A stretch of DNA of 64,000 bases, taken from sequence record NZ_CP028352.1; one strand, given 5' to 3'. A program made the position numbers and the translations under genes. The notes below the pieces were generated by a model. It was not told where the DNA came from. It saw only the letters and a list, made by a program, of their open reading frames with translations, and did not search any database. Of this stretch, positions 1-64,000 are shown one piece after another; position 1 is the first letter of the stretch, and the number at the start of each line of letters is the position of its first letter. Source of the stretch: a plasmid.

Positions 1-441
1 TCTGTCGGGTGGTGCCGATTGCCCGTGTACTGCCAGGGCATCACGTCAGGTAAGGGCTTTGCCGGCAGCGGCGGGCGCCCTTTGGCCAGCAGGTAGGCGC
101 TTTCATGCTGATACCCGACAAATGCCGATTTCGATGCGTAGGTTTTGGTAAACACAAGGTGCCCGACGACGCGGAAGCCCGCCGCTTTCCATGCCTGCAT
201 GAAGACGTCCACGCGGTTCCAGCCGTAGAAACTCACCGCCAGGCTGTTGTTTTTGAGCACGCGGAACATTTCACGGCTGGCCGGCAGCACCCACTCGTCG
301 CTCACGTCGTTGGCGATTGAACGGCCGGACCGGTCCTTAAAGCCGACAAGGTACGGGGGATCGGTCAGAATGAAGTCGATGCTGTTATCCGGAAAGCCGG
401 CCATGATCTCTACGCTGTCGCCACGCATGAATCGGGACATA
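1..441 (-). CDS. DNA N6-adenine/N4-cytosine methyltransferase, 3'-partial (C-terminus lies beyond the window start). Typical orphan methylase of plasmid leading regions.
   Basis: Reverse-strand translation from the ATG at 441 reads MSRFMRGDSVEIMAGFPDNSIDFILTDPPYLVGFKDRSGRS...; it contains the DPPY catalytic motif and runs off the window edge. Confidence 0.75.
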
Positions 442-511
442 GTTATGCTCCTAAGTGTCAGGGGGCACCCCTGTGGTGCCGTGACCACCACAAAGACGGG
501 CGTAAAGCGGA

Positions 512-660
512 GCAGGCAGGGGCGGACGCGCAAGCCGCACGCGCCGCCGGAGCGGACTAAATGTCCCGCGCACGGCGGGGAACGGGTGAGCAGGACGGCG
601 AAGCTTCCCTTGAATGCGAAGCGGCCCGGCTACCGTGAGGGCACGGCACTTTATCCCTGC
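512..660. repeat. Direct repeat copy 1 (~150 bp, GC-rich, hairpin-prone). Candidate ssDNA promoter / ssi (Frpo-like) element.
   Basis: Near-identical core CGCGCCGCCGGAGCGGACTRAATGTCCCGCGCACGGCGGGGAACGGGTGAG...GCGAAGCGGCCCGGCTAMCGTGARGGCACGGC is shared with copy 2, ~285 bp downstream. Confidence 0.55.
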
Positions 661-796
661 CGGTTTCCGGCCGCAGGACGGGAAGCGGCAAAAGGAGCGG
701 AGCGAAGCGACATCCTTATCGTTAATCTGAGAGATGCCGCCGGTCGGGGCGGCATCGGGTGAAAATATCAGGACCGGTAATCTTCCCACCGGCAGC

Positions 797-945
797 CGGC
801 AGGGGCGACACCGGAAGCCGTACGCGCCGCCGGAGCGGACTGAATGTCCCGCGCACGGCGGGGAACGGGTGAGGATGACGAGCGCCAGCGTCCCTTGCAG
901 GCGAAGCGGCCCGGCTAACGTGAAGGCACGGCGCTGCCCGACGGC
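797..945. repeat. Direct repeat copy 2 of the Frpo/ssi-like element.
   Basis: Same conserved core as 512-660. Only two copies and no spacer periodicity, so this is not a CRISPR array. Confidence 0.55.
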
Positions 946-1057
946 AAGGAGGGAGATATTTCGGAATTTGAATGGCTATAACAGCTGTCAGACGACGCAA
1001 ATTAATTACCTGCAAAACCGATAAAGAAAATCGGCGGCAAAAGGTGAGATTAGTGAG

Positions 1058-1080
1058 TATTTGAATTGAAAAAAGTGCAG
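1058..1080. promoter_or_regulatory. Inverted repeat AAAAGTGCA-N5-TGCACTTTT, a candidate operator upstream of the small HTH gene.
   Basis: Perfect 9-bp arms read directly from the sequence, ~50 bp upstream of the ATG at 1131. Confidence 0.4.
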
Positions 1081-1130
1081 TTTTTGCACTTTTCGCGAAT
1101 AATATTTTATCACTTAACGGAGGGAATTTA

Positions 1131-1385
1131 ATGACAGGCTGGCAGCTTAAACTCTGGCGCAGGAGTCTGCTTTGGAAGAGGGAACGTGCAGCAGCTGAAC
1201 TTGGCGTCAGCCTGCGTACTTACAAAGATTATGAAAATGCGGATACGGTAAAACGTTCTATAGCAATGGCAACCGTTACACTGTCACTAATTAACGTGTT
1301 GCCATCATTGCAAAGTCAGGAGATCAGCAGTGAAAGCATGGTGCATTTAATTAACCAGATGATCAGCACTGTAGACGAAAAATAA
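1131..1385 (+). CDS. Small helix-turn-helix (XRE-like) regulator, 84 aa.
   Basis: ORF MTGWQLKLWRRSLLWKRERAAAELGVSLRTYKDYE...; an HTH-like segment (ELGVSLRTY). It sits upstream of the umuDC-like operon, where impC lies in impCAB operons. Confidence 0.5.
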   Translation: MTGWQLKLWRRSLLWKRERAAAELGVSLRTYKDYENADTVKRSIAMATVTLSLINVLPSLQSQEISSESMVHLINQMISTVDEK

Positions 1386-1467
1386 AATTCCATTATTTTC
1401 ATGCACATGCTTAGCTAAAGCATGATAGCTGTTTCGCTTTGCTTGTCACATAAATTTACCTCCATAA

Positions 1468-1487
1468 TACTGTACAGATAAACAGTA
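1468..1487. promoter_or_regulatory. LexA (SOS) box TACTGTACAGATAAACAGTA.
   Basis: Matches the E. coli CTGT-N8-ACAG consensus exactly and lies ~80 bp upstream of the umuD-like start. Confidence 0.7.
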
Positions 1488-1567
1488 ATTAAAAGGAGGG
1501 AATTTTCTATGCATTATTTATTTAAACAGGTTCTGACCGCGTCTTATCACGTCAGGAATACGGGACT

Positions 1568-2017
1568 ATGAAACCGGCAATCTATGCTGAGGGCCTGACG
1601 GTTTTGTGGCCAGCCCTTTTTTCGCCGCCTGTGAAAATCCCTTTATATGGCGAATACTGCCCCGCAGGCTTCCCTTCCCCTGCCCAAGATTACGTTGAAA
1701 AAGAACTCGATCTCAATGAGCTCTGTATTCGCAGAAGGGCGTCGACCTTCTTCGTCCGTGCCAGTGGTAACAGCATGCAGGATCTTGGCCTCTATGATGG
1801 CGATGTCATGGTGGTTGATCGCGCCGAAGAGGCCTCTCACGGTGATATCGTTATCGCAGAGGTTAACGGTGAATTCACCGTTAAGCGGCTGCAGCTTCGC
1901 CCGCGCCTTGCGTTACTGCCCATGAATCCGGCTTACGCCGTTATCTATCCGGAGGAACTGCAGCTGCTCGGCGTCGTCACCTGGTTCTTCAGCAGTACGC
2001 GTGCACGCGGGAGGTAA
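1568..2017 (+). CDS. umuD: UmuD/MucA/ImpA-like SOS mutagenesis protein (S24 peptidase, LexA-like).
   Basis: ASGNSMQDLGLYDGDVMVVD (Ser nucleophile motif) and EFTVKRLQL (Lys general base) align with UmuD. The stop is 3 nt before the umuC-like start. Confidence 0.85.
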   Translation: MKPAIYAEGLTVLWPALFSPPVKIPLYGEYCPAGFPSPAQDYVEKELDLNELCIRRRASTFFVRASGNSMQDLGLYDGDVMVVDRAEEASHGDIVIAEVNGEFTVKRLQLRPRLALLPMNPAYAVIYPEELQLLGVVTWFFSSTRARGR

Positions 2018-2026
2018 TCCTTGCAC

Positions 2027-3301
2027 ATGTTCGGACTGGCCGACGTCAACTCGTTTTATGCGAGCTGCGAAGCACTATTCCGGCCCGATTTGCGTGGCAA
2101 GCCCGTCATCGTTCTCAGCAACAATGACGGCTGCGTTATTGCCCGCAGCGCCGGCGCCAAAAGACTTGGCATAAAAATGGGCGCGCCGTGGTTTCAGATA
2201 AAACATCAGGATTTTTCAGAGAGGATTTATGCCTTCAGTAGCAATTACGCCTTATATCATAGTCTTAGCCAGAGAGTTATGACGGCTCTGGAAGAAATGA
2301 CACCCCGCGTGGAGCAGTATTCAATCGACGAAATGTTCCTGGACCTGACCGGTATCGACGGCTGCGAAGACTTTGAACATTTTGGCCGGCGCCTGCGCAC
2401 GCATGTGCTGGCTACAACCGGTCTGACAGTCGGTGTGGGTATGGGGCCGACTAAAACGCTCGCAAAGAGTGCTCAGTGGGCGAGTAAGGAATGGCCACAG
2501 TTCCGTGGTGTGCTGGCGCTGACGCCGGGAAATATTCAGCGTACCGAAACACTTCTCTCAAAACAGCCTGTGGAGGAGGTCTGGGGAGTTGGCAGACGTA
2601 TCGGTAAACGGCTTAACCTGATGGGGATCAGTAATGCCCTGCAGCTGGCGCACGCGCATCCTGCCCTTATCAGGAAAAACTTCAGTGTTGTGCTTGAGCG
2701 GACTGTCCGTGAGCTGAACGGTGAATCCTGTATCCCACTTGAAGAGCTGCCGCCTGCTAAGCAGCAGATTTGCTGTTCAAGGTCTTTTGGTGAGCGCATC
2801 ACCTCAAAGATACTTATGCAGCAGGCGCTTTGTCAGTATGCGACACGGGCCGCTGAGAAACTAAGGGGGGAACGTCAGTTCTGCAGGCGCATCAGCGTTT
2901 TCATCCGGACATCGCCTCACGCAGAGAATGAGATTTTCTATGGTAACAGTGCCGGCGAGAAGCTCAGCCTGCCAACACAAGATACACGCGATATTATCGA
3001 GGCCGCTATGCGATCGCTTGACCGTATCTGGTTAGAAGACCGCCGGTACATGAAAGCCGGCATTATGCTCGATGACTTTACCCCAAATGGCGTCAGTCAG
3101 CTGAATCTTTTTGATGATGTGCAGCCGCGGGCTAACAGTGCGCAGCTGATGAAGGTACTGGACGGTATCAATCAGTCCGGGCTGGGAAATGTATGGTTTG
3201 CAGGACAGGGGGTTAGCACGGAGTGGAAGATGAAGCGGGACATGCTTTCGCCGGCGTGGACTACGCGCTGGGATGATATACCTGTTGCCCGCGTATTATA
3301 A
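2027..3301 (+). CDS. umuC: UmuC/MucB/ImpB-like Y-family DNA polymerase V catalytic subunit.
   Basis: MFGLADVNSFYASCEALFRPDLRGKPVIVLSNNDGCVIARS...; full length (~424 aa) and collinear with E. coli UmuC. Confidence 0.88.
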   Translation: MFGLADVNSFYASCEALFRPDLRGKPVIVLSNNDGCVIARSAGAKRLGIKMGAPWFQIKHQDFSERIYAFSSNYALYHSLSQRVMTALEEMTPRVEQYSIDEMFLDLTGIDGCEDFEHFGRRLRTHVLATTGLTVGVGMGPTKTLAKSAQWASKEWPQFRGVLALTPGNIQRTETLLSKQPVEEVWGVGRRIGKRLNLMGISNALQLAHAHPALIRKNFSVVLERTVRELNGESCIPLEELPPAKQQICCSRSFGERITSKILMQQALCQYATRAAEKLRGERQFCRRISVFIRTSPHAENEIFYGNSAGEKLSLPTQDTRDIIEAAMRSLDRIWLEDRRYMKAGIMLDDFTPNGVSQLNLFDDVQPRANSAQLMKVLDGINQSGLGNVWFAGQGVSTEWKMKRDMLSPAWTTRWDDIPVARVL

Positions 3302-3407
3302 AAAAGTAAGAGCACAGATTTCCGCTTGTTCGTAATATCCGGCATGCCTCTGCCGGATATCATTTTACTGTTAAAACTTCTGAGAATCAGCGGTAGGCCG
3401 CACTACA

Positions 3408-3425
3408 GATTTCGCATGCGAAATC
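3408..3425. promoter_or_regulatory. parS-like palindrome, copy A: GATTTCGCATGCGAAATC (18-bp perfect).
   Basis: Read directly from the sequence. It shares the TTTCGCATGCGAAA core with four other copies around parAB. Confidence 0.6.
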
Positions 3426-3756
3426 AGGCCTGTCGTTTCAGCAGGGCCTTCACTGTGTCAGTCAGGCAGTAATGTTGTTTTGACCAACGTCCACGGGAAA
3501 CGCTGCCCATTACAATAGTCTCGTTTTCCGGGACGCTATCGTCATAATATTGGATTTCAATGATGCCTGATTCCTTCAAAGCGGCGGCAACTGAACGGAT
3601 GTTTGTACGGATATAACCACTTTGTTTCTCGAACTCATCAAGATTCAGGCCAATTTGATTTTTATCAAGCCCATCAGCAAGCGCAAACACAAGCCGCGAA
3701 GCAAGTGACCGTCTTCCGGTATCAGCTAAAGCGTTATCAAGTTCAGTGAAAGTCAT
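3424..3756 (-). CDS. Hypothetical protein (110 aa), last gene of the par operon.
   Basis: ORF on the same strand as parAB, overlapping the upstream gene by 4 nt. A parS-like palindrome lies immediately downstream (3408-3425). Confidence 0.45.
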   Translation of the reverse strand: MTFTELDNALADTGRRSLASRLVFALADGLDKNQIGLNLDEFEKQSGYIRTNIRSVAAALKESGIIEIQYYDDSVPENETIVMGSVSRGRWSKQHYCLTDTVKALLKRQA

Positions 3757-4208
3757 TCTGGTTTCACAGCCATTTTCTTACGCACCCGGTAATGCTGGTC
3801 TTCCTCGATCGCTGCAGCTATCCAGCCCGAAGCAATATTCAGGTCGATATCCGCAGGCAGACTCTCTGACAGTCTGTCCAGATTTACACCAGGTGACAGC
3901 TTTAAGATGAGGGACGCAAAGCCGGCCCATTCCTCATTACTCACGGGGCGCCATCCTCGTCTGAGTATTAGGTCAAACGCGGCCAAAGCTGCCCACAAAG
4001 GAGGCTGTTTGCGTTTATTCCACTCACTAAGAGCAGCACCAGGTACAGCAAGTTCTCGCGAAATGATATTCAGATGTCGCGCATGTTCGGTCAATGTTCT
4101 GGCTGCTTCAGCTGCACTTTGATCTTCGTCTTTTGCCCATCTATGTACGATACTCCCGCGGAACTGGGCAGATAGCTGCTGAAAAGGTGTTAATGAGTAT
4201 GCTGGCAT
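3753..4208 (-). CDS. Hypothetical protein (151 aa) co-transcribed with parAB.
   Basis: ORF abutting the parB stop (ATGA-style overlap at 4208). No recognisable motif. Confidence 0.45.
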   Translation of the reverse strand: MPAYSLTPFQQLSAQFRGSIVHRWAKDEDQSAAEAARTLTEHARHLNIISRELAVPGAALSEWNKRKQPPLWAALAAFDLILRRGWRPVSNEEWAGFASLILKLSPGVNLDRLSESLPADIDLNIASGWIAAAIEEDQHYRVRKKMAVKPE

Positions 4209-5332
4209 TATTCAGACCTCAGGCCTAAGAACTCTACATCGCTGGCGCGCACGTATAGCTCACCTTCAGCGGTATTAAGCCATATAAAACCAAATTCATC
4301 GGGCATCTTATGAAGCAGGACAGTCACTTCAGTACCGTTGAACTTCACTACTGGAATTAAAGGGAGTGGTACATCAGCGGCCTGATACTGGTGTTTTTTA
4401 TTACTGGAAGAAGTACTACCAGATTCAGTAATGAGAGCTTTCGCATGCGAAATCTCAGTTTTATTATCTGGCTGCAGAACATCATCACCACTCTGAGATT
4501 TCGCATGCGAAACCTTAGTAGGTGCTTTACTCACATCACGCCCCTTCAACCGATCCAGTTCCTTTTTTACCTGTACCCGGGTCAAGGTGCTGCCAGCATT
4601 ATGCTTTTCTATCAGTCGGTCTGACGCACCTGAATCTATGTTGTCGATCTGAATCAGCGTGTAAGCAAGATCTACGTCAGAGATAGATTTGTTTTTCAGC
4701 AGGGCCTTTATCTTTTCAGGTGCAGAGCCAATACGGATATGTTTGCTGACAAAAGCTGTAGGCTTGCCGAGTGAGCGGGCGATTTCCTCTCCTGTCATAT
4801 TGAAGTCGGTTTTCAGCTGTTCAAAGGCCAGCGCGGTCGCCAAAGGCTTGAGCCCCGATTGCTGCAGGTTCTCGATAAGCTGCCCCATGATGCGCTGCTT
4901 TTCATCTTTCGGCGGCCGGCCGACGTAGATATCAATAAATTCATCACCGCGCTTTTTCATTGAGCGGATACGCGTAGCGCCAAACCATACGCGGTAGCCC
5001 TTACGGTCTTTCGGAAAACAGCGAGGCGGCGTCAGGTTCCCGAACTCACTGAACGACTCAACCATGCCGGAAATGACCTCCTCATCAAAGTCATCTTCCG
5101 GACGAACCTGCTCGACCTCATAAATCTCATCCGCTCTGACGCGCACGATCTGCCCCTCAGGCTCCAAACCGGGGCGGGCAATTTCTGCCCGAATCTTTGA
5201 CGCATCAGGCGTTCCGACTGGAGCTGGTGTATCACGGGCTGCGACACTGGCAGCAACTTCTGGCATTGCGCTTACGGACGGACCTGAAGTTTTAAGTGCG
5301 TTTAATTTCTTCTGGAATTTACTCGCAGCCAT
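4208..5332 (-). CDS. parB: ParB-family partition protein (centromere-binding, ParB/KorB-like).
   Basis: The ParB-like N-domain and HTH region (...FGATRIRSMKKRG...GEEIARSLGKPTAFVSKHIRIG) are translationally coupled to the upstream ParA gene. Confidence 0.8.
   Translation of the reverse strand: MAASKFQKKLNALKTSGPSVSAMPEVAASVAARDTPAPVGTPDASKIRAEIARPGLEPEGQIVRVRADEIYEVEQVRPEDDFDEEVISGMVESFSEFGNLTPPRCFPKDRKGYRVWFGATRIRSMKKRGDEFIDIYVGRPPKDEKQRIMGQLIENLQQSGLKPLATALAFEQLKTDFNMTGEEIARSLGKPTAFVSKHIRIGSAPEKIKALLKNKSISDVDLAYTLIQIDNIDSGASDRLIEKHNAGSTLTRVQVKKELDRLKGRDVSKAPTKVSHAKSQSGDDVLQPDNKTEISHAKALITESGSTSSSNKKHQYQAADVPLPLIPVVKFNGTEVTVLLHKMPDEFGFIWLNTAEGELYVRASDVEFLGLRSE
4439..4452. promoter_or_regulatory. 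parS-like palindrome, copy B (TTTCGCATGCGAAA), inside the parB coding sequence.
   Basis: 14-bp perfect core with matching flank on one side. Confidence 0.55.
4511..4526. promoter_or_regulatory. parS-like palindrome, copy C (GATTTCGCATGCGAAA), inside the parB coding sequence.
   Basis: 14-bp perfect core, 60 bp from copy B. Confidence 0.55.
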
Positions 5333-6192
5333 CAGTGACCTCCCTGCGTAAGTTCAACAATCTTGTTACTGAGTTCCTGATACTGCAGCGCCGGCTTGCT
5401 TGAAGGAGAATACTCTTTGATGGTCATGCCCAGCTCAATGGCTTCTTTGGCAAGATTTTTCACCCATGAAATATAAGCCAGAACCGTTTCCGGTCCGTAA
5501 TTCTTCTCGTGCAGAATGTCGAACAGACGCTGCAGGTTCTCTGTTTCTACAGCGGTCAGGTAGCCATCGAGGAGAGGCTGATTGTAGTTCTGAACATTCG
5601 CTTGGGTAATATAAGTACCCAGGTATTTAAGTTCGGGATTGTAATTTTTACGAATGCGTTGCATGTACGACAGCTGCTTCCCGACGCCAATACGTGATGA
5701 TTTCTCCAGAAGAGTTGGGATCAGCAGATAATCAGCAACAAGATGAGAGGCAATCAGAAGGTTGTTATATTCTGGCGCCGAGTCGATAAAGATGTAGTCG
5801 TAGTGCTTACGCAGCTCACTGATGCGCTCTTTAAAGTCGAAAATGCAGTCCTGAGGACGATAGTTAATTTCGTGCAGCTCGTTGGTCGATCCAATGATAT
5901 GTCGTCCGTCAGGCAGGACATGAGGTTTAACCTCCGTGTCAGGAAAGAATAACTGATAGGCATTGGCTTCGCCTGGAGAGAAGGTATTACCCAGTGGATC
6001 TTTATCAATGGAAAGCGGCAGAGCATCAGGAAAGGTCCTTTCCGTAAGCCCTGATGTGGTATCAAAATCAATCATGCAGGTCTGCATTCCCATGACCTGC
6101 AGATTATAAGTCAGCTCATTCGTTGACTGAGATTTGACGACGCCACCTTTTTGATTTCCAACAATGATGACAATTCCTGCTTTTGCTTCCAT
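5332..6192 (-). CDS. parA: ParA-family partition ATPase (deviant Walker A).
   Basis: MEAKAGIVIIVGNQKGGVVKS (KGGxxK[ST]). Start moved to the ATG at 6192 (GAGGA SD at -8). The ATG at 6216 lies inside the parS-like palindrome and is probably spurious. Confidence 0.85.
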   Translation of the reverse strand: MEAKAGIVIIVGNQKGGVVKSQSTNELTYNLQVMGMQTCMIDFDTTSGLTERTFPDALPLSIDKDPLGNTFSPGEANAYQLFFPDTEVKPHVLPDGRHIIGSTNELHEINYRPQDCIFDFKERISELRKHYDYIFIDSAPEYNNLLIASHLVADYLLIPTLLEKSSRIGVGKQLSYMQRIRKNYNPELKYLGTYITQANVQNYNQPLLDGYLTAVETENLQRLFDILHEKNYGPETVLAYISWVKNLAKEAIELGMTIKEYSPSSKPALQYQELSNKIVELTQGGH

Positions 6193-6207
6193 AGCTACAT
6201 CCTCAAG

Positions 6208-6223
6208 ATTTCGCATGCGAAAT
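6208..6223. promoter_or_regulatory. parS-like palindrome, copy D (ATTTCGCATGCGAAAT), immediately upstream of the parA start. Candidate centromere/operator.
   Basis: 16-bp perfect palindrome, 16 bp upstream of the ATG at 6192. Confidence 0.6.
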
Positions 6224-6283
6224 AATTGTGATGGCTCGTCGCTGACTGGAGTACTTCATTGGCTGAAGGGGATATGCTCCATT

Positions 6284-6386
6284 GAGTCTGGCGTTTCGCC
6301 GTAATGTCAGCCGGCTACCCGGTGACCAACTCAGTATGCCAGGCCTATGATAAAGAATCAATAATGATTCTTTATCATAGGCCTGG
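6284..6386. repeat. Left copy of a ~100-bp direct repeat, ending in a 48-bp palindrome (CCAGGCCTATGATAAAGAATCA-ATAA-TGATTCTTTATCATAGGCCTGG).
   Basis: Matching sequence GAGTCTGGC(G/T)TTTCGCC(G/T)TAATGT(C/T)A(G/T)CCGGCTA(C/A)CCGGT... occurs at 6284-6338 and 7441-7496. The palindrome arms are perfect 22-mers. Confidence 0.7.
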
Positions 6387-6477
6387 CATGTGACTTTTAA
6401 TCCATTACACCTACTGACTTCGGCTTTAAATGCTCACTGAATCGTGAACGTAGTTTACGAGATTCAGGGTACCTGAC

Positions 6478-6520
6478 ATAAAAAAACCCCCTGTCCGCTT
6501 TAACGAACAGGGGGTTTTAT
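6478..6520. terminator. Bidirectional intrinsic terminator (AAAAAAACCCCCTGT...ACAGGGGGTTTTAT).
   Basis: GC stem of 8 bp with an A-run on one side and a T-run on the other. Lies directly 3' of the mini-ORF at 6520-6600 (minus strand). Confidence 0.7.
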
Positions 6521-6600
6521 CAACGCATTACTTCAATCAAAAAGATAATCACGCTGAGGGCAACACGAATTGCCTTGAGTGTAGTGATTAACACTTCCAT
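6520..6600 (-). CDS. Candidate type I toxin-like small hydrophobic peptide (26 aa, MEVLITTLKAIRVALSVIIFLIEVMR).
   Basis: Strong SD AAGGAGGA 5 nt upstream of the ATG, a single predicted TM helix, and an intrinsic terminator immediately 3'. No larger ORF lies in this 1.3-kb noncoding region. Confidence 0.4.
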   Translation of the reverse strand: MEVLITTLKAIRVALSVIIFLIEVMR

Positions 6601-6632
6601 AACGTCCTCCTTTCATTCAAGGACATTGCAAG

Positions 6633-6668
6633 GCGCAGCCAGCCTGAGGTTTCCCGCTGCGCTTTTTT
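6633..6668 (+). terminator. Plus-strand intrinsic terminator (GCGCAGC-loop-GCTGCGC-TTTTTT).
   Basis: 7-bp GC stem followed by a T6 run, ~35 bp beyond the mini-ORF start. A possible end of an antisense RNA overlapping the mini-ORF 5' region. Confidence 0.55.
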
Positions 6669-7440
6669 CCGTGTTGCTGGTTTTACAGTGTACAGACAAC
6701 ACGTTCAGCTCTGTCCCGGTGAGGCTGCGTGCATCATGCCAGTGATGCGCCGGGTAATGTTTAATCTATGTGCTAATGCTATCAGTCCGCCTTGTAAGGA
6801 AGAGCCAGATTCGCTATTCTTTGCGACACAGTGTACAGACAACATGTTCAGTGAAGTCTGAGGAATGATGAAAGCGTTGCCACGCTTCTGTCATTCCGGA
6901 AAAAGGGATCAGCATGCCAGCTGGTCCTTTTTTTTTGCGTCAGCAGAACCTGACCTCATCCAACCTGCGAGCAATTACTACATGTAGTGGTTACTCGCAA
7001 AGCTAATCCACTACATGTGGATAGATATTAGTGATTTACGGCGAGTTGACAAGAGCAAAAAATGATGGGTGGAGGGGTTGTAATTCTTGCGAAATTTCTT
7101 AGCCCACGCCTTGTAAGGCCTGGCATCGTGTCAACCGGATCAAACTTTTTTTTCTTAATTTGATCGGGCGCGTGTTTTTTTTCAGGAATGGCCATCTAAG
7201 AGCCCCAAACGCATTGTGAGCGACGCATTTTTTTTACTGGTAGCTTCTCACTAAATTTCTTCGTTTAAACCCTTTAGGTGGCACTAAAGCGAAAATACGC
7301 GCAATGCCGAGCATTTTGGCTGAAGCTAAGCCCGCAGTTAGACCGGTAGCTATACGGTTTATTACGAATAAAGCTTATAAAAATTCTGCCCACACAAAGT
7401 CCCAAAACGTCAGACGTGACAATTTCATGGCATCCTGGTG

Positions 7441-7538
7441 AGTCTGGCTTTTCGCCTTAATGTTATCCGGCTAACCGGTAACACAGTGATCATGCCAGCC
7501 CGCATTAAGGAATCAATATTGATTCTTTAATGCGGGCT
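7441..7538. repeat. Right copy of the direct repeat, ending in a 42-bp palindrome (AGCCCGCATTAAGGAATCAAT|ATTGATTCTTTAATGCGGGCT, 1 mismatch).
   Basis: Same upstream repeat body. The palindromes share the core AAGAATCAATA(A/T)TGATTCTT. Confidence 0.7.
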
Positions 7539-7539
7539 A

Positions 7540-7555
7540 ATTTCGCATGCGAAAT
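7540..7555. promoter_or_regulatory. parS-like palindrome, copy E (ATTTCGCATGCGAAAT).
   Basis: 16-bp perfect palindrome abutting the right-hand long palindrome at 7497-7538. Confidence 0.55.
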
Positions 7556-7577
7556 GTTAAGTGTATAGCGACGAGAA

Positions 7578-8654
7578 TTAATCATCATCCCATGCCTCTC
7601 TGCTCCCGCCGCAGAAGTCACAGCCAAACGCAGCACTGAGGTCAGGAACTGATGAACTATTGTAGGTGCAATAATCGCATGTGCTCAGTGATTTATGCAG
7701 CGTCAGGCAGGCTGTACAGAGATAGTTTTTACCAAACTCACATACTGTATCGTATCCATCACAGTCTGCGCATCCAGCCGGGACAGGGCTAAATATGCTG
7801 TTCTTTGTGAAGGGTTCGGTACTTATAGCGTTATACCTATCCAGTTCGCATTTGCAGCGAGAGCAGCAAAATTCTTCACCGTCCGCATGCATGACGTTTA
7901 ATTGCTGACAGTTCGGACAAATGACTTCCATATGTGCCTCAGTGCGATCGCAGACACAACACTGTTCCTGATAGAACCGCATATCGGGAAGAGGCTGGCT
8001 GCGAATAACCGCATCCTGGCAACAGATTACACACCGAGTAACGGAACGATTAGCCTTAAGCTCTGCGGCGATCAGCGTCTGCACACTTTCATGGCGGAAC
8101 TTTGCCCCGGCATAAAACTCACTGCTGCGTAGCATTCTCGTTTCATCCGTCGCCAGCTTCGCTCGTAATTGCCAGCCAAACAGGGATGACCAGTCCTCGC
8201 GCATCAGCCGGTTCAGCGCGAACCATGCATCCGCCTGCTCTGTCAGTACTTGCCGTTGGTCTCCTTCGCTAAGCTCATTGTGATAAAAGTGGACGACACG
8301 GTTCCGATGATTTTTAACTTTATTAAAAAGGTCAGCTGTCTTTTTGCTTAGCGGCTTTTCCAACACGTCTCCCAGGCGAGCGCAGGCCTCGTCATAGGTC
8401 ACTGACTGGAAATCCCCTGCCAGATATTTCTTGCGCTCCATTTTTTTTCCTGAGCAGGCCAACGTCCAGTGCTCATGAACCAGAGGAACCTTCATCAGGA
8501 TCTCTACGGCAGTCCAGAAGCTGACAACAGAAAATTTAGCCTGCCGCGACTGAAGCTCCTCACGCGCCTTATTCAGAAAATCGAGCCCGTTGGTGATTAG
8601 CGCCTCCGTTTCGGCTGTGAGCTGCTGGCCTTGTTCATCAGATTCGTCGTGCAT
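7578..8654 (-). CDS. HEPN-motif protein with a C-terminal multi-CxxC zinc-ribbon region (358 aa). Candidate RNase / abortive-infection effector.
   Basis: KNHRNRVVHFYHN fits the HEPN R[N]xxxH (Rx4-6H) motif in a predicted helical N-domain. The C-terminal 160 aa carry >10 CxxC pairs (CVICCQ...CPNCQ...CSRCKC...CADCDG...CTAC...CDYC...CDFC). Confidence 0.5.
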   Translation of the reverse strand: MHDESDEQGQQLTAETEALITNGLDFLNKAREELQSRQAKFSVVSFWTAVEILMKVPLVHEHWTLACSGKKMERKKYLAGDFQSVTYDEACARLGDVLEKPLSKKTADLFNKVKNHRNRVVHFYHNELSEGDQRQVLTEQADAWFALNRLMREDWSSLFGWQLRAKLATDETRMLRSSEFYAGAKFRHESVQTLIAAELKANRSVTRCVICCQDAVIRSQPLPDMRFYQEQCCVCDRTEAHMEVICPNCQQLNVMHADGEEFCCSRCKCELDRYNAISTEPFTKNSIFSPVPAGCADCDGYDTVCEFGKNYLCTACLTLHKSLSTCDYCTYNSSSVPDLSAAFGCDFCGGSREAWDDD

Positions 8655-8758
8655 ATTTTTCCTTCACTTTATTTGCCCTAGCCAAGAGGGACGGCAGCGG
8701 AATTTAATCGATCCGGCCGGGCATTGTGATACCACGAAGCCCGCTGCCTTCCCTGAAC

Positions 8759-10018
8759 TTATTCCAGTTCTTTATCTATGTCCTGCTGCATCCTTTCAAG
8801 GATTTGCGCGTCAATATTCTGTGTGAATAGCTGAACCTGCTGGGCAAGCTCGGTTACTTCATTTTGCCCGGTGGGTAACAGCTCACCATCCTTGTTCCTG
8901 CCGTTACGATGCACGATGTCATGCCGGCGTTTAACTGCGGCGCCCAGTAAGGGCAGCGACGACGGCGGAAACTCCGTCAGTAGCGTTTTGCTGAATATGT
9001 TCTTAGCCGTGTCCATTTTATGGAGTGACATACCGTCAAGCGCATCTTTGATGTCCGTATCGATGCGTGAGAGCTGATCATACAAATCAGAAATGGTAAT
9101 TTTTTTATCTTTGAAGGGTTGATAGCTCTCAACAAACCGCTGTTTAACCGTAGGGCGTGAGAAAATTTCGCGCTTCAGGATGTCACCCAGGTAGGCCTCC
9201 ATGGCAGTAATGATGCTGGCATAGCACATACTCTGCAGTGAGTGATTTTTTGGCTGAGAAGATGACAGATCCAAGATATCCTGGATTGATGCGCGGCAAT
9301 TCTTATGCGGCCACGTTTCCATCTCCGATATCTCTGCAACATCTTCAAAATTATCTTCATCATCTTCATTCAACAGCTCAGCAACATTTAGTTCGCAGAG
9401 CGCGCCGTCAGGACATGACGCGAGAAAAGCCACCACAAACTGCTCCCAGTCAGGCCCTGGAAAATTAAATACTCCGGTTGAAGGATAGTTACTATAGGTA
9501 GGAACATAACTAAGCATTGCGTTGACCAGAGGATTCTCGCTGAGATCGCTCCACCACGGCCCGTCGGAGTAATGCTCTTTAGCAGAATTTTTCAGCTCTA
9601 CGGCTTCCGGAAAAGCGGCAATCCAGTCGCGTAATTCCGTCTCTTTTACCGCCTTTACAAACTTGCTATAAACACGCTTATGTAACCTAGCGCGACGATT
9701 TCCCGTACCGGCTACAGCATATTCATCAGATTGATCGTTCAGTCTGTCTATCTCATTCTGCATCGTGCTGAGCATCTTCATCAGGCTCAGATCAAAATAG
9801 CGGTCACATTCATCCAAATCGTAACCAGCATGTGCCATACGTTCACGAATTTTCGCAACAGTGGTACGAAATCCATAGAAAAGATTGTAGATATTGGCAG
9901 CCTCGCCGGGCTTGGACTCAATAATCCTGTCACACTTCCTGAAGAACCAGCGGTCATACCTAATAGTAAATTCATGCACTTCAACACCGGCAATTATGAT
10001 GCCTGTAAAAGATGACAT
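8759..10018 (-). CDS. Hypothetical protein with a C-terminal HEPN-like motif (419 aa).
   Basis: C-terminal LGAAVKRRHDIVHRNG (Rx4H) in a helical ~150-aa domain. Same strand as, and immediately upstream of, the 358-aa HEPN/zinc-ribbon gene. Confidence 0.45.
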   Translation of the reverse strand: MSSFTGIIIAGVEVHEFTIRYDRWFFRKCDRIIESKPGEAANIYNLFYGFRTTVAKIRERMAHAGYDLDECDRYFDLSLMKMLSTMQNEIDRLNDQSDEYAVAGTGNRRARLHKRVYSKFVKAVKETELRDWIAAFPEAVELKNSAKEHYSDGPWWSDLSENPLVNAMLSYVPTYSNYPSTGVFNFPGPDWEQFVVAFLASCPDGALCELNVAELLNEDDEDNFEDVAEISEMETWPHKNCRASIQDILDLSSSQPKNHSLQSMCYASIITAMEAYLGDILKREIFSRPTVKQRFVESYQPFKDKKITISDLYDQLSRIDTDIKDALDGMSLHKMDTAKNIFSKTLLTEFPPSSLPLLGAAVKRRHDIVHRNGRNKDGELLPTGQNEVTELAQQVQLFTQNIDAQILERMQQDIDKELE

Positions 10019-10039
10019 ACATTTAATCCTTTATATGGT

Positions 10040-10792
10040 TTAAGGCAGCATGCGCAGCAGTTGCAGAGACGCTTCGGTGTCCAGGCTGAAGCGAACCTGA
10101 TGACTGGCAGCCACGTCCAGGGCAAACACCTTCGTATAAACTTCGGTTGATTCAAACTTCTCATGCCCCAGCAGTGACTGCAGCACCTTCGGCGGCACGT
10201 GGTGATAGAGCATGTGCATCGCGAAACTGTGACGGAACGTATGGGGAGAGATTTCAATGCTGAACCGCACGCCGGCACGGGCAGCTGCATTGATGGCGCG
10301 GTTTATCCAGTTCCTCACCGTGCGATCGGAGACGGTCCAGACCGGCAGAGCGCGGCGCTCGCCGGTATCACTGTCGGTCTCAAATTCTTCCCTGACGCTG
10401 GCGAACAGCCGGCGCATCTCATCAACGTAAGCCGGATCGGAAAGCGGCACAACACGGTTGGGACTGGTTCCTCTTCTTGGACGTCCGCTGCCGGCGCGCC
10501 GCTGCTTAGCCGTGCGGATCACCACGTGCGGGATGGCGTCGTTCAGGCGAAAGTCACGCCGCCGCAGCGCCAGGACTTCATTGAGACGTCCGCCGGTGTT
10601 CCATAAAGTATTGACCAGCGCATGCTGGGTCCAGTCCGGTATATGGTGAAGCAGGCCGGTGATCTCAGGTGCCAGTAAGTAACGGGGCAGCTCGGTGTAT
10701 GCGGCGGCCATGGACCGCAGCGCGAGCGCACGACCAAAATCGGGCTGTGCAGCTGGCAGCGCGACCTGAGTATTGACGGATGGTAGCGACAT
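10040..10792 (-). CDS. resD: Tyrosine site-specific recombinase, ResD/XerD-like (plasmid multimer resolution).
   Basis: C-terminal catalytic residues HTFRHSFA...LLGHEKFESTEVYTKV (R-H-R-Y). 250 aa, typical for plasmid resolvases of the integrase family. Confidence 0.7.
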   Translation of the reverse strand: MSLPSVNTQVALPAAQPDFGRALALRSMAAAYTELPRYLLAPEITGLLHHIPDWTQHALVNTLWNTGGRLNEVLALRRRDFRLNDAIPHVVIRTAKQRRAGSGRPRRGTSPNRVVPLSDPAYVDEMRRLFASVREEFETDSDTGERRALPVWTVSDRTVRNWINRAINAAARAGVRFSIEISPHTFRHSFAMHMLYHHVPPKVLQSLLGHEKFESTEVYTKVFALDVAASHQVRFSLDTEASLQLLRMLP

Positions 10793-11265
10793 AAACCCTC
10801 TAAAAAAATGACAGCGCTATGCAAAATCTGGCGGGATTTACCCCTGCTGCTTTCTCAGATTTCACACAGCGACGTCAGCTCCTAATCTGCCCATTTTCCA
10901 CTGTCTGACGGGGCCAGACCACCGGAAAAATCCGCTGAGTGGTCCTGCTTCATTTTCCGACTTCCGGATATATACCATAAAACGGAACAAAACAGCAGGC
11001 GGGGGATGGGCAGGGCAGATCCTGAAAAGATCCGGTTATGCCTGGATAAGGGGACCAGTGTGGTGATCGGACACCGTATGTTGTGGTCCCGGCCCTGAAT
11101 CGCCTCCTGACGCGGGGTTTCCGGTTATTACAGAAAACGGAAAGCGTGAACCTGAGAAATGGAACGCAGGTGATCACTAAGATAATTCTTAACAGCTTAC
11201 TGCGATCTGAGTAAAAATTGCGCTACTATAGGGCAATACCGCTAATCAGGGATAAGGAGAGAAGA

Positions 11266-13467
11266 ATGGCTGTGCTTACTATCAGGGGTGTCAGGAGTTA
11301 CGGTGCCGACAGAGACGTCCAAATAGATCTCAGCAACAAAGTTACACTGATTTATGGTCAGAATGGGTCGGGAAAATCAACTATCTCAAATTATTTTTCT
11401 GGATATTATCCGGAAAAGTACCGCCAGTGCCGTTTTGAAAGTCAGGTAGAATTGTTTCCGCTTGTATTCAATCAGGATTATATCGAAAGAAAATTTAGTC
11501 TTGAGAACGTTCAGGCAGGAATTTTCACACTCAGCGAGCACAATAAAGATATTCAGGAACAGGTTGAGAGTCATAAAAAAAGAATCGCTCGAACAGATGC
11601 AAAGGTAAGCGAACTTAACATTGAAATCGCCGGGCGGGCGGAAATGGAGTTGACCCTAATAAATAACTGCGCAGCCAGAATGTTTAAAAGGACATCCGCT
11701 GACCGGACTCGATTCACGTCTTTTCTTACAGGAGCGAAGCAGCAGAGAAATTTCTATGAACGAATAAATGATATTCCCCTCACAGTCGCACAACTGAACA
11801 CGGAGGAACTATCTGCCCGTCTCGAAAACCTGCAGAAAAGCAAAGGAACAAGTTTACCTTATATCAACATTAGCCTCCCAACACAGCTAAATCCTGATGT
11901 GATCCGGCTAATTCGTTCACCGCTTCAGCCCGCGTCGGGGACGCTATTTGCCGGGTTTATTGCAAATCTGGGAAATGCCGACTGGGTCAGAGAGGGGGTT
12001 CGATTTATTCATGACGATGTCTGCCCTTTTTGTCAGAACTCATTTGATGCAGCCCATTTTGCCGAAGAAATAGCAAGGATGTATGACAAAAGTTACACCG
12101 ACGCGATCGAAGTAATAAAAAAGGCAGCGGTAGAAGTAGCGGAAAATATTGAATATCTCAATGATCTATCGGAGAGAGTTTTCAGACACCCCGCGGTAAA
12201 CGAAGGTGCAGAAGTTCTCAGCTCACTCAAGTTACTTATTCAGATAAATCAGTCAAACCTTCAGACAATATTCAAGAAAATCGAAAGACCTTCTGAGATA
12301 TACGATGTGGCTGAAATTTCTGAAGCACGCAACAGCCTCATCAGCAACATAGATAAGATAAACAATACCGTTTCTGCTAACAACCAGCTGGCCGATAACT
12401 ACGATGCCGAAATGGCGAAGTTAAAGGCTGATGTCGACACGTATCTGCGCCAGATTTGCGACGAGTATCTTGTGGCACTTACGACTGAACTTCAGGAAGT
12501 CAGGGCTCAGAAAATAAAAGCCGAGCAACAAGCCTCAGCTCTTTTGACTGAAAGAAGGCAGCTCGGGGAGCAAACGTCACGACTTATAGGGCAACTTTCA
12601 GTCATTCAACCTACCATTGATTCCATCAATAATAATTTGAAAGCATTGGGCGTAACGGACTTCCATATATGCTGCCATGACGAGAAGATGAAACTTTACC
12701 GGCTCAGACGTACAAGCGATCCAGGAGAACGGGATGTATTCAGAACGCTGAGTGAGGGTGAAAAAACCATCATTGCGCTGCTCTATTTTATCGAATCCTG
12801 CACCGGCAGTGTTACGCCTGATGCCGTCCACGATGGCCGGAAGATAATAATTATTGATGATCCGATATCCAGCCTCTCACATAATTACATTTATGAAGTA
12901 GCCTCGCTGATAAAAAGAAAAATTATTAAACATGACATAGCCCGCCATCTGATAATCCTTACTCATAACCTGTTTTTCTTTCAGGAAATTTTGCTGACGT
13001 CAGTTAGAAGGCTGGAGAGTAAACTTGATGCCCCTAAAGGCTGGTCACTGCTACGTATTATCAAAAATGAGCACAGCGACTGTATCCCTTTATCCATGCA
13101 CGAAATGCTTAACGAGTATCAGGCTCTCTGGCAGACGCTCAAAGACGTGCAGGACAACAAGAGTCAGGTTATTGTGCTGCCAAATACGATGAGGAATATT
13201 CTCGAATACTATTTCAGCTTTGCCTGTAAAGAAGAAAAGCTGGAAAAAACGCTTGCCGCTCTGGCTTCAGAGCACGCCGAGGGCTGTTATGATTCGTTCT
13301 ATCGGGCAATAAACAGACATTCTCATTCAGATGGCAGAAACATTCTTTCTACAGGCATTATGGATAAAAGCGAATATTTCAGGCTTTTCAGAAAGATATT
13401 TGAAGAAATGGGTGAACTGGCTCATTACTGCTCAATGATGGACGAAAAACTGGAGGAAGTGATTTAA
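11266..13467 (+). CDS. AAA_13/ABC-type ATPase with a CxxC 'zinc-hook' and coiled-coil, RloC/PrrC-like (candidate anticodon-nuclease defence protein).
   Basis: Walker A IYGQNGSGKSTIS, D-loop IIIIDDPISSL and H-loop ILTHN. CPFCQ lies before a long coiled-coil segment. The C-terminal region has MRNILEYYF (R-x3-E) followed by EH/RH residues, as in the PrrC/RloC nuclease triad. Start chosen at MAVLTIRG with an AAGGAGAG SD. Confidence 0.55.
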   Translation: MAVLTIRGVRSYGADRDVQIDLSNKVTLIYGQNGSGKSTISNYFSGYYPEKYRQCRFESQVELFPLVFNQDYIERKFSLENVQAGIFTLSEHNKDIQEQVESHKKRIARTDAKVSELNIEIAGRAEMELTLINNCAARMFKRTSADRTRFTSFLTGAKQQRNFYERINDIPLTVAQLNTEELSARLENLQKSKGTSLPYINISLPTQLNPDVIRLIRSPLQPASGTLFAGFIANLGNADWVREGVRFIHDDVCPFCQNSFDAAHFAEEIARMYDKSYTDAIEVIKKAAVEVAENIEYLNDLSERVFRHPAVNEGAEVLSSLKLLIQINQSNLQTIFKKIERPSEIYDVAEISEARNSLISNIDKINNTVSANNQLADNYDAEMAKLKADVDTYLRQICDEYLVALTTELQEVRAQKIKAEQQASALLTERRQLGEQTSRLIGQLSVIQPTIDSINNNLKALGVTDFHICCHDEKMKLYRLRRTSDPGERDVFRTLSEGEKTIIALLYFIESCTGSVTPDAVHDGRKIIIIDDPISSLSHNYIYEVASLIKRKIIKHDIARHLIILTHNLFFFQEILLTSVRRLESKLDAPKGWSLLRIIKNEHSDCIPLSMHEMLNEYQALWQTLKDVQDNKSQVIVLPNTMRNILEYYFSFACKEEKLEKTLAALASEHAEGCYDSFYRAINRHSHSDGRNILSTGIMDKSEYFRLFRKIFEEMGELAHYCSMMDEKLEEVI

Positions 13468-14156
13468 TTCTGACTTTGGTTTGAGGCATCATCACCTGCG
13501 GGCACCATTCACTTAACGATTCGGGAGCGAGCGCATGTGCTTACGCACATGTTCTACGCGCCCGAAACGAAAACGTGTATACCGGATAACCGGAACAATT
13601 TTCGGTTTCATGAGGCTTTCCTTTTACAAACCGGCTACTGCCGGAAGTCCCTGTACCCATTACAGGCTGGTAATGATCCAGAGGAGAACGCCCGAGGTGA
13701 CGATGTGACTATCATACAAAAAATGGCACCAGGTGTCATAATCTTCATGCATTTTTTACACCAAAAATCTCACAGAAGTTCGGCTAGTGCTGTTTTCAAG
13801 TTCCGACTTTGACGGAAAACGGAAAAGCGGATTTCTCTAAAGTGATAATGAATGAAAAAAAACCAATCGGGAAAAATTTCGGATGAGTCGTAGATAAGCA
13901 GGTTAGTATCAGCCTGAGGTTTAAAGATTATCTGCAGCCGGAGGCAGTATTAAGGATTTGATATCCAATTCTCACTCTGTTAGGTTATCAGGCACATCAC
14001 TACTCAGTGATGTTAGCTCATCTAGATAGACATTAATTCGTTTACACATGGGCATATTACTTTTTGTAGTACATTCTCAATTAATCATATACCATTAACA
14101 ATATTATGGCTTAAGTGTTTTGCCAATATTTAATCATACTAAAAAAGGAGTTACCG

Positions 14157-15317
14157 ATGCCAAACAATTGCAATTACTTATATTTAGAAGACGAAGTGTC
14201 AAATTGCCATTCCTTCATATTTCACATGGAAATTGCATCTTATTTATCTGTTACAGAATATGCTAGACAATCCGGAGGGAACATTGACGGGCAACGCCCT
14301 GTACTAAAATCACAAAGTGCTCGAATAATAAGAGACCAGATGACTGCCGACTTTAGAAACGGAGGGGTTTTACCTCCGGTAGTAATAGGCATGGTTGATC
14401 CTAATTTCAATTTAAGCTCCATAAAAACACCAGATGATATCTATAAATACATTGATACTAACAGAAAGGTACTTTGCATTATTGATGGAATGCAAAGAAC
14501 AGAAGCTATGATTAATGCAGGAGTTACTGCGCCCAGAAATGTTAGGGTCGAGCTTTGGTTGGTTGAATCATTAAATAAGTTGATTTATAGGATGCTCGTT
14601 TTAAATACAGGACAAGTACCCTGGACAATGCAAAAACAACTAGAAGTTGTAATGAATCCTGTCATAAAAACAATTCAAAGCAAAATACCAGGCATTGAAT
14701 TACCCACTACTGAAGATGCACAAAGAAGAACACAGGCAGGTAAGTACCAAGCAAGTAAAATCATTGAATCATTTTTAGTGTTTGGAGCGCGTTCAGAAAA
14801 AATAAATACCCGTGATTCGATCGCTGAAGAATATGCAAAGTTGGATTTTATAGAATCCTCATCAAAACAAGAACTATTAGACACTTATATTGATTTCCTT
14901 CGTAGAATTTATGAACTTGATGTCCAGCTTTGTAGAATTAATAAAGATAACTCAACTAGTGGAAAATTCAAAAAAGGTTCCGATATTTTAGGAAGCCAAC
15001 CTGCATTAATAGGGATTACAACAGCATTTGCTATAAAAATCCTTGGCCGGCCTAAATTGGACTTATCTGCAGAACAGCAAAACAAGAACAAGATAAGTAT
15101 ACTTTCAAATTTTGATCGATTTATTGTGCGTCTTGAATCAATGAATGAGCAAGAATTAACGGAATTCGTAAACTTAGAGGCGCTAAATTCAATGAGTCCA
15201 TCATCAGCTTCTACTAAGGTTGGTGACCAAGAAAGACAATTCTTTAAGGGGGCGTTTAATGTCTTGCTTGAGGATGAATTTAATGTTCCGAATATGGATG
15301 TATGTTGGGGTCACTAA
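14157..15317 (+). CDS. DGQHR-domain protein (DndB/ParB-nuclease-like superfamily), 386 aa, in AT-rich DNA.
   Basis: Motif VLCIIDGMQRTEAMI (DGxQR). AAGGAG SD 8 nt upstream of MPNNCNY. GC content is far below the flanking DNA, which indicates a foreign origin. Confidence 0.5.
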   Translation: MPNNCNYLYLEDEVSNCHSFIFHMEIASYLSVTEYARQSGGNIDGQRPVLKSQSARIIRDQMTADFRNGGVLPPVVIGMVDPNFNLSSIKTPDDIYKYIDTNRKVLCIIDGMQRTEAMINAGVTAPRNVRVELWLVESLNKLIYRMLVLNTGQVPWTMQKQLEVVMNPVIKTIQSKIPGIELPTTEDAQRRTQAGKYQASKIIESFLVFGARSEKINTRDSIAEEYAKLDFIESSSKQELLDTYIDFLRRIYELDVQLCRINKDNSTSGKFKKGSDILGSQPALIGITTAFAIKILGRPKLDLSAEQQNKNKISILSNFDRFIVRLESMNEQELTEFVNLEALNSMSPSSASTKVGDQERQFFKGAFNVLLEDEFNVPNMDVCWGH

Positions 15318-15318
15318 A

Positions 15319-16572
15319 ATGCATGAACATATTGAAGCATGTAGCTCTATAGCTAACTTACTAAATTTCAAACACTTTTACTCTGCTGAACAAGAAAGTA
15401 GAAGCATGACTAAAAGAAATCAAGTATTATTTGATAGTTTGAAAAACCTGTCTGAAGAAAACGGTTTTAACAAAAAGGAATATCCCTATCATGAAAAAAT
15501 ATGCATAGCAACAAATGATTCTGAAAAAGATTGGCTTAAAAATATCTCCTCCAGTGAAAAGGTATGTGCTGCTGATTTTGAAATAGTTAATGTTGGAAAT
15601 TGTTTTTCTGTATCCTACTTTTACTATTCCAGTGAAAAATACTTAATTGTTTCTGGCTTGAATGATGTATCCCTTGATGAGGGATTTGAATTTGAAGCGA
15701 TAAATTCAGGGGTTTTTACTTTATTTTCATCATTAAACTTAATCAAGTTTAAAAACATTAGCAATAATATAAGCAAAGTATATAACGAAATACTTAACAA
15801 AGATCCAGATTTAGCCGACCCTAAATTTGTGGATTTGAATAATATAATTAGTTATTTCGAGCCTACATATATATGCAAAATTAATAAAGAAGCTATATTC
15901 TATGAATTACAATTAGACCGTATAGCGGCTTATATTACAATGGCAATCACAAAAGATAACTACCCGACTGATATCCCTGTATTTAGTTTAATTAAAGATC
16001 TAATAATAACAGGAGAGCGTAGTATTAATTTCTCATATCTAGCTAAAGCAATATTTATTAAGGATGAGCCTTATTTGCTTTTTATGGAACTTTACAGAAT
16101 GCTGGAGAGAATATATGCAATTCCAACCATAAAAGCTCTTAAACATGAGTTGTGCATTGGAATGGATAGCCATTGGGAAATTATAAGCTCAATAGAAAAA
16201 ACCACTGGGTGGCGAAAGAAAGAGAACGAAGGGCTATATACACTACTATCACAATTAGAATACTCAATTCTTAATGACGCCTACAACACCTTGAATAAAA
16301 ACCATGGGGATTATTTCAACAATAGCTTAGTCATTAAAAAGCAAAAATTATTGCAAGATCTTGATATTAAGAGTGAATCTTATTCAAGTGCTTGCAGGGA
16401 GCTGGAAGAAGCTATAAAAGTTTGCCTTAGAGATTATATATATAAAACAAGAAATTCTTATGTGCATTATAGAGAGGCTTTAGAATCACAACTGGATCAG
16501 GGAAAAATACATTCTCTATGCGAGTCTTTATTAATGATAATTAATCCTATATATGTGAAGTTGGGAGTATGA
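15319..16572 (+). CDS. Hypothetical protein (417 aa) translationally coupled to the DGQHR gene; a possible C-terminal HEPN-like RNxxxH motif.
   Basis: The start is 2 nt after the upstream stop. IYKTRNSYVHYRE lies near the C-terminus. Very AT-rich. No other recognisable motif. Confidence 0.45.
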   Translation: MHEHIEACSSIANLLNFKHFYSAEQESRSMTKRNQVLFDSLKNLSEENGFNKKEYPYHEKICIATNDSEKDWLKNISSSEKVCAADFEIVNVGNCFSVSYFYYSSEKYLIVSGLNDVSLDEGFEFEAINSGVFTLFSSLNLIKFKNISNNISKVYNEILNKDPDLADPKFVDLNNIISYFEPTYICKINKEAIFYELQLDRIAAYITMAITKDNYPTDIPVFSLIKDLIITGERSINFSYLAKAIFIKDEPYLLFMELYRMLERIYAIPTIKALKHELCIGMDSHWEIISSIEKTTGWRKKENEGLYTLLSQLEYSILNDAYNTLNKNHGDYFNNSLVIKKQKLLQDLDIKSESYSSACRELEEAIKVCLRDYIYKTRNSYVHYREALESQLDQGKIHSLCESLLMIINPIYVKLGV

Positions 16573-16776
16573 TTTTAAAGCATATTTCATATATTGTGAT
16601 TATATCCCTGATTAAAACTAGCCTTTGTTAGTAACATTCGCATGTTGTACGTTTAAAACGTTTAGCGACTCCAGAAACAAAGGCCCCCCATGAGCGAGTT
16701 ATGTACTTTAACTTAAGGAATTTTCCGTTTAAATAGGTTGTCCGTGAAGCCCGCTTTGCATAAAAAGGAGATCAAC

Positions 16777-18105
16777 ATGGCCATGAAACTCATTAAAAAG
16801 AAGGCCCCGCGTGGTGCCCTGAAAAGCTGGTTATCTGAGGATGAAGAAGCTGCCGTTAAGAACTTCTTCGGTCGCAAGCAGGTATGCAATGCGCAGGAAC
16901 GTGCACTAGCGGAGAACGTGATTCATGAAATGCGCGAGAAGGAGCTCTGGCTGCATTGCAGCTGCGTGGGTGGCGATACGCCAGCACTGAACAATGCCAA
17001 ACTGAGATCTGAAACCCAAACGTTGTTTCTGTCCGGGTTTGGCCATAGCCACGACCCATCCTGTCCCATGCACAGGGTCTTTAAGGGTGACGAGGATACT
17101 ACCGGTTCAGGAACCCGTAAAAACGCTGGGAGCAAGCGATTAAACTATCGTGATTTTTTACCAAAAGATGAGTCAGAGACGACTATTAAGGCGCCAGGCA
17201 GCGCAGGATTTACTGGTCAGGATAGAACCAGGCGAAAACGCCGGCCACGAGTTGCACGTTTGCTTCTGACGCTGATTGAAGATGCCGGGCTGAATACTTT
17301 CAGCCCGATCAGCCCGCTGCCTAATCGGGCACCCAGAACATGGCTTGCCGCTCTCGCAGCCTCGGCAGATGCTCAGGAATTTGTGCGCGGGCGCAGGCTT
17401 TCGGAAATCGTACGGTTTCAGCCGACCATGGGCGAGTTTGCCCAGGAAAAATTAATGCTTGAACTGGAACGTACGGATGCCAACTGGCCGGCAGGAAAAG
17501 CCCGGGTGTTTTATCAGATATTTATGTCGGAGCTGGTCAGCCGTGAACATGTTACGTTCGCCTGGAAAGATGGGGAACGCAGGTTTTCTCCGGAGAAGGG
17601 TGTCAGCATCAATGGGGAATCACAGGAAGGCGTGAGGCCGCCTTACTGGGTCATACTGGCCTTCAAACGCTCAGCTGAAGGTAGCGTGATATGCAGCGAA
17701 GGGTATGCGCACGCACTATTCAGACGTAACTGCCCTGTCCCGGTAGACAGTGACCTTGAGAGGCAGACGATGGAAGGTATTGCTGAAGTGGCCAGCTGGC
17801 TTAAAGGCGGAGCAGACGTACTCACCCTCATAAAACCCCTGTTTGATATTGAGGTAGAGATGGAGGGGGAGAAAGGCTTTGTGCTGCCGGATTTTATTAT
17901 TCAGGCCAAATTGCCGGATGGCCGGGAACATGCCGTAGTGGTAGAGACGATGGGATATACCGATGATGAGTACTGCGAACGTAAAGCCGAACAGCATAAA
18001 GGGATGCGCACACTTGGAACCCTTCAGACGGATCCTCCGCGCTGGCCACATGAAGTCACTAAGCCTTTTACCAACCATTTGTATGGTGTAATCAAAAATC
18101 TATAA
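16777..18105 (+). CDS. Hypothetical Cys/His-cluster protein (442 aa) with a possible nuclease-like C-terminal domain.
   Basis: AAGGAG SD before MAMKLIKKK. HCSCVGG...HSHDPSCPMH metal-binding-like cluster. C-terminal GFVLPDFII...AVVVETMGYTDDEY resembles PD-(D/E)xK-type signatures, but this cannot be confirmed by eye. Confidence 0.4.
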   Translation: MAMKLIKKKAPRGALKSWLSEDEEAAVKNFFGRKQVCNAQERALAENVIHEMREKELWLHCSCVGGDTPALNNAKLRSETQTLFLSGFGHSHDPSCPMHRVFKGDEDTTGSGTRKNAGSKRLNYRDFLPKDESETTIKAPGSAGFTGQDRTRRKRRPRVARLLLTLIEDAGLNTFSPISPLPNRAPRTWLAALAASADAQEFVRGRRLSEIVRFQPTMGEFAQEKLMLELERTDANWPAGKARVFYQIFMSELVSREHVTFAWKDGERRFSPEKGVSINGESQEGVRPPYWVILAFKRSAEGSVICSEGYAHALFRRNCPVPVDSDLERQTMEGIAEVASWLKGGADVLTLIKPLFDIEVEMEGEKGFVLPDFIIQAKLPDGREHAVVVETMGYTDDEYCERKAEQHKGMRTLGTLQTDPPRWPHEVTKPFTNHLYGVIKNL

Positions 18106-18571
18106 AGATTACCGGATGCTCTTCTGGCGGCTGTAACAGGCCGCAACTGCCTTATAACGAGATTTGCTTATCGGCAAAAGTGCATGACCCATACGTACAT
18201 AGTCCCGCAACACACAGTATGACAATCACTATCACACCTGACGAGAACCCATTAAATCACTATTTTTTATCCAGCCAAAATGGCTGGGAGAAATTGCTAT
18301 AAAAATATCTATTTCAGTTTTCATATTTCTCTATCTCATCATTAAAATCGCTGGCATTATCGCACCCATAAATAAAGACTTCCGATATTACATCTGCATA
18401 GACATTTATAATGACTCTGTTCTTTTTTATCCCCCCCCGGCAGACATCCACAAAGAAACAGATAATTTATTTTTACTTGTTGCGTTTCATTTAACCAATC
18501 AAAAATAAAATCATTCGCTTTTATTCTTCCCTTACAAATAATATACTATACGCTTTCTTTTTCATTACATA

Positions 18572-20605
18572 GTGCGCTTCATGCCAAATAAAATCCTCAC
18601 AGATACCTATCGTAAAGACATTGATGGCCTCAGAGCATTAGCTGTCGTTCTTGTCATTCTTTTCCATGCCGGAATTAGTCAGATAGCATCCGGATTTATA
18701 GGGGTCGATATTTTCTTTGCGATTTCTGGTTTTTTGATAACAGGAATTATTGTAAAACAAAGAGAGAAGGGTATCTTCGGCCTGGCGAACTTCTTCGTGC
18801 ACCGTCTCTGGCGCATACAGCCTGCTTTTATCACGATGTCCCTGGCTACGCTTATAGCAACGTTCTATTTGTATCTGCCGGATGATTTTCTGGCATACCT
18901 GCACAGTAGTTACTACAACGCTTTACTGCTTTCAAATCAGTTCTTTGCACGTCAGAGTGCTGCGTATGCTTCTCCTGCAGCCGATCTGTTCCCTTTACTC
19001 CATACCTGGTCTCTGGCAATTGAGTGGCAGTGGTATCTTTTTCTCCCACTGGGCATTTTACTGTCAGGTGCCATCTTACGGCTTAAGTCGATTCAGAAGG
19101 TGATCAGTAACCCGGCGAATGCACTTGCTGCAGTGTGGTTTATCCTGACGCCGCTGGCAGCTGCTCTGGCGCTGATTATTGCCAGCCGAGAGGCCGATAC
19201 AGCCTATTACTCACTGCTTACCCGTATATTCGAATTCATGGTGGGGGGAGCTGCATTTTTTCTGACTCGCTATATTCGCTCGGTTCCTTCAGCTGTCTCT
19301 AACTGTACAGGCATTTTATCGCTTGCCGTGTTGCTTTATATCGCGATTCACCCTGACGTTATCGGGTTCTATCCAAATCTCTATGCATTGCTGGTCGTCA
19401 CTGCTTCAGCCTTACTCATGTTTACCGGAACGTACGGAAACAGCATCGCATCAAAGTTACTTAGCCTGACACCCATCGCATTCACGGGCAGGATATCTTA
19501 TTCGTTATATCTCTGGCACTGGCCCGTTCTGGCCATAACTCGTTACCTGGGTTACGACCTGACTGGCTTCACGCTTCTTTTGTGCCTGACTCTGACGGTC
19601 CTGCTGTCGCTGATTAGCTATTATCTTGTGGAACAGCCATGCAGACGGTTGCGCTGGCCTCTGAAATATACGATTCCCCTGCTGATCATCGTCCCGATCA
19701 TTATCTTCAACGCTGTGTTCAAATTTGCAGAGAACCGTGACGGCATGCCAGGACGATTCGGTGTTGAATATGACCGCATGGCTCACAATATCAGTGCTGG
19801 TTTAGCTCAGGCCGGACACCGTCCGGACTGTCTGGATGGATCTCAGAATGCGGACAAATGCATGTTCGGAGATCTTAAAGGTCAGAAAACAGCCCTGATG
19901 ATCGGAGATTCTCACTCAAACCATTTCTGGGGGTTCTTCGATGTGCTCGCTAAGGACGCTCAAATCCAGATGACTGCGTTGAGTACGGCGTTGTGTTTAG
20001 CGCTGCCGGATACATACCTTTATGACTGGTGGTCATTCCGGAACCAGACCTTTGATAAATGCCATGAAAATACGGCTAAGTATTATGACCTGATTGCTAA
20101 AAATCATTATGACTACGTTATTCTGGGCCAGGTCTGGGAATGGTACGTAAGTGGTCCTCATGTCATAAACCATCCAGGTGACGAGCGCTCTGATGCACTG
20201 ACTAAAGAACGTTTTAACGTCGCCATACGGCAGGCATTGAAAGCGATAATCGCATCAGGAGCACGGCCGGTGATAATAAGAACCGTAGCTCCTATGCCCG
20301 TTAATTATCAGTCATGTATCCGTCACCATGTCATTTTCAGAGAGCCTTATCGTCAGGATGAATGCGATAACCAAAACCCGAAAAGTCCTGAAAAAGAATG
20401 GACGCTGCCGCTGTTCGACCAGCTGCAGAAAGAATTTCCAACCCTGATTGTGATTGATCCTAAAAAAGTCCAATGCGAGAACAGCTATTGCATAACTGCA
20501 CTGGACGGGACCCCGCTCTATCGTGACGTTGGCCACCTGAATGATTTTGCATCCTATAAATTCGGGCAGGAATATTTGCGGAAATTTGGAAATCCGCTGA
20601 ATTAA
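18572..20605 (+). CDS. Acyltransferase-3 family membrane protein with a C-terminal SGNH domain (OafA/Oac-like O-acetyltransferase).
   Basis: The N-terminus (DGLRALAVVLVILFHAG...) matches the acyltransferase_3 signature. The C-terminal part carries LMIGDSHSNHFW (SGNH block I). AT-rich DNA upstream. Confidence 0.75.
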   Translation: MRFMPNKILTDTYRKDIDGLRALAVVLVILFHAGISQIASGFIGVDIFFAISGFLITGIIVKQREKGIFGLANFFVHRLWRIQPAFITMSLATLIATFYLYLPDDFLAYLHSSYYNALLLSNQFFARQSAAYASPAADLFPLLHTWSLAIEWQWYLFLPLGILLSGAILRLKSIQKVISNPANALAAVWFILTPLAAALALIIASREADTAYYSLLTRIFEFMVGGAAFFLTRYIRSVPSAVSNCTGILSLAVLLYIAIHPDVIGFYPNLYALLVVTASALLMFTGTYGNSIASKLLSLTPIAFTGRISYSLYLWHWPVLAITRYLGYDLTGFTLLLCLTLTVLLSLISYYLVEQPCRRLRWPLKYTIPLLIIVPIIIFNAVFKFAENRDGMPGRFGVEYDRMAHNISAGLAQAGHRPDCLDGSQNADKCMFGDLKGQKTALMIGDSHSNHFWGFFDVLAKDAQIQMTALSTALCLALPDTYLYDWWSFRNQTFDKCHENTAKYYDLIAKNHYDYVILGQVWEWYVSGPHVINHPGDERSDALTKERFNVAIRQALKAIIASGARPVIIRTVAPMPVNYQSCIRHHVIFREPYRQDECDNQNPKSPEKEWTLPLFDQLQKEFPTLIVIDPKKVQCENSYCITALDGTPLYRDVGHLNDFASYKFGQEYLRKFGNPLN

Positions 20606-20636
20606 AAAAAAGGGCCTCTCAGAGGCCCTTTTTATT
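20604..20636 (+). terminator. Intrinsic terminator after the acyltransferase gene (AGGGCCTCT-CAG-AGAGGCCCT-TTTTT).
   Basis: Perfect 9-bp stem followed by a T-run, preceded by an A-run (bidirectional). Confidence 0.75.
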
Positions 20637-20657
20637 ATCTCATCTGAGGAGATGTGA

Positions 20658-21690
20658 TCACTTAATAGATGGGATATCTTTCAGCCGCGTAGTGTAACGC
20701 GGTGACAACATTTCACGCTTCATCTGCCAGGCACTGTCACGTTCACCCTGACCGGCGAACCATACCTTTCCCTTACCTGAGCGGTTAATGGTGTCCAGTG
20801 CAGCCATCAGCGCATCAGCATTTGCACGCGGCTGCTGCTCGCTGAACATGTCGAATTGCGCGACCCCAGACTGATAAAAATCACCCAGCATGACGCCCGC
20901 TTTAGCGTACCGGTAGCCTTCAAGCCAGATAGTGCTGAGTCCGCGGAGCGCTGACTCAATAATGTCGCGCGTATCATTCGTCGGATAATCGCAGATGCGC
21001 GAGGCGGTATTCGAATACTGTGGCTCATCGCCATGCCGGCCCGTTGCGATGGATACACTGATATGACGGCAGCGCGAATTCTGCTCCCTAAGTTTTTCCG
21101 CCGCACGTGTGGCATACAGCACGATTGCCTGCTGCATATCTTCCAGTTTTGTGACTCTTTCGCCAAATGATCGCGAGTTTAGGATGTGCTGCTTTGGCGG
21201 CGGGGCATCTTCCAGTGCAATACAGGACTCACCATTAAGCTCGCGAGTAGTACGCTCAACGATAACGTCAAAATTTTTCCGTATCATGCTGATGTTGCTG
21301 TCAGCCAGCTGCAGAGCCGTGGTGATCCCAAGCTGGTACATGCGCTTAGTAATGCGCGGCCCAATACCCCAGATATCGCTGACGTCGGTCAGGTCCAGTA
21401 GTTTTCGCTGACGGGTTCGGCTGGACAGGTCTACCACACCCATTGTCTGGGTCCATTTCTTCGCGGCATGGTTAGCCAATTTGGCCAGCGTTTTCGTTGG
21501 GCCGAATCCTACGCCGATAATTAACCCGGTTTCCTTCCGGATGCGCTCTCGCATCTGCTGTCCGAAAGTTTCTAGAGGGATCAGGCTATCGATCCCTGTG
21601 ACGTCAAGAAACGACTCATCAATGGAGTAAACCTCCTGACCTGCGGCCATTTCGCCCAGTATGGCCATCATGCGCGCTGACATGTCGCCA
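20658..21690 (-). pseudogene. umuC: 3' fragment of a second umuC-like gene (lacks the first ~80 codons), cut at the left end of the inserted element.
   Basis: Translation ...GDMSARMMAILGEMAAGQEVYSIDESFLDVTG... aligns from UmuC residue ~80 to the C-terminus. The missing N-terminus is found at 32675-32904 on the same strand. Confidence 0.8.
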
Positions 21691-21933
21691 TTTATGTGGA
21701 ATGCAATTTAAACAAAAAAAATGAGCAACTATTCCTCATGGACTGAAATCCAGAGCCCCACTTATTCAGCCTTAAATTGCTGCAGTTTACCTCCGCTCAG
21801 AGCATAAAGAAGTGAACTGGTAAGACATAGCCGGAAAATCGATTTCCCTGAGAGGGGGTTATCTGCCACGCTTCTTCTGAAGCCCTTAAGCGGGCAATGA
21901 GTCTTATCCCTTACCACCCCCTATGCAGGAAAA

Positions 21934-22935
21934 ATGATGATAAAAAAATACAGGATCCCGGGACTGACCGCGGTGGCGCTTCTTCTCATCAGCACCCTCG
22001 CCGGTGCCGCAGAGGCGCGCTGGACGTTTGACGGCGATATCCACAACAATTCTCTTGCTGTCAGTCCCGATGAAAAAACGGCGGTGGCCTCCTACAGTGA
22101 GCGCCCTGACGTGGTGGTTTACGACCTGGTTAACGGCAAAGTCAGAAAGGTGCTGAAGGGATACGTCACGCCCCGCAATGCGCTTTTCTCCCCCGACGGG
22201 AAGGCTGTATATCTTTCAGACAGCAGCCTCGGCGTGGTCAGAAAAATCAGCACCGGGACGCTTGACGTGGAGACCACGCTGCCGCTGGGGGCCGGGGCAT
22301 TCGGTACAGCCATCAGCCGTGACGGTCAGCGTCTGTATGTGAATAACGAAGCCGCCAGCACACTCTCGGTGTATGACCTGACCCACAACCGGCCCGTTTC
22401 GGTTGTGACGGGTTTTGCTCAGCCCCGTCAGGGCATCAAAATCAGCCCGGACGGCAAAACCGTCTACGTCACCAACTTTAAGGGCGATAAAATCACCCTC
22501 GTTGACGCCGTAACGGGTGAGATTCGCGGCGAGATAACCGGCTTCAGCAAGCTGCGCGCCATTTCTGTCAGCGCCGACGGCCGCACGCTTTACGCGGCTA
22601 ACAGCGGGAGCAACACCATCGCAGTGGTTGACACGCAGAAGCGCGCCATTACGGCAACCATTCCCGTGGGGCAGGACCCTTACGGTGCCGCCCTGACACC
22701 GGATAACCGCTATGTTTACAGCGGCAACCTGGGTGACAACAGCCTCTCCGTTATTGATACCGCCGCCGGTAAGGTGGTCGCCACTGTTACCGGACTGGAT
22801 GCGCCCCGTCAGGCCATCGTTTTCAGTAAAGACAGTGCCCGCGCGTGGGTGCTGAATAAAGACCTCAGTATTTCGGTGGTTGACCTGAAACAGAACCGCG
22901 TCACGGCCACGATTAAAAGCCCGCCGAAGGCCTGA
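21934..22935 (+). CDS. Secreted YVTN-family beta-propeller repeat protein.
   Basis: Signal peptide MMIKKYRIPGLTAVALLLISTLAGAAEA and repeated ~40-aa units (LYVNNEAASTLSVYDL / VYVTNFKGDKITLVDA / LYAANSGSNTIAVVDT / VYSGNLGDNSLSVIDT). Confidence 0.7.
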   Translation: MMIKKYRIPGLTAVALLLISTLAGAAEARWTFDGDIHNNSLAVSPDEKTAVASYSERPDVVVYDLVNGKVRKVLKGYVTPRNALFSPDGKAVYLSDSSLGVVRKISTGTLDVETTLPLGAGAFGTAISRDGQRLYVNNEAASTLSVYDLTHNRPVSVVTGFAQPRQGIKISPDGKTVYVTNFKGDKITLVDAVTGEIRGEITGFSKLRAISVSADGRTLYAANSGSNTIAVVDTQKRAITATIPVGQDPYGAALTPDNRYVYSGNLGDNSLSVIDTAAGKVVATVTGLDAPRQAIVFSKDSARAWVLNKDLSISVVDLKQNRVTATIKSPPKA

Positions 22936-23087
22936 TTCAGTCCCTCCCTCACTCCGGTGCAGTAACAGTCTTTCGCAGGGTGAGGGAGGATAAACCACTT
23001 TTACAGATTTATTTTAGCTGAATAACCTGTTTTAAAGATTTACGTCTGCATGCCTATACTGTTTCTGTTTACACAGGAGATCCCGGC

Positions 23088-24248
23088 ATGAACGATAAAA
23101 TATTTACCCTGCATAACGGAGCACGCCCGCTGAGCGCGCTGAGCAGCCCGAAAGAGGCCATACGTCAGTTCACGCCAAACTGGTTCGCCGCCACCATGGG
23201 AACCGGTATCCTGTCGCTGTCTCTGGCGCAGTTCCCCTGGCCGGTTCCGGGATTGCGCCTCGTCGCGGAAGGGCTGTGGATGTTTAACATCCTGCTGTTC
23301 AGCGTTTTTGCCGTGATGTATCTGGCCCGCTGGGTCATGTACTTCGGTGAGGCAAAGCGCATCTTCGGCCATTCAACCGTGTCCATGTTCTTCGGCACCA
23401 TCCCGATGGGCATGGCGACCATCATCAACGGCCTGCTGGCGTTCGGTCTTCCCCGGTGGGGCGCAGACGTCATTCCGGTGGCGCACGCCCTGTGGTGGCT
23501 GGACGTGGCGATGTCGCTGCTGTGCGGCGTGTGTATTCCTTACATGATGTTTACCCGGCAGCAGCACAGCATTGACCAGATGACGGCCGTCTGGTTACTG
23601 CCGGTTGTGGCTGCCGAGGTCGCAGCGGTCAGCGGCGGCCTGCTGGCGCCGCACATTGCCGACACCCACGCGCAGCTCGGCATCATTATTACCAGCTACG
23701 TGCTGTGGGCTTACTCCGTACCGGTGGCGCTGAGCATCCTTGCCATCCTGCTGCTGCGTATGGCCCTGCACAAGCTGCCGCACGAAAGCATGGCAGCCTC
23801 AAGCTGGCTGGCCCTGGGGCCGATTGGCACCGGTTCGCTCGGTATGCTGGTCATCGGCGGCGATGCGCCCGGGGTGTTTGCCGCGGCGGGCATGCCGGAA
23901 ATCGCTCACATCGCGCAGGGCGTGGGGTTCGTTGCCGGCATTCTCTTCTGGGGCTGCGGCCTGTGGTGGATGCTGCTGGCCACGCTGATAACCGTGCGAT
24001 ACTTTCGTGAAGGCATTCCGTTCAACCTGGGATGGTGGGGCTTTACCTTCCCGCTGGGCGTGTACACCGTCGCCACGCTGAAGCTGTCCACCCTCGTTGA
24101 CCTGGCGTTCTTTAAAGGCTTCGGCGCGCTTCTTGTCGTCATGCTGGCCGCCATGTGGCTGCTTGTCGCTGTGAAGACGGTGCGCGGGGCATGGAGCGGG
24201 AAACTCTTTGTTTCCCCCTGCCTGGCAGGCCTGGACCGGAAGTCGTGA
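23088..24248 (+). CDS. TDT-family (TehA/SLAC1-like) anion channel/transporter.
   Basis: 10-TM protein beginning MNDKIF...FTPNWFAATMGTGILSLSL, the conserved TehA/Mae1 N-terminal signature. Confidence 0.65.
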   Translation: MNDKIFTLHNGARPLSALSSPKEAIRQFTPNWFAATMGTGILSLSLAQFPWPVPGLRLVAEGLWMFNILLFSVFAVMYLARWVMYFGEAKRIFGHSTVSMFFGTIPMGMATIINGLLAFGLPRWGADVIPVAHALWWLDVAMSLLCGVCIPYMMFTRQQHSIDQMTAVWLLPVVAAEVAAVSGGLLAPHIADTHAQLGIIITSYVLWAYSVPVALSILAILLLRMALHKLPHESMAASSWLALGPIGTGSLGMLVIGGDAPGVFAAAGMPEIAHIAQGVGFVAGILFWGCGLWWMLLATLITVRYFREGIPFNLGWWGFTFPLGVYTVATLKLSTLVDLAFFKGFGALLVVMLAAMWLLVAVKTVRGAWSGKLFVSPCLAGLDRKS

Positions 24249-24844
24249 GTGAAACCTGCACGTCGCTGCTGGACCCCTTTCTGCGCGAGGAGCGCCTCGC
24301 GGCGATTACCGCGCCGCACGTAGCCGCGCTGAATCGCTGGGTCAGCGGGCAGCGTCAGGCCGGCGTGGAACTGCCGTGGTTTGATCCGGCCGACGGCGGG
24401 ACCGGGGCCGGACTGCTTGTCCTGCTGCAGTCGCCGGCGCGCAGCAGCCCGTCACCCCGGTTCGTTTCGCGAGATAACCCGGGGCCGGCCCAGCAGAATC
24501 TGGGGCGGTTTCTGGCGGAGGCCGGTATTGCGCGCCGGGACAGCGTGCTGTGGAATACGGTGCCCTGGGTCAGTGACGGGCCGCAGAAACGGCCCTCAGC
24601 GGCGGACATCCGCAGCGGCTGCGCCTGGCTTGAGGGCGTGCTGGCGTATCTGCCCGCGCTGCGCGTGGTGGTGCTGGCCGGTGCCGTAGCGGCGCAGGCC
24701 CGCGGGACGGTCAGCTGCCTTCGCCCCGGCGTCACGGTGCTGACTATGCCTCACCCCAGCCCGCTGTCGCTTTGCACAAGCCCGGCAGTGCCGGAAAACA
24801 TCCGCCAGGTGCTCCGCGAGGCACGCACTGCGCTGGCGGGCTGA
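24245..24844 (+). CDS. Uracil-DNA-glycosylase-superfamily-like protein (GTG start overlapping the upstream stop).
   Basis: GTGA overlap with the TehA-like stop. The weak match to the UDG fold (LLVLLQSP...TVPWVSDGP...LPALRVVVLAG) is a tentative assignment. Confidence 0.35.
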   Translation: MSETCTSLLDPFLREERLAAITAPHVAALNRWVSGQRQAGVELPWFDPADGGTGAGLLVLLQSPARSSPSPRFVSRDNPGPAQQNLGRFLAEAGIARRDSVLWNTVPWVSDGPQKRPSAADIRSGCAWLEGVLAYLPALRVVVLAGAVAAQARGTVSCLRPGVTVLTMPHPSPLSLCTSPAVPENIRQVLREARTALAG

Positions 24845-24897
24845 GAGCGCCGCCGGAATAATACTGACAGGTTTTGCAACCGGCTCTATACTCACAG

Positions 24898-24960
24898 TAC
24901 AGGGTGATGGCGTTCCACCCTTCCCAACCGCTCCGTTCAGGAGCTGATGACGCCTGATGT
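24898..24960 (+). ncRNA. Fluoride riboswitch (crcB RNA motif) aptamer upstream of the pyrophosphatase-enolase-crcB operon.
   Basis: ACAGGGUGAUGGCGUUCCACCC...AACCGCUCCGUUCAGGAGCUGAUGACGCCUGAUG matches the conserved GGnGAUGGnnUUCnCC ... AACCGCC ... CUGAUGAUnCCUAC blocks, including the GGCG/CGCC pseudoknot pair. Preceded by TGACAG-N16-TATACT promoter-like hexamers. Confidence 0.7.
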
Positions 24961-25041
24961 GACTCTTGATTTTCAGGAGGTGCGTCAGGCCGTCCTTACT
25001 TTCCTCCCGGCCTGCGTACTTCCCTCTATGGGGAGAGACCT

Positions 25042-25950
25042 GTGATACACGTTTTTGGCCACATTAATCCTGACAGCGACGCCATCTGCACGACCGTCGT
25101 CACCGCACACTGGCTGACCGGGCGCGGAATGGATGCCCGCGCATGGCGTCTCGGCGAGGCTAACCGGGAAACCCGCTTTATCTTTGACGCCGCCGGCCTC
25201 ACGCTGCCGCCGCTGCTCGCTTTTCCGCTAAAGGATGAACGGGTCTGGCTGGTCGATTTCACCGAACCGGCACAGGGGCCTGACGACCTGCTCCGGAGCA
25301 ACGTCGTGGGCATCACTGACCACCACCGGCTGGGCGGGCTGATAACGCAACTGCCGCCGGAGGTACATATTCGCCCGGTTGGCAGCAGCGCCACGCTGCT
25401 CTGGCTGCTGATGGACGCAGAAGCGCGCCGCATGCTGCCCCCGACGCTCGCCGTGCTTCTGCTGGGCGCACTCCTGAGTGATACCGTGAATCTTCGCTCG
25501 CCGACCACCACCGAAGACGATATCCGTTCGGCGACCGAACTGGGCGCACTGTCTGGCGTAAACCGCAGAGCCTTCGCCCGTGACCTCCTCACCGCAAAAA
25601 CAGACGTCAGCGGCCTCAGCGCACAGCAGCTGCTGGACAGGGACCTCAAGGCCTTCGTCATTGCCGGCACCGACGTGCGCATAGCCCAGATTGAGGTCAG
25701 CTCACCGTCACAGGTTGCCCCCGTGATGAACGACCTGCTCGCAGCACTGGCGTATCTGGCAGACCAGTCGGGAGCTGGCCTGGCGGTGCTGATGCTGACC
25801 GACATTCGTACCGGGTTCTCAACGCTTTACTTCGCCGGGCGGGAGAGCGTTAACGTCGCCTCCTGCTCCGTACCGGGCATGCTCAGCCGCAAAAAGCAGC
25901 TTCTGCCGTGGCTTGAGTCCCGCCTTAACCAGAACGGAGGTTCATTATGA
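25042..25950 (+). CDS. ppaC: Family II (DHH/DHHA2) Mn-dependent inorganic pyrophosphatase.
   Basis: N-terminal VIHVFGHINPDSDAICTTVVTAHWL (DHH motif I/II). 302 aa. Confidence 0.75.
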   Translation: MIHVFGHINPDSDAICTTVVTAHWLTGRGMDARAWRLGEANRETRFIFDAAGLTLPPLLAFPLKDERVWLVDFTEPAQGPDDLLRSNVVGITDHHRLGGLITQLPPEVHIRPVGSSATLLWLLMDAEARRMLPPTLAVLLLGALLSDTVNLRSPTTTEDDIRSATELGALSGVNRRAFARDLLTAKTDVSGLSAQQLLDRDLKAFVIAGTDVRIAQIEVSSPSQVAPVMNDLLAALAYLADQSGAGLAVLMLTDIRTGFSTLYFAGRESVNVASCSVPGMLSRKKQLLPWLESRLNQNGGSL

Positions 25951-26372
25951 CCTGCTACACCCACGCACTGATACTTGTGAACGATAAAAACGACGGCACT
26001 CTTCTGCTGAAACGGGCGGTCGCGCTGGCGCAGCCGCTCGGCATGAAAATCACCCTGGCGCACATCAGCGACGACTACCGGGAGATGAACTACGTGTCTG
26101 ACAGCCTGATGGACGACGTCGTGTCGGAGGAGGTGCTGAAAGGCAAAGCGTTTATGAGTGAGCTGGCGGCCTCCGTGCCTGAGACGGTAGACACGCGGGA
26201 GCTGGTGACCATGCGCCGCGTTGAGGACGTGGAGAAGTGCATCGCGGAGCTGGGCGTGGACCTCGTGCTTGCCGGGCACCGAAACCGCTTTATGGGAATG
26301 CTCACCTCCCGCTCGGCGGACTACATCAACCACCTTACGGTGGATGTGCTTATCACTCACCTGACTGACTGA
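25947..26372 (+). CDS. Universal stress protein (UspA family).
   Basis: 141 aa. ATGA overlap with ppaC. C-terminal GxxG...GSVT-like ATP-binding region (VLAGHRNRFMGMLTSRSADYINHLTVDVLI). Confidence 0.6.
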   Translation: MTCYTHALILVNDKNDGTLLLKRAVALAQPLGMKITLAHISDDYREMNYVSDSLMDDVVSEEVLKGKAFMSELAASVPETVDTRELVTMRRVEDVEKCIAELGVDLVLAGHRNRFMGMLTSRSADYINHLTVDVLITHLTD

Positions 26373-26387
26373 ACCGGGAGAAACACC

Positions 26388-27677
26388 ATGCGCTTTACAC
26401 TGGATAACGTAACCGCCCGTGAAATTCTTGACTCGCGCGGCAACCCCACCGTTGAAGTTGAAGCCCGGACTACGGACGGGATGATGGCGCGCGCCTCGGT
26501 GCCTTCCGGGGCCAGTACCGGCTCGCGCGAGGCCGCAGAGCGCCGCGACGGTGACGCACACCGTTTTGGCGGTAAAGGCGTGCTGGATGCCGTCAGGGCG
26601 GTTAATACGGAAATCTGCCAGGCCGTGCGCGGCAGCGACGTGCGCGAACAGCGTCAGCTGGACAACATCATGCTGGCGCTGGACGGCACGGAGAACAAGA
26701 GTCGCCTGGGTGCCAATGCCATTCTGGGCGTGTCGCTGGCGGTGGCCCGGCTGGCGGCACAGGCCTCCCACGAGCCGCTGTGGCGCTACCTGGGTGGCCT
26801 GCAGGCGAACCTGCTGCCCGTGCCGTGCATGAACATTATCAACGGCGGCGTGCACGCCCGCGGTCAGGGCGCGGACTTTCAGGAGTTCATGATAGCCCCG
26901 CACGGCGCACCCACGCTGCGCGAGGCCGTACGTCAGGGCAGCGAGGTCTACCAGGCGCTGCGCCAGATCCTGCTGGACAACAACCTGTCGGCGGCAGTGG
27001 GCGACGAAGGCGGTTTTGCGCCCGCCGTGTCGTCAAACCGCGACCCGCTGGCGTTTATCGTACAGGCCATTGAGAAAGCCGGATACCGGCCCGGAGAAGA
27101 CATCAGCATCTGCATGGACCCTGCCTCAAGTGAGTTTTTCGCAGACGGCAAATATCATCTGCGCACCGAGGGCAGCGCGCTGAGCGCGGCGGAAATGACG
27201 GCATACTACGGCGAGCTGATGGACCAGTTTCCCGTCATCCTGCTGGAAGACGGCCTGGCCGAGGACGACTGGGCGGGCTGGAAGCATTTGCACCGGCAGC
27301 TTGCGGGCAGGGCCGAACTGGTTGGTGACGACCTGTTTGTCACCAACGTGAAGTATATCCAGCGCGGCATTGACGAAAACCTCGCCAGCGCCGCACTGAT
27401 TAAACTCAATCAGATAGGCTCGCTCAGCGAAACGCTGGACGCCGTGGCGCTCTGCCAGCGGCACGGCTGGGGCGCGTTCATGTCCCACCGCAGCGGGGAA
27501 ACCACGGACACGTTCCTTGCCGACCTGACGGTGGCCCTGCGCGCGGGACACCTGAAAACCGGCGCGCCGTGCCGCGGCGAACGCGTGGAAAAGTACAACC
27601 AGCTGATGCGCATTGAGCAGGCGCTGGGTGACGATGCGCACTACGCGGGGCTTCATGCGTTTGTGCGCCGCACGTAG
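26388..27677 (+). CDS. eno: Enolase (phosphopyruvate hydratase), an extra plasmid/island-borne copy.
   Basis: MRFTLDNVTAREILDSRGNPTVEVEARTTDG... and ...SHRSGETTDTFLADLTVAL (enolase signatures). Confidence 0.85.
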   Translation: MRFTLDNVTAREILDSRGNPTVEVEARTTDGMMARASVPSGASTGSREAAERRDGDAHRFGGKGVLDAVRAVNTEICQAVRGSDVREQRQLDNIMLALDGTENKSRLGANAILGVSLAVARLAAQASHEPLWRYLGGLQANLLPVPCMNIINGGVHARGQGADFQEFMIAPHGAPTLREAVRQGSEVYQALRQILLDNNLSAAVGDEGGFAPAVSSNRDPLAFIVQAIEKAGYRPGEDISICMDPASSEFFADGKYHLRTEGSALSAAEMTAYYGELMDQFPVILLEDGLAEDDWAGWKHLHRQLAGRAELVGDDLFVTNVKYIQRGIDENLASAALIKLNQIGSLSETLDAVALCQRHGWGAFMSHRSGETTDTFLADLTVALRAGHLKTGAPCRGERVEKYNQLMRIEQALGDDAHYAGLHAFVRRT

Positions 27678-27714
27678 CACATCCGCCGGACGGTCCCCGT
27701 CCGGCACAGAAGGA

Positions 27715-28428
27715 ATGCCTGTGGCCTCTGCAACGCTGATCCTTTTGCGTCACGGCGAAAGCCAGTGGAACCGGGAAAACCGTTTTACCGGATGGACAGA
27801 CGTGCCGCTGACGGTCAGGGGGCGGCAGGAGGCCGACCGGGCCGGTGACGCGTTGCGGGCAGCGGGCCTGATGCCCGACCGTGTCTTCACCTCGGTGATG
27901 ACACGCTGCGTTCACACGGTCTGGCGGGTGCTGGACCGTCTTGACCGCAGCTGGACGCCCGTGGAAAAGAGCTGGCGACTGAATGAGCGCCACTACGGGG
28001 CGCTGCAGGGGCTGAACAAGGACGACGCTGCCCGGATAATGGGGGAAGAGACTGTCCGGCTCTGGCGCAAAAGCTTCAGCGGCATTCCGCCCGCGGACGC
28101 GGAGGCTCCGGCGCAGCTGCGTCGGGATCTGCGCTACCGCCGCGTTGCGCTGGCCGACCTGCCTGCAACGGAAAGCCTGGAAATGACGCTGCGCCGCGTC
28201 ATGCCGTACTGGCAGCATGCTGTGGTACCGCAGTTACGCTGCGGAAGTTCCGTTCTGGTTGTGGCGCACGGCAACACGCTGCGCGCCCTGACCGCCTTCC
28301 TGGACGGCATGCCTTACGACAGCGTGGCACAGCTGCACATCCCGACCGGCGTGCCGGTCGTATATCAGATGGATGCGGCCGCCCAGGTCGTGTCCCGTGA
28401 TGTTCTGAATATTAAAAAAAAGGAGTGA
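27715..28428 (+). CDS. gpmA: 2,3-bisphosphoglycerate-dependent phosphoglycerate mutase (GpmA-like).
   Basis: LILLRHGESQWNRENRFTGWTDV...LNERHYGALQGLNK...VVAHGNTLRAL is collinear with E. coli GpmA. Start chosen at MPVASA with a GAAGGA SD. Confidence 0.8.
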   Translation: MPVASATLILLRHGESQWNRENRFTGWTDVPLTVRGRQEADRAGDALRAAGLMPDRVFTSVMTRCVHTVWRVLDRLDRSWTPVEKSWRLNERHYGALQGLNKDDAARIMGEETVRLWRKSFSGIPPADAEAPAQLRRDLRYRRVALADLPATESLEMTLRRVMPYWQHAVVPQLRCGSSVLVVAHGNTLRALTAFLDGMPYDSVAQLHIPTGVPVVYQMDAAAQVVSRDVLNIKKKE

Positions 28429-28805
28429 ACGTGAATCAGCTTTTTGCCGTCATCACCGGCGGTGCTTTAGGGTGTGTTATCCGCTGGCAGCTGGGCGCGC
28501 GCCTGAATGCGCTTTTTCCGGACCTGCCGCCGGGGACGCTGCTGGTCAACCTGCTGGGTGGATTTATCATCGGGGCGGCCCTGGCGTATTTTCTGCGCCA
28601 TCCCGGCCTCGATCCGGCCTGGCGGCTGCTCATTACCACCGGGCTGTGTGGAGGAATGACGACCTTCTCCACATTTTCAGCTGAGGTTTTTGCCCTGCTG
28701 CAGTCAGGCAGCTATGCCTGGGCAGCCGCCTCGGTGCTGATACACGTGCTGGGTTCGCTGGCCATGACGGCGGCCGGATTTTATATCATGACGCTGTGTG
28801 GTTAA
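28425..28805 (+). CDS. crcB: Fluoride ion channel CrcB/Fluc.
   Basis: 126-aa four-TM protein MNQLFAVITGGALGCVIRWQL...GFIIGAAL...GLCGGMTTFSTFS (Fluc signature). ATGA overlap with gpmA. Confidence 0.8.
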   Translation: MNVNQLFAVITGGALGCVIRWQLGARLNALFPDLPPGTLLVNLLGGFIIGAALAYFLRHPGLDPAWRLLITTGLCGGMTTFSTFSAEVFALLQSGSYAWAAASVLIHVLGSLAMTAAGFYIMTLCG

Positions 28806-28972
28806 CCCGGACCGTACGGCCTTTAATCCAGGCGAGACCTCAGTGCAGCGACCGCTGCACTGAGGTCAGACAGTTCAGTATATTGTTCAGAAGCGCTCTC
28901 TGCGGGCCTGACCCGACAGGGTTTACGCCTGTAATGCTTCTCGTAAATCCGGGGCACTGTCGTGACAGAGTT

Positions 28973-29386
28973 TCAGGTCTGTCTGTTCTGGTAAAGGTCC
29001 CAGCGATTGCCATAGATGTCCTCAAACACGACAACCATTCCGTATTCTTCCTCCCGCGGCTCCTGACAGAAGTGGACGCCTTTTGCCTTCATGGCATTGT
29101 AGTCGCGCCAGAAGTTGTCGGTCTGCAGGAACAGAAAAACCCGTCCGCCGCACTGATTGCCAATAAAGCTTTCCTGCCGATCGTTCGACGCGCGGGCAAG
29201 AAGAATAGCACAGTCGCTGTCAGGGTCCGGCGTCACCACGACCCAGCGCTTACCCGGCTGCGGCGTGTCCTCAATCAGGGTAAAGCCCAGCTTATCGGTG
29301 TAATACTCAATTGCACGATCGTAGTCATCGACCACAACAGCCACATACCCCATACATCGCTTCTGTTTTCTCATCTGCGGCTCCAT
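28973..29386 (-). CDS. VOC/glyoxalase-bleomycin-resistance family protein.
   Basis: 137 aa. GYVAVVVDDYDRAIEYYTDKLGF...EDIYGNRWDL has the typical paired beta-alpha-beta-beta-beta module. Confidence 0.65.
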   Translation of the reverse strand: MEPQMRKQKRCMGYVAVVVDDYDRAIEYYTDKLGFTLIEDTPQPGKRWVVVTPDPDSDCAILLARASNDRQESFIGNQCGGRVFLFLQTDNFWRDYNAMKAKGVHFCQEPREEEYGMVVVFEDIYGNRWDLYQNRQT

Positions 29387-29499
29387 CAGTTACGGCATCA
29401 CGCCCGCTATAATCAGATTTATATCAGATACGACGTTCGGTCGTCTGTACTGACTCTGCGCTGACACCCTCAGGCCGGACATTGTAAGCATCTGATCCG

Positions 29500-31617
29500 T
29501 CAGGATTGTGGATCCAGTCTTGTAAGAACCCGCTCAACCTTTTCAGCATCCTGCTCCAGTATGGATCTCTCATCGGGAGTGAGCGGAACCTCTTCGAGGT
29601 AACGCCGGATGGATGCTTTACTCTCCATTATCAGCCCGCGCGCGCTGTCTTTAAGCAGGTTAAAATCGCAGCCGATGCAGGCCATCCGGTGCTGACAGCT
29701 GCTCCAGAAAGGGTTCGTGCAGTATGAGTCACCCAGATCATAGTACGTCGCGGGTCCGGTCAGACTGGCGGCTTCCGGATCGTGGTCAATCAGCACGCTT
29801 ATCATATGAGAGACCCTGTCGGCTTTGACGAACGAAGCGGCCAGCTGAGTCGGACGTATACGAATATAATGCAGGGTTGACTGTGGGGATGAATGGCCGG
29901 ACCACTGCATCAGCTCATGTAAAGACATCCCCCCGGCAACACTGGCCAGTGCTGTAACGGCAGAAGCACGGCCGCGGTGGCTGGTAATGGGACCGCGTGA
30001 ATCTTCCACAGACATACCCGCTCTGGCGCAGAGAAGCGGAATGACAGTGAGATTTATTATGTTTCTTCCCACCGGTTTACCCCGGTTCTGAAACAGATAA
30101 CGAACTTTTTCACCGGTGCGTTCATCCGTAAATGCTGCCTGCTCCTGAGGACGCTCACTGAGCCAGATATCGACATATTTTTTCACAACAGACGAGACTG
30201 GCTTAACAAAAGCTTTAGACGTTTTGCCGGCTGGTACGCTGAGATAGCACAGAGTACCGGCCGGGACAGGGCTGCTGTTTTCCTGCAGAATGTCATCCAC
30301 CTGTGGGGTAACGCAGTTCATTGTCAGGCGCAACAGCTCGTTCTGTCGCAGCCCGGCATGCGTCCAGATAACCGCCATAGCCTGAAGCATAGACAGGGGA
30401 TAATGAATTTCGCTCAGCAAATCTTCCTGACGCAGGTTCAGACTCGCCCAGACCAGTCTGAGCCAGACCGGATCATCAATAACGCGGGGGCTCACGCCCT
30501 GACGAAACAGCGGTGTATCAGGCGTGGACAGATGGCGGGCCGGACTGAACTTTAATCGCCCCCATCCCCAGCTTTCATAATCAAGCATAAAACGGCGAAT
30601 GGCATAAACAAACCGGCTGCGGGAATGCGGCATCAGGGGTTCTCCTGAGCGTTTTGATTGTCTGCCCCCTTTCTTTGTATCCAGTGACAGCTCGTCTACT
30701 TTCAGTCTGCCGACCATTGCAATAAAGCTGGCGCAGGTTTCCATTGTCCAGTCAGAGGGCTCGCATATTTCCGGCTTTTCCCGGGCAAGCCACAGGCCAC
30801 AGCGGAGAATAAAACTGTACTGAGTTTCTCTGGAGCGGGGGCGGAGTACCGACGTTTCCCGCCACATCCGGCACCACCGCGCCCAGTCAGGTGCGATACC
30901 TTGTGTTGGCTTTTCATGCCATTCCTGATAGTTACGCATTCTCAGGGGGCTCTCTATAATTCCCATAGCAGCAAGCGCACAGGATATTTTCCCCGTAGCT
31001 CTTGCGATTCCCCGGTCGTGGCAGTTCTGCCCCCGCCACAGGAGGTCTGTCGTAAAAGTTCCAAGACGCGGGTCGTTGTTCATCAGCATCAGTACACCCA
31101 GCATACCGGACATATTGTGCTTCTGATTCTGCCCGGCATATCCCATTGAGATCAGAACGTCTGTCAGCCGGTTAATTTCATGACTGACAATACTCCGGCC
31201 ATATATAGCACTGGCGTACAACGACGGTGCGCCATGCACTGGCAGGCTGAGCGGAGAAGAAAACGGACCGAGATGAAAGGCAAAAGCAGCAAGCAGGGGC
31301 CTGCCGGAACAGTGTTGCTCACAGAGCGTTAACCATCTTTCCTGCGTCCACTGCCAGCAGGGCTGACCCGACCGGTGCGTTTCTGCAAGAACGGCAAGGA
31401 GGGTAATTCTGGCAAGTCTGACACTGATACTGCTTCGTGAGGCAATGTCCTGCAGAGGCAGCAGCAAATATGGCAGGGAATCTGGCCGATCGAGCGCAGC
31501 AGACCGCCGGTAGCCTGTACGTATCGCGTCTTTTTCCTCAGGACTCAGCGCATCGCTCAGCTGATAATCTGTGCGTTTGAAAGGTATATAAGTGACTGTG
31601 TTTTTTTTTCCACTCAT
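29500..31617 (-). CDS. Large tyrosine recombinase (705 aa), Tn554 TnpB-like, of the element.
   Basis: C-terminal catalytic region ...LMQWSGHSSPQSTLHYIRI... (H-x-x-R ... Y). ATGA overlap with the 335-aa recombinase gene. Confidence 0.65.
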   Translation of the reverse strand: MSGKKNTVTYIPFKRTDYQLSDALSPEEKDAIRTGYRRSAALDRPDSLPYLLLPLQDIASRSSISVRLARITLLAVLAETHRSGQPCWQWTQERWLTLCEQHCSGRPLLAAFAFHLGPFSSPLSLPVHGAPSLYASAIYGRSIVSHEINRLTDVLISMGYAGQNQKHNMSGMLGVLMLMNNDPRLGTFTTDLLWRGQNCHDRGIARATGKISCALAAMGIIESPLRMRNYQEWHEKPTQGIAPDWARWCRMWRETSVLRPRSRETQYSFILRCGLWLAREKPEICEPSDWTMETCASFIAMVGRLKVDELSLDTKKGGRQSKRSGEPLMPHSRSRFVYAIRRFMLDYESWGWGRLKFSPARHLSTPDTPLFRQGVSPRVIDDPVWLRLVWASLNLRQEDLLSEIHYPLSMLQAMAVIWTHAGLRQNELLRLTMNCVTPQVDDILQENSSPVPAGTLCYLSVPAGKTSKAFVKPVSSVVKKYVDIWLSERPQEQAAFTDERTGEKVRYLFQNRGKPVGRNIINLTVIPLLCARAGMSVEDSRGPITSHRGRASAVTALASVAGGMSLHELMQWSGHSSPQSTLHYIRIRPTQLAASFVKADRVSHMISVLIDHDPEAASLTGPATYYDLGDSYCTNPFWSSCQHRMACIGCDFNLLKDSARGLIMESKASIRRYLEEVPLTPDERSILEQDAEKVERVLTRLDPQS

Positions 31618-32624
31618 CAGTAAGCCCCCGCCTGAAAAATAAGGCCAGCGATTTTCCTGTCGGTTTCAGCTACGGCTGCGGTTATCCGGCCAGACAGATC
31701 GGACCCTGACAGATGGATATAAATCTGTGTGGTGCGCGGATCTCTGTGTCCAGCATAAGTCGCCAGCTCATGCAGCTTCCAGCCGGCCCGAGCCAGATGG
31801 GTCAGGCGAAGATGGCGAAAGGTGTGGGTTGTAATCTGTGGAAGCCCCGTATCCAGAGCCCATCTGCGCACGGTTTTACTCCAGCTCCACACAGAAAGAA
31901 GAGTGCCGTAATTACGATCAGAAAATGAACGGAACAACGCCCCCTGTGTCCGGCCAGCCCGCTTCAGCTGCCGGAAAAGGTTTGCCAGTACCGGCGTAAT
32001 GTCCGGACCATAGCACACAACCCTTTCACGCCGGCTTTTCGTTGTTTCCGGGCGGATACGGATCAGGCGATGAGCAGGGTCGATATCCTCAAGCGTCAGG
32101 GCTGTCACCTCTGCACGGCGGAGTGCACCAAAATAGGCCAGTGCGAGCATCAGCCGGTCCCGCAGGGAAGCAGCTGAAACATGTTTAAGAAATCTCAGCC
32201 ATTGTTCATTGTCAGGTATTACAGGTAAGCGGGTGATACGCGGGACAAGCCCCCGCCCGGTATAAATGGCACCCGGTAAACCCGCGCGGGGTAGCGGATT
32301 GAGACTGCATATATCCTGATAAACAAGAAAGTCATACCAGAGACGGATAGCAGACAGGCGCAGCTGGAGCGTGGCACTGGCCGCAGGGTAAGGCATGCCA
32401 GGCAGCTGAGGGCGGATGTAGGCGGCGAGGTCTTCAAACCGGGCTTTTTCAGGTTCAATTCCGTTCTCGCTGCAGAACGAAAAGTAATGATGAAGGGCGC
32501 TACGGTAGGCGGTGAGTGTGCCCTGCGCCCGCCCGAGATCGGATAACAGTTTCAGCCAGCGCTCTGCCAGCAATAGGCTTTGTTCATTCGGTGGGATCAG
32601 CATCGTGTTCTCCTCTGACAGCAA
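31617..32624 (-). CDS. Tyrosine recombinase (335 aa), XerC/Tn554 TnpA-like, of the element.
   Basis: N-terminal core-binding domain; C-terminal THTFRHLRLTHLARAGWKLHELATYAGHRDPRTTQIYIHLS (R-H-R-Y). Confidence 0.75.
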   Translation of the reverse strand: MLSEENTMLIPPNEQSLLLAERWLKLLSDLGRAQGTLTAYRSALHHYFSFCSENGIEPEKARFEDLAAYIRPQLPGMPYPAASATLQLRLSAIRLWYDFLVYQDICSLNPLPRAGLPGAIYTGRGLVPRITRLPVIPDNEQWLRFLKHVSAASLRDRLMLALAYFGALRRAEVTALTLEDIDPAHRLIRIRPETTKSRRERVVCYGPDITPVLANLFRQLKRAGRTQGALFRSFSDRNYGTLLSVWSWSKTVRRWALDTGLPQITTHTFRHLRLTHLARAGWKLHELATYAGHRDPRTTQIYIHLSGSDLSGRITAAVAETDRKIAGLIFQAGAY

Positions 32625-32674
32625 TATCGCTGCTCAAAGTTTACTCACTCAATGTTGCATTCCACTTAACTTAC

Positions 32675-32904
32675 TACAGCTCGTAATTCGAACTGAATAC
32701 ATGCACGCCGTTCTGCCTGAAAAATCGCTCATTCTGAAAAAGCGGCGCCGCCATTTTTATCCCCAGGCGCTTTGCTTCCGCCGATCGCGCAATCACGCAG
32801 CCGTCATTATTCGAAACGACAACAATTGGTTTGCCGCGCAGATCGGGCCTGAATACGGTTTCACATGAGGCATAAAAGTTGTTGGCATCGGCCAGCGCAA
32901 ACAT
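32675..32904 (-). pseudogene. umuC: 5' fragment of the disrupted umuC-like gene (codons 1 to ~77).
   Basis: MFALADANNFYASCETVFRPDLRGKPIVVVSNNDGCVIARSAEAKRLGIKMAAPLFQ...FSSNYEL, then cut by the element end. The in-frame stop is contributed by element DNA. Confidence 0.8.
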
Positions 32905-32906
32905 TC

Positions 32907-33284
32907 CTATTCTCCTGCCGGTCCGTTGAATCCCACTCCAGCTACATCGGTGAGGGCATAGGCAACTACTCCCCATACGGGAAGCATCTGGCTCACATCA
33001 AGCAGCGTTACAGTCTCGTCAGCATCCAGCGCCTGCAGGGCAGGAACCGGATTAAGCAGCAGGCGCCTTAATGTCAGCTCCCCGTCAAGTTCAGCCACGA
33101 TAAGCTGACCGTGTGCGGGTATCAGCGCGCGATCGATGGCCAGTACGGACCCTTTAACAATACCGGCGTCGGGAAAATTACTGTCGCTGCGCATCAGATA
33201 GGTCGAGTAAGGGGAAAGATGCACAAGATCACCCAGATTAAGGCGCGTTTCAGTGTAGTTCTGGGCCGGACTCTGAAAGGCCAT
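32907..33284 (-). CDS. umuD: UmuD-like protein, divergent (probably non-cleaving; catalytic Ser/Lys not conserved).
   Basis: Collinear with UmuD (FQSPAQNYTETRLNL..., GVVAYAL). But GDSM is replaced by SDSNF, and TVKKLQL by TLRRLLL (Lys to Arg). Confidence 0.6.
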   Translation of the reverse strand: MAFQSPAQNYTETRLNLGDLVHLSPYSTYLMRSDSNFPDAGIVKGSVLAIDRALIPAHGQLIVAELDGELTLRRLLLNPVPALQALDADETVTLLDVSQMLPVWGVVAYALTDVAGVGFNGPAGE

Positions 33285-33422
33285 GCAAATACTCCATTCT
33301 TTACAGCTTTTCAGCCTTGTAAGGTGAACCAGATAACGACCAGGTGTCCGTCGCGCGGGCGCATTTAATACTCCTGATATCAGTATACGTCGCTATCCTT
33401 ACATCAACAGCAGGAGGTAACT

Positions 33423-34103
33423 ATGTGTGGAAGATTTGCGCAGTACAGCAGCCGCGATGATTATTTTGATGCACTCAGCCTGACACCGGACGAAATCACA
33501 TTCGATCCGGAACCTCTCGGGCGCTTTAACGTAGCACCAGGCACTAAAGTACTCCTTCTGAACGAACAGGAAGATTCGCTGCGCCTCGATCCTGTGTACT
33601 GGGGCTACGGACCGGAATGGTGGGATAAGCAGCCACTTATCAACGCGCGCGGTGAGACGGCTGCGAGCGGCCGCATGTTTAAGCCTCTCTGGAATCATGG
33701 CCGCGCTATCGTGCCTGCTGACGGCTGGTTCGAATGGCAGAAAGAAAGTGGTGAGAAGCAGCCATTCTTCATTTTTCACAAAAAGAAGGAGCCTCTTTAT
33801 TTTGCCGCAATCGGCAGGCAGCCGTACGGGCAGGATCACGGCAAAGAGGGCTTCGTGATTGTCACCTCAGCCAGCAATCAGGGCATGGTGGATATACATG
33901 ACAGGCGGCCGCTGGTGATTACGCCTGATGCCGTTCGTGAGTGGCTCAGCAATGAAACGTCTCCAGCGCGTGCAGAAGAAATTGCTCATGACGCAGCCGT
34001 TCCGGAAAAAGCATTTACCTGGCATCCCGTCAGCAAAAAAGTAGGCAATATACATAACCAGGGAAAAGAACTGATTGAGGCTGTAGTGGACAGTGATGTT
34101 TAG
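33423..34103 (+). CDS. yedK: SOS-response-associated peptidase (SRAP/YedK) abasic-site DNA-protein crosslinking protein.
   Basis: MCGRFAQYSS... (invariant N-terminal Cys2), ...RPLVITPD..., 226 aa. Confidence 0.8.
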   Translation: MCGRFAQYSSRDDYFDALSLTPDEITFDPEPLGRFNVAPGTKVLLLNEQEDSLRLDPVYWGYGPEWWDKQPLINARGETAASGRMFKPLWNHGRAIVPADGWFEWQKESGEKQPFFIFHKKKEPLYFAAIGRQPYGQDHGKEGFVIVTSASNQGMVDIHDRRPLVITPDAVREWLSNETSPARAEEIAHDAAVPEKAFTWHPVSKKVGNIHNQGKELIEAVVDSDV

Positions 34104-34999
34104 TCGAAATGGTTTTCTTCTATACAGTCGTTCATTGTCCCTTCCAGAACGCGGCCTAAATCCGGAAATCCAGCCTTTAACAGAACAGTCGCAGCCCGTT
34201 CAGCCTTAGGGTCGTGCCGGTCTAACCACACCACATTCAGTCCTTTGTTTCCGCCCTGGTGATAGTGAAGGTTATCCGGCATTTCTGACAGTCCGAACGG
34301 ACACCTGTCACGTTCCATTGCATCCATGAATGTGGAATAAGCGGCAGAAAAGGGGATCAGAAAGAGGTGCCAGCGATGTCTGAGTAAAGTTACTCCGCGC
34401 TTACTGAGGATGTACCTGGACAGCCTGCCCTTAAGTGGCCAGTTAATTCCGAGCTGCAGTGCGATGTGACGTGCTGCGGACAAATGATGTGAGCCATCAT
34501 CATTGTTCCAGTAAAGGCCTCTGCCAGTCCAGGAAAAAGCGCTGAATGTCATATCATCAAGTTTAACTGAGGGATAAGTTATCATTTCTCTCATTCTGGA
34601 TTCAGTAACCGGCTTGATGTAATCAGGACAGAACATCTGAGCAAACGCCTCCATGTCTTTTGCGGAAGAAACGTTGTTACTCGATGAACTCATTCCGATC
34701 ACGTCGGTGAGATTGCATCTGTGGTTTACAAGCGTTTCTTCCTGAACAAGGCTGCTAACCTCCGCAATAGCCAGCTGGACTTTTTCCATACTTTCGGAAG
34801 ACTGAAAACGGAAATATTCAATGCAGCCAGTTTTACCGAAGTTGCTGATATCAAGCCATTCATCCCATCTGACCACTGACGTCAGGCAGGCTGAACGAGG
34901 GACGAGCACTAATGGCTGCGGAACAAGTTTTCCGTTCCAGATGGCCAGCTTTAGTGCGATGGGGCCGAAACCGATCCTCTTGATGATATTCCGTACCAA
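34100..34999 (-). CDS. Hypothetical protein (299 aa).
   Basis: Long ORF with normal codon usage and no recognisable motif. ATGA-type overlap with the yedK stop on the opposite strand. Confidence 0.4.
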   Translation of the reverse strand: MVRNIIKRIGFGPIALKLAIWNGKLVPQPLVLVPRSACLTSVVRWDEWLDISNFGKTGCIEYFRFQSSESMEKVQLAIAEVSSLVQEETLVNHRCNLTDVIGMSSSSNNVSSAKDMEAFAQMFCPDYIKPVTESRMREMITYPSVKLDDMTFSAFSWTGRGLYWNNDDGSHHLSAARHIALQLGINWPLKGRLSRYILSKRGVTLLRHRWHLFLIPFSAAYSTFMDAMERDRCPFGLSEMPDNLHYHQGGNKGLNVVWLDRHDPKAERAATVLLKAGFPDLGRVLEGTMNDCIEENHFD

Positions 35000-35726
35000 T
35001 TTGTAATCTCCGCACAGTTTTTAATGCGCGACAGCGCATGAAGGCGCCAGCTGATGTCAGTCAGGGCGAAGTGGCCACATGGCGCCGGTAGCCCGGCGAA
35101 GCCGGTTCCGGTTTGATAGGTTCTGCCTAACTATACCTTCGCCCTGCTAAGCCAAAACCGCTTTCAGTTGCACAGGAGCTATTTTGCGCTGTCGGAGTGG
35201 TCACGACAAGGCGTAGCCGTAGTCGGGGCGTATCTCCGCGTTAGCGGGCCGTCAGGGCCGCTTACGTGCGTGTTCTCCTTTCTTACAGCAATACTGCTAA
35301 CAGCAACTCCGATTCTAATTACAACATCCATACTAAAAGCGACTCCATCCCGGCCTTTGGCCGGGGCGGCGGCGCTTTTCAGGGTGGGTACCACTCGATA
35401 CCGAGATAAGCACAGCGATTTTGCTTCCACCTGATTAGTTTGTTGTAACTACGGACAATGCCCGGCGCTTGCGACGGGAGCTATTTCTGACGCGAAGCGT
35501 CTTATCCGAACCGGCGCGGACGTTAGTCCGCAGCAAGGGCGGGCATTATTTATCTGTCCACAGGATGGATGCCGAATAGGTTTTATCTTTAAAGGTAAGT
35601 AATAACTGTTGTTTAAAAGAAAGGAGATCGGGTTTTTAAAAGGATCATCGCGGTTTGTAAAAAAGACGGATAGCGGTTAACACGCAGTCCGGTCAGAAGA
35701 TAAATCACATACCCTCTCGCGGTTAT

Positions 35727-35735
35727 TGTGGATAA
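35727..35735. promoter_or_regulatory. DnaA box (TGTGGATAA) in the presumptive oriR, downstream of repA1.
   Basis: Perfect 9-mer ~260 bp from the repA1 stop, where IncFII oriR lies. Confidence 0.5.
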
Positions 35736-35995
35736 CTCAGAATTGCGGATTACGGATCTGCCCGCTGGTAAATTGTGTGCGCTGGCTCTCGTTTCTGAAT
35801 CAACAGTAAAGCACTGTTGTGATTAATATTTGTCCATCTGCCGTTGTGTAGGCGTGCTCGGGCCTCCGGCGCGAACCGGATAACGTGAAGGGTGGGCGGA
35901 AAGGCATAGGTGCCGGCATCTGAAGCCGGATTGCGGGCAGGGGTCATCCGGCGCGGGTACGCCAGCAGTCTAAGAGGGAATGCGTCAGAGACGCA

Positions 35996-36862
35996 TCAGG
36001 TTGTGACCAGCAGGTCGTCACCGAGTCGCGTGTAGTGTCCGCGTGAAAGCTTCATGCGCTCCGTGACGCGGCGCTCTATCTCCGTGCGGACTGCATCAAG
36101 GCTGCCAAAAAAGTCGCCATTACGAATTTCTTTCTGCAGCTGCAGTCGTACCAGCTGCTCGATGTCCTTACGGGTGCGCGGTGCGTCTTTGCGTGCACGG
36201 TGGCGCTTCATGCCGTGCTCACGCCGTGACTTCTGATACTCACGGAAGCGCTCACGTACAAATGACCAGGCGGCGCCAATGAGCTCACCGGCGTCAGCGC
36301 GCGGTAAGCCCTTCTTTTCACGCTGGCGGTTTTCCCACTCGATGCGGCTGCGGCGTGCGGCCGCAACGGCTTCCTCGGAGACGTCCAGCACCTGCCACAT
36401 CAGCGGCGTGAAGGTGATGTCCGTAGGGATATTGCAGCCAATTTCTTTATCGTATTCGGTGTTATAGGTGAGGAGCTTCAGCTGGGCCATAAACTGCACG
36501 GCACCGGTGAAACGGGTGATCGAGAGGCGTTTCTTCTCGGTGGCCAGCCCGCAGCGAATACTCATAGTGGTGAGTGAGGCGCCTACGCGATTGGCCAGCG
36601 GATTGAAATAATGGCAGAGAGCCTGTAGCGAGGCTTCCAGTGCACGCATACGCAGTTCCGGAGGACGGCGCTTACGCTCCCCCCGGGCTATAGACATGGC
36701 AACCAGTGACTGGAACTCCATGCGCTGGGTGAAGCCTGCCGCTTTCTCACGGATTTTTTCGCAGAACGGCAGGGTTTTCTTTCCGTTCTCTGGAATAAAT
36801 TCCGGATTAGGATTCTTTACCTGCCGGTAAAATGAGGTGTTTTCAGTAAGTTGCTTATTCAC
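35996..36862 (-). CDS. repA1: IncFII-type replication initiator RepA1 (GTG start).
   Basis: VNKQLTENTSFYRQVKNPNPEFIPENGKKTLPFCEKIREKAAGFT... is collinear with R100/R1 RepA1 (YRQVKNPNP...CEKL.EKA.GF...DPLANRV...). Confidence 0.85.
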   Translation of the reverse strand: MNKQLTENTSFYRQVKNPNPEFIPENGKKTLPFCEKIREKAAGFTQRMEFQSLVAMSIARGERKRRPPELRMRALEASLQALCHYFNPLANRVGASLTTMSIRCGLATEKKRLSITRFTGAVQFMAQLKLLTYNTEYDKEIGCNIPTDITFTPLMWQVLDVSEEAVAAARRSRIEWENRQREKKGLPRADAGELIGAAWSFVRERFREYQKSRREHGMKRHRARKDAPRTRKDIEQLVRLQLQKEIRNGDFFGSLDAVRTEIERRVTERMKLSRGHYTRLGDDLLVTT

Positions 36863-36926
36863 GCCTTCCTGCGCTTATGTTGCACAGAAGGAGTAAGCAC
36901 CGAGGGTATTGCAGTTTTTCGGGCAT
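36855..36926 (-). CDS. tap: Leader peptide Tap (24 codons) translationally coupled to repA1.
   Basis: MPEKLQYPRCLLLLCNISAGRRE*. Its stop TAA overlaps the repA1 GTG (cGTGAATAA), as in R1 tap-repA coupling. Confidence 0.6.
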   Translation of the reverse strand: MPEKLQYPRCLLLLCNISAGRRE

Positions 36927-36929
36927 GAA

Positions 36930-37030
36930 ACTATACTCCCCGCATAGAGCAACAGCTTCTATGCAGATTCAGTGAGCCCCGTTAGTCTTCTCCGTGTCGC
37001 CAAACTCAGGAAGATTATCGGGGTTTTCTT
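36930..37030 (+). ncRNA. copA: Probable CopA-type antisense RNA (copy-number control) in the repA1 leader region (approximate coordinates).
   Basis: The call rests on position alone: it lies between repA2/copB and tap, on the strand opposite repA1, as in IncFII replicons. The exact ends were not determined. Confidence 0.35.
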
Positions 37031-37161
37031 TTTTCTGGCCTTCACTAATCAGTCAGCACCAGACTTCTGCCACCTTTCGGCGTGGCAAACCAGGAACTTA
37101 ATTGCGAGCTAATGTATCACCACAGGTTTGCACAATCAATTTCCGTGAATAGTCACCTTCA

Positions 37162-37413
37162 TTAATCGCTACTTTTGTTGCCTTCAATTAATCGTTCAAT
37201 CGCTTCAGCCTGCGTCAACCCGGACTCTCTGCAGATTTCATCAAGCTTCTGCTTGGTGCTGTTATGAATAAACACGTTCAATGGAGAATGTGTTTCGCGC
37301 TTACGCGCAACTGAACGCATTTTACGCTCTCTGGGGCTCAGAGGCGCTGGGCGGGAAGGTTTTACCTCAGATTGAGTAGGACTTTCAGTCTGCGGCATAC
37401 GTGCCTCCAGCAT
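37162..37413 (-). CDS. repA2: RepA2/CopB transcriptional repressor of the repA1 promoter.
   Basis: 83 aa. ...RKMRSVARKRETH...EICRESGLTQAEAIERLIE... resembles R100 CopB (MAAVARKRLTH...GITQAQFVEKII). Confidence 0.7.
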   Translation of the reverse strand: MLEARMPQTESPTQSEVKPSRPAPLSPRERKMRSVARKRETHSPLNVFIHNSTKQKLDEICRESGLTQAEAIERLIEGNKSSD

Positions 37414-37537
37414 TTCTAAAACGAATTGGCTGAGAATACTACATATCCCCTAAATCAGCGACTTAACTTTAAAACGGCGGGAAGGCTGCGTTGGCGCGCA
37501 GCCAGTCGGGAACGGTGATGAATCGTGAGGGCGTGGA

Positions 37538-38071
37538 TCAGTATGAAGAGTGCCAGTCTGTTCCCCCTTCCCAGCGTGACTGCCAGTGCGCCAGATAAGT
37601 CTGCGCCAGTGCCGGAACTTCCCGCACGACCAGCGCATTCTCGGAATTTGATTCAGCTGCGCTGCGGGAATAGTTAAATGAGCCAAGCTCCACGTTCTGT
37701 CCGTCGGTGATGATCACTTTGTCGTGCATAATCTTGTACTGACCATTAGTGCGCAGAGGAATGCCGGCGTTAACTACCACGTTCATTGCCGCCTGGCTGG
37801 CTTTGCTGCGGTTGCCTTTTTCGTCAACAACAACCCTGACGTCCACGCCGCGGCGCTTTGCCGCAACGAGAGATTTCACCACTTCAGGGGAGGTAAAGCT
37901 GTAGCCCATCAGGCGGATGCTTTCACGGGCATCGTCCAATGTACGCAGGACCAACTGCTGCGCACTGCCTTCGGGCGAAAATCCGGCGTCAACGGAGGGT
38001 GCAGCAACGGCCGCGCCGGTGGAAAAGGTCAGCCATAATGCGGTGGCCACGATTCGCGGGTTCAATTTCAT
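37538..38071 (-). CDS. nuc: Phospholipase-D-family periplasmic endonuclease (Nuc-like).
   Basis: Signal peptide MKLNPRIVATALWLTFSTGAAVA and the HKD motif IMHDKVIITDGQNVELGSFNYS. Confidence 0.8.
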   Translation of the reverse strand: MKLNPRIVATALWLTFSTGAAVAAPSVDAGFSPEGSAQQLVLRTLDDARESIRLMGYSFTSPEVVKSLVAAKRRGVDVRVVVDEKGNRSKASQAAMNVVVNAGIPLRTNGQYKIMHDKVIITDGQNVELGSFNYSRSAAESNSENALVVREVPALAQTYLAHWQSRWEGGTDWHSSY

Positions 38072-38150
38072 TTCGGTTCCTTGGTTATTAATCCGGATTG
38101 ACATCCAGGTGTGAAAGCCATGATTTAGTGAGTTATGAGGGGTGAAGCTG

Positions 38151-38798
38151 TCAGTTGGTCAGCCATGCGCTGACGCTGAGGTGAGTGGGGTTTTCTGACG
38201 TTTCGCCTATAAGCACATCGCCGTATCCGCCATCAATTGAGACTGCATAACTGGCGACGTGTCTCGCTATATTCATTGCCGGCAGTATTGCCACCTGCCT
38301 GCCGGTGCTGAGCTCAGTAATCCTGAAGTGGCCATTTCCAGTAACCTTCTCCGGGACATAAACACATGCATCGATGGAGTCGCTCCGATGTGGTACGAGT
38401 TGATACCTGATACCCTCAAAGCAGATGCTGCCGGTGCAAATTTCGTCATCTTCTTCATCCTGCTGCTGCCAGGCACCTGACTCATAGTCCACGGCCCAGG
38501 TCCATTCACTCGCATCAATCTGCATGGCCAACTGCTCAACGCTGGCTGCTAACATGCCGTAGCTGATCTGCAGTGCCGGACGGATGCTGTATCCTGCACG
38601 GACAAATTCAATGCCGATGAATGCTATTTCATTACGTTCACTGTCTGTAAGATGGCCACGCACTCTCTGAGCCGCCGAAATAACCATCAGGCGCCCCTCC
38701 ATGTCAGACAGCGCATGAATGTGTCGCCAGCCTCTTATGCGCGTAGCATTTTCATTTAATGCCCGACTTATATCGCCGGAACCGAGTTCAGTTGCCAT
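38151..38798 (-). CDS. Hypothetical protein (215 aa).
   Basis: The ORF in the track starts at an alternative codon; a more likely start is the ATG giving MATELGSG. No motif recognised. Confidence 0.4.
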   Translation of the reverse strand: MATELGSGDISRALNENATRIRGWRHIHALSDMEGRLMVISAAQRVRGHLTDSERNEIAFIGIEFVRAGYSIRPALQISYGMLAASVEQLAMQIDASEWTWAVDYESGAWQQQDEEDDEICTGSICFEGIRYQLVPHRSDSIDACVYVPEKVTGNGHFRITELSTGRQVAILPAMNIARHVASYAVSIDGGYGDVLIGETSENPTHLSVSAWLTN

Positions 38799-38892
38799 TT
38801 TCTGTGCCTTACAGGATGGTGCGGCATGGAATAAACGCGCGCAGGAGTATTGGGACAAACCCGAACATGAGGTTGTTCTGAGAGGGGAAAAA

Positions 38893-38925
38893 AGAGGGCC
38901 CCTAAGGGGCCCTTCTAAAATATGC
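38893..38925 (-). terminator. Intrinsic terminator downstream of trbC (AAGGGCCCC-TTAG-GGGCCCTT + T-run on the minus strand).
   Basis: Perfect GC-rich hairpin followed by TCTTTTTT on the minus strand. Confidence 0.7.
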
Positions 38926-39009
38926 CGACTGACATATTTTGTGGGTCGGTTCAGTAAGTACCTTAGCGACTATGTTTTCTGGCATCAGCATGCCCGATTA
39001 TCTGGCTCT

Positions 39010-41196
39010 CTATGACGCCACCCTCACAGGTGCCAGGGTCACGTAGTTCTGTGCGGCTTTTTCAATCGCCTCACGACCCGCGCCCATTAGGCGAGGTTCA
39101 CGCAGGCGCACCTTATAGCCTCTTCCGCGTATAGGCAGGCTTTCATTGACCATCCGCCAGAGTACAGCAGAACGGACCGCCGCTGCAGGCGTACGCTTCC
39201 AGCTGTACTCACATTCAAGATCAAACTCACAGACTGCAGCCAGCGCCGGGTCGGTTAGTATCAGATGACAGGTATGCTGCGCGCCTGGTGGCGCGTCCAG
39301 TACCTGTAGGATGCGCTGCACCCGCTCGGCACGCACGTAACTGCGACGCCAGCGGTAAGGCATGACTGCCAGCAGCCTGGCTTCAGAAGGTGGACTGACC
39401 TCCATAAAACGGTTGATGCGCACAGCCTCATTCGTGAATTTGTCATTGTCAGAGATATAGAGCGAGCTGCCGCGGACCACCTGGCCCCTGAAAAGAGTAA
39501 CGTTTTCGCCCTCCTGCAGCGCCTGAACCTCTTCCACATCGACCTTTTTCTTTTCGCTCACCTGCAAGCGCGGATCATCCCTCAAACCGCTACCGAGGAT
39601 GCTGCCCTGCTGCACAATGGCGCTCATGTGCGCACGGTATTCCGTGCCGGCCATCAGCTGCAGGATTTCCAGAGTGTCCTTTGGATCCATAATTTTGCCG
39701 GTAATTCGCACACCCATGTTGGCGATCAGCGTCCATACTGCGTCGCCCGCCGCCGTTTTCAGGCGCTGCACCTCTTGCCCGGCCAGCAACAGGCAGTAGC
39801 CCAGCGAGCGGATTTGAGTAGCCAGCTCACCCACTTTTTCACTGTAGCCGGCGCCCACCTCGTCGATAATCCAGAGCAGCGGAAAGCGGTCCTTGAATTT
39901 CCGCACTTTCATATTGTCTTGTGGCCGCCCTTCGATCTTCTCACCGAGATCCTGACTTAAAATCATGGCCAGCTGAGACTGATAAAGACGGCCCAGAGTA
40001 CTGCTCTCCGTAGCGGAAAGCTCCAGCGCCGGTACCAGCACAATCAGGATACGATCGTTATGCACCACGTCCCGGAGGTCGATGTCACCCGCGTCGCGAG
40101 CAAACACGTGACCATAGGTGTCGTTGAACAGGCTTAGCATGCGAGTGTACTGCTGCATCAGGTAGCCGTGCTGGCGGTTCGCCTCGGGATCCCATTCTGA
40201 TGGCGTGGCCACTTTATCCAGGTCAAAGCCGGCAAGCGTACTGAGGTAGTTTTCGAGCGCCACACGGATTTCCTCGTGCCACTGTTCCTCAACCGCCTGA
40301 ACGTAGAGCCCGGCAATTTTTCGCAGCGGCAGGTGTGCCTGTATCGTGCGCTGCGACATCACCGTGCCTTCACGTCGACTCTTGTAGACCAGCGCTGTCA
40401 CCAGTGCCTGGTTCATGGAGCGCGCCTTCTCCTGCCAGTCGCCGCCGCTGCTGCCGGTTTTAGGCAGCATGGAGTCCATCAGGTTGATGGTGTAGGTTTC
40501 CTGTGCAATACCGAACACACTGGTGGTATTGGTCTGCGGTCGCCCCTTCGCGTCTTCAAGTAGCTCCTGCGCACGCGAGCGCCCGCCGGTAATGAAGTTC
40601 ATCAAGCGCAGGTCGTCTTCACGCCCGAAACGGCGGGCCATAGACATCATGGCGAGCGCCACGTCGTTTTGTGCCTTGTGATCAGAAAAAATAACGCCCT
40701 TGCCCCAGCACAGTGCGTTGAATACCCAGCCCAGCAGCGTCTCCGTTTTACCGGCCCCGGTGGTGCCGAACATCAGCACGTGACGCGTAAGGTCGTCCAT
40801 GGAAAGCCACAGTTCGCGCCCGGCGTCCCTGCCTCGCAGGTAACCAGCGTACAGTATGCCCGCCGCGCGGCTCGTATGAATGCGCACTGTGGCCACAGGC
40901 AGAAAGCCCAGCACCTTCGCCGGCACCTTACGATCGGTCGACGGGTCGTCACGGTTCATGTCGGTTGGCATGCGCATTGGCATCTTCCAGCGGCCGGCGG
41001 GCATCACGACCAGCGACCAGAACATCAGCACCGGTAGGCTCAGCACCAGCGTGGCCGGCCAGATAAAGCCCGCTCCAACGGCAGCCAACATTCCCCAAGC
41101 TAGCGTCCCGGTCTCACTCAGCACATCGATAAGCCATGAGCGGCCTGCGTGCCGGTGGACGCGAGTGCTGTCGAGCACTGAGTTACTGTCCGTCAT
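39010..41196 (-). CDS. trbC: Type IV coupling protein, TrbC/DotL-like (IncI-type T4BSS).
   Basis: N-terminal TM helices, then Walker A LMFGTTGAGKTETLLG and Walker B. 728 aa. Position and size match R64 TrbC. Confidence 0.6.
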   Translation of the reverse strand: MTDSNSVLDSTRVHRHAGRSWLIDVLSETGTLAWGMLAAVGAGFIWPATLVLSLPVLMFWSLVVMPAGRWKMPMRMPTDMNRDDPSTDRKVPAKVLGFLPVATVRIHTSRAAGILYAGYLRGRDAGRELWLSMDDLTRHVLMFGTTGAGKTETLLGWVFNALCWGKGVIFSDHKAQNDVALAMMSMARRFGREDDLRLMNFITGGRSRAQELLEDAKGRPQTNTTSVFGIAQETYTINLMDSMLPKTGSSGGDWQEKARSMNQALVTALVYKSRREGTVMSQRTIQAHLPLRKIAGLYVQAVEEQWHEEIRVALENYLSTLAGFDLDKVATPSEWDPEANRQHGYLMQQYTRMLSLFNDTYGHVFARDAGDIDLRDVVHNDRILIVLVPALELSATESSTLGRLYQSQLAMILSQDLGEKIEGRPQDNMKVRKFKDRFPLLWIIDEVGAGYSEKVGELATQIRSLGYCLLLAGQEVQRLKTAAGDAVWTLIANMGVRITGKIMDPKDTLEILQLMAGTEYRAHMSAIVQQGSILGSGLRDDPRLQVSEKKKVDVEEVQALQEGENVTLFRGQVVRGSSLYISDNDKFTNEAVRINRFMEVSPPSEARLLAVMPYRWRRSYVRAERVQRILQVLDAPPGAQHTCHLILTDPALAAVCEFDLECEYSWKRTPAAAVRSAVLWRMVNESLPIRGRGYKVRLREPRLMGAGREAIEKAAQNYVTLAPVRVAS

Positions 41197-42313
41197 GGCT
41201 GCCTCCGTTCAAAAACTCAGTGAGCGCCGCCGGTGAGCTGAGCACGCTCTGCGGCACGTAACGCCCGTCGTCGGAAATCGTCCACGGGGTGCCCGGCAGT
41301 CGGTAGGCGTGATACGCAACCTCATTGACGCCAATAGCGCCGCGGGCAAGTTCAGCGACATTTTCAGCAGGCACGGATGCCGCAGGCGCCTTGCCTGGAA
41401 CACTGACGCCTGCATCGGCGGAGAAAAGCCGTTTCCACGCATCGGCCCGCTGAACTTCAGGGAGTGCCATTACCGGCGTCAGCACCTGAAGTGACGATAC
41501 CCCACCGCGGATGGTGACGGGGAAAATTACCACGTTGACGACGTCTGAAGCCGCTTCAAGATGGCGCTCCATGCGCTGACACTCCGGGCAATTTGGGTCA
41601 GAAAACACATACACCGTACGTGCGTGACCAGCCGAAAGGGGGACGGTAAACAGACCGCGTGACGCAGCGTTTCTGAGCTTAGACGGCAGCTCAGCTCGCA
41701 CATTCAGCGGCAGGTCCCAGCCGTCAGCTGGCGCAGCGGCTGCTGATTGTTGAGTTTGCTGTTGCGGCGCACCATGGTCGATGTGTTCACCCTTGTCTTG
41801 AAGCTGCATCATGGACGGGGCCGCGGGTTCAGCAGGCGTATTGCGGGCAGGCCCCACTTTTGAGAGGAATTCCTGTCGCGAGTCCACTGTAGTAAGCATT
41901 GGGGTGTCATGAGCTGAAAGGAATTTGAAGCCGGTGATCGGTATTGCAAGCAAAAATCCTGCTGCAATCAAGGCTGCCGCGATATAACTGTACTTCCGCT
42001 GCCGCAGGCTGCGCAGGCGCATACTCTCTACAGTGGTCATCAGGTCATTAATACAGCGTAGAAGTAATGCTGCATCCTCACCTCGGTAAAGAGGTGTCAG
42101 CGCGTCGTGCGCGTTCTGTGCGTAGAGCCCGTCACTGTGCACCACAAACCACGGCATCTGACGGAGAGAACAAAAGAACAGCATACTAATGCCATTCCCT
42201 GTCAGCGATCCCGACTCCGGGCCCCATTTTTCTTCTGTCTGATAACGTTGGACACTCAGCAAGTCTCCGATAATTTTGGCCACAAACGGGCCTTCTCTGC
42301 GAGATAAGTTCAT
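41183..42313 (-). CDS. trbB: Periplasmic thioredoxin-fold protein TrbB-like (DsbC-like disulfide isomerase).
   Basis: C-terminal VFSDPNCPECQRMERHLE (CxxC thioredoxin motif) and an N-terminal TM/signal region. Confidence 0.55.
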   Translation of the reverse strand: MNLSRREGPFVAKIIGDLLSVQRYQTEEKWGPESGSLTGNGISMLFFCSLRQMPWFVVHSDGLYAQNAHDALTPLYRGEDAALLLRCINDLMTTVESMRLRSLRQRKYSYIAAALIAAGFLLAIPITGFKFLSAHDTPMLTTVDSRQEFLSKVGPARNTPAEPAAPSMMQLQDKGEHIDHGAPQQQTQQSAAAAPADGWDLPLNVRAELPSKLRNAASRGLFTVPLSAGHARTVYVFSDPNCPECQRMERHLEAASDVVNVVIFPVTIRGGVSSLQVLTPVMALPEVQRADAWKRLFSADAGVSVPGKAPAASVPAENVAELARGAIGVNEVAYHAYRLPGTPWTISDDGRYVPQSVLSSPAALTEFLNGGSHDGQ

Positions 42314-42327
42314 ATTGAGATCCTTGT

Positions 42328-43605
42328 TCAGCGCGCAACGGCGCTTTCAGAAAATTCGTCTTCGCCCGAGCCGGGAAGATAAAGTGCGTCAGGGAACGGA
42401 ACGTCGCGCTGCGGTTTAGCGCGCTTAGCCCGCACGTCGCGTGGGTAAACGAGAGCCAGCGTCTCGAGCTCAAGCTGCAGCCCGTCCACGGCCTCGCCAG
42501 TCATCAGCGGCGGACGCGGAAGCTTCAGCCGCGCCGCCATCTGCTCCGCGCGCGCCTGCGCAACAATGCCCGCGCCTTCTACGAATACTTTTGCGGTGTC
42601 GGCAGTGTGTAGTCCGTACCACAGAGTGCGATCACAGCCCTTAAGCCAGCGGAACCGGGCAGGCGGCAGGCGGAGGTCCCGGCCATAGAGTCCGGCCAGC
42701 GCGGATCGGACCGTACCGTGCGTCTCCAGCCACTCACTAACGCCGGGGTTTGCCAGCACGCGCGCCACGTGCTTTTCAGCAACCTGCCAGTCGGGCACGC
42801 TCCGGAACTCAGGGGGCCGAAACAGACGGCGGGTCATACACGAACGGTTCAGGTCATCCAGCAGCGTGGTGGCAGCCTTACGGTCATCTGCAAACACTTG
42901 CAGGCCAAAGACGGCCAGTAGCGCACGTTCGTGCGACTGCCACTGATCGGGCATGGTCATCGCCGGGCCAGTCTGCGCATCGAATAAGGCTGTTGCCGCG
43001 TCGCGGTCGAGCACCCGGCGCTTAATCAGCCCGTGCTGCTCCGCAAACTCCTCGGGCTTTAGTGCCCAGGCATTCTCCGGCGTAGTGTCGTTCATCAGGC
43101 CATCACCGCGGTGCCCGGACAGAACAGGAATAACTGACGGGGCAAAGGTGGCCATCACCCGGGGTAGCGAGTGAATGTCGATCGCGCGCCGGCTGCGAAA
43201 GCCCAGCGCAGGGTGACGCGCCAGCGCCCAGCTGGTCACGGCAACAAACGGCACCATGGGAATAAACAGGATGCCTGCTGTGTGGTTCATGACGTCACGC
43301 CATTCGCTGATACCTACTGACTCCGCCCCGTTACCGGTTGCGGCCAGCAGATTAATGCGTTCTGCGGCGTAACGATGAATGTGCGGGAAGTCAGCAAAGC
43401 GCCACATCCAGTAAAGGAACCAGCAGCTCCATCGAACAAAGTCTGCAAAAAAGAGCCAGCAAAGCAGGAGCACCACACAACAGGTGACCATCACCATAGC
43501 CGGCTCATTACTGCCGGTGGCGTTCGGGTTATAGGCTTGCATATGAAAGATTCCGGAAGAGGAGACAGGCTCAGACGACCCGCCAGACTGCAGATAAGAA
43601 AACAC
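42328..43605 (-). CDS. trbA: TrbA/DotM-like inner-membrane T4BSS protein.
   Basis: 425 aa with N-terminal TM helices. The call rests on gene order (excA-trbA-trbB-trbC) and size. Confidence 0.45.
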   Translation of the reverse strand: MFSYLQSGGSSEPVSSSGIFHMQAYNPNATGSNEPAMVMVTCCVVLLLCWLFFADFVRWSCWFLYWMWRFADFPHIHRYAAERINLLAATGNGAESVGISEWRDVMNHTAGILFIPMVPFVAVTSWALARHPALGFRSRRAIDIHSLPRVMATFAPSVIPVLSGHRGDGLMNDTTPENAWALKPEEFAEQHGLIKRRVLDRDAATALFDAQTGPAMTMPDQWQSHERALLAVFGLQVFADDRKAATTLLDDLNRSCMTRRLFRPPEFRSVPDWQVAEKHVARVLANPGVSEWLETHGTVRSALAGLYGRDLRLPPARFRWLKGCDRTLWYGLHTADTAKVFVEGAGIVAQARAEQMAARLKLPRPPLMTGEAVDGLQLELETLALVYPRDVRAKRAKPQRDVPFPDALYLPGSGEDEFSESAVAR

Positions 43606-43653
43606 CGGCGCGGGGCCGGTGTCAGAGGAAAAACTTCAGGATGTCAGGATGAA

Positions 43654-44337
43654 TCAGATAACCTGCGGGACCACCACGTTGTGTTCAAACTCAACAAAGC
43701 GGCTTTGAATGCCTACATGCAGTGGCCAGGGCTCTTTAGGAAACGATTCAACGTAGCTTTTATGGCTCATCGCACCCAGCGTACTGAACAGCTCTTTAGC
43801 CACGAGTGGATGAGCGTTGATGCTCAGCACAGGCACCTCAGGCTTCTTCGTATTAATGCGTAGCGTATTGCCTTCCAGCTCGCGCTCAGTCCAGTCGTTC
43901 ATAGTGAGACCGATTACATCAACTAGACCTTTTTTCACCAGATGGATGTACAGAATATTGCCGGATTTTATATCGACACCCAAATACTGACCACGACCTG
44001 CATCCATTACCTGATGCTGCCTGAGCGGGCTGAAACGCTCGTTACTCGTGAGCAACTTAACCATTTTTTCAAGCTGGCGTCGGCGGGACACTTTCCCATA
44101 GCGACGAAAAGCTAAGGGAACGATAAGAGCAATCCAGACTAAAATAAAAAAGCCAGCCATGGCGGGATCATCATGACCGCCCGGTTGTTTACCTAAATAG
44201 ATCATCAGGCTCGCTGCCGTGAAAAAAAACAGACACGGTAGTGCCATAAAATAATAGACAAACCTCACAACAACCCAAAAACTTTCAGCTTTAGAATCAT
44301 GTCTTTGCACTGATTTCATGGCAGCCTCCTGCGGCAA
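43654..44337 (-). CDS. excA: Entry-exclusion protein ExcA-like.
   Basis: 227-aa membrane protein between the traY-like and trbA-like genes, as in IncI plasmids. Confidence 0.4.
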   Translation of the reverse strand: MPQEAAMKSVQRHDSKAESFWVVVRFVYYFMALPCLFFFTAASLMIYLGKQPGGHDDPAMAGFFILVWIALIVPLAFRRYGKVSRRRQLEKMVKLLTSNERFSPLRQHQVMDAGRGQYLGVDIKSGNILYIHLVKKGLVDVIGLTMNDWTERELEGNTLRINTKKPEVPVLSINAHPLVAKELFSTLGAMSHKSYVESFPKEPWPLHVGIQSRFVEFEHNVVVPQVI

Positions 44338-44385
44338 TCCCTCTGATTAAATTATACGCACGGCTGTAAATAAAGCCAGGTGTAA

Positions 44386-46521
44386 TTACTTAATCCCATC
44401 TTCTTTTGGTGAACCGCTATTAGGTGATTTTTGCAGGCCTGGAACTCTGCGAGCGCCGCCACCTGCAGCCGCAAACATCCCCTTGACGTCATCAACCAGT
44501 CCGCCCATGATTCCTGCCATACCTGCACCGCCCAGGAAGGTAATCACATAATCCGCAAGCGTGGCCTGAAGGCCAAATACGCGCGTAACACCGAAAGTCG
44601 CTATACGTGCGTAAATCAGCAACCAGCCAATCATTTTCACTAATCCCATAATTGAATCAGCATTAGCATTTGCTAATCCAGTTCCGAACAGCAGGTTCAG
44701 GAGTGTTCCTCCTGCCATCGCCGCTACAGATGCAAAGAAGAACCCGAGTACCATTAGTGAGGGACGCAGCATCATGTCGATAAGAAAGATATAACCATAT
44801 GCGCTGCGGCTTCCCTTATCTTCCTCGGCCCCTAAATGTGTAGCCGACCACATCGGCCCTGCAGCACAACCCACCATGACGCTGACAATCCAGTTAAAGA
44901 CTCCGACCATCCAGTAAAGGAAAGGTACCGCAGGCAGGAAGACTGCAAGGGAAAACCCTACTGCAAAAAGAAGTAACATGACGAAGTAAAAAGGTGTCGA
45001 GAGTTCCGTCAGAACATCTTTAACAACAGCTCCCGGATTAACAAATAGTAACCCTCCAATTTTGCCTAACACTGAATTATCAGCAGTAGATGCCGCCGCA
45101 AGTGTCAATGTATAAGCAGCTAAGGCGGTCTCAGTGGCGCCCAGGGTAAAGTCACCGATAATTTGCATCTTGATTAGAGGATTAACCTGATGTGAGAAAT
45201 CCGCATCAGTCCCAAATTCATTTGTAGCTATTGCTGTTGTGATTTTCTGCATCGGACTTTTATAAAAGCTCACGAATACAGCGCTTGAGTCAGTTGCGTT
45301 TAGTGCAGCCCCATCATCTTTAGACGTCTGCGTACCCAGCGGAGCCGTATAAGTGCTGTTCTGCAACTGTGACCGATAGGCCGTAAACACCTGATGATAT
45401 AGGTCACCGGTTCCAGTCTCTCCTTGCAGACTCGCTCCAGAAGTTACCGGAGCTGCATTGGCCACTTCGTTCGTTTTGCTATTGGCCGTCGCAAACGTAT
45501 TGTACCAGGCACCCAGCGAAATCCAGCCGTAGGTTTTGAGCTGCGTTGTCAGCTGACTCTGCAGCGAATCCTTGTAGTTCAGCTGGTTCAGCGCATTATT
45601 CACCGTAGTCTCATACGCAGCCGCTGCGTTCTGAATACTTGTTTCAGGGTCAGCCAGCGTTCCGCTGTCCTGGTCACGCCGGCTTAAATAACTGGTGACA
45701 TAAGCTTGTGCGGCTGCATCGAGCGTGGACTGCATGGTATCCAGTGCCCCACGCGAAGCCGTAGTGACACTGGCTGTATTTACCGCTGATCCAAACAGGC
45801 TATCTATAACGCCGGTCGAAGGCTCCGGGATGCGGGCGCTGCCGCATAGCGCACTGCCGTTGCCAGTGGTGTAGTCGCCGTTCCCGCCCTTAGTCTGCAT
45901 GAGCGCCGTCCGCGCCTGACCGTCCTGATAGAGCGAGGACAGTTCACTGTTGGTTGCGTACTTGCACAGGTTCATCTCAAACACTGCGCGCGCCGCCGAT
46001 CGCGTGGAGGGCGCCGTGGGCTGCACGACCAGCGACATGCCGCTGCTTATCAAGTCGGCCGCCTTATCTGTAAACAGATTAGCGCTGCCAATGCCCATGG
46101 TCGATGCCGCCCACAACATGACCAGCTGCGACAATGACCAGCCCGAAGCGGTCGGAATGAGTGTAATAAAGCCAGCAAAACTCATCACCGGGTGCAGCAT
46201 TGAGCGACCGGCGCTGAAAACTTTACCGTCCTGCCCACCTTTAAATAATGTTTTTAGCGTTACGATGAGGAACCATACCAGTGCCACCGCGCACAGCACG
46301 CCGTTCAGTAACGCAAACAGCGAGCCAATAAGTGTGGCCTGTCCGGGCTGAAACGGTGTGAGCACCACATCGCCGAAAATCATCACCAGCGCCTGACGGG
46401 AAAGGTCACCTGTCTTGCTGGCGGCATCGCTGATGGTCTGGTAGTCCACGCCGTCGGCTAACGCTGGGCAGGACGCGGCGCACAGCAAAGCCGCCGCCTG
46501 AATTTTAGTCAAGAGCTTCAT
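44386..46521 (-). CDS. traY: TraY/DotA-like polytopic membrane protein of the T4BSS.
   Basis: Signal peptide, then multiple TM segments. 711 aa, immediately upstream of the exclusion gene. Confidence 0.5.
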   Translation of the reverse strand: MKLLTKIQAAALLCAASCPALADGVDYQTISDAASKTGDLSRQALVMIFGDVVLTPFQPGQATLIGSLFALLNGVLCAVALVWFLIVTLKTLFKGGQDGKVFSAGRSMLHPVMSFAGFITLIPTASGWSLSQLVMLWAASTMGIGSANLFTDKAADLISSGMSLVVQPTAPSTRSAARAVFEMNLCKYATNSELSSLYQDGQARTALMQTKGGNGDYTTGNGSALCGSARIPEPSTGVIDSLFGSAVNTASVTTASRGALDTMQSTLDAAAQAYVTSYLSRRDQDSGTLADPETSIQNAAAAYETTVNNALNQLNYKDSLQSQLTTQLKTYGWISLGAWYNTFATANSKTNEVANAAPVTSGASLQGETGTGDLYHQVFTAYRSQLQNSTYTAPLGTQTSKDDGAALNATDSSAVFVSFYKSPMQKITTAIATNEFGTDADFSHQVNPLIKMQIIGDFTLGATETALAAYTLTLAAASTADNSVLGKIGGLLFVNPGAVVKDVLTELSTPFYFVMLLLFAVGFSLAVFLPAVPFLYWMVGVFNWIVSVMVGCAAGPMWSATHLGAEEDKGSRSAYGYIFLIDMMLRPSLMVLGFFFASVAAMAGGTLLNLLFGTGLANANADSIMGLVKMIGWLLIYARIATFGVTRVFGLQATLADYVITFLGGAGMAGIMGGLVDDVKGMFAAAGGGARRVPGLQKSPNSGSPKEDGIK

Positions 46522-46595
46522 GATTTACCTGCGGGTCAGGTGCTGACCGGATAGGAAAGAGTGGATACCGCCTGAGCGGTCATATCAGGGGCGTA

Positions 46596-46889
46596 TCAGC
46601 GGCCGCAGGGGAGTGCAGCGACGTCTCGCAGGATAAGGTTCATATAGCGCTTAGATACGTCTGCCGTACTGCTAATCAGACAGATAACGATGACAACAAC
46701 AGTCGCCGGAAGCACTAGCGCGCATGCTGTCCCAATAAAGCCCAGATAACCCAAGATAACCCATCCCGAAGGGGGCAAGTCTCCTGTAAAAGCAGCCTCC
46801 AAAAGGGGCTGTGCCTGCGACCTGCATAAGAACATGACAAGCACTATAACGCCCACCCGGGCGATGAAGCTCAGTGCGTTTTTAAACAT
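46596..46889 (-). CDS. Small membrane protein of the tra operon (97 aa).
   Basis: Two predicted TM helices, in an operon with T4BSS genes. Confidence 0.4.
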   Translation of the reverse strand: MFKNALSFIARVGVIVLVMFLCRSQAQPLLEAAFTGDLPPSGWVILGYLGFIGTACALVLPATVVVIVICLISSTADVSKRYMNLILRDVAALPCGR

Positions 46890-47149
46890 GATATGTGTTC
46901 CTGATTATGCCAGCTGATTACCGGCTGAGGACGGCGTCAGAAAGGGTTACTTCACAAAATGCCACACGTGCTGCGGTACACGATCAAACAATTTACCCGT
47001 AGCGAGCTCCGCTTTACGGTGATCATATGCCTGTGTCATCACAAATATTTCGGCAGCATCTCCAGTGTAACTCACGTGTTCATAAACCTTTTCGAGCGTG
47101 TCCGAATTATGAATACGGCGGAATTTATACAACCATTCAGTTCGGGTCA

Positions 47150-47569
47150 TTAATCACCTCCGTTCGATACGCACCGCAGGGTGCAGATAAACCGGCTAAC
47201 CGCAGCTGGCTCAAACAGCAGCTGCCCTTCAGACCTGACAGGAATAGGCAGCGTAATACCACGCAGCCGCTTACCACTACAGACAGCCTGCCAGAGAGCC
47301 AGCGGCGCGATGTCTGCCTGTTTTGCAAAAGCATCGAGCGTCATTAGCGGTGCTCCAGAGGAATCGGCGTTGTTATCCGGTTCCCGATCGTGCCATCGCG
47401 CTGCAAAATCCATGGCCTCGGTCTGATCGAACATTACGGCTGCGCCGCGCACCTGTATGCGGACAGGCAGCCTCATGCCATCCAGCTCACCTGTCGTGCG
47501 TACAGCGTGAAGCAACTCTCCTGACCTTACTCTCAGCAGGTCGGCAAACACATCAAGTTGCATATACAT
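47150..47569 (-). CDS. tra-operon protein (139 aa).
   Basis: ORF in operon context; no motif recognised. Confidence 0.35.
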   Translation of the reverse strand: MYMQLDVFADLLRVRSGELLHAVRTTGELDGMRLPVRIQVRGAAVMFDQTEAMDFAARWHDREPDNNADSSGAPLMTLDAFAKQADIAPLALWQAVCSGKRLRGITLPIPVRSEGQLLFEPAAVSRFICTLRCVSNGGD

Positions 47570-47584
47570 TGCTTTACTCCTTTT

Positions 47585-47992
47585 TCAAAATCCCGGCAGT
47601 TGACCAGTAGATCGTACGAAGGCGACAGCTAATCCTGCAGCAAAGATCAGAAATAACAGCAAATACCGAAACTCCAGTGAACACACAATAAAATAAGCGT
47701 ACGAGTCTGCATCGGCTTCGTCCTGCACAGGAAGCAACATGACAACCGCATTATCAAGCACAGTGATCTCCTGCTCATTTGCGCCAGAGACCCGTAGGCT
47801 GTGACGCGCTTTGCGCAACTGGCCAAGAGCCTCAGTAGTGTGCTGTTGGGCGGTAAAGACTTCCCGTTCCCGGATGGCGCGTCGCGCACTGTGTAACAGG
47901 TTTAAAATAGTTTCCTTTCGCTCACCCAGACGGGCGTTATCCAGCAACGTTATCAACTGGATAAGAACCTGTTCACGCTTTTTACTTCTCAT
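47585..47992 (-). CDS. tra-operon protein (135 aa, C-terminal TM segment).
   Basis: ORF in operon context. Confidence 0.35.
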   Translation of the reverse strand: MRSKKREQVLIQLITLLDNARLGERKETILNLLHSARRAIREREVFTAQQHTTEALGQLRKARHSLRVSGANEQEITVLDNAVVMLLPVQDEADADSYAYFIVCSLEFRYLLLFLIFAAGLAVAFVRSTGQLPGF

Positions 47993-48578
47993 AGATTTTT
48001 ACTCCCGTAAGCAGGCCGCCGCTCAGCACCTGACGGCACCATCGCGTCTCCTGCAGGTAATCCTGAAAACTGCCTCTTTCTGACGTCGAAACCCGCCTCT
48101 CCGTGAGCTGCCACAGGCGATAGCTCACCGCCAGTGCCTGCACGAAGCCGGTCAGGGCGAGCAGCAGGAGCACGATCATCACGCACCCTACTCGCAGCCA
48201 GCCGGTGCCGCCGATGCTGCTGCCTGCGGCAATCAGCATCATCAGGAAACCCATGACCGGCAGGCCGGTCAGCCACATCATCCCCCACCAGATCCAGCGG
48301 CTAACGCGCAGGTTACGTGCAAGACGCACTGGTGTGAGACCGCTGTCTTCAACCGCCTGTGACCAGTCTGCGGGGCGATAATCTCCAGCACCACGGCCAG
48401 CTGTAACTTCCCGGATGCGCTGCCACAGGCGCGACACATTGCGCCCTGCATGACGCGTCACGCTCGATACCTCCCACGCCGGCAGAAAAATATTCAGCGC
48501 TATCCAGCCGGCGCGCTTCGGGGTCACGCGGGCTTTTTTTACATTCTCCACAGGGTTTCCTGAATCAGACGGTTTCAC
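47982..48578 (-). CDS. tra-operon membrane protein (198 aa), TraX-like by position.
   Basis: Two TM helices (MMWLTGLPVMGFLMMLIAAGSS...). Confidence 0.4.
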   Translation of the reverse strand: MKPSDSGNPVENVKKARVTPKRAGWIALNIFLPAWEVSSVTRHAGRNVSRLWQRIREVTAGRGAGDYRPADWSQAVEDSGLTPVRLARNLRVSRWIWWGMMWLTGLPVMGFLMMLIAAGSSIGGTGWLRVGCVMIVLLLLALTGFVQALAVSYRLWQLTERRVSTSERGSFQDYLQETRWCRQVLSGGLLTGVKIYEK

Positions 48579-49335
48579 TGGCGCCTCCTTCTTCAGCCCT
48601 GACAGGCTCTGCGAGCGAGAACGTGACGTTATGAAGCGACGCCATTGCCTGCAGCGCGCGCATCAGAAAGCCATACACCGACGTCAGCTCGTCGCTTTCC
48701 ATGCAGCGGATGTCCGGCGTCAGGAAGATGACCTGTCCCGGGCGCTGTCTCAGCGTGCTGAGGCGAAATCCGGGTGCGCCCGTGAACGTTTCTGCCACGT
48801 GCGGATGGTGAAAGATGGTCATGCGGTCAGAGATGGCCAGCACCGATTCGCTGGCCCCCTCAAGCGTTAGCAACCTGCGCGCTGACTGCAGTGAAGGATG
48901 ATACGGATACTGGCGGCTCCATCGTGCAATAGCCCCCCAGAGGTCATCAGCCCAGAGCTGGCCAGCCAGTGCACCGAGTCCGGAAGACTGACCGTTAAAA
49001 TGTCCCGTGTCTCCGGCAAAGGCCATGACGCAGGTCATGAGGTGGCGCGTCAGATCAGTGTGGGTCGCTGGCGGAAACAGCGCGGCAGCCAGCGCTGTGG
49101 CACCGTCCCCGGCGTGCACGTGTCGCAGCGCACCCAGCGCGTCCCAGACGTCGCCTTCCTGAGTCTGACCGGGTGCCAGCCGCCAGGCCTGCCACACGTT
49201 TTTCCGGTGCGGCGCGTGCCAGAAAGCTTCCCATAATGCGCCGCAGGGGTCATTTACCAGCACCGGACCGGCGCCCGCGTCCAGCAGGGAAAAAAGTGCG
49301 TCGGCGTCCGGCGCAAAGGTCTTGATCGTTGTCAT
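48565..49335 (-). CDS. tra-operon protein (256 aa).
   Basis: ORF overlapping its neighbours by 14 nt on each side (coupled translation). Confidence 0.4.
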   Translation of the reverse strand: MTTIKTFAPDADALFSLLDAGAGPVLVNDPCGALWEAFWHAPHRKNVWQAWRLAPGQTQEGDVWDALGALRHVHAGDGATALAAALFPPATHTDLTRHLMTCVMAFAGDTGHFNGQSSGLGALAGQLWADDLWGAIARWSRQYPYHPSLQSARRLLTLEGASESVLAISDRMTIFHHPHVAETFTGAPGFRLSTLRQRPGQVIFLTPDIRCMESDELTSVYGFLMRALQAMASLHNVTFSLAEPVRAEEGGASETV

Positions 49336-49351
49336 GTTCTCTCCGGAAGAA

Positions 49352-50575
49352 TTACTGTGCGCTGACGCCGGCGCTCATCTGCGTGGACAGGGCCTGCAGC
49401 TGCGGGGCGTACTCATTTTTTGCCGCCAGGGCCAGCTGCTGGCCACTTATGATGTTGGCTTGACGCAGCTCGTTTTTGATGCCGAGCGCCAGCCAGTTGG
49501 CCAGACTCTGCTGACGAGCCATTTCGCGTGCCAGGTTGTCGCCGTCCATAGCCTGCAGGTCAGTAACCCACGCGGTATTGGCATAGCGGCGCCCGACCTC
49601 GAACGCTTCAAACTCGCGCTCGCTCATGGTGCCTGTCTGTTTGGCCTGCGCGGATGCAGTCTGCTGAAAGTAACTTTCTGCTGACGGTGCCTGCCGCGCC
49701 TCGGTGAGTGCGGCCTGAGTGGCGTCCTGCGGCTGACTCGCCGCTACCATGTCGAGCTGCGGCTGCATCGCGGCACTCTGCATCGCCTTGTACTGCGTGA
49801 GCAGGCCCTGATACTCCTGACCGGTAGCGGTCTGGATTTCGCCCTTGCCCGGCGTGCGCCCCGCGTCAAGCTTCGCGGAGTTGCTTACATACGCCATTGC
49901 CGCGTCCGTCTGCGCCTGGGTAAAGGTTAGCTCCGGTGCTTTTCCCGCTTCGCCTGCGCCGTCATAGAGTGAGCGCGCCTCCGTATCGCCGCCCGGCAGG
50001 GCTGAGACACCCGGGCACAGGCCGGTGCCGCCGTAAAGCTTCGCTTCCTCCGCCGTACAGTAGGCAGCATGAATAAGCGCGCTACGGTAGCCGCCCTGCC
50101 GGGGTGCAACGGGCAGACTGGCCAGCGTTTCACGCACGGCCCTGCTCGAAACCCCGCCGCCACCGGCCAGCCTTGATGCCGACGCCCGGGTTGCCTGACT
50201 CACCTGCGCAGCCGTACCGGAGGCCGACTCGCTGCAGATGGCGTCCGGCACCGAGTAGGCCGACCGCGCCTTCTCCAACCGGTCCACCTGGCGGTTAAAG
50301 TTGTCCGCCTCGCGCTGTGTACGCGCTGCTTCTGTAATGGCTGTGGTGGTTTTGTCTGAGGACTGCACCACTGCCGTACCGGTTTCCTTCTCAGCCGACA
50401 GGATTTCAGCCAGCGTTGCCTGCATAGTCTGCAGCGCCGGCACGACCAGCGTCTCAGTCGGGACGCTGCTCAATTCCTCAGTGGGATAGGCCAGTGCGCA
50501 AGGGGAAAGCGCCGCCAGCACGCAGGCGGCAAGCCACCTGCGCCCCGCAGGGCGCCAATGTGTGGATGATTGCAT
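49352..50575 (-). CDS. T4BSS lipoprotein (TraW/TraV-like).
   Basis: Signal peptide with lipobox (LAALSPC). Ala/Gln-rich 407-aa periplasmic protein directly downstream of the traU-like ATPase. Confidence 0.45.
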   Translation of the reverse strand: MQSSTHWRPAGRRWLAACVLAALSPCALAYPTEELSSVPTETLVVPALQTMQATLAEILSAEKETGTAVVQSSDKTTTAITEAARTQREADNFNRQVDRLEKARSAYSVPDAICSESASGTAAQVSQATRASASRLAGGGGVSSRAVRETLASLPVAPRQGGYRSALIHAAYCTAEEAKLYGGTGLCPGVSALPGGDTEARSLYDGAGEAGKAPELTFTQAQTDAAMAYVSNSAKLDAGRTPGKGEIQTATGQEYQGLLTQYKAMQSAAMQPQLDMVAASQPQDATQAALTEARQAPSAESYFQQTASAQAKQTGTMSEREFEAFEVGRRYANTAWVTDLQAMDGDNLAREMARQQSLANWLALGIKNELRQANIISGQQLALAAKNEYAPQLQALSTQMSAGVSAQ

Positions 50576-50593
50576 GTCAGAACTCCAGAAGGG

Positions 50594-53500
50594 TCAGAGG
50601 TCGTAGCCCTGTTGATCGATAAGCTCGGTGGCAAGCGCGCGGATAACGCTCTCTCCGCCCGTTTCGCCAGCAGTGCGGCGGCGGTGCTCTATGAATTTTT
50701 CAGCACTGCCATTAGGGAAGAAGCGCCCGAGAATGCGGCGGGATGTTTCGGCGCCAACATCTTTCTCAAGTGTGCGGCGCAGCGACATATCTACCGGCGT
50801 GGTACTGTGGCCCCACAGCTCCTCCGGGCCTACTGTGTTTTTCATAATGTGGGCAATGGTGCTACCCCCTTTGATGCGGAAGATACCAAGGAATGGCACG
50901 CCGCTGCCGTCGGCTGCGGGACCGCTGCCAATGCGCTCAAAGCGGTCCAGCGTCACGTTCGGCACTTTAAAGCGCTCCTGCAGTAGCTTGCGATCTTCCG
51001 GGTCAACACCAACCATATAGACGTTGTTCGCAGACTGGCGAAGCGCATCGGGCATGTCTCGGAAGTACTGCGAGGACAGCACGGTACGCACACCAAACTT
51101 TCTCTCCTCGCGGTTGTCGGTCTCAAGCATAGGGAAGATAAAGGGCACACCTTTGGCGTTATGCAGTTCGTCGTATTGTTTGGTTTTGACCTCTTCATCA
51201 AGCTGTTGAACGCGGGCGCGGTGTATCGCATGCCAGCGTTCGTGCAACTCAGGGAAAAGCTCGTCCTGATACTGCGGCAGCACGAAGTCACCGCCAGCAA
51301 TATGTCCGGCGAACAGATACATCATGCCAGTCTGCAGGTAACCCGCCGGAGACTTGTCGCCAGCGACATACTGAATGTCGACCGTGATGACTCGAGCCTT
51401 CGGGCTTATCATGAAGCGCGTGCGTCCGGCAAACATGCGGTACTGCGCGCAGGCGTCACGCAGGCATCGGGCGATATATTCAATTAGCGGCTCGTTGCTG
51501 CCGTCGCGCTGAATATTGCCGTACATACTCCTGTAATCTTCGCTGAGCAGCCGGGGTGCCATGTCGGCAAGCTCCGGCACTGCCTGGAACTGCGCACGCT
51601 GCGACGCAACCGTGTGGCCGGCGTCCTGCAGCAGGTCACGCACTTCATACCAGGAGGCGTTATCGCGGTATTCCGGATGCGCCTCCCATATACCGGCATC
51701 ACTCAGCGCCGTATCAACCTCCGGCACAAGCCCTGGCTCGTAGCGCCGCGGATCCTCACGGCACGCCTTAAATGAATCGCTGACCAGACGACGCAGGATC
51801 ATTGGCGAATCGCGACCGTTGGGTGGTATGCCGGTTCCGGGGTCAATACAGAGCGCCGACAAGGCGTTCAGCATAAATGTTGACTCGTAACTCAGCGGCG
51901 CAGTCAGGCCCAGCTGGATATCAAACAGGTTTCGACAGTGCGTTGCATCGTTGCGCAGGATAATGCTGAGCACCTCATCATGACGCTCCGGCGGTAGCCC
52001 TGCATGCAGTATTGACACCATGCCCACGGAGCTGAACCCTTTATCGATGCCAGCATAGAAGGGAAGCTGCTTCTGGGCGGACATTGCGAGAATAATTGAC
52101 TGACGGTTGATCAGTACCGATTTTCCGCCGCCGGATTCGCCCGCCACGATAGTGGTTTTCTTGGTCTGATTAGACGCTGCGAGTGCCACTGGCATCAGCC
52201 TGCCGTCAGGCGAGATAAACATCGCGTTGCCTTCTTCACTCCATGCGGTAGTCGGACGGGTGAGTGGCATCAGGTTCAGAGCCTCGGACAGCGGCGGATA
52301 CATCAGGCACGGTCCGCTTGCCGCAGATGACGCTGTGAGTGTGGCCACCCATGCCTTTACCGGATCACCAAAGGTCTGGGTCACGCCACAGATCCCCCAT
52401 GAAGTCAGCGCCTGCTGTAGCAGCGTGAGGTTGCGCGTCACGGTCTCCGGCGAATCTCCCCAGGTTGCAGCGGTGATGGTCATTACGCATACCGGCTCGT
52501 GCATCTCGCGCTCGGCCAGCAGAGAAATCGACTGAAAAATCGGCTTCAGCCCCGGCACCCACTCAGTAAAGCTCAAGACTGCCTGTTTACCGCCCAGCCG
52601 GCGCATGCCGCCCGGCATCAGGTCCTGACGGATACGGAACGGAACGCTGCGCGGAATAAGTTCGCGAAGCTTTGCAAAACTTTGCGGATTCTGCGGCCCA
52701 AGATTCACTGCCACCGTACCGTGCCATACACCGTTAATTTTCAGCAGGTTATTGCGAATCTCGTCGACGTATGTACCCATCACCTGAAAGTTCAGCCAGG
52801 GTGCCAGTAGCGCTGTTGCATCTGCCCCCTGGCGCACCCCGCGGGGAATAATGCGGTCATCGGGAAGCAAAGGTTGCCAGGCAGCGCCAGTGCCCGGATC
52901 AATCTGCGTGCGCAGCACGCGACCTGCCTCATGGGCATCGATGCGGCGCATCAGCACACCCTTACCACTGTCGCCCAGCGCGCGTTCCACCTGCGAAAGA
53001 AAAGCGTCATGACGGATTTTAAGTCCCGCCAGTTCGGTAATCAGCGGGTTCTGCCCGAATGCAGCGGTGGGGCTTGCCTTCAAAAGGTCACTAAGACGTG
53101 CGTTTTCATCACGCAGTTCGTGCCCAGCCAGCACGCCGCGCCCGGTGTAGCACACAAGCCAGGTGCGTTCGCGGTTCACCCATGGCTTGAGCTTTTGCAC
53201 CTGTTCGTCGAGCAGATACTGCAGCTTCAGTCCGGTTCGCTTCAGAGACTGATACTGTGGCAGCAGCAGCCGCCTGACTTCGTCCGCGCCGCCGGCAGGA
53301 TCGCACTCGTGCACGATGCTGATACGGTGTCCTATGTAGCGATAGTGAGCGGTCAGCGTCTCGGTCATACGCTGCAGGCGACCCTGCCACGAGTCATCAT
53401 GCGAGGACGCCAGATTTTCGTCAGATTCACGGTAGCTGCCTGATATTTCAAACACCGAGAGGTAGTCGCCTTTGTGCGTAACCATGATGTACGGCGCGCT

Positions 53501-53644
53501 CAGCTCCGGGTGGCGGATGCGGTCGTCTTCGGTCAGGCGCACCACAGTTTCGAGGTCACCGTAATCAGGCAGATCGCGCGACACGGCAAAGCGCGTTGCA
53601 GCGGTGATGATTTCTTCAGTCCAGCGGATGAGGCGGTTTGGCAT
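50594..53644 (-). CDS. traU: TraU/DotO(IcmB)-like ~1016-aa T4BSS ATPase (VirB4 analogue).
   Basis: Walker A VAGESGGGKS; size matches R64 TraU/DotO. Start moved to MPNRLIRW (53644) to avoid overlapping the upstream gene. Confidence 0.6.
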   Translation of the reverse strand: MPNRLIRWTEEIITAATRFAVSRDLPDYGDLETVVRLTEDDRIRHPELSAPYIMVTHKGDYLSVFEISGSYRESDENLASSHDDSWQGRLQRMTETLTAHYRYIGHRISIVHECDPAGGADEVRRLLLPQYQSLKRTGLKLQYLLDEQVQKLKPWVNRERTWLVCYTGRGVLAGHELRDENARLSDLLKASPTAAFGQNPLITELAGLKIRHDAFLSQVERALGDSGKGVLMRRIDAHEAGRVLRTQIDPGTGAAWQPLLPDDRIIPRGVRQGADATALLAPWLNFQVMGTYVDEIRNNLLKINGVWHGTVAVNLGPQNPQSFAKLRELIPRSVPFRIRQDLMPGGMRRLGGKQAVLSFTEWVPGLKPIFQSISLLAEREMHEPVCVMTITAATWGDSPETVTRNLTLLQQALTSWGICGVTQTFGDPVKAWVATLTASSAASGPCLMYPPLSEALNLMPLTRPTTAWSEEGNAMFISPDGRLMPVALAASNQTKKTTIVAGESGGGKSVLINRQSIILAMSAQKQLPFYAGIDKGFSSVGMVSILHAGLPPERHDEVLSIILRNDATHCRNLFDIQLGLTAPLSYESTFMLNALSALCIDPGTGIPPNGRDSPMILRRLVSDSFKACREDPRRYEPGLVPEVDTALSDAGIWEAHPEYRDNASWYEVRDLLQDAGHTVASQRAQFQAVPELADMAPRLLSEDYRSMYGNIQRDGSNEPLIEYIARCLRDACAQYRMFAGRTRFMISPKARVITVDIQYVAGDKSPAGYLQTGMMYLFAGHIAGGDFVLPQYQDELFPELHERWHAIHRARVQQLDEEVKTKQYDELHNAKGVPFIFPMLETDNREERKFGVRTVLSSQYFRDMPDALRQSANNVYMVGVDPEDRKLLQERFKVPNVTLDRFERIGSGPAADGSGVPFLGIFRIKGGSTIAHIMKNTVGPEELWGHSTTPVDMSLRRTLEKDVGAETSRRILGRFFPNGSAEKFIEHRRRTAGETGGESVIRALATELIDQQGYDL

Positions 53645-54239
53645 ACAGGTCGCTCCGGGTATAGGTATTCCAGGCCGGGGTATGCACGGCGCTTTCAGCG
53701 GTGCGCCCCATCGGCAGCAGCAGGGTAATGTCGCTGAATACGTCAGCGGGCAATATAAGCACGCAGCCTTCAAGCCGCTGCTGCATGAGTTTTCGCTTCA
53801 GAGGGGGCAGCCGTGCAAAGGCTGCGGCAAACTCCGGCGCGCGGGATGTACCCCACTCGTTCTCTACCTCGCGTGCGTGGCGGGCGAGCCAGTTCCAGAC
53901 CTTCCGTGACTCTTTACGTACGGCTTTAATTTCGCTGCATAGTCCGATAAGTGCACGGCGCTGCAGGTTAATGAGGTCGGCCGGTTGCGCGTCGGGCAGC
54001 CAGGCAAGGTGTCCGTGTGCTGCTGTCGGGCTGTCCAAATTCAGGGTCAGCCAGCAGAGCGTGCAGAGCGGCTGCGCATCCGGTCCCTGCCAGAGACGCT
54101 GCGCGCGAGTTCCGCAACAGCGGCAGGAAGAGCCGGCGTTTGCAGGTATTGGCCTCGGTGGAGTTTCTTCGCCGCTGACGTCCGGAATGAGCGGCAGCAG
54201 TGAACCCGCCGCCGGGACCGGGGCGTGATTAGGATTCAT
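53616..54239 (-). CDS. tra-operon protein (207 aa), TraT-like by position.
   Basis: ORF ending 28 nt before the traU start. Confidence 0.35.
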   Translation of the reverse strand: MNPNHAPVPAAGSLLPLIPDVSGEETPPRPIPANAGSSCRCCGTRAQRLWQGPDAQPLCTLCWLTLNLDSPTAAHGHLAWLPDAQPADLINLQRRALIGLCSEIKAVRKESRKVWNWLARHAREVENEWGTSRAPEFAAAFARLPPLKRKLMQQRLEGCVLILPADVFSDITLLLPMGRTAESAVHTPAWNTYTRSDLYAKPPHPLD

Positions 54240-54351
54240 AGTGATACCCTGTCGGAAATGAAAAATTAGAGGGGGATAATGTCAGTCAGAAGAAATGGGT
54301 ACTGGTCAGCTAATCCACATCAATGCTGCCGCAGAAACCAGTGTAGTGTGC

Positions 54352-54690
54352 TTAACGGCGAAATGGACGGGAAAGAGCCGCCATACTCTCCCACTGTGGC
54401 CAGCCCGTTTTGGGCTGCACACTACAGTAGGACTCACTGCCGCCCACCATTGCCTCCGCTCCCTGACTGTAGGCTTTCCCCTCCAGCCAGCAGGTACCGG
54501 TTCCGGCGCTCTGGTTCAGCTTCTCCAGTACCTGCTGCAGGTGGCTGTCGATAACCTGCGCAGTGATGTTCAATTGGTCGAGCTTCCTGCTGACGTTAGC
54601 ATCGCTCACCGGCTGACTGGCAAATGCACTGGCACACAGCCCGGCAGTTAAAGCGAAGACTACGCCCCTGCGGAATAATCTTTTCATCAA
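54352..54690 (-). CDS. Small secreted tra-operon protein (112 aa).
   Basis: Signal peptide MMKRLFRRGVVFALTAGLCASAFA. Confidence 0.4.
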   Translation of the reverse strand: MMKRLFRRGVVFALTAGLCASAFASQPVSDANVSRKLDQLNITAQVIDSHLQQVLEKLNQSAGTGTCWLEGKAYSQGAEAMVGGSESYCSVQPKTGWPQWESMAALSRPFRR

Positions 54691-54754
54691 GGAACTCCGG
54701 AATGAATGAGAAGAGAAAAAGTGAAAGAGCCGCCCTGTGGGGCGGCCGGGGGAA

Positions 54755-55141
54755 TTAACTGACCGAAACTGGCGTAAGGCCCATCTGCGTCATGCCGCGT
54801 TTAATAATCTCAGTGATGCCAATAGCCAGTAACCCGCCACCGATGGCGAGTACGATCATCCAGGGCTTAATTTGCGGGTTGTTCTTCATGGCCTTAATGG
54901 AGAGAAGACCGCCAGCCACAGCAAAGAACCCTACGACCTGAATAATGGTGATCCCGCTGGTCTGAATTGACTTCGCACCTTCAGCTCCGCTTTTGGCCAT
55001 ATCCGCCAGATCTCCGTCGGCCATGGCCACAGGTGAGATTAGCGCGGCCCAGGCGTAAACGCCTCGCAAAGCGAGCTGACGCAGGCTTTCAGACAGCATA
55101 AGTGCGCGGGTAAAGGCCGCGCGGTAAAGGCGAGTAAGCAT
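54755..55141 (-). CDS. traR: TraR-like small membrane protein (128 aa after start correction).
   Basis: Start moved to MLTRLYRAAF to remove the overlap. Two TM helices. Confidence 0.4.
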   Translation of the reverse strand: MLTRLYRAAFTRALMLSESLRQLALRGVYAWAALISPVAMADGDLADMAKSGAEGAKSIQTSGITIIQVVGFFAVAGGLLSIKAMKNNPQIKPWMIVLAIGGGLLAIGITEIIKRGMTQMGLTPVSVS

Positions 55142-55214
55142 GGTATTTTCCTTTAAATGATGGCCGGATGGCCAGTTGAGTTCGTCCGTGTGGACGTAAG
55201 ACTGAACGGCTGCG

Positions 55215-55754
55215 TCAGAGCAGGCCGAGTGTTTTCTGTAAGGCGTCAAGCAGGTAGGGGTTACACACAAACATCACGCCGATAATAAATTTGACTGTGC
55301 CGCTACTGACGTCGTTGCCCGCAGTCAGGCCGGAATGGCCGTCTTTTCGGGAACGACGCCACATCAGAACGCCGGAGAGGACGAACCATACACCTACCAT
55401 TCGCAGCAGGCTCAGCAGGGCGTTGGCGGCGACTGCCCCCTGACCGAAGGTGCCCTGGTCAACATAACTGATGGCGTCAAATGAAACTTGCCACCCCACC
55501 TGACGCGCCCCCGCGCCAATAAGTTGATCAAGTCCTACCAGGCAGCCGCACAGCAGTATCCAGGCCACCACTGCGCCGCCGCTCGCCGACTGCCCGGGTG
55601 CTTTGCGGGCAAGCCAGGACTGACGGGCAAGAAACCCGCCTGCTCCCAGTACCCCGAACAACGATCCCAGCGTCAGGGCCAGGGAGATGAAAGTGCTCTG
55701 CAGCCCGGAGGCAAGGTTAGAAAGCATCTGGATGCCATCAAGAGAACTGCCCAT
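55215..55754 (-). CDS. traQ: TraQ/DotE-like membrane protein.
   Basis: 179 aa with four predicted TM helices. Size and order match R64 TraQ. Confidence 0.4.
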   Translation of the reverse strand: MGSSLDGIQMLSNLASGLQSTFISLALTLGSLFGVLGAGGFLARQSWLARKAPGQSASGGAVVAWILLCGCLVGLDQLIGAGARQVGWQVSFDAISYVDQGTFGQGAVAANALLSLLRMVGVWFVLSGVLMWRRSRKDGHSGLTAGNDVSSGTVKFIIGVMFVCNPYLLDALQKTLGLL

Positions 55755-55763
55755 GACGCCTCC

Positions 55764-56504
55764 TTAGCGAAGCACGCCAGCGCTGGTCATAACGCTGCGC
55801 TCCGCCGAGCTGATATCGCGCACTGTCACACCTCCCAGGCTGTCTCCCGGCTGCACGGCATAGGTTCTGCCCTGCCAGCTCACCCATGCCATGCCTTCCT
55901 GAAGACTTTCCAGCCGCATGCCGGCAAGCGCTGAGCGTGTTACTTTATGCCCTGTGGCAGGCCGGGAGGCATCTGCAGCAGGACGGACTGCCAGTACGGT
56001 GACAAGATTGCCCAGCCGCACGTTCTCCTGCGCCACTCCATCAAGCTGCTGCTGCAGCGCGGACAGTGCCTTAGTCTGTGCCCGCACTGTGTCAGACAGG
56101 CGTGTAATAGCTTCACGATTGGCCGCCTCAAACTCCCGCCCCTCACGAATAATTGAGACAAGGTCATCCGGCACGCTGCCGGCAGCAGGTGCCGTATTCA
56201 CAGTCGCGGGAACGCTGAGCCCGCCGGTCTGCAGCGGTACCGGTGCAGAGGCTGCAGGTGCCTGGACAGCTTCCAGCCCGGCGTCCTGACCAAACGCACG
56301 CTGGCTGGCCTCCTGTGAGGAAGAAGCGGGCCAGAACAGGTACCATGCCGTGCCGCCCAGCCCCAGAAAGATAACGATTATCCAGGGCAGCGAGTAGCCC
56401 AGAAGCACTGGGCGCGTCAGCAGACTCTGTTTTTTTGCAGCGAGCGGTGACGCGGCTGGAGCCACAGGTGCAGTTTCTGCCGGCTGCGGATCAAATTCAT
56501 TCAC
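55764..56504 (-). CDS. traP: TraP/DotF-like bitopic membrane protein.
   Basis: 246 aa with a single TM (LLGYSLPWIIVIFLGLGG). Confidence 0.4.
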   Translation of the reverse strand: MNEFDPQPAETAPVAPAASPLAAKKQSLLTRPVLLGYSLPWIIVIFLGLGGTAWYLFWPASSSQEASQRAFGQDAGLEAVQAPAASAPVPLQTGGLSVPATVNTAPAAGSVPDDLVSIIREGREFEAANREAITRLSDTVRAQTKALSALQQQLDGVAQENVRLGNLVTVLAVRPAADASRPATGHKVTRSALAGMRLESLQEGMAWVSWQGRTYAVQPGDSLGGVTVRDISSAERSVMTSAGVLR

Positions 56505-57804
56505 GGGCGTTTCCTCTCTGTTCAGCGGCGCGGATGCGCGCCTGCGTTTCCGCGCGAAGGTCTGCGGCGGTAGGTGTCGGATTGCTGCTTAATGAGTCAG
56601 ACGTTCTGAAGCTGCCAGATGAGGACATGACTCCCTGCGGTGATTCAGCATCGGTGCTGTACACGCCTCGCATAAACTGGATGGCCACCACTTCGCCATT
56701 TTTCACCGTTACGGTACGATCCGGCAGTCGCGCGGCATCGCTGGCCAGCACCTGTGCCGCCTGCTCCGCTGTACCACCTGCAATGACCCCGGCGACTGCT
56801 GTTCCATCCGGCGTGGAGGGACGTGTAGTAACGGTATTAAAGCCATTGCTCAGCAGCTGCGTATTGGCCTGCGCGTAAAGCTGACCTGTTGCGCCAATTC
56901 CCTTAAAGATTGCAGGCAGCACAATGCGTCGGACATAGTGATGCTCAACGTCAGTCGCGATGTTGGCTACGAGGGTGTCATCCTGCAGCGCGTAAGCATC
57001 TACTTTGTAGTTCTGTCCGTTCAGCGCCATTGTGGTGAAGTGAATAATCACGCCATCGCCGGACAGCTTCGCCCCCTCGGGTGCCTGCAGCACCGCGCCA
57101 GCGTACTGACCTGTGGTGATCCGGCCCAGCACCGGCGTGGTGCCGTTGTCAGAGTTAACCGCTGTGTAAATCTCACCCGGCCCGCGCCAGTATGGTGCCA
57201 CTACAACAGAGGCCGGCGGTGTGTTCTCGATGGCATGACGGCTGCGCGCGGCGGCCTGCTGTGTATAGCTGCCAGGCTGCGAATCACGCCAGCTTGCCCA
57301 GCTACTCTCTTTTTCTCCCAGCAGCTGAGCCGTCGGCAGCTCATCTGTTTTCGGCTCCATCTGCATCTTTGCAAGCAAAGCATTCAGCGACTTTGTACGA
57401 GTCTCAGCCAGCGATTTTTCCTGCTCCGGTGTTCGGCCGCCGGCCTGCTGTCGCGGTGGAGGCGTAGACGTCGCAGCAGGAGCCACAACTACAGCAGATT
57501 TAGGAGTCACCACATCCTGCTGCGCCGGAATGCTGGCAATGAAGCTCGTGTTCCGGGCAGCGGCGGCCTGCGCGCCCAGTGCGTTGCTTTCACGCAGCCG
57601 GTCCCGATAGTCAGGCTGCTCCTGTGCGCCCACCTGCGCGGTACTTGCAAGGCGGGTCAGATTGACATTTGAGGGCTCGATCGCCGGTGCGGCAAAGTAG
57701 CTCCACAGCCAGTAGCCGCCGCCTGCGAATATCACAATGCCACCCGCTATCAGACTTATCATCAGGCGGATGTTGCTGCCGCCGGTATTCTGTTGATCGC
57801 TCAT
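56497..57804 (-). CDS. traO: TraO/DotG-like protein with a VirB10/TrbI-like C-terminal domain.
   Basis: N-terminal TM, then a Pro/Ala-rich linker, then a C-terminal beta-rich domain (...GRITTGQYAGAVLQAPEGAKLSGDGVIIHF...). 435 aa. Confidence 0.5.
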   Translation of the reverse strand: MSDQQNTGGSNIRLMISLIAGGIVIFAGGGYWLWSYFAAPAIEPSNVNLTRLASTAQVGAQEQPDYRDRLRESNALGAQAAAARNTSFIASIPAQQDVVTPKSAVVVAPAATSTPPPRQQAGGRTPEQEKSLAETRTKSLNALLAKMQMEPKTDELPTAQLLGEKESSWASWRDSQPGSYTQQAAARSRHAIENTPPASVVVAPYWRGPGEIYTAVNSDNGTTPVLGRITTGQYAGAVLQAPEGAKLSGDGVIIHFTTMALNGQNYKVDAYALQDDTLVANIATDVEHHYVRRIVLPAIFKGIGATGQLYAQANTQLLSNGFNTVTTRPSTPDGTAVAGVIAGGTAEQAAQVLASDAARLPDRTVTVKNGEVVAIQFMRGVYSTDAESPQGVMSSSGSFRTSDSLSSNPTPTAADLRAETQARIRAAEQRGNARE

Positions 57805-57806
57805 GA

Positions 57807-58814
57807 TTACTCCAGGGCAATACTGAGGGCTTCGGTACGCCCATCAACGGAGAAGGCCACACGCGGCGTCAGCGGAAGCTTCCACAAATGCGTGCCGTCG
57901 GCGGAGGATAGCGTGGTGTCAAACTCGTCGCGGATGTCCGCGCGCGAACGAATGTAGAGATCGTCGCCCTGCTGCCACACCGCGGTGTCGGGCACGCTGC
58001 CGGTCACCTTCAGGCGCTTTGCGCCCGATGGCGGCACGCCGTCCAGAAACGCCTGCAGCACGTCGTCGTGCAGCCCGATACGTGACGGTCCCGGCGCGTC
58101 TGGAGCTGCACCTGGACCGCGGCGAGGGATCCGCAAGTCAAGGCGCGCATCCACCGTCCAGGTTTTTTTGGCGGTGTCAGCCTCGCCGCTCATCACGCTT
58201 ATCTGAATCGGCACCGGCAAGCCTTCCAGTCCTACAGTCACCAGCGTGTTCACGAAATCGCGCTTTGCAGTGATGACCATAAAGGACATACCCGGTATCC
58301 ACTTCACTTCAATCTCAGCGGAGCCAGAGACCGGTTCACCTAAGATTTTCCAGGGCGCGCCCGTACTGTCAATAAAGCTCACCGTGGCGGGCCAGTTTAC
58401 GGCGGTACGCACCAGCGGTAGGCTCGCGCCCGGCTGCAGACTCACAGTCTGTGCGCTGATGCGTGGCACCGCTGTGATACCCGGCGTAGCCAGCGCCCGG
58501 TTCTGTTCGGTCTGCTGCGCGCGCAGTTGGCGGATTTCATCCGGCGTCAGAGGAGATATGGTCGCCTGCGCCTGGTCGTACGCGGCCGATGTAGGCGGCG
58601 GCAGCGCCTGTCCGGGCAGCGGCCCAGACTGCAGGGCCGAGGCGCCCACCGCCTGCCCTGATGCAGTCTGACTGGCGGTCGGCGCGGCGCCGGGCGTTGC
58701 GGTGGTGCGCCAGTTGCCGTCGCTCCCGGCAGCCGGGGGGGTTCCCGCTGAGGTGGCGGCGCCCGCGCTACCGCACAGCGCCAGCCACAGGGCCAGCATG
58801 CGAAAGTTGCTCAT
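57807..58814 (-). CDS. traN: TraN/DotH-like outer-membrane component.
   Basis: Signal peptide MSNFRMLALWLALCGSAGAA. ~335 aa after start correction. Confidence 0.5.
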   Translation of the reverse strand: MSNFRMLALWLALCGSAGAATSAGTPPAAGSDGNWRTTATPGAAPTASQTASGQAVGASALQSGPLPGQALPPPTSAAYDQAQATISPLTPDEIRQLRAQQTEQNRALATPGITAVPRISAQTVSLQPGASLPLVRTAVNWPATVSFIDSTGAPWKILGEPVSGSAEIEVKWIPGMSFMVITAKRDFVNTLVTVGLEGLPVPIQISVMSGEADTAKKTWTVDARLDLRIPRRGPGAAPDAPGPSRIGLHDDVLQAFLDGVPPSGAKRLKVTGSVPDTAVWQQGDDLYIRSRADIRDEFDTTLSSADGTHLWKLPLTPRVAFSVDGRTEALSIALE

Positions 58815-58818
58815 AGCA

Positions 58819-59511
58819 TTATCCTGCGTTGTTAGTAATGGTCTGCGTAACCTCAAGACCGCGTTTTTTAAGGCGCGTGTCAGCCTGCTGGATGCGGAGC
58901 GTGAAGATGTAGCGCAGCGGCGGAGTACTGCTGTTCTGGCCCTGCAGTCGCATGGTCACGGGGTACTGGAACTCCCACGTGTAGCGGCCGCTGATAACTC
59001 CACGGCGCGTAATGACGCCGGGTTCTACGGAGTTGGTCAGGTTCATACGCTTATCCCGGACCAGCGCCAGAATGTTTGATCCGGTGGTCAGCGCCTGGTT
59101 GTAACCAACAAAACCTTCCTCGGAGAAATTCGGCGACACAGCGGTCATCTGGTCACGGTAGTGCACGAAGTCCAGCGTGAACGCCTGACTGATGGTGTCA
59201 GCGCCGAACTGGCGCACGTCGCTTTCACTCCAGACTGGCTTGTCCGTCGCGTAGACGGTCGTGATACGTCCGCCCTCAGTGGCGATGTACTCCCGCGGCA
59301 CGTTGATATACATGAAGATCAGAACGCCGATGCTAATGGCCTGTAAGACGTTGAGGATAAGGCTCCAGCCAAGCTTCTTCAGGCAGTTACGTGCAAAGTC
59401 TGCGCCCAGAGACCGCTCATGCTGTGCCTGCACCGCGTGTTCGTAGGCATTAGCATCTGTTATAGCCACGACCGCCGCCTCTGGTGGCGCGGCGGGTTGA
59501 GGGTTTTGCAT
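58819..59511 (-). CDS. traM: TraM/DotI-like bitopic inner-membrane protein (230 aa).
   Basis: Single TM (LILNVLQAISIGVLIFMYI) and a periplasmic C-domain. The length equals R64 TraM. Confidence 0.5.
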   Translation of the reverse strand: MQNPQPAAPPEAAVVAITDANAYEHAVQAQHERSLGADFARNCLKKLGWSLILNVLQAISIGVLIFMYINVPREYIATEGGRITTVYATDKPVWSESDVRQFGADTISQAFTLDFVHYRDQMTAVSPNFSEEGFVGYNQALTTGSNILALVRDKRMNLTNSVEPGVITRRGVISGRYTWEFQYPVTMRLQGQNSSTPPLRYIFTLRIQQADTRLKKRGLEVTQTITNNAG

Positions 59512-59521
59512 GGGGGGCTCC

Positions 59522-59872
59522 TTACAGGCCGTATGACTGCCATGGGTCGATGCTGGTCGGCAGATTGCTGTTGATTTTGTCCGTCAGCGCCCCGCAGACC
59601 TTCTCTGACGCCTGGTTCATGATGTCCTGCAGACTTGGCAGATTAGGCAAGCTGATGGAGATATTGCGGATACCGGATAGACAGTTCTGCAACTGATCCG
59701 AGGTCTGGCTCTCACGTGCAGACCATGCATCATTCGCCTTTTTCGCGGCGTTGTATCCTGCTTCACTGCCGGCCTGCGCGGCAGTTCCGGCACGGCAGGT
59801 CGCGGCATCAGCACCAAAAATTGTGCAGCATAAAAAGACCGCCACGAGGGCGGTCGATGTGTTCAGTTTCAT
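59522..59872 (-). CDS. traL: TraL-like small secreted protein (116 aa).
   Basis: Signal peptide MKLNTSTALVAVFLCCTIFGADA. First gene after the primase. Confidence 0.45.
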   Translation of the reverse strand: MKLNTSTALVAVFLCCTIFGADAATCRAGTAAQAGSEAGYNAAKKANDAWSARESQTSDQLQNCLSGIRNISISLPNLPSLQDIMNQASEKVCGALTDKINSNLPTSIDPWQSYGL

Positions 59873-59894
59873 GTGAAATCTCCGGTTGGATCGA

Positions 59895-62800
59895 TTACTG
59901 GGCCGGCCGCGGCGGCGTAGCCGGTACTGCCTGTGGTGCTGCTGCCGGCTGCTCCTTTACCCAGCCGGACTCTGCCTTATAGCGTTCGTCATAGCCGAGG
60001 CGGGCGTGGAGCGCGGCGGGCACATCCGCTGGCGAATCCAGCTTTGCGATGCGCTGCTGCGTGTCGCCGGTGAACCTTACTACCACGTGCTCACGCGGAA
60101 CCGGCTGACCGTTTGAACGGTTAATACCATTGCCGCTGCCGATAGGCTGTGCCCCTTCCGGCGTTAGCAGATTCACCACCATCGGCGGAGCCTCCGTGCT
60201 ACCTGGAAGACTGACCAGCACGTGCTGATAGGTGCCGTTCTGCCGCACCACCCCCTGTAAGTAATCACCGTCTCCCTGCACCAGAAGCAGATCCGGGCGG
60301 CCGTCTTCACCCCATGAGGACATGACTGGTACACCAGCACGGTCGTTATGGGCAGGACGTGGTGCCGACAGTGGATCACCGGGCTGACTGCTCCCCTGTC
60401 CGTCCGGCCGGAACCAGTACAGCCCATCTGCGGGCTTTGGTGGCGCATCAATATTGATGTCGAGACGACTTACCAGCGTATGCTGGATCTGTGTGTACCG
60501 ATTTACATCTACGGCTGCCAGCGGCACTAAATCATCAGCACCGGTCTGAACGCGTGAGCCGCCAGCTGGCGACAGAGACCACCGATTTCGGTGAGTGTTC
60601 TCGTTTTCATAATGGGTGACGACACCCTCTTCATTTTTCCTGGGTACCTTAATGGTGACTGGTTGCTTACCCTGCCACTGGAGCGTGACCATACGGCCGG
60701 TCTTCAGATTTGTCTCGCGCAGCAGGCCAGCAAGCTCTTTGCCCCAGAACGTTTGCGGGCCCTCTTTTGTGCGCAGGGTGATAAAGGTACTTTCGCTGGC
60801 ATCAGGTTCAAAGCGGAACGGAGCCTGTCCGAAGGCAGTAACTTTACCGGTGACCGGCTCGCGGGCTTTTTCCGCAGGGGTGTGAACCGCCGGTGAGATT
60901 TTCGGCGCAGCAGGCTCAGAGGCGGGTACAGAATTCTGCTGCTGTGAGCCTGTCATGGGCGCGGAGTTTTTCACAGGCACATCGGCATGCGCCGCCGGAC
61001 CATGCTGAGTGATCGGCGGTGCCTCATAAGTGCGTGGTACCTGTTGGTCGCCGCGTACCGCATCTGCCGGAGCGGCAGGACTCACGGGCTGACCCGCTGC
61101 ACGTCGTGCTGCATCCAGTTCTGCCTGCTGACTGGCATTCTTCATGCTCACGTCCAGCTTGTTGGCCACGATGACGTCGATCGCAAATGCTTTGAACTCG
61201 TCGCTGCCAGTGAGCTCTATGCGACCGTGGTATTGGTGCGCAGCTGTAAGAAGCGCGGCCAGCACTTTTTCCTCATGCGAACTGGTGCCTTCGGCCATCA
61301 CCAGGCGATTGCCGTGGTCGATAAACGCGGGCTCGCCATCCAGCTTGTACAGGACGCTTTTGCCGTCCGGGTGTTTCTCGTGAGTGACGCGGCTCAGCAG
61401 CTTATCGGCATCGATACGTGCCGACTTCGACCCGGAAGAGGCGGGCGCATCTTCATCCTGAGCCGCCACGCGAGGCGCGCCGACCAGGATGGCATTTTCT
61501 GCGCCAAAACCGGAGGTTAGTGGGTTGCCCGGCGAGGCGTCAGGCTGCGGAGCATCCTCTGCAGCCGCCTGCGCCACTTCTTCATGTGCAAGTTCTGGCG
61601 TGCGGGCGGCGCGTTCAGGTCTGGCATCAGCCTCTGCCGTTTGAGAAGAGACGTCCGATACAGCAGAAGCAACAGGGGCTGAAACCGATGGAGCTTGTGT
61701 CGCCTGCTCAGATGCTATGGCGGATACCACTGGCATTTCGGATGCCGTTGCAGCTATCGCTGCATTAGGCTGCGGGTCCGTCACATTTGCTTTTATCATC
61801 GATGTCACCGGCTCAGTCCCGATGGCCATGGATGGTGTGACGACGGCGGACGGGGCCGGCACTGCCTCAGGCTCCGGAGATAGCGCGTCAGAGGATGTGA
61901 CCGTTACTGAAAGCGGTGCCGGTGAGGCCGCGTCGGATGGGGCTGGTAGTGCGCCCAGGTTCGCAAAGGCCCCCTCTGCTGCAGATAGTGCAGCCGGAGT
62001 GACTTTGCCGATCTCTGACAGCCGCACTACCTCATTGCGCAGCACCACCAGGTTGTCCTCAAACTGTGCGCGTGAGACATCACCGCGAACGAGAAGGCTG
62101 AGCTGCGCCTCAATGCGTGCTGGGACGGTAGCAACATCGAGCGAGGCGGCCCCGGGATTGCGGGTTAAATAGTCTCCACGGGGAACCGGTGCGTCCGGCG
62201 AGGGCATACCCGCGAGTCCGTCCTGCGTTACGCGATCAAACGCACCCTGTACTTCTTCAAGGTGGCTGCTGGCATAGACGCCCTGCGCCTTTGCATCATC
62301 GAGCTGTGCCTGAAGCCGCGCCACGTTTTCCGTCAGAGCCGGCGCCGCCGTTTCACCGCGTGCCAGCGACACAAACTCATCACGCAGGGCCATCTGGATA
62401 CGAACAAGCGCTGTAGCGTTCGGGTCAGCAGCAGACGCTGGCGGCAGCTGCGCCGCTATAACCGCCGCGGTTGCCGAATACTGAGCGGCACGCTCAGGGC
62501 TCTCCAGTGAAGCCATGCGCTCAAAGACCGCGCGTGTTTCCTCCTGACGGCCCGGCTTAAAGCGTTGCGGGTCGGCGCGGGTAAACTCGCCGTAAAGCAT
62601 CCGCACCTCACGATCAAATTGCGCACGTGTCACGTCCCCTCGCGCCAGTAGCGCATACTGCTGAGCTACCCTGTCTGGCACGGTGTTAACGTCAAGCGTG
62701 CCCCCGGTCGGGTGAAGTGAGCTCCAGGTGTCGCGCTGGCCAAGAAGGCCACGCAGGCGGCTTAAACCGCCCGTTTCCATGACGTTAGCACCTGCCATTC

Positions 62801-64000
62801 CACCCTGCGTCACGCGGTCAAAGATCTGCTGCATTTCCTTTACGTGTTCACGGGTGTACACGCCGGCTATCAACGCGCTCTCCACGCGTGAACGCAGCGT
62901 GCTGATGTCCTGTAGCAGCGTCGCCGGTGAGATCTGACCGCTGGCCAGCGCGGCCAGCCTGTCACGTAGCTCGGCGCCAGTGCCGTAGAGACCAGTGAAT
63001 CCGTTATAAGCGGCGGCGGACGGTGGCGGCATCACCGGTGATGCAGGTGATGTCAAAACCTCCGCCTGCGTAACAGCCGGGGCTAACGCTGAAGGTGCAG
63101 CCACCGTTGCAGTGACAGGTTGAGCTTCGGCAGTCGATGCCATGCCAGTCGCAGGCGCCGGGATGTCAGAGTCGCTGACGTTGACGCCAGGCGCCTCTGC
63201 AGCCGCAGACGTCTCTGCCGGAGTGGCCGGTTCGCTCACATTGGAAGCAGGTATGGTGCTGTCCGTTGCTGGCGCATCTGTCTGCTGCGCTTTCAGAATG
63301 CGGTACACGCTGGTCTGCCCGATGCCAAGCTGTTCAGCAATCTGTGCGGGCTTCAGGCCTTGATCGCGCAGCTTAAGAATCTCATCCGTTTTTTCCTTTG
63401 CCGCGCCGGGGCGGCGGGCGGGCATGACTTCTGGTGCGTCCGGGGACACAGCGGGATGATTATCCGGCGCAGGTTGTGCGTCATCAGGTGTGGCCATTGG
63501 GGCATCCTTATAATTGAGCTGCTCAAGAGCCTGAGCAATATCGGGAAGCAGCGTTTCGCGCAGGCGCTCAGCGCCACGGAAAAGGTGCAAATCGTTGAAG
63601 TCTGTAAAGCCGCGTTCGATTTCGGCGGCCGTCAGGTCTGGCAGCAGAACCACGCCTCCGGTGGCGGCTGCAGCTCGGTTTGCCGACAGTACGCCTTTGT
63701 TTTTTTCTTTTGCATGATCAACATCGGCCATAAACAGGTGAGGGCTGTCGGGATACCGAACTTTAAGCACGTTGGCCACTGCCTCCATGTTCCCGGCATC
63801 GATAGTCATCACAACTGGCCGGCCGGTAACCATATAAAGGCTGCGCGCTGTGGCGTAACCTTCGGCGTACAGAATGGGTTCACCGTTGCGCAGTTCGCCG
63901 CCCTCCACGCGAAAATGTCCGGCTTTGGGTGCGTCCTTAAACAGATATTTTTCGCCGTCAGGCGGAATGTACTGCAGCGTCCGGAAAGTACCGTCAGCAT
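59895..64000 (-). CDS. sog: Sog-like conjugative DNA primase (N-terminal Toprim domain), 5'-partial; the ORF continues beyond the window end.
   Basis: The reading frame stays open to position 64000. The Toprim region (...ILYAEGYATARSLYMVTGRPVVMTIDAGNME...FMADVDHAKE) has EG and DxD motifs. >1340 aa with a long low-complexity Ala/Pro/Thr-rich middle, as in IncI Sog. Confidence 0.55.
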   Translation of the reverse strand, partial: ADGTFRTLQYIPPDGEKYLFKDAPKAGHFRVEGGELRNGEPILYAEGYATARSLYMVTGRPVVMTIDAGNMEAVANVLKVRYPDSPHLFMADVDHAKEKNKGVLSANRAAAATGGVVLLPDLTAAEIERGFTDFNDLHLFRGAERLRETLLPDIAQALEQLNYKDAPMATPDDAQPAPDNHPAVSPDAPEVMPARRPGAAKEKTDEILKLRDQGLKPAQIAEQLGIGQTSVYRILKAQQTDAPATDSTIPASNVSEPATPAETSAAAEAPGVNVSDSDIPAPATGMASTAEAQPVTATVAAPSALAPAVTQAEVLTSPASPVMPPPSAAAYNGFTGLYGTGAELRDRLAALASGQISPATLLQDISTLRSRVESALIAGVYTREHVKEMQQIFDRVTQGGMAGANVMETGGLSRLRGLLGQRDTWSSLHPTGGTLDVNTVPDRVAQQYALLARGDVTRAQFDREVRMLYGEFTRADPQRFKPGRQEETRAVFERMASLESPERAAQYSATAAVIAAQLPPASAADPNATALVRIQMALRDEFVSLARGETAAPALTENVARLQAQLDDAKAQGVYASSHLEEVQGAFDRVTQDGLAGMPSPDAPVPRGDYLTRNPGAASLDVATVPARIEAQLSLLVRGDVSRAQFEDNLVVLRNEVVRLSEIGKVTPAALSAAEGAFANLGALPAPSDAASPAPLSVTVTSSDALSPEPEAVPAPSAVVTPSMAIGTEPVTSMIKANVTDPQPNAAIAATASEMPVVSAIASEQATQAPSVSAPVASAVSDVSSQTAEADARPERAARTPELAHEEVAQAAAEDAPQPDASPGNPLTSGFGAENAILVGAPRVAAQDEDAPASSGSKSARIDADKLLSRVTHEKHPDGKSVLYKLDGEPAFIDHGNRLVMAEGTSSHEEKVLAALLTAAHQYHGRIELTGSDEFKAFAIDVIVANKLDVSMKNASQQAELDAARRAAGQPVSPAAPADAVRGDQQVPRTYEAPPITQHGPAAHADVPVKNSAPMTGSQQQNSVPASEPAAPKISPAVHTPAEKAREPVTGKVTAFGQAPFRFEPDASESTFITLRTKEGPQTFWGKELAGLLRETNLKTGRMVTLQWQGKQPVTIKVPRKNEEGVVTHYENENTHRNRWSLSPAGGSRVQTGADDLVPLAAVDVNRYTQIQHTLVSRLDINIDAPPKPADGLYWFRPDGQGSSQPGDPLSAPRPAHNDRAGVPVMSSWGEDGRPDLLLVQGDGDYLQGVVRQNGTYQHVLVSLPGSTEAPPMVVNLLTPEGAQPIGSGNGINRSNGQPVPREHVVVRFTGDTQQRIAKLDSPADVPAALHARLGYDERYKAESGWVKEQPAAAPQAVPATPPRPAQ

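Follow-up and report, generated by a model that had tools for sequence, protein, structure and literature searches.

A probable umuC-specific integrative element with two tyrosine recombinases and a predicted fluoride-resistance operon on a plasmid

The segment from 21691 to 32674 of the window, a 64,000-nt stretch of plasmid record NZ_CP028352.1, is very probably an integrative element that is not self-transferable, belongs to a umuC-specific family of two-recombinase elements and carries a fluoride module as cargo. It is a well-preserved copy, and the island, the element family and the function of the cargo have already been published; the part that may be new is the junction anatomy shared across the family. 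On this reading, a complete, self-regulating fluoride-tolerance module moves among the ICEs and conjugative plasmids that Enterobacterales, both plant-associated and clinical, carry, using a conserved codon in a plasmid-borne polymerase gene as its landing pad.

The insertion site and the ends of the element

In silico excision of the 10,984-bp insert (deletion of 21691-32674) yields a single intact UmuC ORF of 420 aa, which reads ...FSSNYELYGDMSARMM... across the join. Moving either boundary by 1 base destroys the umuC frame; the boundary as such can slide by 1 A and the intact ORF is still obtained. The insertion of a recombinase-bearing segment into a plasmid umuC, as originally predicted, is thereby borne out. 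The gene is indeed split, and the limits first given for its two parts (residues 1-77 and about 80 to the end) are corrected to the first 76 codons and the TA of codon 77 on one side and the third base of codon 77 onward on the other (Table 1). The size of the insert and its imperfect terminal inverted repeats (TTTATGTGGAATGCA at 21691-21705 and TGCATTCCACTTAA at 32656-32669) were likewise confirmed, as was the lack of a target duplication. At the attL end, the element together with the preceding TA creates the in-frame stop codons TAG TAA directly after UmuC codon 76.

The fused 800-bp junction region aligned without a break, at 80-86% identity, with the umuC of 20 Pantoea plasmids in which this gene is annotated and intact; these alleles represent empty sites for the insert. 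The interrupted arrangement is not the ancestral state. Another, uninterrupted umuC lies at 2027-3283 of the window, in agreement with the claim that only one of two copies (20658-32904) is interrupted.

Table 1. Features of the element and its flanks in the window.
Feature	Position	Strand	Basis or remark
umuC 3' part	20658..21690	-	third base of codon 77 at 21690, residues 78-420, stop; tblastn and flank fusion
Distal end (attR side, away from the recombinases)	21691..21705	.	umuC-strand reading ...TGCATTCCACATAAA
YncE-like seven-bladed beta-propeller, N-terminal signal-like segment	21934..22935	+	Pfam, NCBIfam; NZ_CP068441 annotation
TDT/SLAC1-family anion or dicarboxylate transporter	23088..24248	+	PF03595, E 3.6e-93
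Uracil-DNA glycosylase superfamily protein	24245..24844	+	PF03167; annotation
Promoter-like site CTGACA-17-TATACT	24864..24892	+	best in scan, 10/12 positions; consensus match only
Fluoride riboswitch aptamer RF01734	24894..24963	+	50.2 bits (gathering threshold 34)
ppaC, family II (Mn-dependent, DHH/DHHA2) inorganic pyrophosphatase	25042..25950	+	NF003877, E 4.5e-81; PF01368, PF02833
Universal stress protein (usp)	25947..26372	+	PF00582
eno, enolase	26388..27677	+	TIGR01060, 584 bits
gpmA	27721..28428	+	TIGR01258, NF010713
crcB, fluoride channel	28431..28805	+	NF010792, 178 bits; PF02537; annotated start
VOC/glyoxalase-family protein	28973..29374	-	PF00903, E 3e-19
IntB, large tyrosine recombinase, 705 aa	29500..31617	-	Pfam Phage_integrase; fold match
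IntA, small tyrosine recombinase, 328 aa	31617..32603	-	ATG at 32603; R..HxxR..H..Y aligned with XerD
Recombinase-side end (attL side)	32656..32674	.	umuC-strand reading GTAAGTTAAGTGGAATGCA
umuC 5' fragment	32675..32904	-	codons 1-76 at 32677-32904, TA of codon 77 at 32675-32676; flank fusion
umuD-like S24 peptidase gene	32907..33284	-	upstream of interrupted umuC; target-operon context, outside the element

Recombinases, element family and related element classes

Two adjacent tyrosine recombinase genes were correctly recognized at one end of the insert; the start that gave a 335-aa protein is probably not the true one, and the ATGA overlap did not hold. For the small protein, IntA, the most likely start is the ATG at 32603, downstream of a GAGGAG ribosome-binding site, which gives 328 aa, and the stop of intA and the start of intB share a single base (TGATG). 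Both proteins hit the Pfam model Phage_integrase (E 1e-25 and 4.5e-10), and the catalytic residues are intact in each. In IntB, whose fold matches the core-binding and catalytic domains of tyrosine recombinases, the catalytic residues (R424, H547, R550, H575 and Y584) are invariant in all 44 aligned relatives, as is a Cys/His cluster toward the C terminus (C633, H643, C647 and C650), and C641 is kept in at least 90% of them. Homologue names from a large protein search were all of the generic kind “tyrosine-type recombinase/integrase.” Identification as housekeeping XerC/XerD was rejected, in line with the original prediction, as the scores of 96.5 and 92.9 bits fall far under the equivalog cut-offs of 335 and 330 and the genes lie inside a mobile insert. 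An integron was discarded as well, given 55.8 bits with the integron-integrase model (cut-off 265) and a cargo made up of ordinary operons that bring along their own promoter and riboswitch.

Relatives of IntB were found at 43 loci. These yielded 35 attL junctions, representing 30 distinct flanks, and 24 attR junctions, all of one architecture; the junctions come from Pantoea, Erwinia, Klebsiella, Citrobacter, Pseudomonas and Sphingomonas. Insertion takes place within the Tyr77 codon (TA^Y) of umuC/rulB, always in one direction and with no duplication; 34 of the 35 attL junctions lie in umuC and one lies outside it. The target is an SNY-x-LYGDMS-like motif of UmuC/RulB-type polymerases, of which the SNY-x-LY part is best conserved. 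The only core genes of the family encode two tyrosine recombinases, a small one of about 330 aa and a large one of about 705-735 aa, and this core begins 60-71 bp from the umuC' junction. The termini GTAAGTTAAGTGGAATGC... and ...ATTCCACATAAA are shared as well. The recombinase end reads GTAAGTTA-N-GTGGAATGC, while ATTCCACATAAA, the 12 terminal bases of the distal end, is identical throughout the family. The cargo of the relatives comprises a restriction-modification system, Ni/Co resistance, chlorite dismutase or a type III effector.

Indirect evidence for the mobility of the family comes from elements that are nearly identical although the umuC alleles around them have diverged. On a plasmid of Kosakonia cowanii, an element 99-100% identical to that of the window occupies the same codon of a umuC allele that is only about 56-69% identical at the protein level. 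Ten such locus pairs from five distinct groups were found, in which the elements are 97.5-100% and the 5' umuC fragments just 52-70% identical; one pair represents two copies within one genome, and the members of another come from a Kluyvera-type and an Escherichia host. These insertions therefore appear to be recent and independent. It could be argued that an ancient, immobile insertion has co-diverged with umuC and that the uniform junctions go back to one ancestral event, in keeping with the weak correlation between element and flank identity (r = 0.46). However, this scenario is largely refuted by the ten near-identical-element pairs and is opposed by the wholly different cargo of the relatives, the coexistence of intact umuC alleles and the intactness of both recombinase genes, and we regard it as extremely unlikely. 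As conjugative plasmids and ICEs often carry umuC/rulB-type genes (umuC-like DNA was found in 4,796 plasmids, 4,089 of which are conjugative), the element would travel along with these genes.

The element had been filed as Tn554-like. Tn554 of Staphylococcus, a Firmicutes element, needs TnpC and carries along 6 bp of its previous site. A Tn554-family transposon would thus combine TnpA/TnpB-type recombinases with a TnpC-like helper and a 6-bp carry-over, and the overlapping small and large recombinase genes, the strong site and orientation specificity and the lack of a target duplication in the window element fit such an origin. These features are listed as common to Tn554 and related element classes (Idola, 2023; PMC10214605). 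The window element differs, however, in both gene content and junctions. It has no third core gene, as the ORF downstream of intB encodes the VOC/glyoxalase protein and not a counterpart of TnpC or Srap, and the smallest family members, the 4.2-kb element of pDC3000A and a 4.8-kb Pseudomonas element, have space for two recombinases and cargo only. In 35 of 35 attL junctions, the recombinase end has AGTAAG as its inner 6 bp, and beyond attR there is plain umuC; therefore, no 6 bp were carried over. Furthermore, the family hosts are Proteobacteria and not Firmicutes, and neither an NCBIfam scan nor the homologue names returned a Tn554-related match. With no tnpC and with uniform junctions (35 on the left and 24 on the right), the filing was abandoned, and membership in the Tn554 family is considered very unlikely.

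[quoted passage not shown] SEs and ILE-FH resemble the window element in that they occupy umuC/rulB-like targets on plasmids and ICEs, are not self-transmissible (Rhodes, 2014, PMC4542609; Idola, 2023, PMC10214605; Dao, 2022, preprint) and show imperfect terminal inverted repeats with a 6-bp spacer in the joined form. SEs bearing tmexCD-toprJ also target umuC-like genes (PMC9769766). The repeats and the spacer, which was derived here from the two termini, constitute one SE criterion (PMC10214605), and the one-sided junction pattern of the family suggests strand bias. Nevertheless, the core of SEs consists of four genes (intA, tfp, intB and srap) compared to two in the window element, and the family junctions show neither a 6-bp footprint nor a quasi-duplication; for ILE-FH, the difference lies in a 3-bp direct repeat. 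A BLASTP comparison of IntA and IntB with a four-gene SE-like module (locus L051) gave no similarity (E > 0.6). Published insertion points of SEs and ILE-FH are GAT or C/TATCGA as opposed to TA^Y, and these sequences appear to resemble the S-I-D-E codons about 23 codons downstream of TA^Y. Assignment to the SEs is accordingly judged highly unlikely.

The umuC-specific two-recombinase family, by comparison, has direct precedents. In Pantoea and Erwinia, the island was published under the name “umuDC island” for ICEPan, pEB102, pEI70 and P. vagans C9-1 (De Maayer, 2015; PMC4458695) and again, for pPV989-94, under the name fragment R4' (Xu, 2018; PMC5971314), so that the implied novelty of the insert falls away. 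According to the island descriptions in these two papers, the island agrees with the window element in length (about 11 kb), G+C content (about 60%), location in umuC, the same 11 genes and the presence of two “XerC/XerD-like” recombinases next to a short 5' umuC fragment (PMC4458695; PMC5971314). pEB102 matches 21818-30979 of the window at 89% identity and other Pantoea plasmids reach 93-98%; the window copy is a distinct variant, 98% identical to that of P. agglomerans ZJU23 and 99-100% identical to that of Kosakonia cowanii Pa82. The words “fluoride” and “crcB” do not occur in the text of the 2015 study (PMC4458695), and the island descriptions of both papers neither define the termini nor draw a link to Pseudomonas elements.

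Such elements are known from P. syringae, where type III effector “integron-like elements” in rulB were described for pDC3000A and the avrPpiA1 region (Arnold, 2000/2001; Jackson, 2011; as summarized in Rhodes, 2014, PMC4542609); “integron-like” is probably a misnomer, because they appear to have no attC or cassette structure. The pDC3000A element shares with the window element its termini (TAGTAAGTTAAGTGGAATGC... / ...CATTCCACATAAA), a Tyr-codon target in a UmuC homologue, the orientation and the two-recombinase module, and its large recombinase is 54% identical to IntB. In contrast, it carries one effector gene in 4.2 kb and resides in a pseudomonad, while the window element carries 8 kb of fluoride and other genes. 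One family thus unites the umuDC island of Pantoea and Erwinia, the effector elements of P. syringae and the Ni/Co or restriction-modification inserts of Klebsiella and Citrobacter. They are linked by the same termini and the same target and are treated separately in the cited papers, as far as the relevant sections of these go. The shared termini and target provide a simple sequence signature for spotting such elements in genome data.

Junction anatomy and a possible integration mechanism

The two termini, when joined, would give CATTCCACATAA-AGTAAG-TTAAGTGGAATG, in which 12-nt imperfect inverted arms flank a 6-bp spacer as in a classical recombination core. Without exception, the junctions have the spacer of the element on the recombinase-proximal side, and on the distal side 6 unrelated bp that belong to the target itself. 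From this one-sided placement we infer that one specific strand is exchanged at the left edge of the spacer and that spacer homology would not be needed, a model built on the uniformity of the junctions. The resulting intermediate would then be resolved via replication or a strand-biased second step. Single-strand exchange with resolution by replication is known from integron attC x attI recombination and from the integration of CTX phage. The shared junction anatomy of the family thus suggests a strand-specific mode of integration.

The intA-intB genes begin 71 bp downstream of the junction, where the TAG TAA stop codons lie, with no terminator in between, and the umuD promoter could therefore read the recombinases. 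A hairpin had been considered for this 71-nt leader between the junction and intA; the idea was dropped because RNAalifold gave zero conserved pairs for 22 family members. About 20 of 31 family loci have a LexA box (CTGT-N8-ACAG) in front of umuD. Upstream of the umuD-like gene of the window, a search for a LexA box or a strong promoter match found neither, and SOS coupling is consequently not supported at this site. The recombinases would be transcribed from the umuD promoter, with control by LexA at most family sites. Taken together, the one-sided pattern at 35 left and 24 right junctions, which include several independent insertions, and the LexA boxes at about two thirds of sites are compatible with a minimal two-protein integration without crossover homology, in which a single strand is exchanged, resolution is replicative and the SOS-inducible umuDC promoter drives the recombinases. 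We offer this combined proposal tentatively and consider it rather doubtful as a whole. If true, conjugative entry or DNA damage would trigger movement through the SOS-inducible umuDC promoter.

Fluoride module and other cargo

Outside the fluoride module, the cargo includes four other genes, which encode the YncE-like, TDT/SLAC1, UDG-family and VOC/glyoxalase proteins (Table 1). The transporter had been labeled a TehA-like anion channel and counted among the fluoride genes. It belongs to the TDT/SLAC1 family and scores under the TehA equivalog cut-off, and its place in the fluoride set is unsubstantiated. The remainder of the predicted set, the riboswitch with ppaC, usp, eno, gpmA and crcB, was retained.

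The promoter-like site directly precedes the riboswitch aptamer. Fold prediction places a hairpin 3' of the aptamer, extending to about 24995, which borrows the 3' strand of the aptamer and is probably the expression platform of the riboswitch; a canonical intrinsic terminator is absent after the riboswitch, where only this competing hairpin is found. The gene order, RF01734 followed by ppaC-usp-eno-gpmA-crcB, was confirmed and is that of an operon which confers fluoride resistance on E. cloacae FRM (Liu, 2017; PMC5533749), so that the architecture, presented as novel by implication, was already published. The two operons, likened by gene order and gene lengths, both begin with the riboswitch and agree in the order ppaC-uspA-eno-gpmA-crcB with similar gene lengths, whereas the FRM operon sits on the chromosome ahead of orf5249, with no mention of a location inside umuC or beside these recombinases (PMC5533749). 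By analogy with E. cloacae FRM, the fluoride-bound riboswitch of the window operon would switch on crcB for export, together with extra copies of the fluoride-inhibited enolase and pyrophosphatase, and the operon would be expected to confer fluoride resistance. In FRM, fluoride raises the expression of the operon 10- to 170-fold, and growth at 4,000 mg/L depends on it (PMC5533749).

Insertion of an 11-kb island into a plasmid umuC gene

The ORF map of the window reveals umuC in two pieces (see table). In silico deletion of positions 21691-32674 (10,984 bp) yielded a single in-frame ORF of 420 aa (...VFSSNYELYGDMSARMM...), in agreement with the insertion and exact ends originally predicted, while a shift of either boundary by one base abolished the reading frame. 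The position of the boundary is ambiguous by one A, with the same result either way. The fused 800-bp junction region aligned without a break, at 80-86% identity, to intact annotated umuC genes of 20 Pantoea plasmids. Consequently, the split gene is derived and not ancestral. Imperfect inverted repeats are found at both ends of the insert without a target duplication, as had been described. The insertion creates in-frame TAG TAA stops directly after UmuC codon 76. At 60-68%, the cargo is richer in G+C than the flanks (about 50%). The claim of a second polymerase operon besides the interrupted one is borne out by an uninterrupted umuC gene on the same plasmid fragment. This copy shows 55-69% protein identity to the interrupted one and contains the target motif without an insertion.

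Features in and around the element (window positions)
Feature	Position	Strand	Basis
Intact umuC	2027-3283	plus	
3' umuC part	20658-21690	minus	ORF map
Distal element end (attR)	21691-21705		
Promoter-like site, CTGACA-17-TATACT	24864-24892		
Fluoride riboswitch	24894-24963		Rfam
Large tyrosine recombinase, IntB, 705 aa	29500-31617	minus	Pfam, NCBIfam
Small tyrosine recombinase, IntA, 328/335 aa	31617-32603/32624	minus	Pfam, NCBIfam
Recombinase-proximal element end (attL)	32656-32674		
5' umuC part	32675-32904	minus	ORF map
umuD-like gene	32907-33284	minus	
Region upstream of umuD-like gene	33285-33422		
SRAP/YedK-like peptidase gene	33423-34103	plus	
CopA-like antisense RNA (RF00042)	36944-37032	plus	69 bits

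Matches to a 12.5-kb region were identified in 79 plasmids, mainly of Pantoea and Erwinia, and P. agglomerans ZJU23 exhibits the identical arrangement at 98% identity including the flanks. In a Kosakonia cowanii plasmid, the element (99-100% identical) breaks a different umuC allele (69% protein identity for the N-terminal and 56% for the C-terminal fragment) at the same codon, which argues for the proposed mobile unit. In this copy, the small recombinase gene is absent from the gene table, and its region (about 2770-3780 of the locus) differs from the window by seven mismatches and one gap, so that it may be a frameshifted pseudogene.

Nearly all details of the initial observation hold, as does the reading as a mobile fluoride-resistance unit in umuC, but not the implied novelty of the island. 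De Maayer et al. (2015; PMC4458695) reported an island of ~11 kb and 60% G+C in umuC, with “XerC/XerD” genes adjoining the 5' umuC fragment, for ICEPan, pEB102, pEI70 and P. vagans C9-1; fluoride and crcB are absent from their paper. The same 11-gene fragment was presented as R4' of pPV989-94, where crcB and fluoride riboswitches were noted (Xu et al., 2018; PMC5971314). The window thus contains another copy of an already described island, which belongs to a known umuC/rulB-inserting family. Possible novelty is confined to the junction anatomy shared across the family, the connection of the Pantoea island with elements of Pseudomonas and Klebsiella, and the mechanistic hint that both provide.

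Family-wide junctions and a possible insertion mechanism

Relatives of IntB were found in 619 plasmids. A scan with one genome per species yielded 43 further loci from Pantoea, Erwinia, Kluyvera, Pseudomonas, Xenorhabdus, Sphingomonas and others, onto which both UmuC halves were mapped for junction extraction. All 35 attL junctions (30 distinct flanks) read ...AAY TAY NNN YTN TA / GTAAGTTA-N-GTGGAATGC, and all 24 attR junctions read ...ATTCCACATAAA / Y, followed by codon 78 (slashes mark the junction). The smallest of the elements has 4.2 kb and the largest exceed 12 kb; they carry, for example, a type II restriction-modification system (Citrobacter), Ni/Co resistance (Klebsiella), chlorite dismutase (P. 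aeruginosa) or a type III effector (P. syringae pDC3000A), the termini of the latter element being exactly those of the window's element. In ten locus pairs from five distinct groups, one of them two copies inside a single genome, the elements agree at 97.5-100% over their first 1.1 kb, whereas the 228-nt 5' umuC fragments share only 52-70% identity. Judged from these comparisons, the insertions are independent and recent. As umuC-like DNA is present on 4,796 plasmids, 4,089 of them conjugative, it represents a good target for an element unable to transfer itself.

An 8.0-kb member with normal termini in Pantoea rwandensis (L047, 9063-17068) is located at an intergenic, non-umuC site (...ATATCTGATA / TTGGAATACG...), apparently a secondary target; the neighboring gene on the opposite strand resembles, at a guess by eye, an HxlR-like regulator. 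Some relatives contain an intact umuDC operon just inside the distal end and others two tandem units of element end plus 3' umuC fragment (L006, 22172-24894; L026, 19778-21892; L042, 9471-14405), which suggests serial insertion into umuC copies carried by such elements themselves.

Joining both ends in silico gives CATTCCACATAA-AGTAAG-TTAAGTGGAATG, two arms of 12 nt that agree at 11 of 12 positions and enclose a 6-bp spacer, as in a classical tyrosine-recombinase core site. In all junctions, target sequence gives way to element sequence at the left spacer edge: AGTAAG always accompanies the recombinase-proximal end and the target's own 6 bp (ATGGCG, ACGGTG, ATCACA, etc.), which have only the first A in common with the spacer, always accompany the distal end. 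An ordinary two-step exchange across a non-homologous spacer followed by replication would yield both arrangements, whereas the junctions show a single one. This could most simply be read as the exchange of one defined strand at the left spacer edge, after which the junction would be resolved by replication or a strongly biased second step.

Recombinases and relation to known elements

The predicted recombinase pair was retained with modifications: the 705-aa protein and the overlap stood, but the IntA stop and IntB start share one base in TGATG, not ATGA, and the small protein comprises 328/335 aa. IntA scores far below the XerC and XerD cut-offs (96 and 93 bits versus 335 and 330), which rules out a housekeeping Xer protein, and its R..HxxR..H..Y residues align with the XerD structure 1a0p. 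In IntB, R424, H547, R550, H575 and Y584 as well as a Cys/His cluster (C633, H643, C647, C650) are invariant in all 44 aligned relatives, down to 45% identity. C641 is kept in at least 90% of these and is invariant in a smaller alignment of 12 sequences reaching a 33%-identity relative. An AlphaFold model of IntB (pLDDT 71.8) matches nothing more specific than tyrosine-recombinase core-binding and catalytic domains.

[quoted passage not shown] Nevertheless, the suggested Tn554 kinship and an SE membership were rejected on gene content and junction structure, as the defining features of both groups failed: the element contains no TnpC/Srap/Tfp counterpart, for which the smallest family members offer no room, and neither a variable 6-bp carry-over nor a footprint occurs at the 35 attL and 24 attR junctions. 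BLASTP detected no similarity of IntA or IntB to an SE-like module of four genes (392, 576, 679 and 154 aa) on a P. aeruginosa plasmid (L051, 3947-9329). Two genes of this module are annotated as integrases, and its layout resembles the SE/GInt core. An ISL3 element stands between it and a two-recombinase family member arranged back to back with it.

In their summary of earlier work, Rhodes et al. (2014; PMC4542609) describe rulB as a frequent insertion site of “integron-like elements” (ILEs), among them the pDC3000A and avrPpiA1 elements with an integrase gene starting 60 bp from rulB'. They also cite the proposal that the integrase is expressed from the rulAB promoter, which LexA controls. 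In the window, intA starts 71 bp past the junction and no terminator is predicted in between. At approximately 20 of 31 family loci, a canonical LexA box lies 5' of umuD, in support of the published proposal that the SOS response drives expression of the recombinases. The ILE-FH elements of the same study, with three recombinase-like genes, a fourth gene and insertion at a GAT triplet, are probably equivalent to the SEs of Idola 2023 (PMC10214605). Elements carrying tmexCD-toprJ target umuC-like genes as well (PMC9769766).

A distant two-recombinase clade, with IntB identities of 31-34%, likewise occurs together with truncated umuC, broken near residue 38-51, with the recombinase genes adjoining the 3' part in opposite reading direction. 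Both umuC parts were found in K. pneumoniae pKP3 (L052, 5755-15287; cargo including WYL-domain and MPN/Mov34-family genes) and the 3' part only in E. coli p1ColV5155 (L053, 5549-9957). It seems that umuC is a target reached convergently by several recombinase lineages.

Fluoride cargo and neighborhood of the element

As predicted, ppaC, usp, eno, gpmA and crcB were identified by Pfam and NCBIfam, and a fluoride riboswitch ahead of them by Rfam. The riboswitch scores 50.2 bits (gathering score 34), retains all conserved aptamer positions and is directly preceded by the best promoter-like site of the region. In the predicted fold, later sequence pairs with the aptamer 3' strand in a stable hairpin, which could act as an expression platform competing with the aptamer; no canonical terminator was found after the riboswitch. 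Behind a riboswitch, Enterobacter cloacae FRM has an operon with the same gene order, a likeness of architecture (PMC5533749); fluoride raises its expression 10- to 170-fold, and growth at 4,000 mg/L depends on it. By analogy with this characterized operon, the cargo would confer fluoride resistance. The “TehA-like” channel once counted in this set is a TDT/SLAC1-family transporter gene located 5' of the riboswitch, and no connection to fluoride was found for it or the adjoining YncE-like beta-propeller and UDG-family genes. The remaining cargo includes a VOC/glyoxalase protein.

The window's umuD-like gene has no LexA box 5' of it and is missing the N-terminal part of UmuD. Its start lies close to that expected for mature UmuD', leaving no N-terminal cleavage region, and the catalytic Lys position appears by eye to be Arg. 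The divergent SRAP/YedK-like gene, coding for an SOS-response-associated peptidase, is also found beside umuD in P. agglomerans ZJU23 and a Citrobacter plasmid (L001, L005). Finally, judging by the CopA-like antisense RNA, there may be an IncFII-type replicon within a few kb of the element.

Follow-up and report, generated by a model that had tools for sequence, protein, structure and literature searches.

A fluoride riboswitch aptamer and two mutually exclusive leader helices upstream of a ppaC-usp-eno-gpmA-crcB operon on a plasmid-borne umuC island

The fluoride riboswitch class corresponds to the crcB RNA motif (Baker et al. 2012), with the elements of B. cereus crcB and of T. petrophila as its models. 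In the B. cereus switch, a strand of the aptamer pseudoknot doubles as the base of the terminator hairpin (PMC11077080). Genes for pyrophosphatase, enolase and CrcB are among those most commonly associated with fluoride riboswitches (PMC11139923). All three occur together in a characterised operon of E. cloacae FRM, where an RF01734 element lies upstream of ppaC-uspA-eno-gpmA-crcB(-orf5249) (Liu et al. 2017, PMC5533749). RNA-seq and qRT-PCR showed that RNA induction in this operon is about 100-fold for ppaC, uspA and eno and about 10-fold for gpmA and crcB (PMC5533749). The operon is co-transcribed, and of its two transcripts the shorter one, ppaC-uspA-eno, is the more abundant (PMC5533749). 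In experiments that included knock-outs and complementation, deletion of the operon brought the fluoride MIC down to 1500 mg/L, from a value above 4000 mg/L (PMC5533749).

A mobile element with related cargo has been described several times in other terms. An island of about 11 kb in umuC was reported in ICEPan elements, P. vagans C9-1, pEI70 and pEb102 (De Maayer 2015, PMC4458695), and again as fragment R4' of pPV989-94 (PMC5971314). Both studies read its cargo as glycolysis or energy genes; PMC4458695 makes no mention of fluoride at all, and PMC5971314 mentions fluoride riboswitches in general terms only. Our literature search on Pantoea and fluoride riboswitches returned an explicit reading as a riboswitch-controlled fluoride island for the Enterobacter homolog only.

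Here, we analysed 64,000 nucleotides of a Pantoea plasmid, sequence record NZ_CP028352.1 (the window), in which a sequence-only reading had proposed a fluoride riboswitch heading a ppaC-usp-eno-gpmA-crcB operon. The aptamer, the promoter and the gene identities were all borne out. The riboswitch class, the operon architecture and the umuC island are all already published; with a well-known class, a characterised homologous operon and an island described several times, the locus carries little weight as a discovery. Our additions are modest. The umuC island of Pantoea and Erwinia, earlier read in terms of glycolysis and fitness, is tied to fluoride tolerance, and a comparison of 22 leaders yields a model of the expression platform that can be tested, built on two conserved helices that exclude each other. 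In the literature searched, we found no study of this lineage's platform. Our analysis establishes the identity of the aptamer and of the genes, the conservation and covariation of both helices, and the structure of the island. As an overall explanation, to which we assign a probability of roughly 0.8, we propose a fluoride ON switch that would act through exchange of the two helices and premature termination, controlling an operon that would relieve fluoride stress.

Aptamer, promoter and operon genes

When all 4227 Rfam families were run over the whole window at their gathering thresholds, two matches emerged in total. One was RF01734 ('Fluoride') at 24894-24963 on the plus strand, scoring 50.2 bits (gathering score 34 bits) with an E value of 6.1e-11 for the 64-kb window, and covering model positions 1-64 of 64 without truncation. 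The other was CopA antisense RNA, which is unrelated to the fluoride riboswitch. The covariance search that the sequence-only reading had put forward as a check was thus significant, and the aptamer match is confirmed to be far beyond chance. No second copy of the riboswitch was found before gpmA or crcB in this whole-window scan.

The conserved aptamer blocks are present as they had been quoted, between 24902 and 24959: GGGTGATGGCGTTCCACCC (24902-24920), AACCGCTCC (24926-24934) and GGAGCTGATGACGCCTGATG (24940-24959). In the Rfam alignment, helix P1 is formed by 24902-24906 with 24916-24920 and helix P3 by 24930-24934 with 24940-24944, both on the plus strand; across the 22 leaders compared below they are 100% and 96% paired, respectively. 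The pseudoknot, which had also been recognised from the letters, joins GGCG of the P1 loop (24909-24912) to CGCC of the 3' tail (24951-24954, plus strand), and this GGCG/CGCC pairing is a compensatory variant of the GGaG/CUCC of the Rfam consensus.

The aptamer is located 79 nt upstream of the ppaC GTG and just 3' of a sigma-70-like promoter, CTGACA-17 nt-TATACT, at 24864-24892 (+), which has 10 of 12 matches. The promoter given earlier, TGACAG-N16-TATACT, is this same, real site read one base out of register. The same -35/-10 pair is visible in the leaders of Pantoea, Erwinia and Kosakonia type. Transcription is predicted from the promoter sequence to start near 24899, a few nucleotides before P1. 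Judged by its sequence, the element at 24894-24963 is very probably a functional fluoride ON switch.

The riboswitch and the five genes ppaC, usp, eno, gpmA and crcB follow each other on one strand, with junctions of -4, 15, 43 and 2 nt between the genes. As had been stated, the riboswitch lies between the promoter and the GTG start of a family II pyrophosphatase: the open reading frame at 25042-25950 (+) carries the Pfam domains DHH and DHHA2 and encodes a family II Mn-dependent inorganic pyrophosphatase, PpaC. Across its entire length, the protein matches solved family II pyrophosphatases (6ll7, 1wpp, 1k20 and others), with E values of 1e-44 to 1e-35, and its HxxxDxD, DHH and SRKKQ motifs line up with theirs. 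We infer pyrophosphatase activity. Against the NCBIfam equivalog NF003877, PpaC scores 272.6 bits, just under the cutoff of 283, and because it misses this cutoff its RefSeq name is 'DHHA2 domain-containing protein'.

The second gene, usp (25947-26372, +), overlaps the ppaC stop by 4 nt and matches Pfam PF00582, with weak matches to UspA/UspC. It is followed by eno (26388-27677, +), an accessory enolase gene matching TIGR01060 with 584.6 bits. The closest solved relative of its product is 4yws (535 bits, versus 448 bits for E. coli 1e9i), and on this similarity Eno is of a non-enterobacterial type. The fourth gene, gpmA (27721-28428, +, with the RefSeq start), encodes a phosphoglycerate mutase of the dPGM type (TIGR01258, 289 bits). 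The last gene, crcB (28431-28805, +), encodes a Fluc fluoride channel, with 177.4 bits against NF010792 (cutoff 125) and the Pfam CRCB domain. An open reading frame at 28796-29464 (+, 222 aa) was considered as a sixth operon gene and rejected as spurious: it has no family match and overlaps a VOC gene on the opposite strand.

Just after eno, at 27685-27705 (+), lies a GC-rich stem-loop, GCCGGACGG-UCC-CCGUCCGGC. Strong stem-loops follow eno in most of the 15 loci that we folded, with sequences unrelated between lineages, and a few loci fold weakly. This arrangement is consistent with the two transcripts seen in E. cloacae FRM. By analogy with that operon, the stem-loop may partially terminate transcription or stabilise a 3' end and so set a short ppaC-usp-eno transcript, and this transcript would probably be the more abundant one.

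The gene products suggest how the operon would act against fluoride. CrcB (Fluc) would export the ion. Family I pyrophosphatase is strongly fluoride-sensitive, whereas family II activity is fluoride-insensitive and conferred fluoride tolerance in yeast (PMC11857102). PpaC belongs to the insensitive class and is therefore more plausibly a bypass enzyme than a target; it may stand in for the fluoride-sensitive family I pyrophosphatase of the host. Enolase is a classic fluoride target, with a Ki of about 80 uM (cited in PMC11139923), and the additional enolase, together with its pathway partner GpmA, would restore lower glycolysis. For GpmA itself, fluoride inhibition 'has not yet been reported', according to Liu et al. 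(PMC5533749). The idea that all genes downstream of the riboswitch encode known fluoride targets or exporters consequently stands only in part: it holds for Eno, the classic target, and for CrcB, the exporter, but family II PpaC is insensitive, and neither Usp nor GpmA is an established target.

Conserved leader helices and their predicted output

To compare leaders, we searched for relatives of PpaC with one genome per species, which yielded 78 loci. We aligned 22 distinct aptamer-bearing leaders with MAFFT; the PpaC proteins of their loci are 55-97% identical. The leaders come from Pantoea, Erwinia, Kosakonia, Klebsiella, Raoultella, Huaxiibacter, Pseudocitrobacter, Mangrovibacter, Pluralibacter, Dryocola and several MAGs, and the distance from aptamer to start codon is nearly fixed among them. 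According to the Rfam scan, the riboswitch is absent from 10 of 11 ppaC loci of Citrobacter, Buttiauxella, Superficieibacter and Ewingella, where ppaC stands alone. A strict pattern search for the aptamer missed one leader that Rfam detected (L036), and statements of absence rest on the Rfam scan of these 11 loci.

The aptamer core is invariant across the 22 leaders. P3 pairing amounts to 96.4%, with pairs 39/50 and 40/49 changing from CG to UA in nine and three sequences, respectively. The pseudoknot is paired in 100% of the leaders with a single change, from G-C to G-U, and being near-invariant in this set it provides little covariation evidence of its own.

Downstream of the aptamer core, the minimum free energy fold, covariation and RNAalifold all indicate a hairpin of 46 nt at 24949-24994 (+), which we term A:B. 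Its 5' strand, A (24949-24960), is the 3' tail of the aptamer, including the CGCC of the pseudoknot. The fold places an inner stem-loop at 24963-24979 (+), and the 3' strand, B, at 24982-24994 (+), is supported by both fold and covariation. In isolation, the hairpin has a free energy of -28.3 kcal/mol. Since 24949-24994 uses 24951-24954, the base of this candidate terminator hairpin overlaps the 3' strand of the pseudoknot. Pairing of the A:B type can also be read by eye in two distant E. coli leaders, L080 and L081.

Strand B can pair alternatively with strand C (25009-25018, +). The resulting helix B:C (24981-24991 with 25009-25018) forms a hairpin of -20 kcal/mol and is mutually exclusive with A:B. 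Across the 22 leaders, A:B is 94.7% paired, with four pairs in which both sides have changed, and B:C is 94.1% paired, with both sides changed in five of its ten pairs; the counting unit is the sequence, not the evolutionary event, and several double changes do no more than set two clades apart. Covariation links alignment column 92 to each of its two partners, columns 67 and 131, the signature of two mutually exclusive helices, A:B and B:C. As a control, shifting the partner columns by one to three positions reduced pairing from about 92% to 39-53%. RNAalifold independently recovered P1, P3, A:B and a hairpin between an anti-Shine-Dalgarno (anti-SD) sequence and the Shine-Dalgarno (SD) region. 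This last hairpin joins CUUCCC (25019-25024, +) to the SD region GGGGAGAG (25030-25037, +), which ends 4 nt before the GTG at 25042.

Directly 3' of A:B lies a U-rich tract, CUUACUUU (24995-25002, +), with five U in 8 nt, a weak candidate for the tail of an intrinsic terminator. The corresponding tract reads U8 in leader L036 and U6GU5 in L053, and contains only one or two U in leaders of the Kosakonia/Klebsiella type. Our terminator scan of the window did not list A:B with CUUACUUU; applied by hand, the classical criterion of a hairpin plus T tail for an intrinsic terminator likewise leaves the pair below threshold. We also considered B:C as a terminator and rejected it, as the sequence that follows B:C is UUCCCUCU, not a U tract.

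These observations suggest a model in which the exchange of A:B for B:C performs the switching, which we consider likely. When fluoride is lacking, strand B would capture the 3' tail of the aptamer (24949-24960) and form the long hairpin A:B; this would be followed by the U-rich tract and then by a C-rich, unstructured spacer, and transcription would stop early. When fluoride is present, the Mg-fluoride-bound pseudoknot would keep the tail, strand B would pair with C, and RNA polymerase would proceed into ppaC. Termination is the step of this mechanism that we infer.

That the output in the window is mainly intrinsic termination we hold only as a tentative view, somewhat short of an even chance. 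A simple terminator model leaves helix B:C unexplained, since strand C is transcribed after the putative termination point. This helix would find a role if termination depended on Rho, with the spacer at 24995-25029 serving as a Rho loading site while single-stranded in the OFF state and B:C folding up part of it, and so blocking loading, in the ON state. The spacer is indeed C-rich and G-poor (15 C versus 4 G in 35 nt, with C/G ratios of 1.8-4.7 in all 22 leaders), strand C is unpaired at 41% in the free ensemble and at 0% in the bound mimic, B:C is under selection although it lies beyond the putative point of intrinsic termination, and many leaders have poor U tracts. Rho-linked control is, moreover, established for other riboswitch classes in enterobacteria. 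Nevertheless, 35 nt is short for a rut site, the anti-SD CUUCCC accounts for part of the C-richness, two orthologous leaders, L036 and L053, carry intrinsic terminators of textbook form, and the literature examined holds no report of Rho dependence for the fluoride class. We therefore regard a Rho-dependent output as doubtful, and give similarly little credence to two broader proposals. In the first, the enterobacterial ppaC leader would be a distinct three-strand platform (A, B and C) with an ON state locked by B:C and an OFF state that exposes the C-rich spacer to Rho instead of relying on a classical intrinsic terminator. In the second, which is separate from the first, the cargo enzymes (a family II pyrophosphatase, a non-enterobacterial enolase and a metal-independent dPGM) may be fluoride-tolerant replacements and not extra sensitive copies.

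In Pseudomonas and Burkholderia, fluoride riboswitches are regarded as acting on translation (PMC12667848), and such control would mean here that fluoride alters ribosome access to the SD and start of ppaC, with changes in RNA being secondary. The anti-SD:SD hairpin (25019-25024 with 25030-25035) is conserved, and L081 has its annotated ATG 9 nt beyond strand B, which itself contains AGG, in a layout that resembles classic SD sequestration. In the window, however, the SD is 36 nt beyond strand B, the anti-SD hairpin is compatible with either alternative helix, and the SD has an unpaired probability of 0.12 in the free ensemble and 0.08 in the bound mimic, being about 90% paired in both. Since SD pairing is equal in the two ensembles, the anti-SD:SD hairpin is not the switching element, and the leader is better understood as controlling the transcript itself. 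An SD-occlusion switch was thus rejected as the main mechanism in the window, given that SD accessibility is the same in the free and the aptamer-locked states, and we consider translational control of this operon improbable. The leader of the E. coli/E. cloacae type differs beyond strand B, so the output mechanism may differ between lineages; from its sequence, that lineage may be translational. It is, finally, most improbable that the match arose by chance or marks a decayed aptamer, ahead of an operon expressed constitutively from its promoter. An E value of 6e-11 for the window, an invariant core and covarying stems in 22 leaders despite protein identities as low as 55%, and the fluoride-inducibility of the homologous element of E. 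cloacae FRM all speak against this.

A fluoride ON switch exerting its effect on the transcript, by exchange of A:B and B:C, remains our preferred reading. The 100-fold induction of the homologous operon at the RNA level agrees with control at the transcript level.

The umuC island and its plasmid

The operon lies within an island of about 11 kb (21696-32665), which is inserted in umuC and delimited by UmuC fragments, inverted repeats and a shift in GC content. Using the window's own umuDC (1568-3301) as a guide, we mapped UmuC residues 1-78 to 32910-32677 (-) and residues 76-421 to 21701-20670 (-). The insertion splits a umuC that adjoins umuD, the umuD-umuC pair being on the minus strand. 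The ends of the island are perfect 11-bp inverted repeats, GTGGAATGCAA (21696-21706) and TTGCATTCCAC (32655-32665). Two tyrosine recombinases are encoded at the 5'-umuC end (29500-31617 and 31617-32624, both on the minus strand), and the other contents are a YncE-like gene, a gene for a TDT/SLAC1 transporter, a UDG-family gene and the VOC gene (-). GC content is 59-66% in the cargo and 53-55% at the recombinase end, compared with 41-51% in the left flank and 48-54% in the right flank.

The plasmid carries an IncFII-type RepA with its CopA antisense RNA, as well as Dot/Icm-like transfer genes. Its transfer region matches Pantoea plasmids whose annotation includes conjugation genes and most of which are typed as conjugative. 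The split umuC, the recombinases, the 11-bp repeats and the transfer genes together agree with the earlier description of a mobile element within a conjugative plasmid.

A megablast search of PLSDB with the 4.9-kb operon segment hit 22 plasmids from Pantoea, Erwinia and Kosakonia, with 92-99.9% identity over at least 80% of the query; the backbones of these plasmids differ. The backbone of the window diverges from that of NZ_CP068441 around umuC. The island is spread among several plasmid backbones and has also entered chromosomes.

Comparison with known fluoride systems

The leader shares its aptamer with the fluoride riboswitches of B. cereus and T. petrophila, including P1, P3, the 4-bp pseudoknot and the conserved core. 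The predicted logic is likewise that of the canonical fluoride riboswitch, an ON switch placed 5' of fluoride-mitigation genes. As in the B. cereus crcB switch, the 3' strand of the pseudoknot is the base of a downstream hairpin. Beyond this overlap, the two differ. The hairpin of the window is far longer (46 nt, with an inner stem-loop) and is followed by a weak U tract; strand B also pairs with strand C, in the conserved helix B:C, for which the B. cereus model has no counterpart; and the start codon is 48 nt beyond the hairpin, behind an anti-SD hairpin of its own.

The island agrees with the published umuC island of Pantoea and Erwinia in its same 11 genes, its insertion in umuC next to umuD and its high GC content. 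It also has the same pair of XerC/XerD-like recombinases at the 5'-umuC side, and there is no structural difference between the two.

Related modules occur in E. coli as well. On a virulence-type plasmid (pEC244_2, L080), a module between sit and iuc has the order riboswitch-ppaC-usp-eno-crcB, without gpmA. Its proteins are 48% (PpaC), 74% (Eno) and 69% (CrcB) identical to those of the window, and its mobile context consists of Tn3 remnants, unlike that of the window. Among 5426 complete E. coli genomes, a related accessory eno was detected in 973, nearly always plasmid-borne; two of these loci were inspected. Annotation pipelines already find the riboswitch in related modules: RefSeq annotates 'Fluoride riboswitch' both here and at the chromosomal E. 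coli locus L081.

The L081 locus, whose gene layout is identical, served as our proxy for the sequence of E. cloacae FRM. Identities between the window and L081 are 45% for PpaC, 46% for Usp, 75% for Eno, 49% for GpmA and 73% for CrcB, and the L081 leader differs from that of the window beyond strand B, its start codon following directly after B. By these comparisons, the operon of the window and the characterised one are orthologs that have diverged and do not represent one allele, and for the window operon it is by homology to E. cloacae FRM only that induction, co-transcription and a role in resistance would be expected. The E. cloacae FRM operon shares its gene order with the window, which has a hairpin after eno at the place where the end of the shorter transcript was inferred. 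E. cloacae FRM has a sixth gene (a 261-bp P-type ATPase fragment) and an adjacent RND pump, and the window has neither. Both operons reside on horizontally acquired DNA, with different carriers: a recombinase island that targets umuC on a plasmid in the window, and a transposase-flanked chromosomal island in E. cloacae FRM.

Boundaries and cargo of the island

The fluoride operon (a riboswitch followed by ppaC-usp-eno-gpmA-crcB) is carried on an island of ~11 kb that splits umuC at approximately codon 76-78, leaving two interrupted fragments on the minus strand (20670-21701 and 32677-32910). The island is bounded by perfect 11-bp terminal inverted repeats (21696-21706 and 32655-32665), and two tyrosine recombinases of 705 and 335 amino acids adjoin one of its ends. 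Approximately three umuC codons are present at both flanks, which suggests a short core site that was either duplicated or shared. The same plasmid also encodes a second, intact umuD-umuC pair on the plus strand (1568-2017 and 2021-3301), which shares just 54-67% protein identity with the interrupted pair.

Ahead of the riboswitch, the island encodes a YncE-like beta-propeller protein, a TDT/SLAC1-family anion transporter, and a UDG-superfamily protein (21934-24844, plus strand). Because these genes are located upstream of the riboswitch, they lie outside its control. The position of the TDT/SLAC1-family anion channel, adjoining the fluoride operon, is suggestive of a possible link to fluoride.

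The plasmid backbone

Replication of the plasmid is controlled by a module comprising an IncFII-family repA (35996-36862, minus strand) and a CopA-like antisense RNA (36944-37032, plus strand; RF00042, 69 bits), which is encoded on the opposite strand immediately upstream of repA. Elsewhere, the plasmid encodes a 749-residue AAA_13/SMC-like ATPase (11218-13467, plus strand; Pfam PF13166, 354 bits), a member of a group whose proteins are frequent components of defence or abortive-infection systems. A protein of 1337 residues that combines an LPD7 domain with a resolvase-type HTH (59895-63908, minus strand) is a large polyvalent protein of the kind typical for conjugative elements.

Stem-loops after eno and solitary ppaC genes

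A GC-rich stem-loop lies 3' of eno in the window (27685-27705, plus strand). When the post-eno intergenic regions of the window and its relatives (loci L002-L053) were folded, GC-rich stem-loops were found in most of the 15 loci, with a few giving weak folds only. The stem-loop sequences showed no relatedness between lineages, and their recurrence at this position despite unrelated sequences suggests that selection has acted convergently to provide a 3' end or an attenuator.

In Citrobacter, Buttiauxella, Superficieibacter, and Ewingella, chromosomal homologs of ppaC with 46-63% identity are solitary. At these loci (L019, L021-L023, L029, L032, L043, L047, L049, and L050; genome_contigs), usp, eno, and crcB were absent beside ppaC, and RF01734, the Rfam fluoride riboswitch model, gave no match within 6 kb of it. 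In Pseudocitrobacter (L036), ppaC is likewise solitary, yet a riboswitch is present, together with a clean U8 terminator.

Relatives in E. coli

On the E. coli plasmid pEC244_2 (L080), the sit and aerobactin (iuc) loci flank a riboswitch-ppaC-usp-eno-crcB module. In ~18% of complete E. coli genomes, a related accessory eno was detected on plasmids, and 138 records gave search matches, with 90-95% identity, to a portion of the query. The E. coli EH09-18-41 chromosome carries a locus of the E. cloacae FRM type (L081), in which the annotated ppaC start (start region, 2558-2620) adds ~18 residues ahead of the conserved FGH motif and falls 9 nt past the switching hairpin, formed by the aptamer tail and strand B. 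This position just past the hairpin suggests that in the E. cloacae FRM-type lineage the riboswitch may act on translation, in contrast to the riboswitch of the window.
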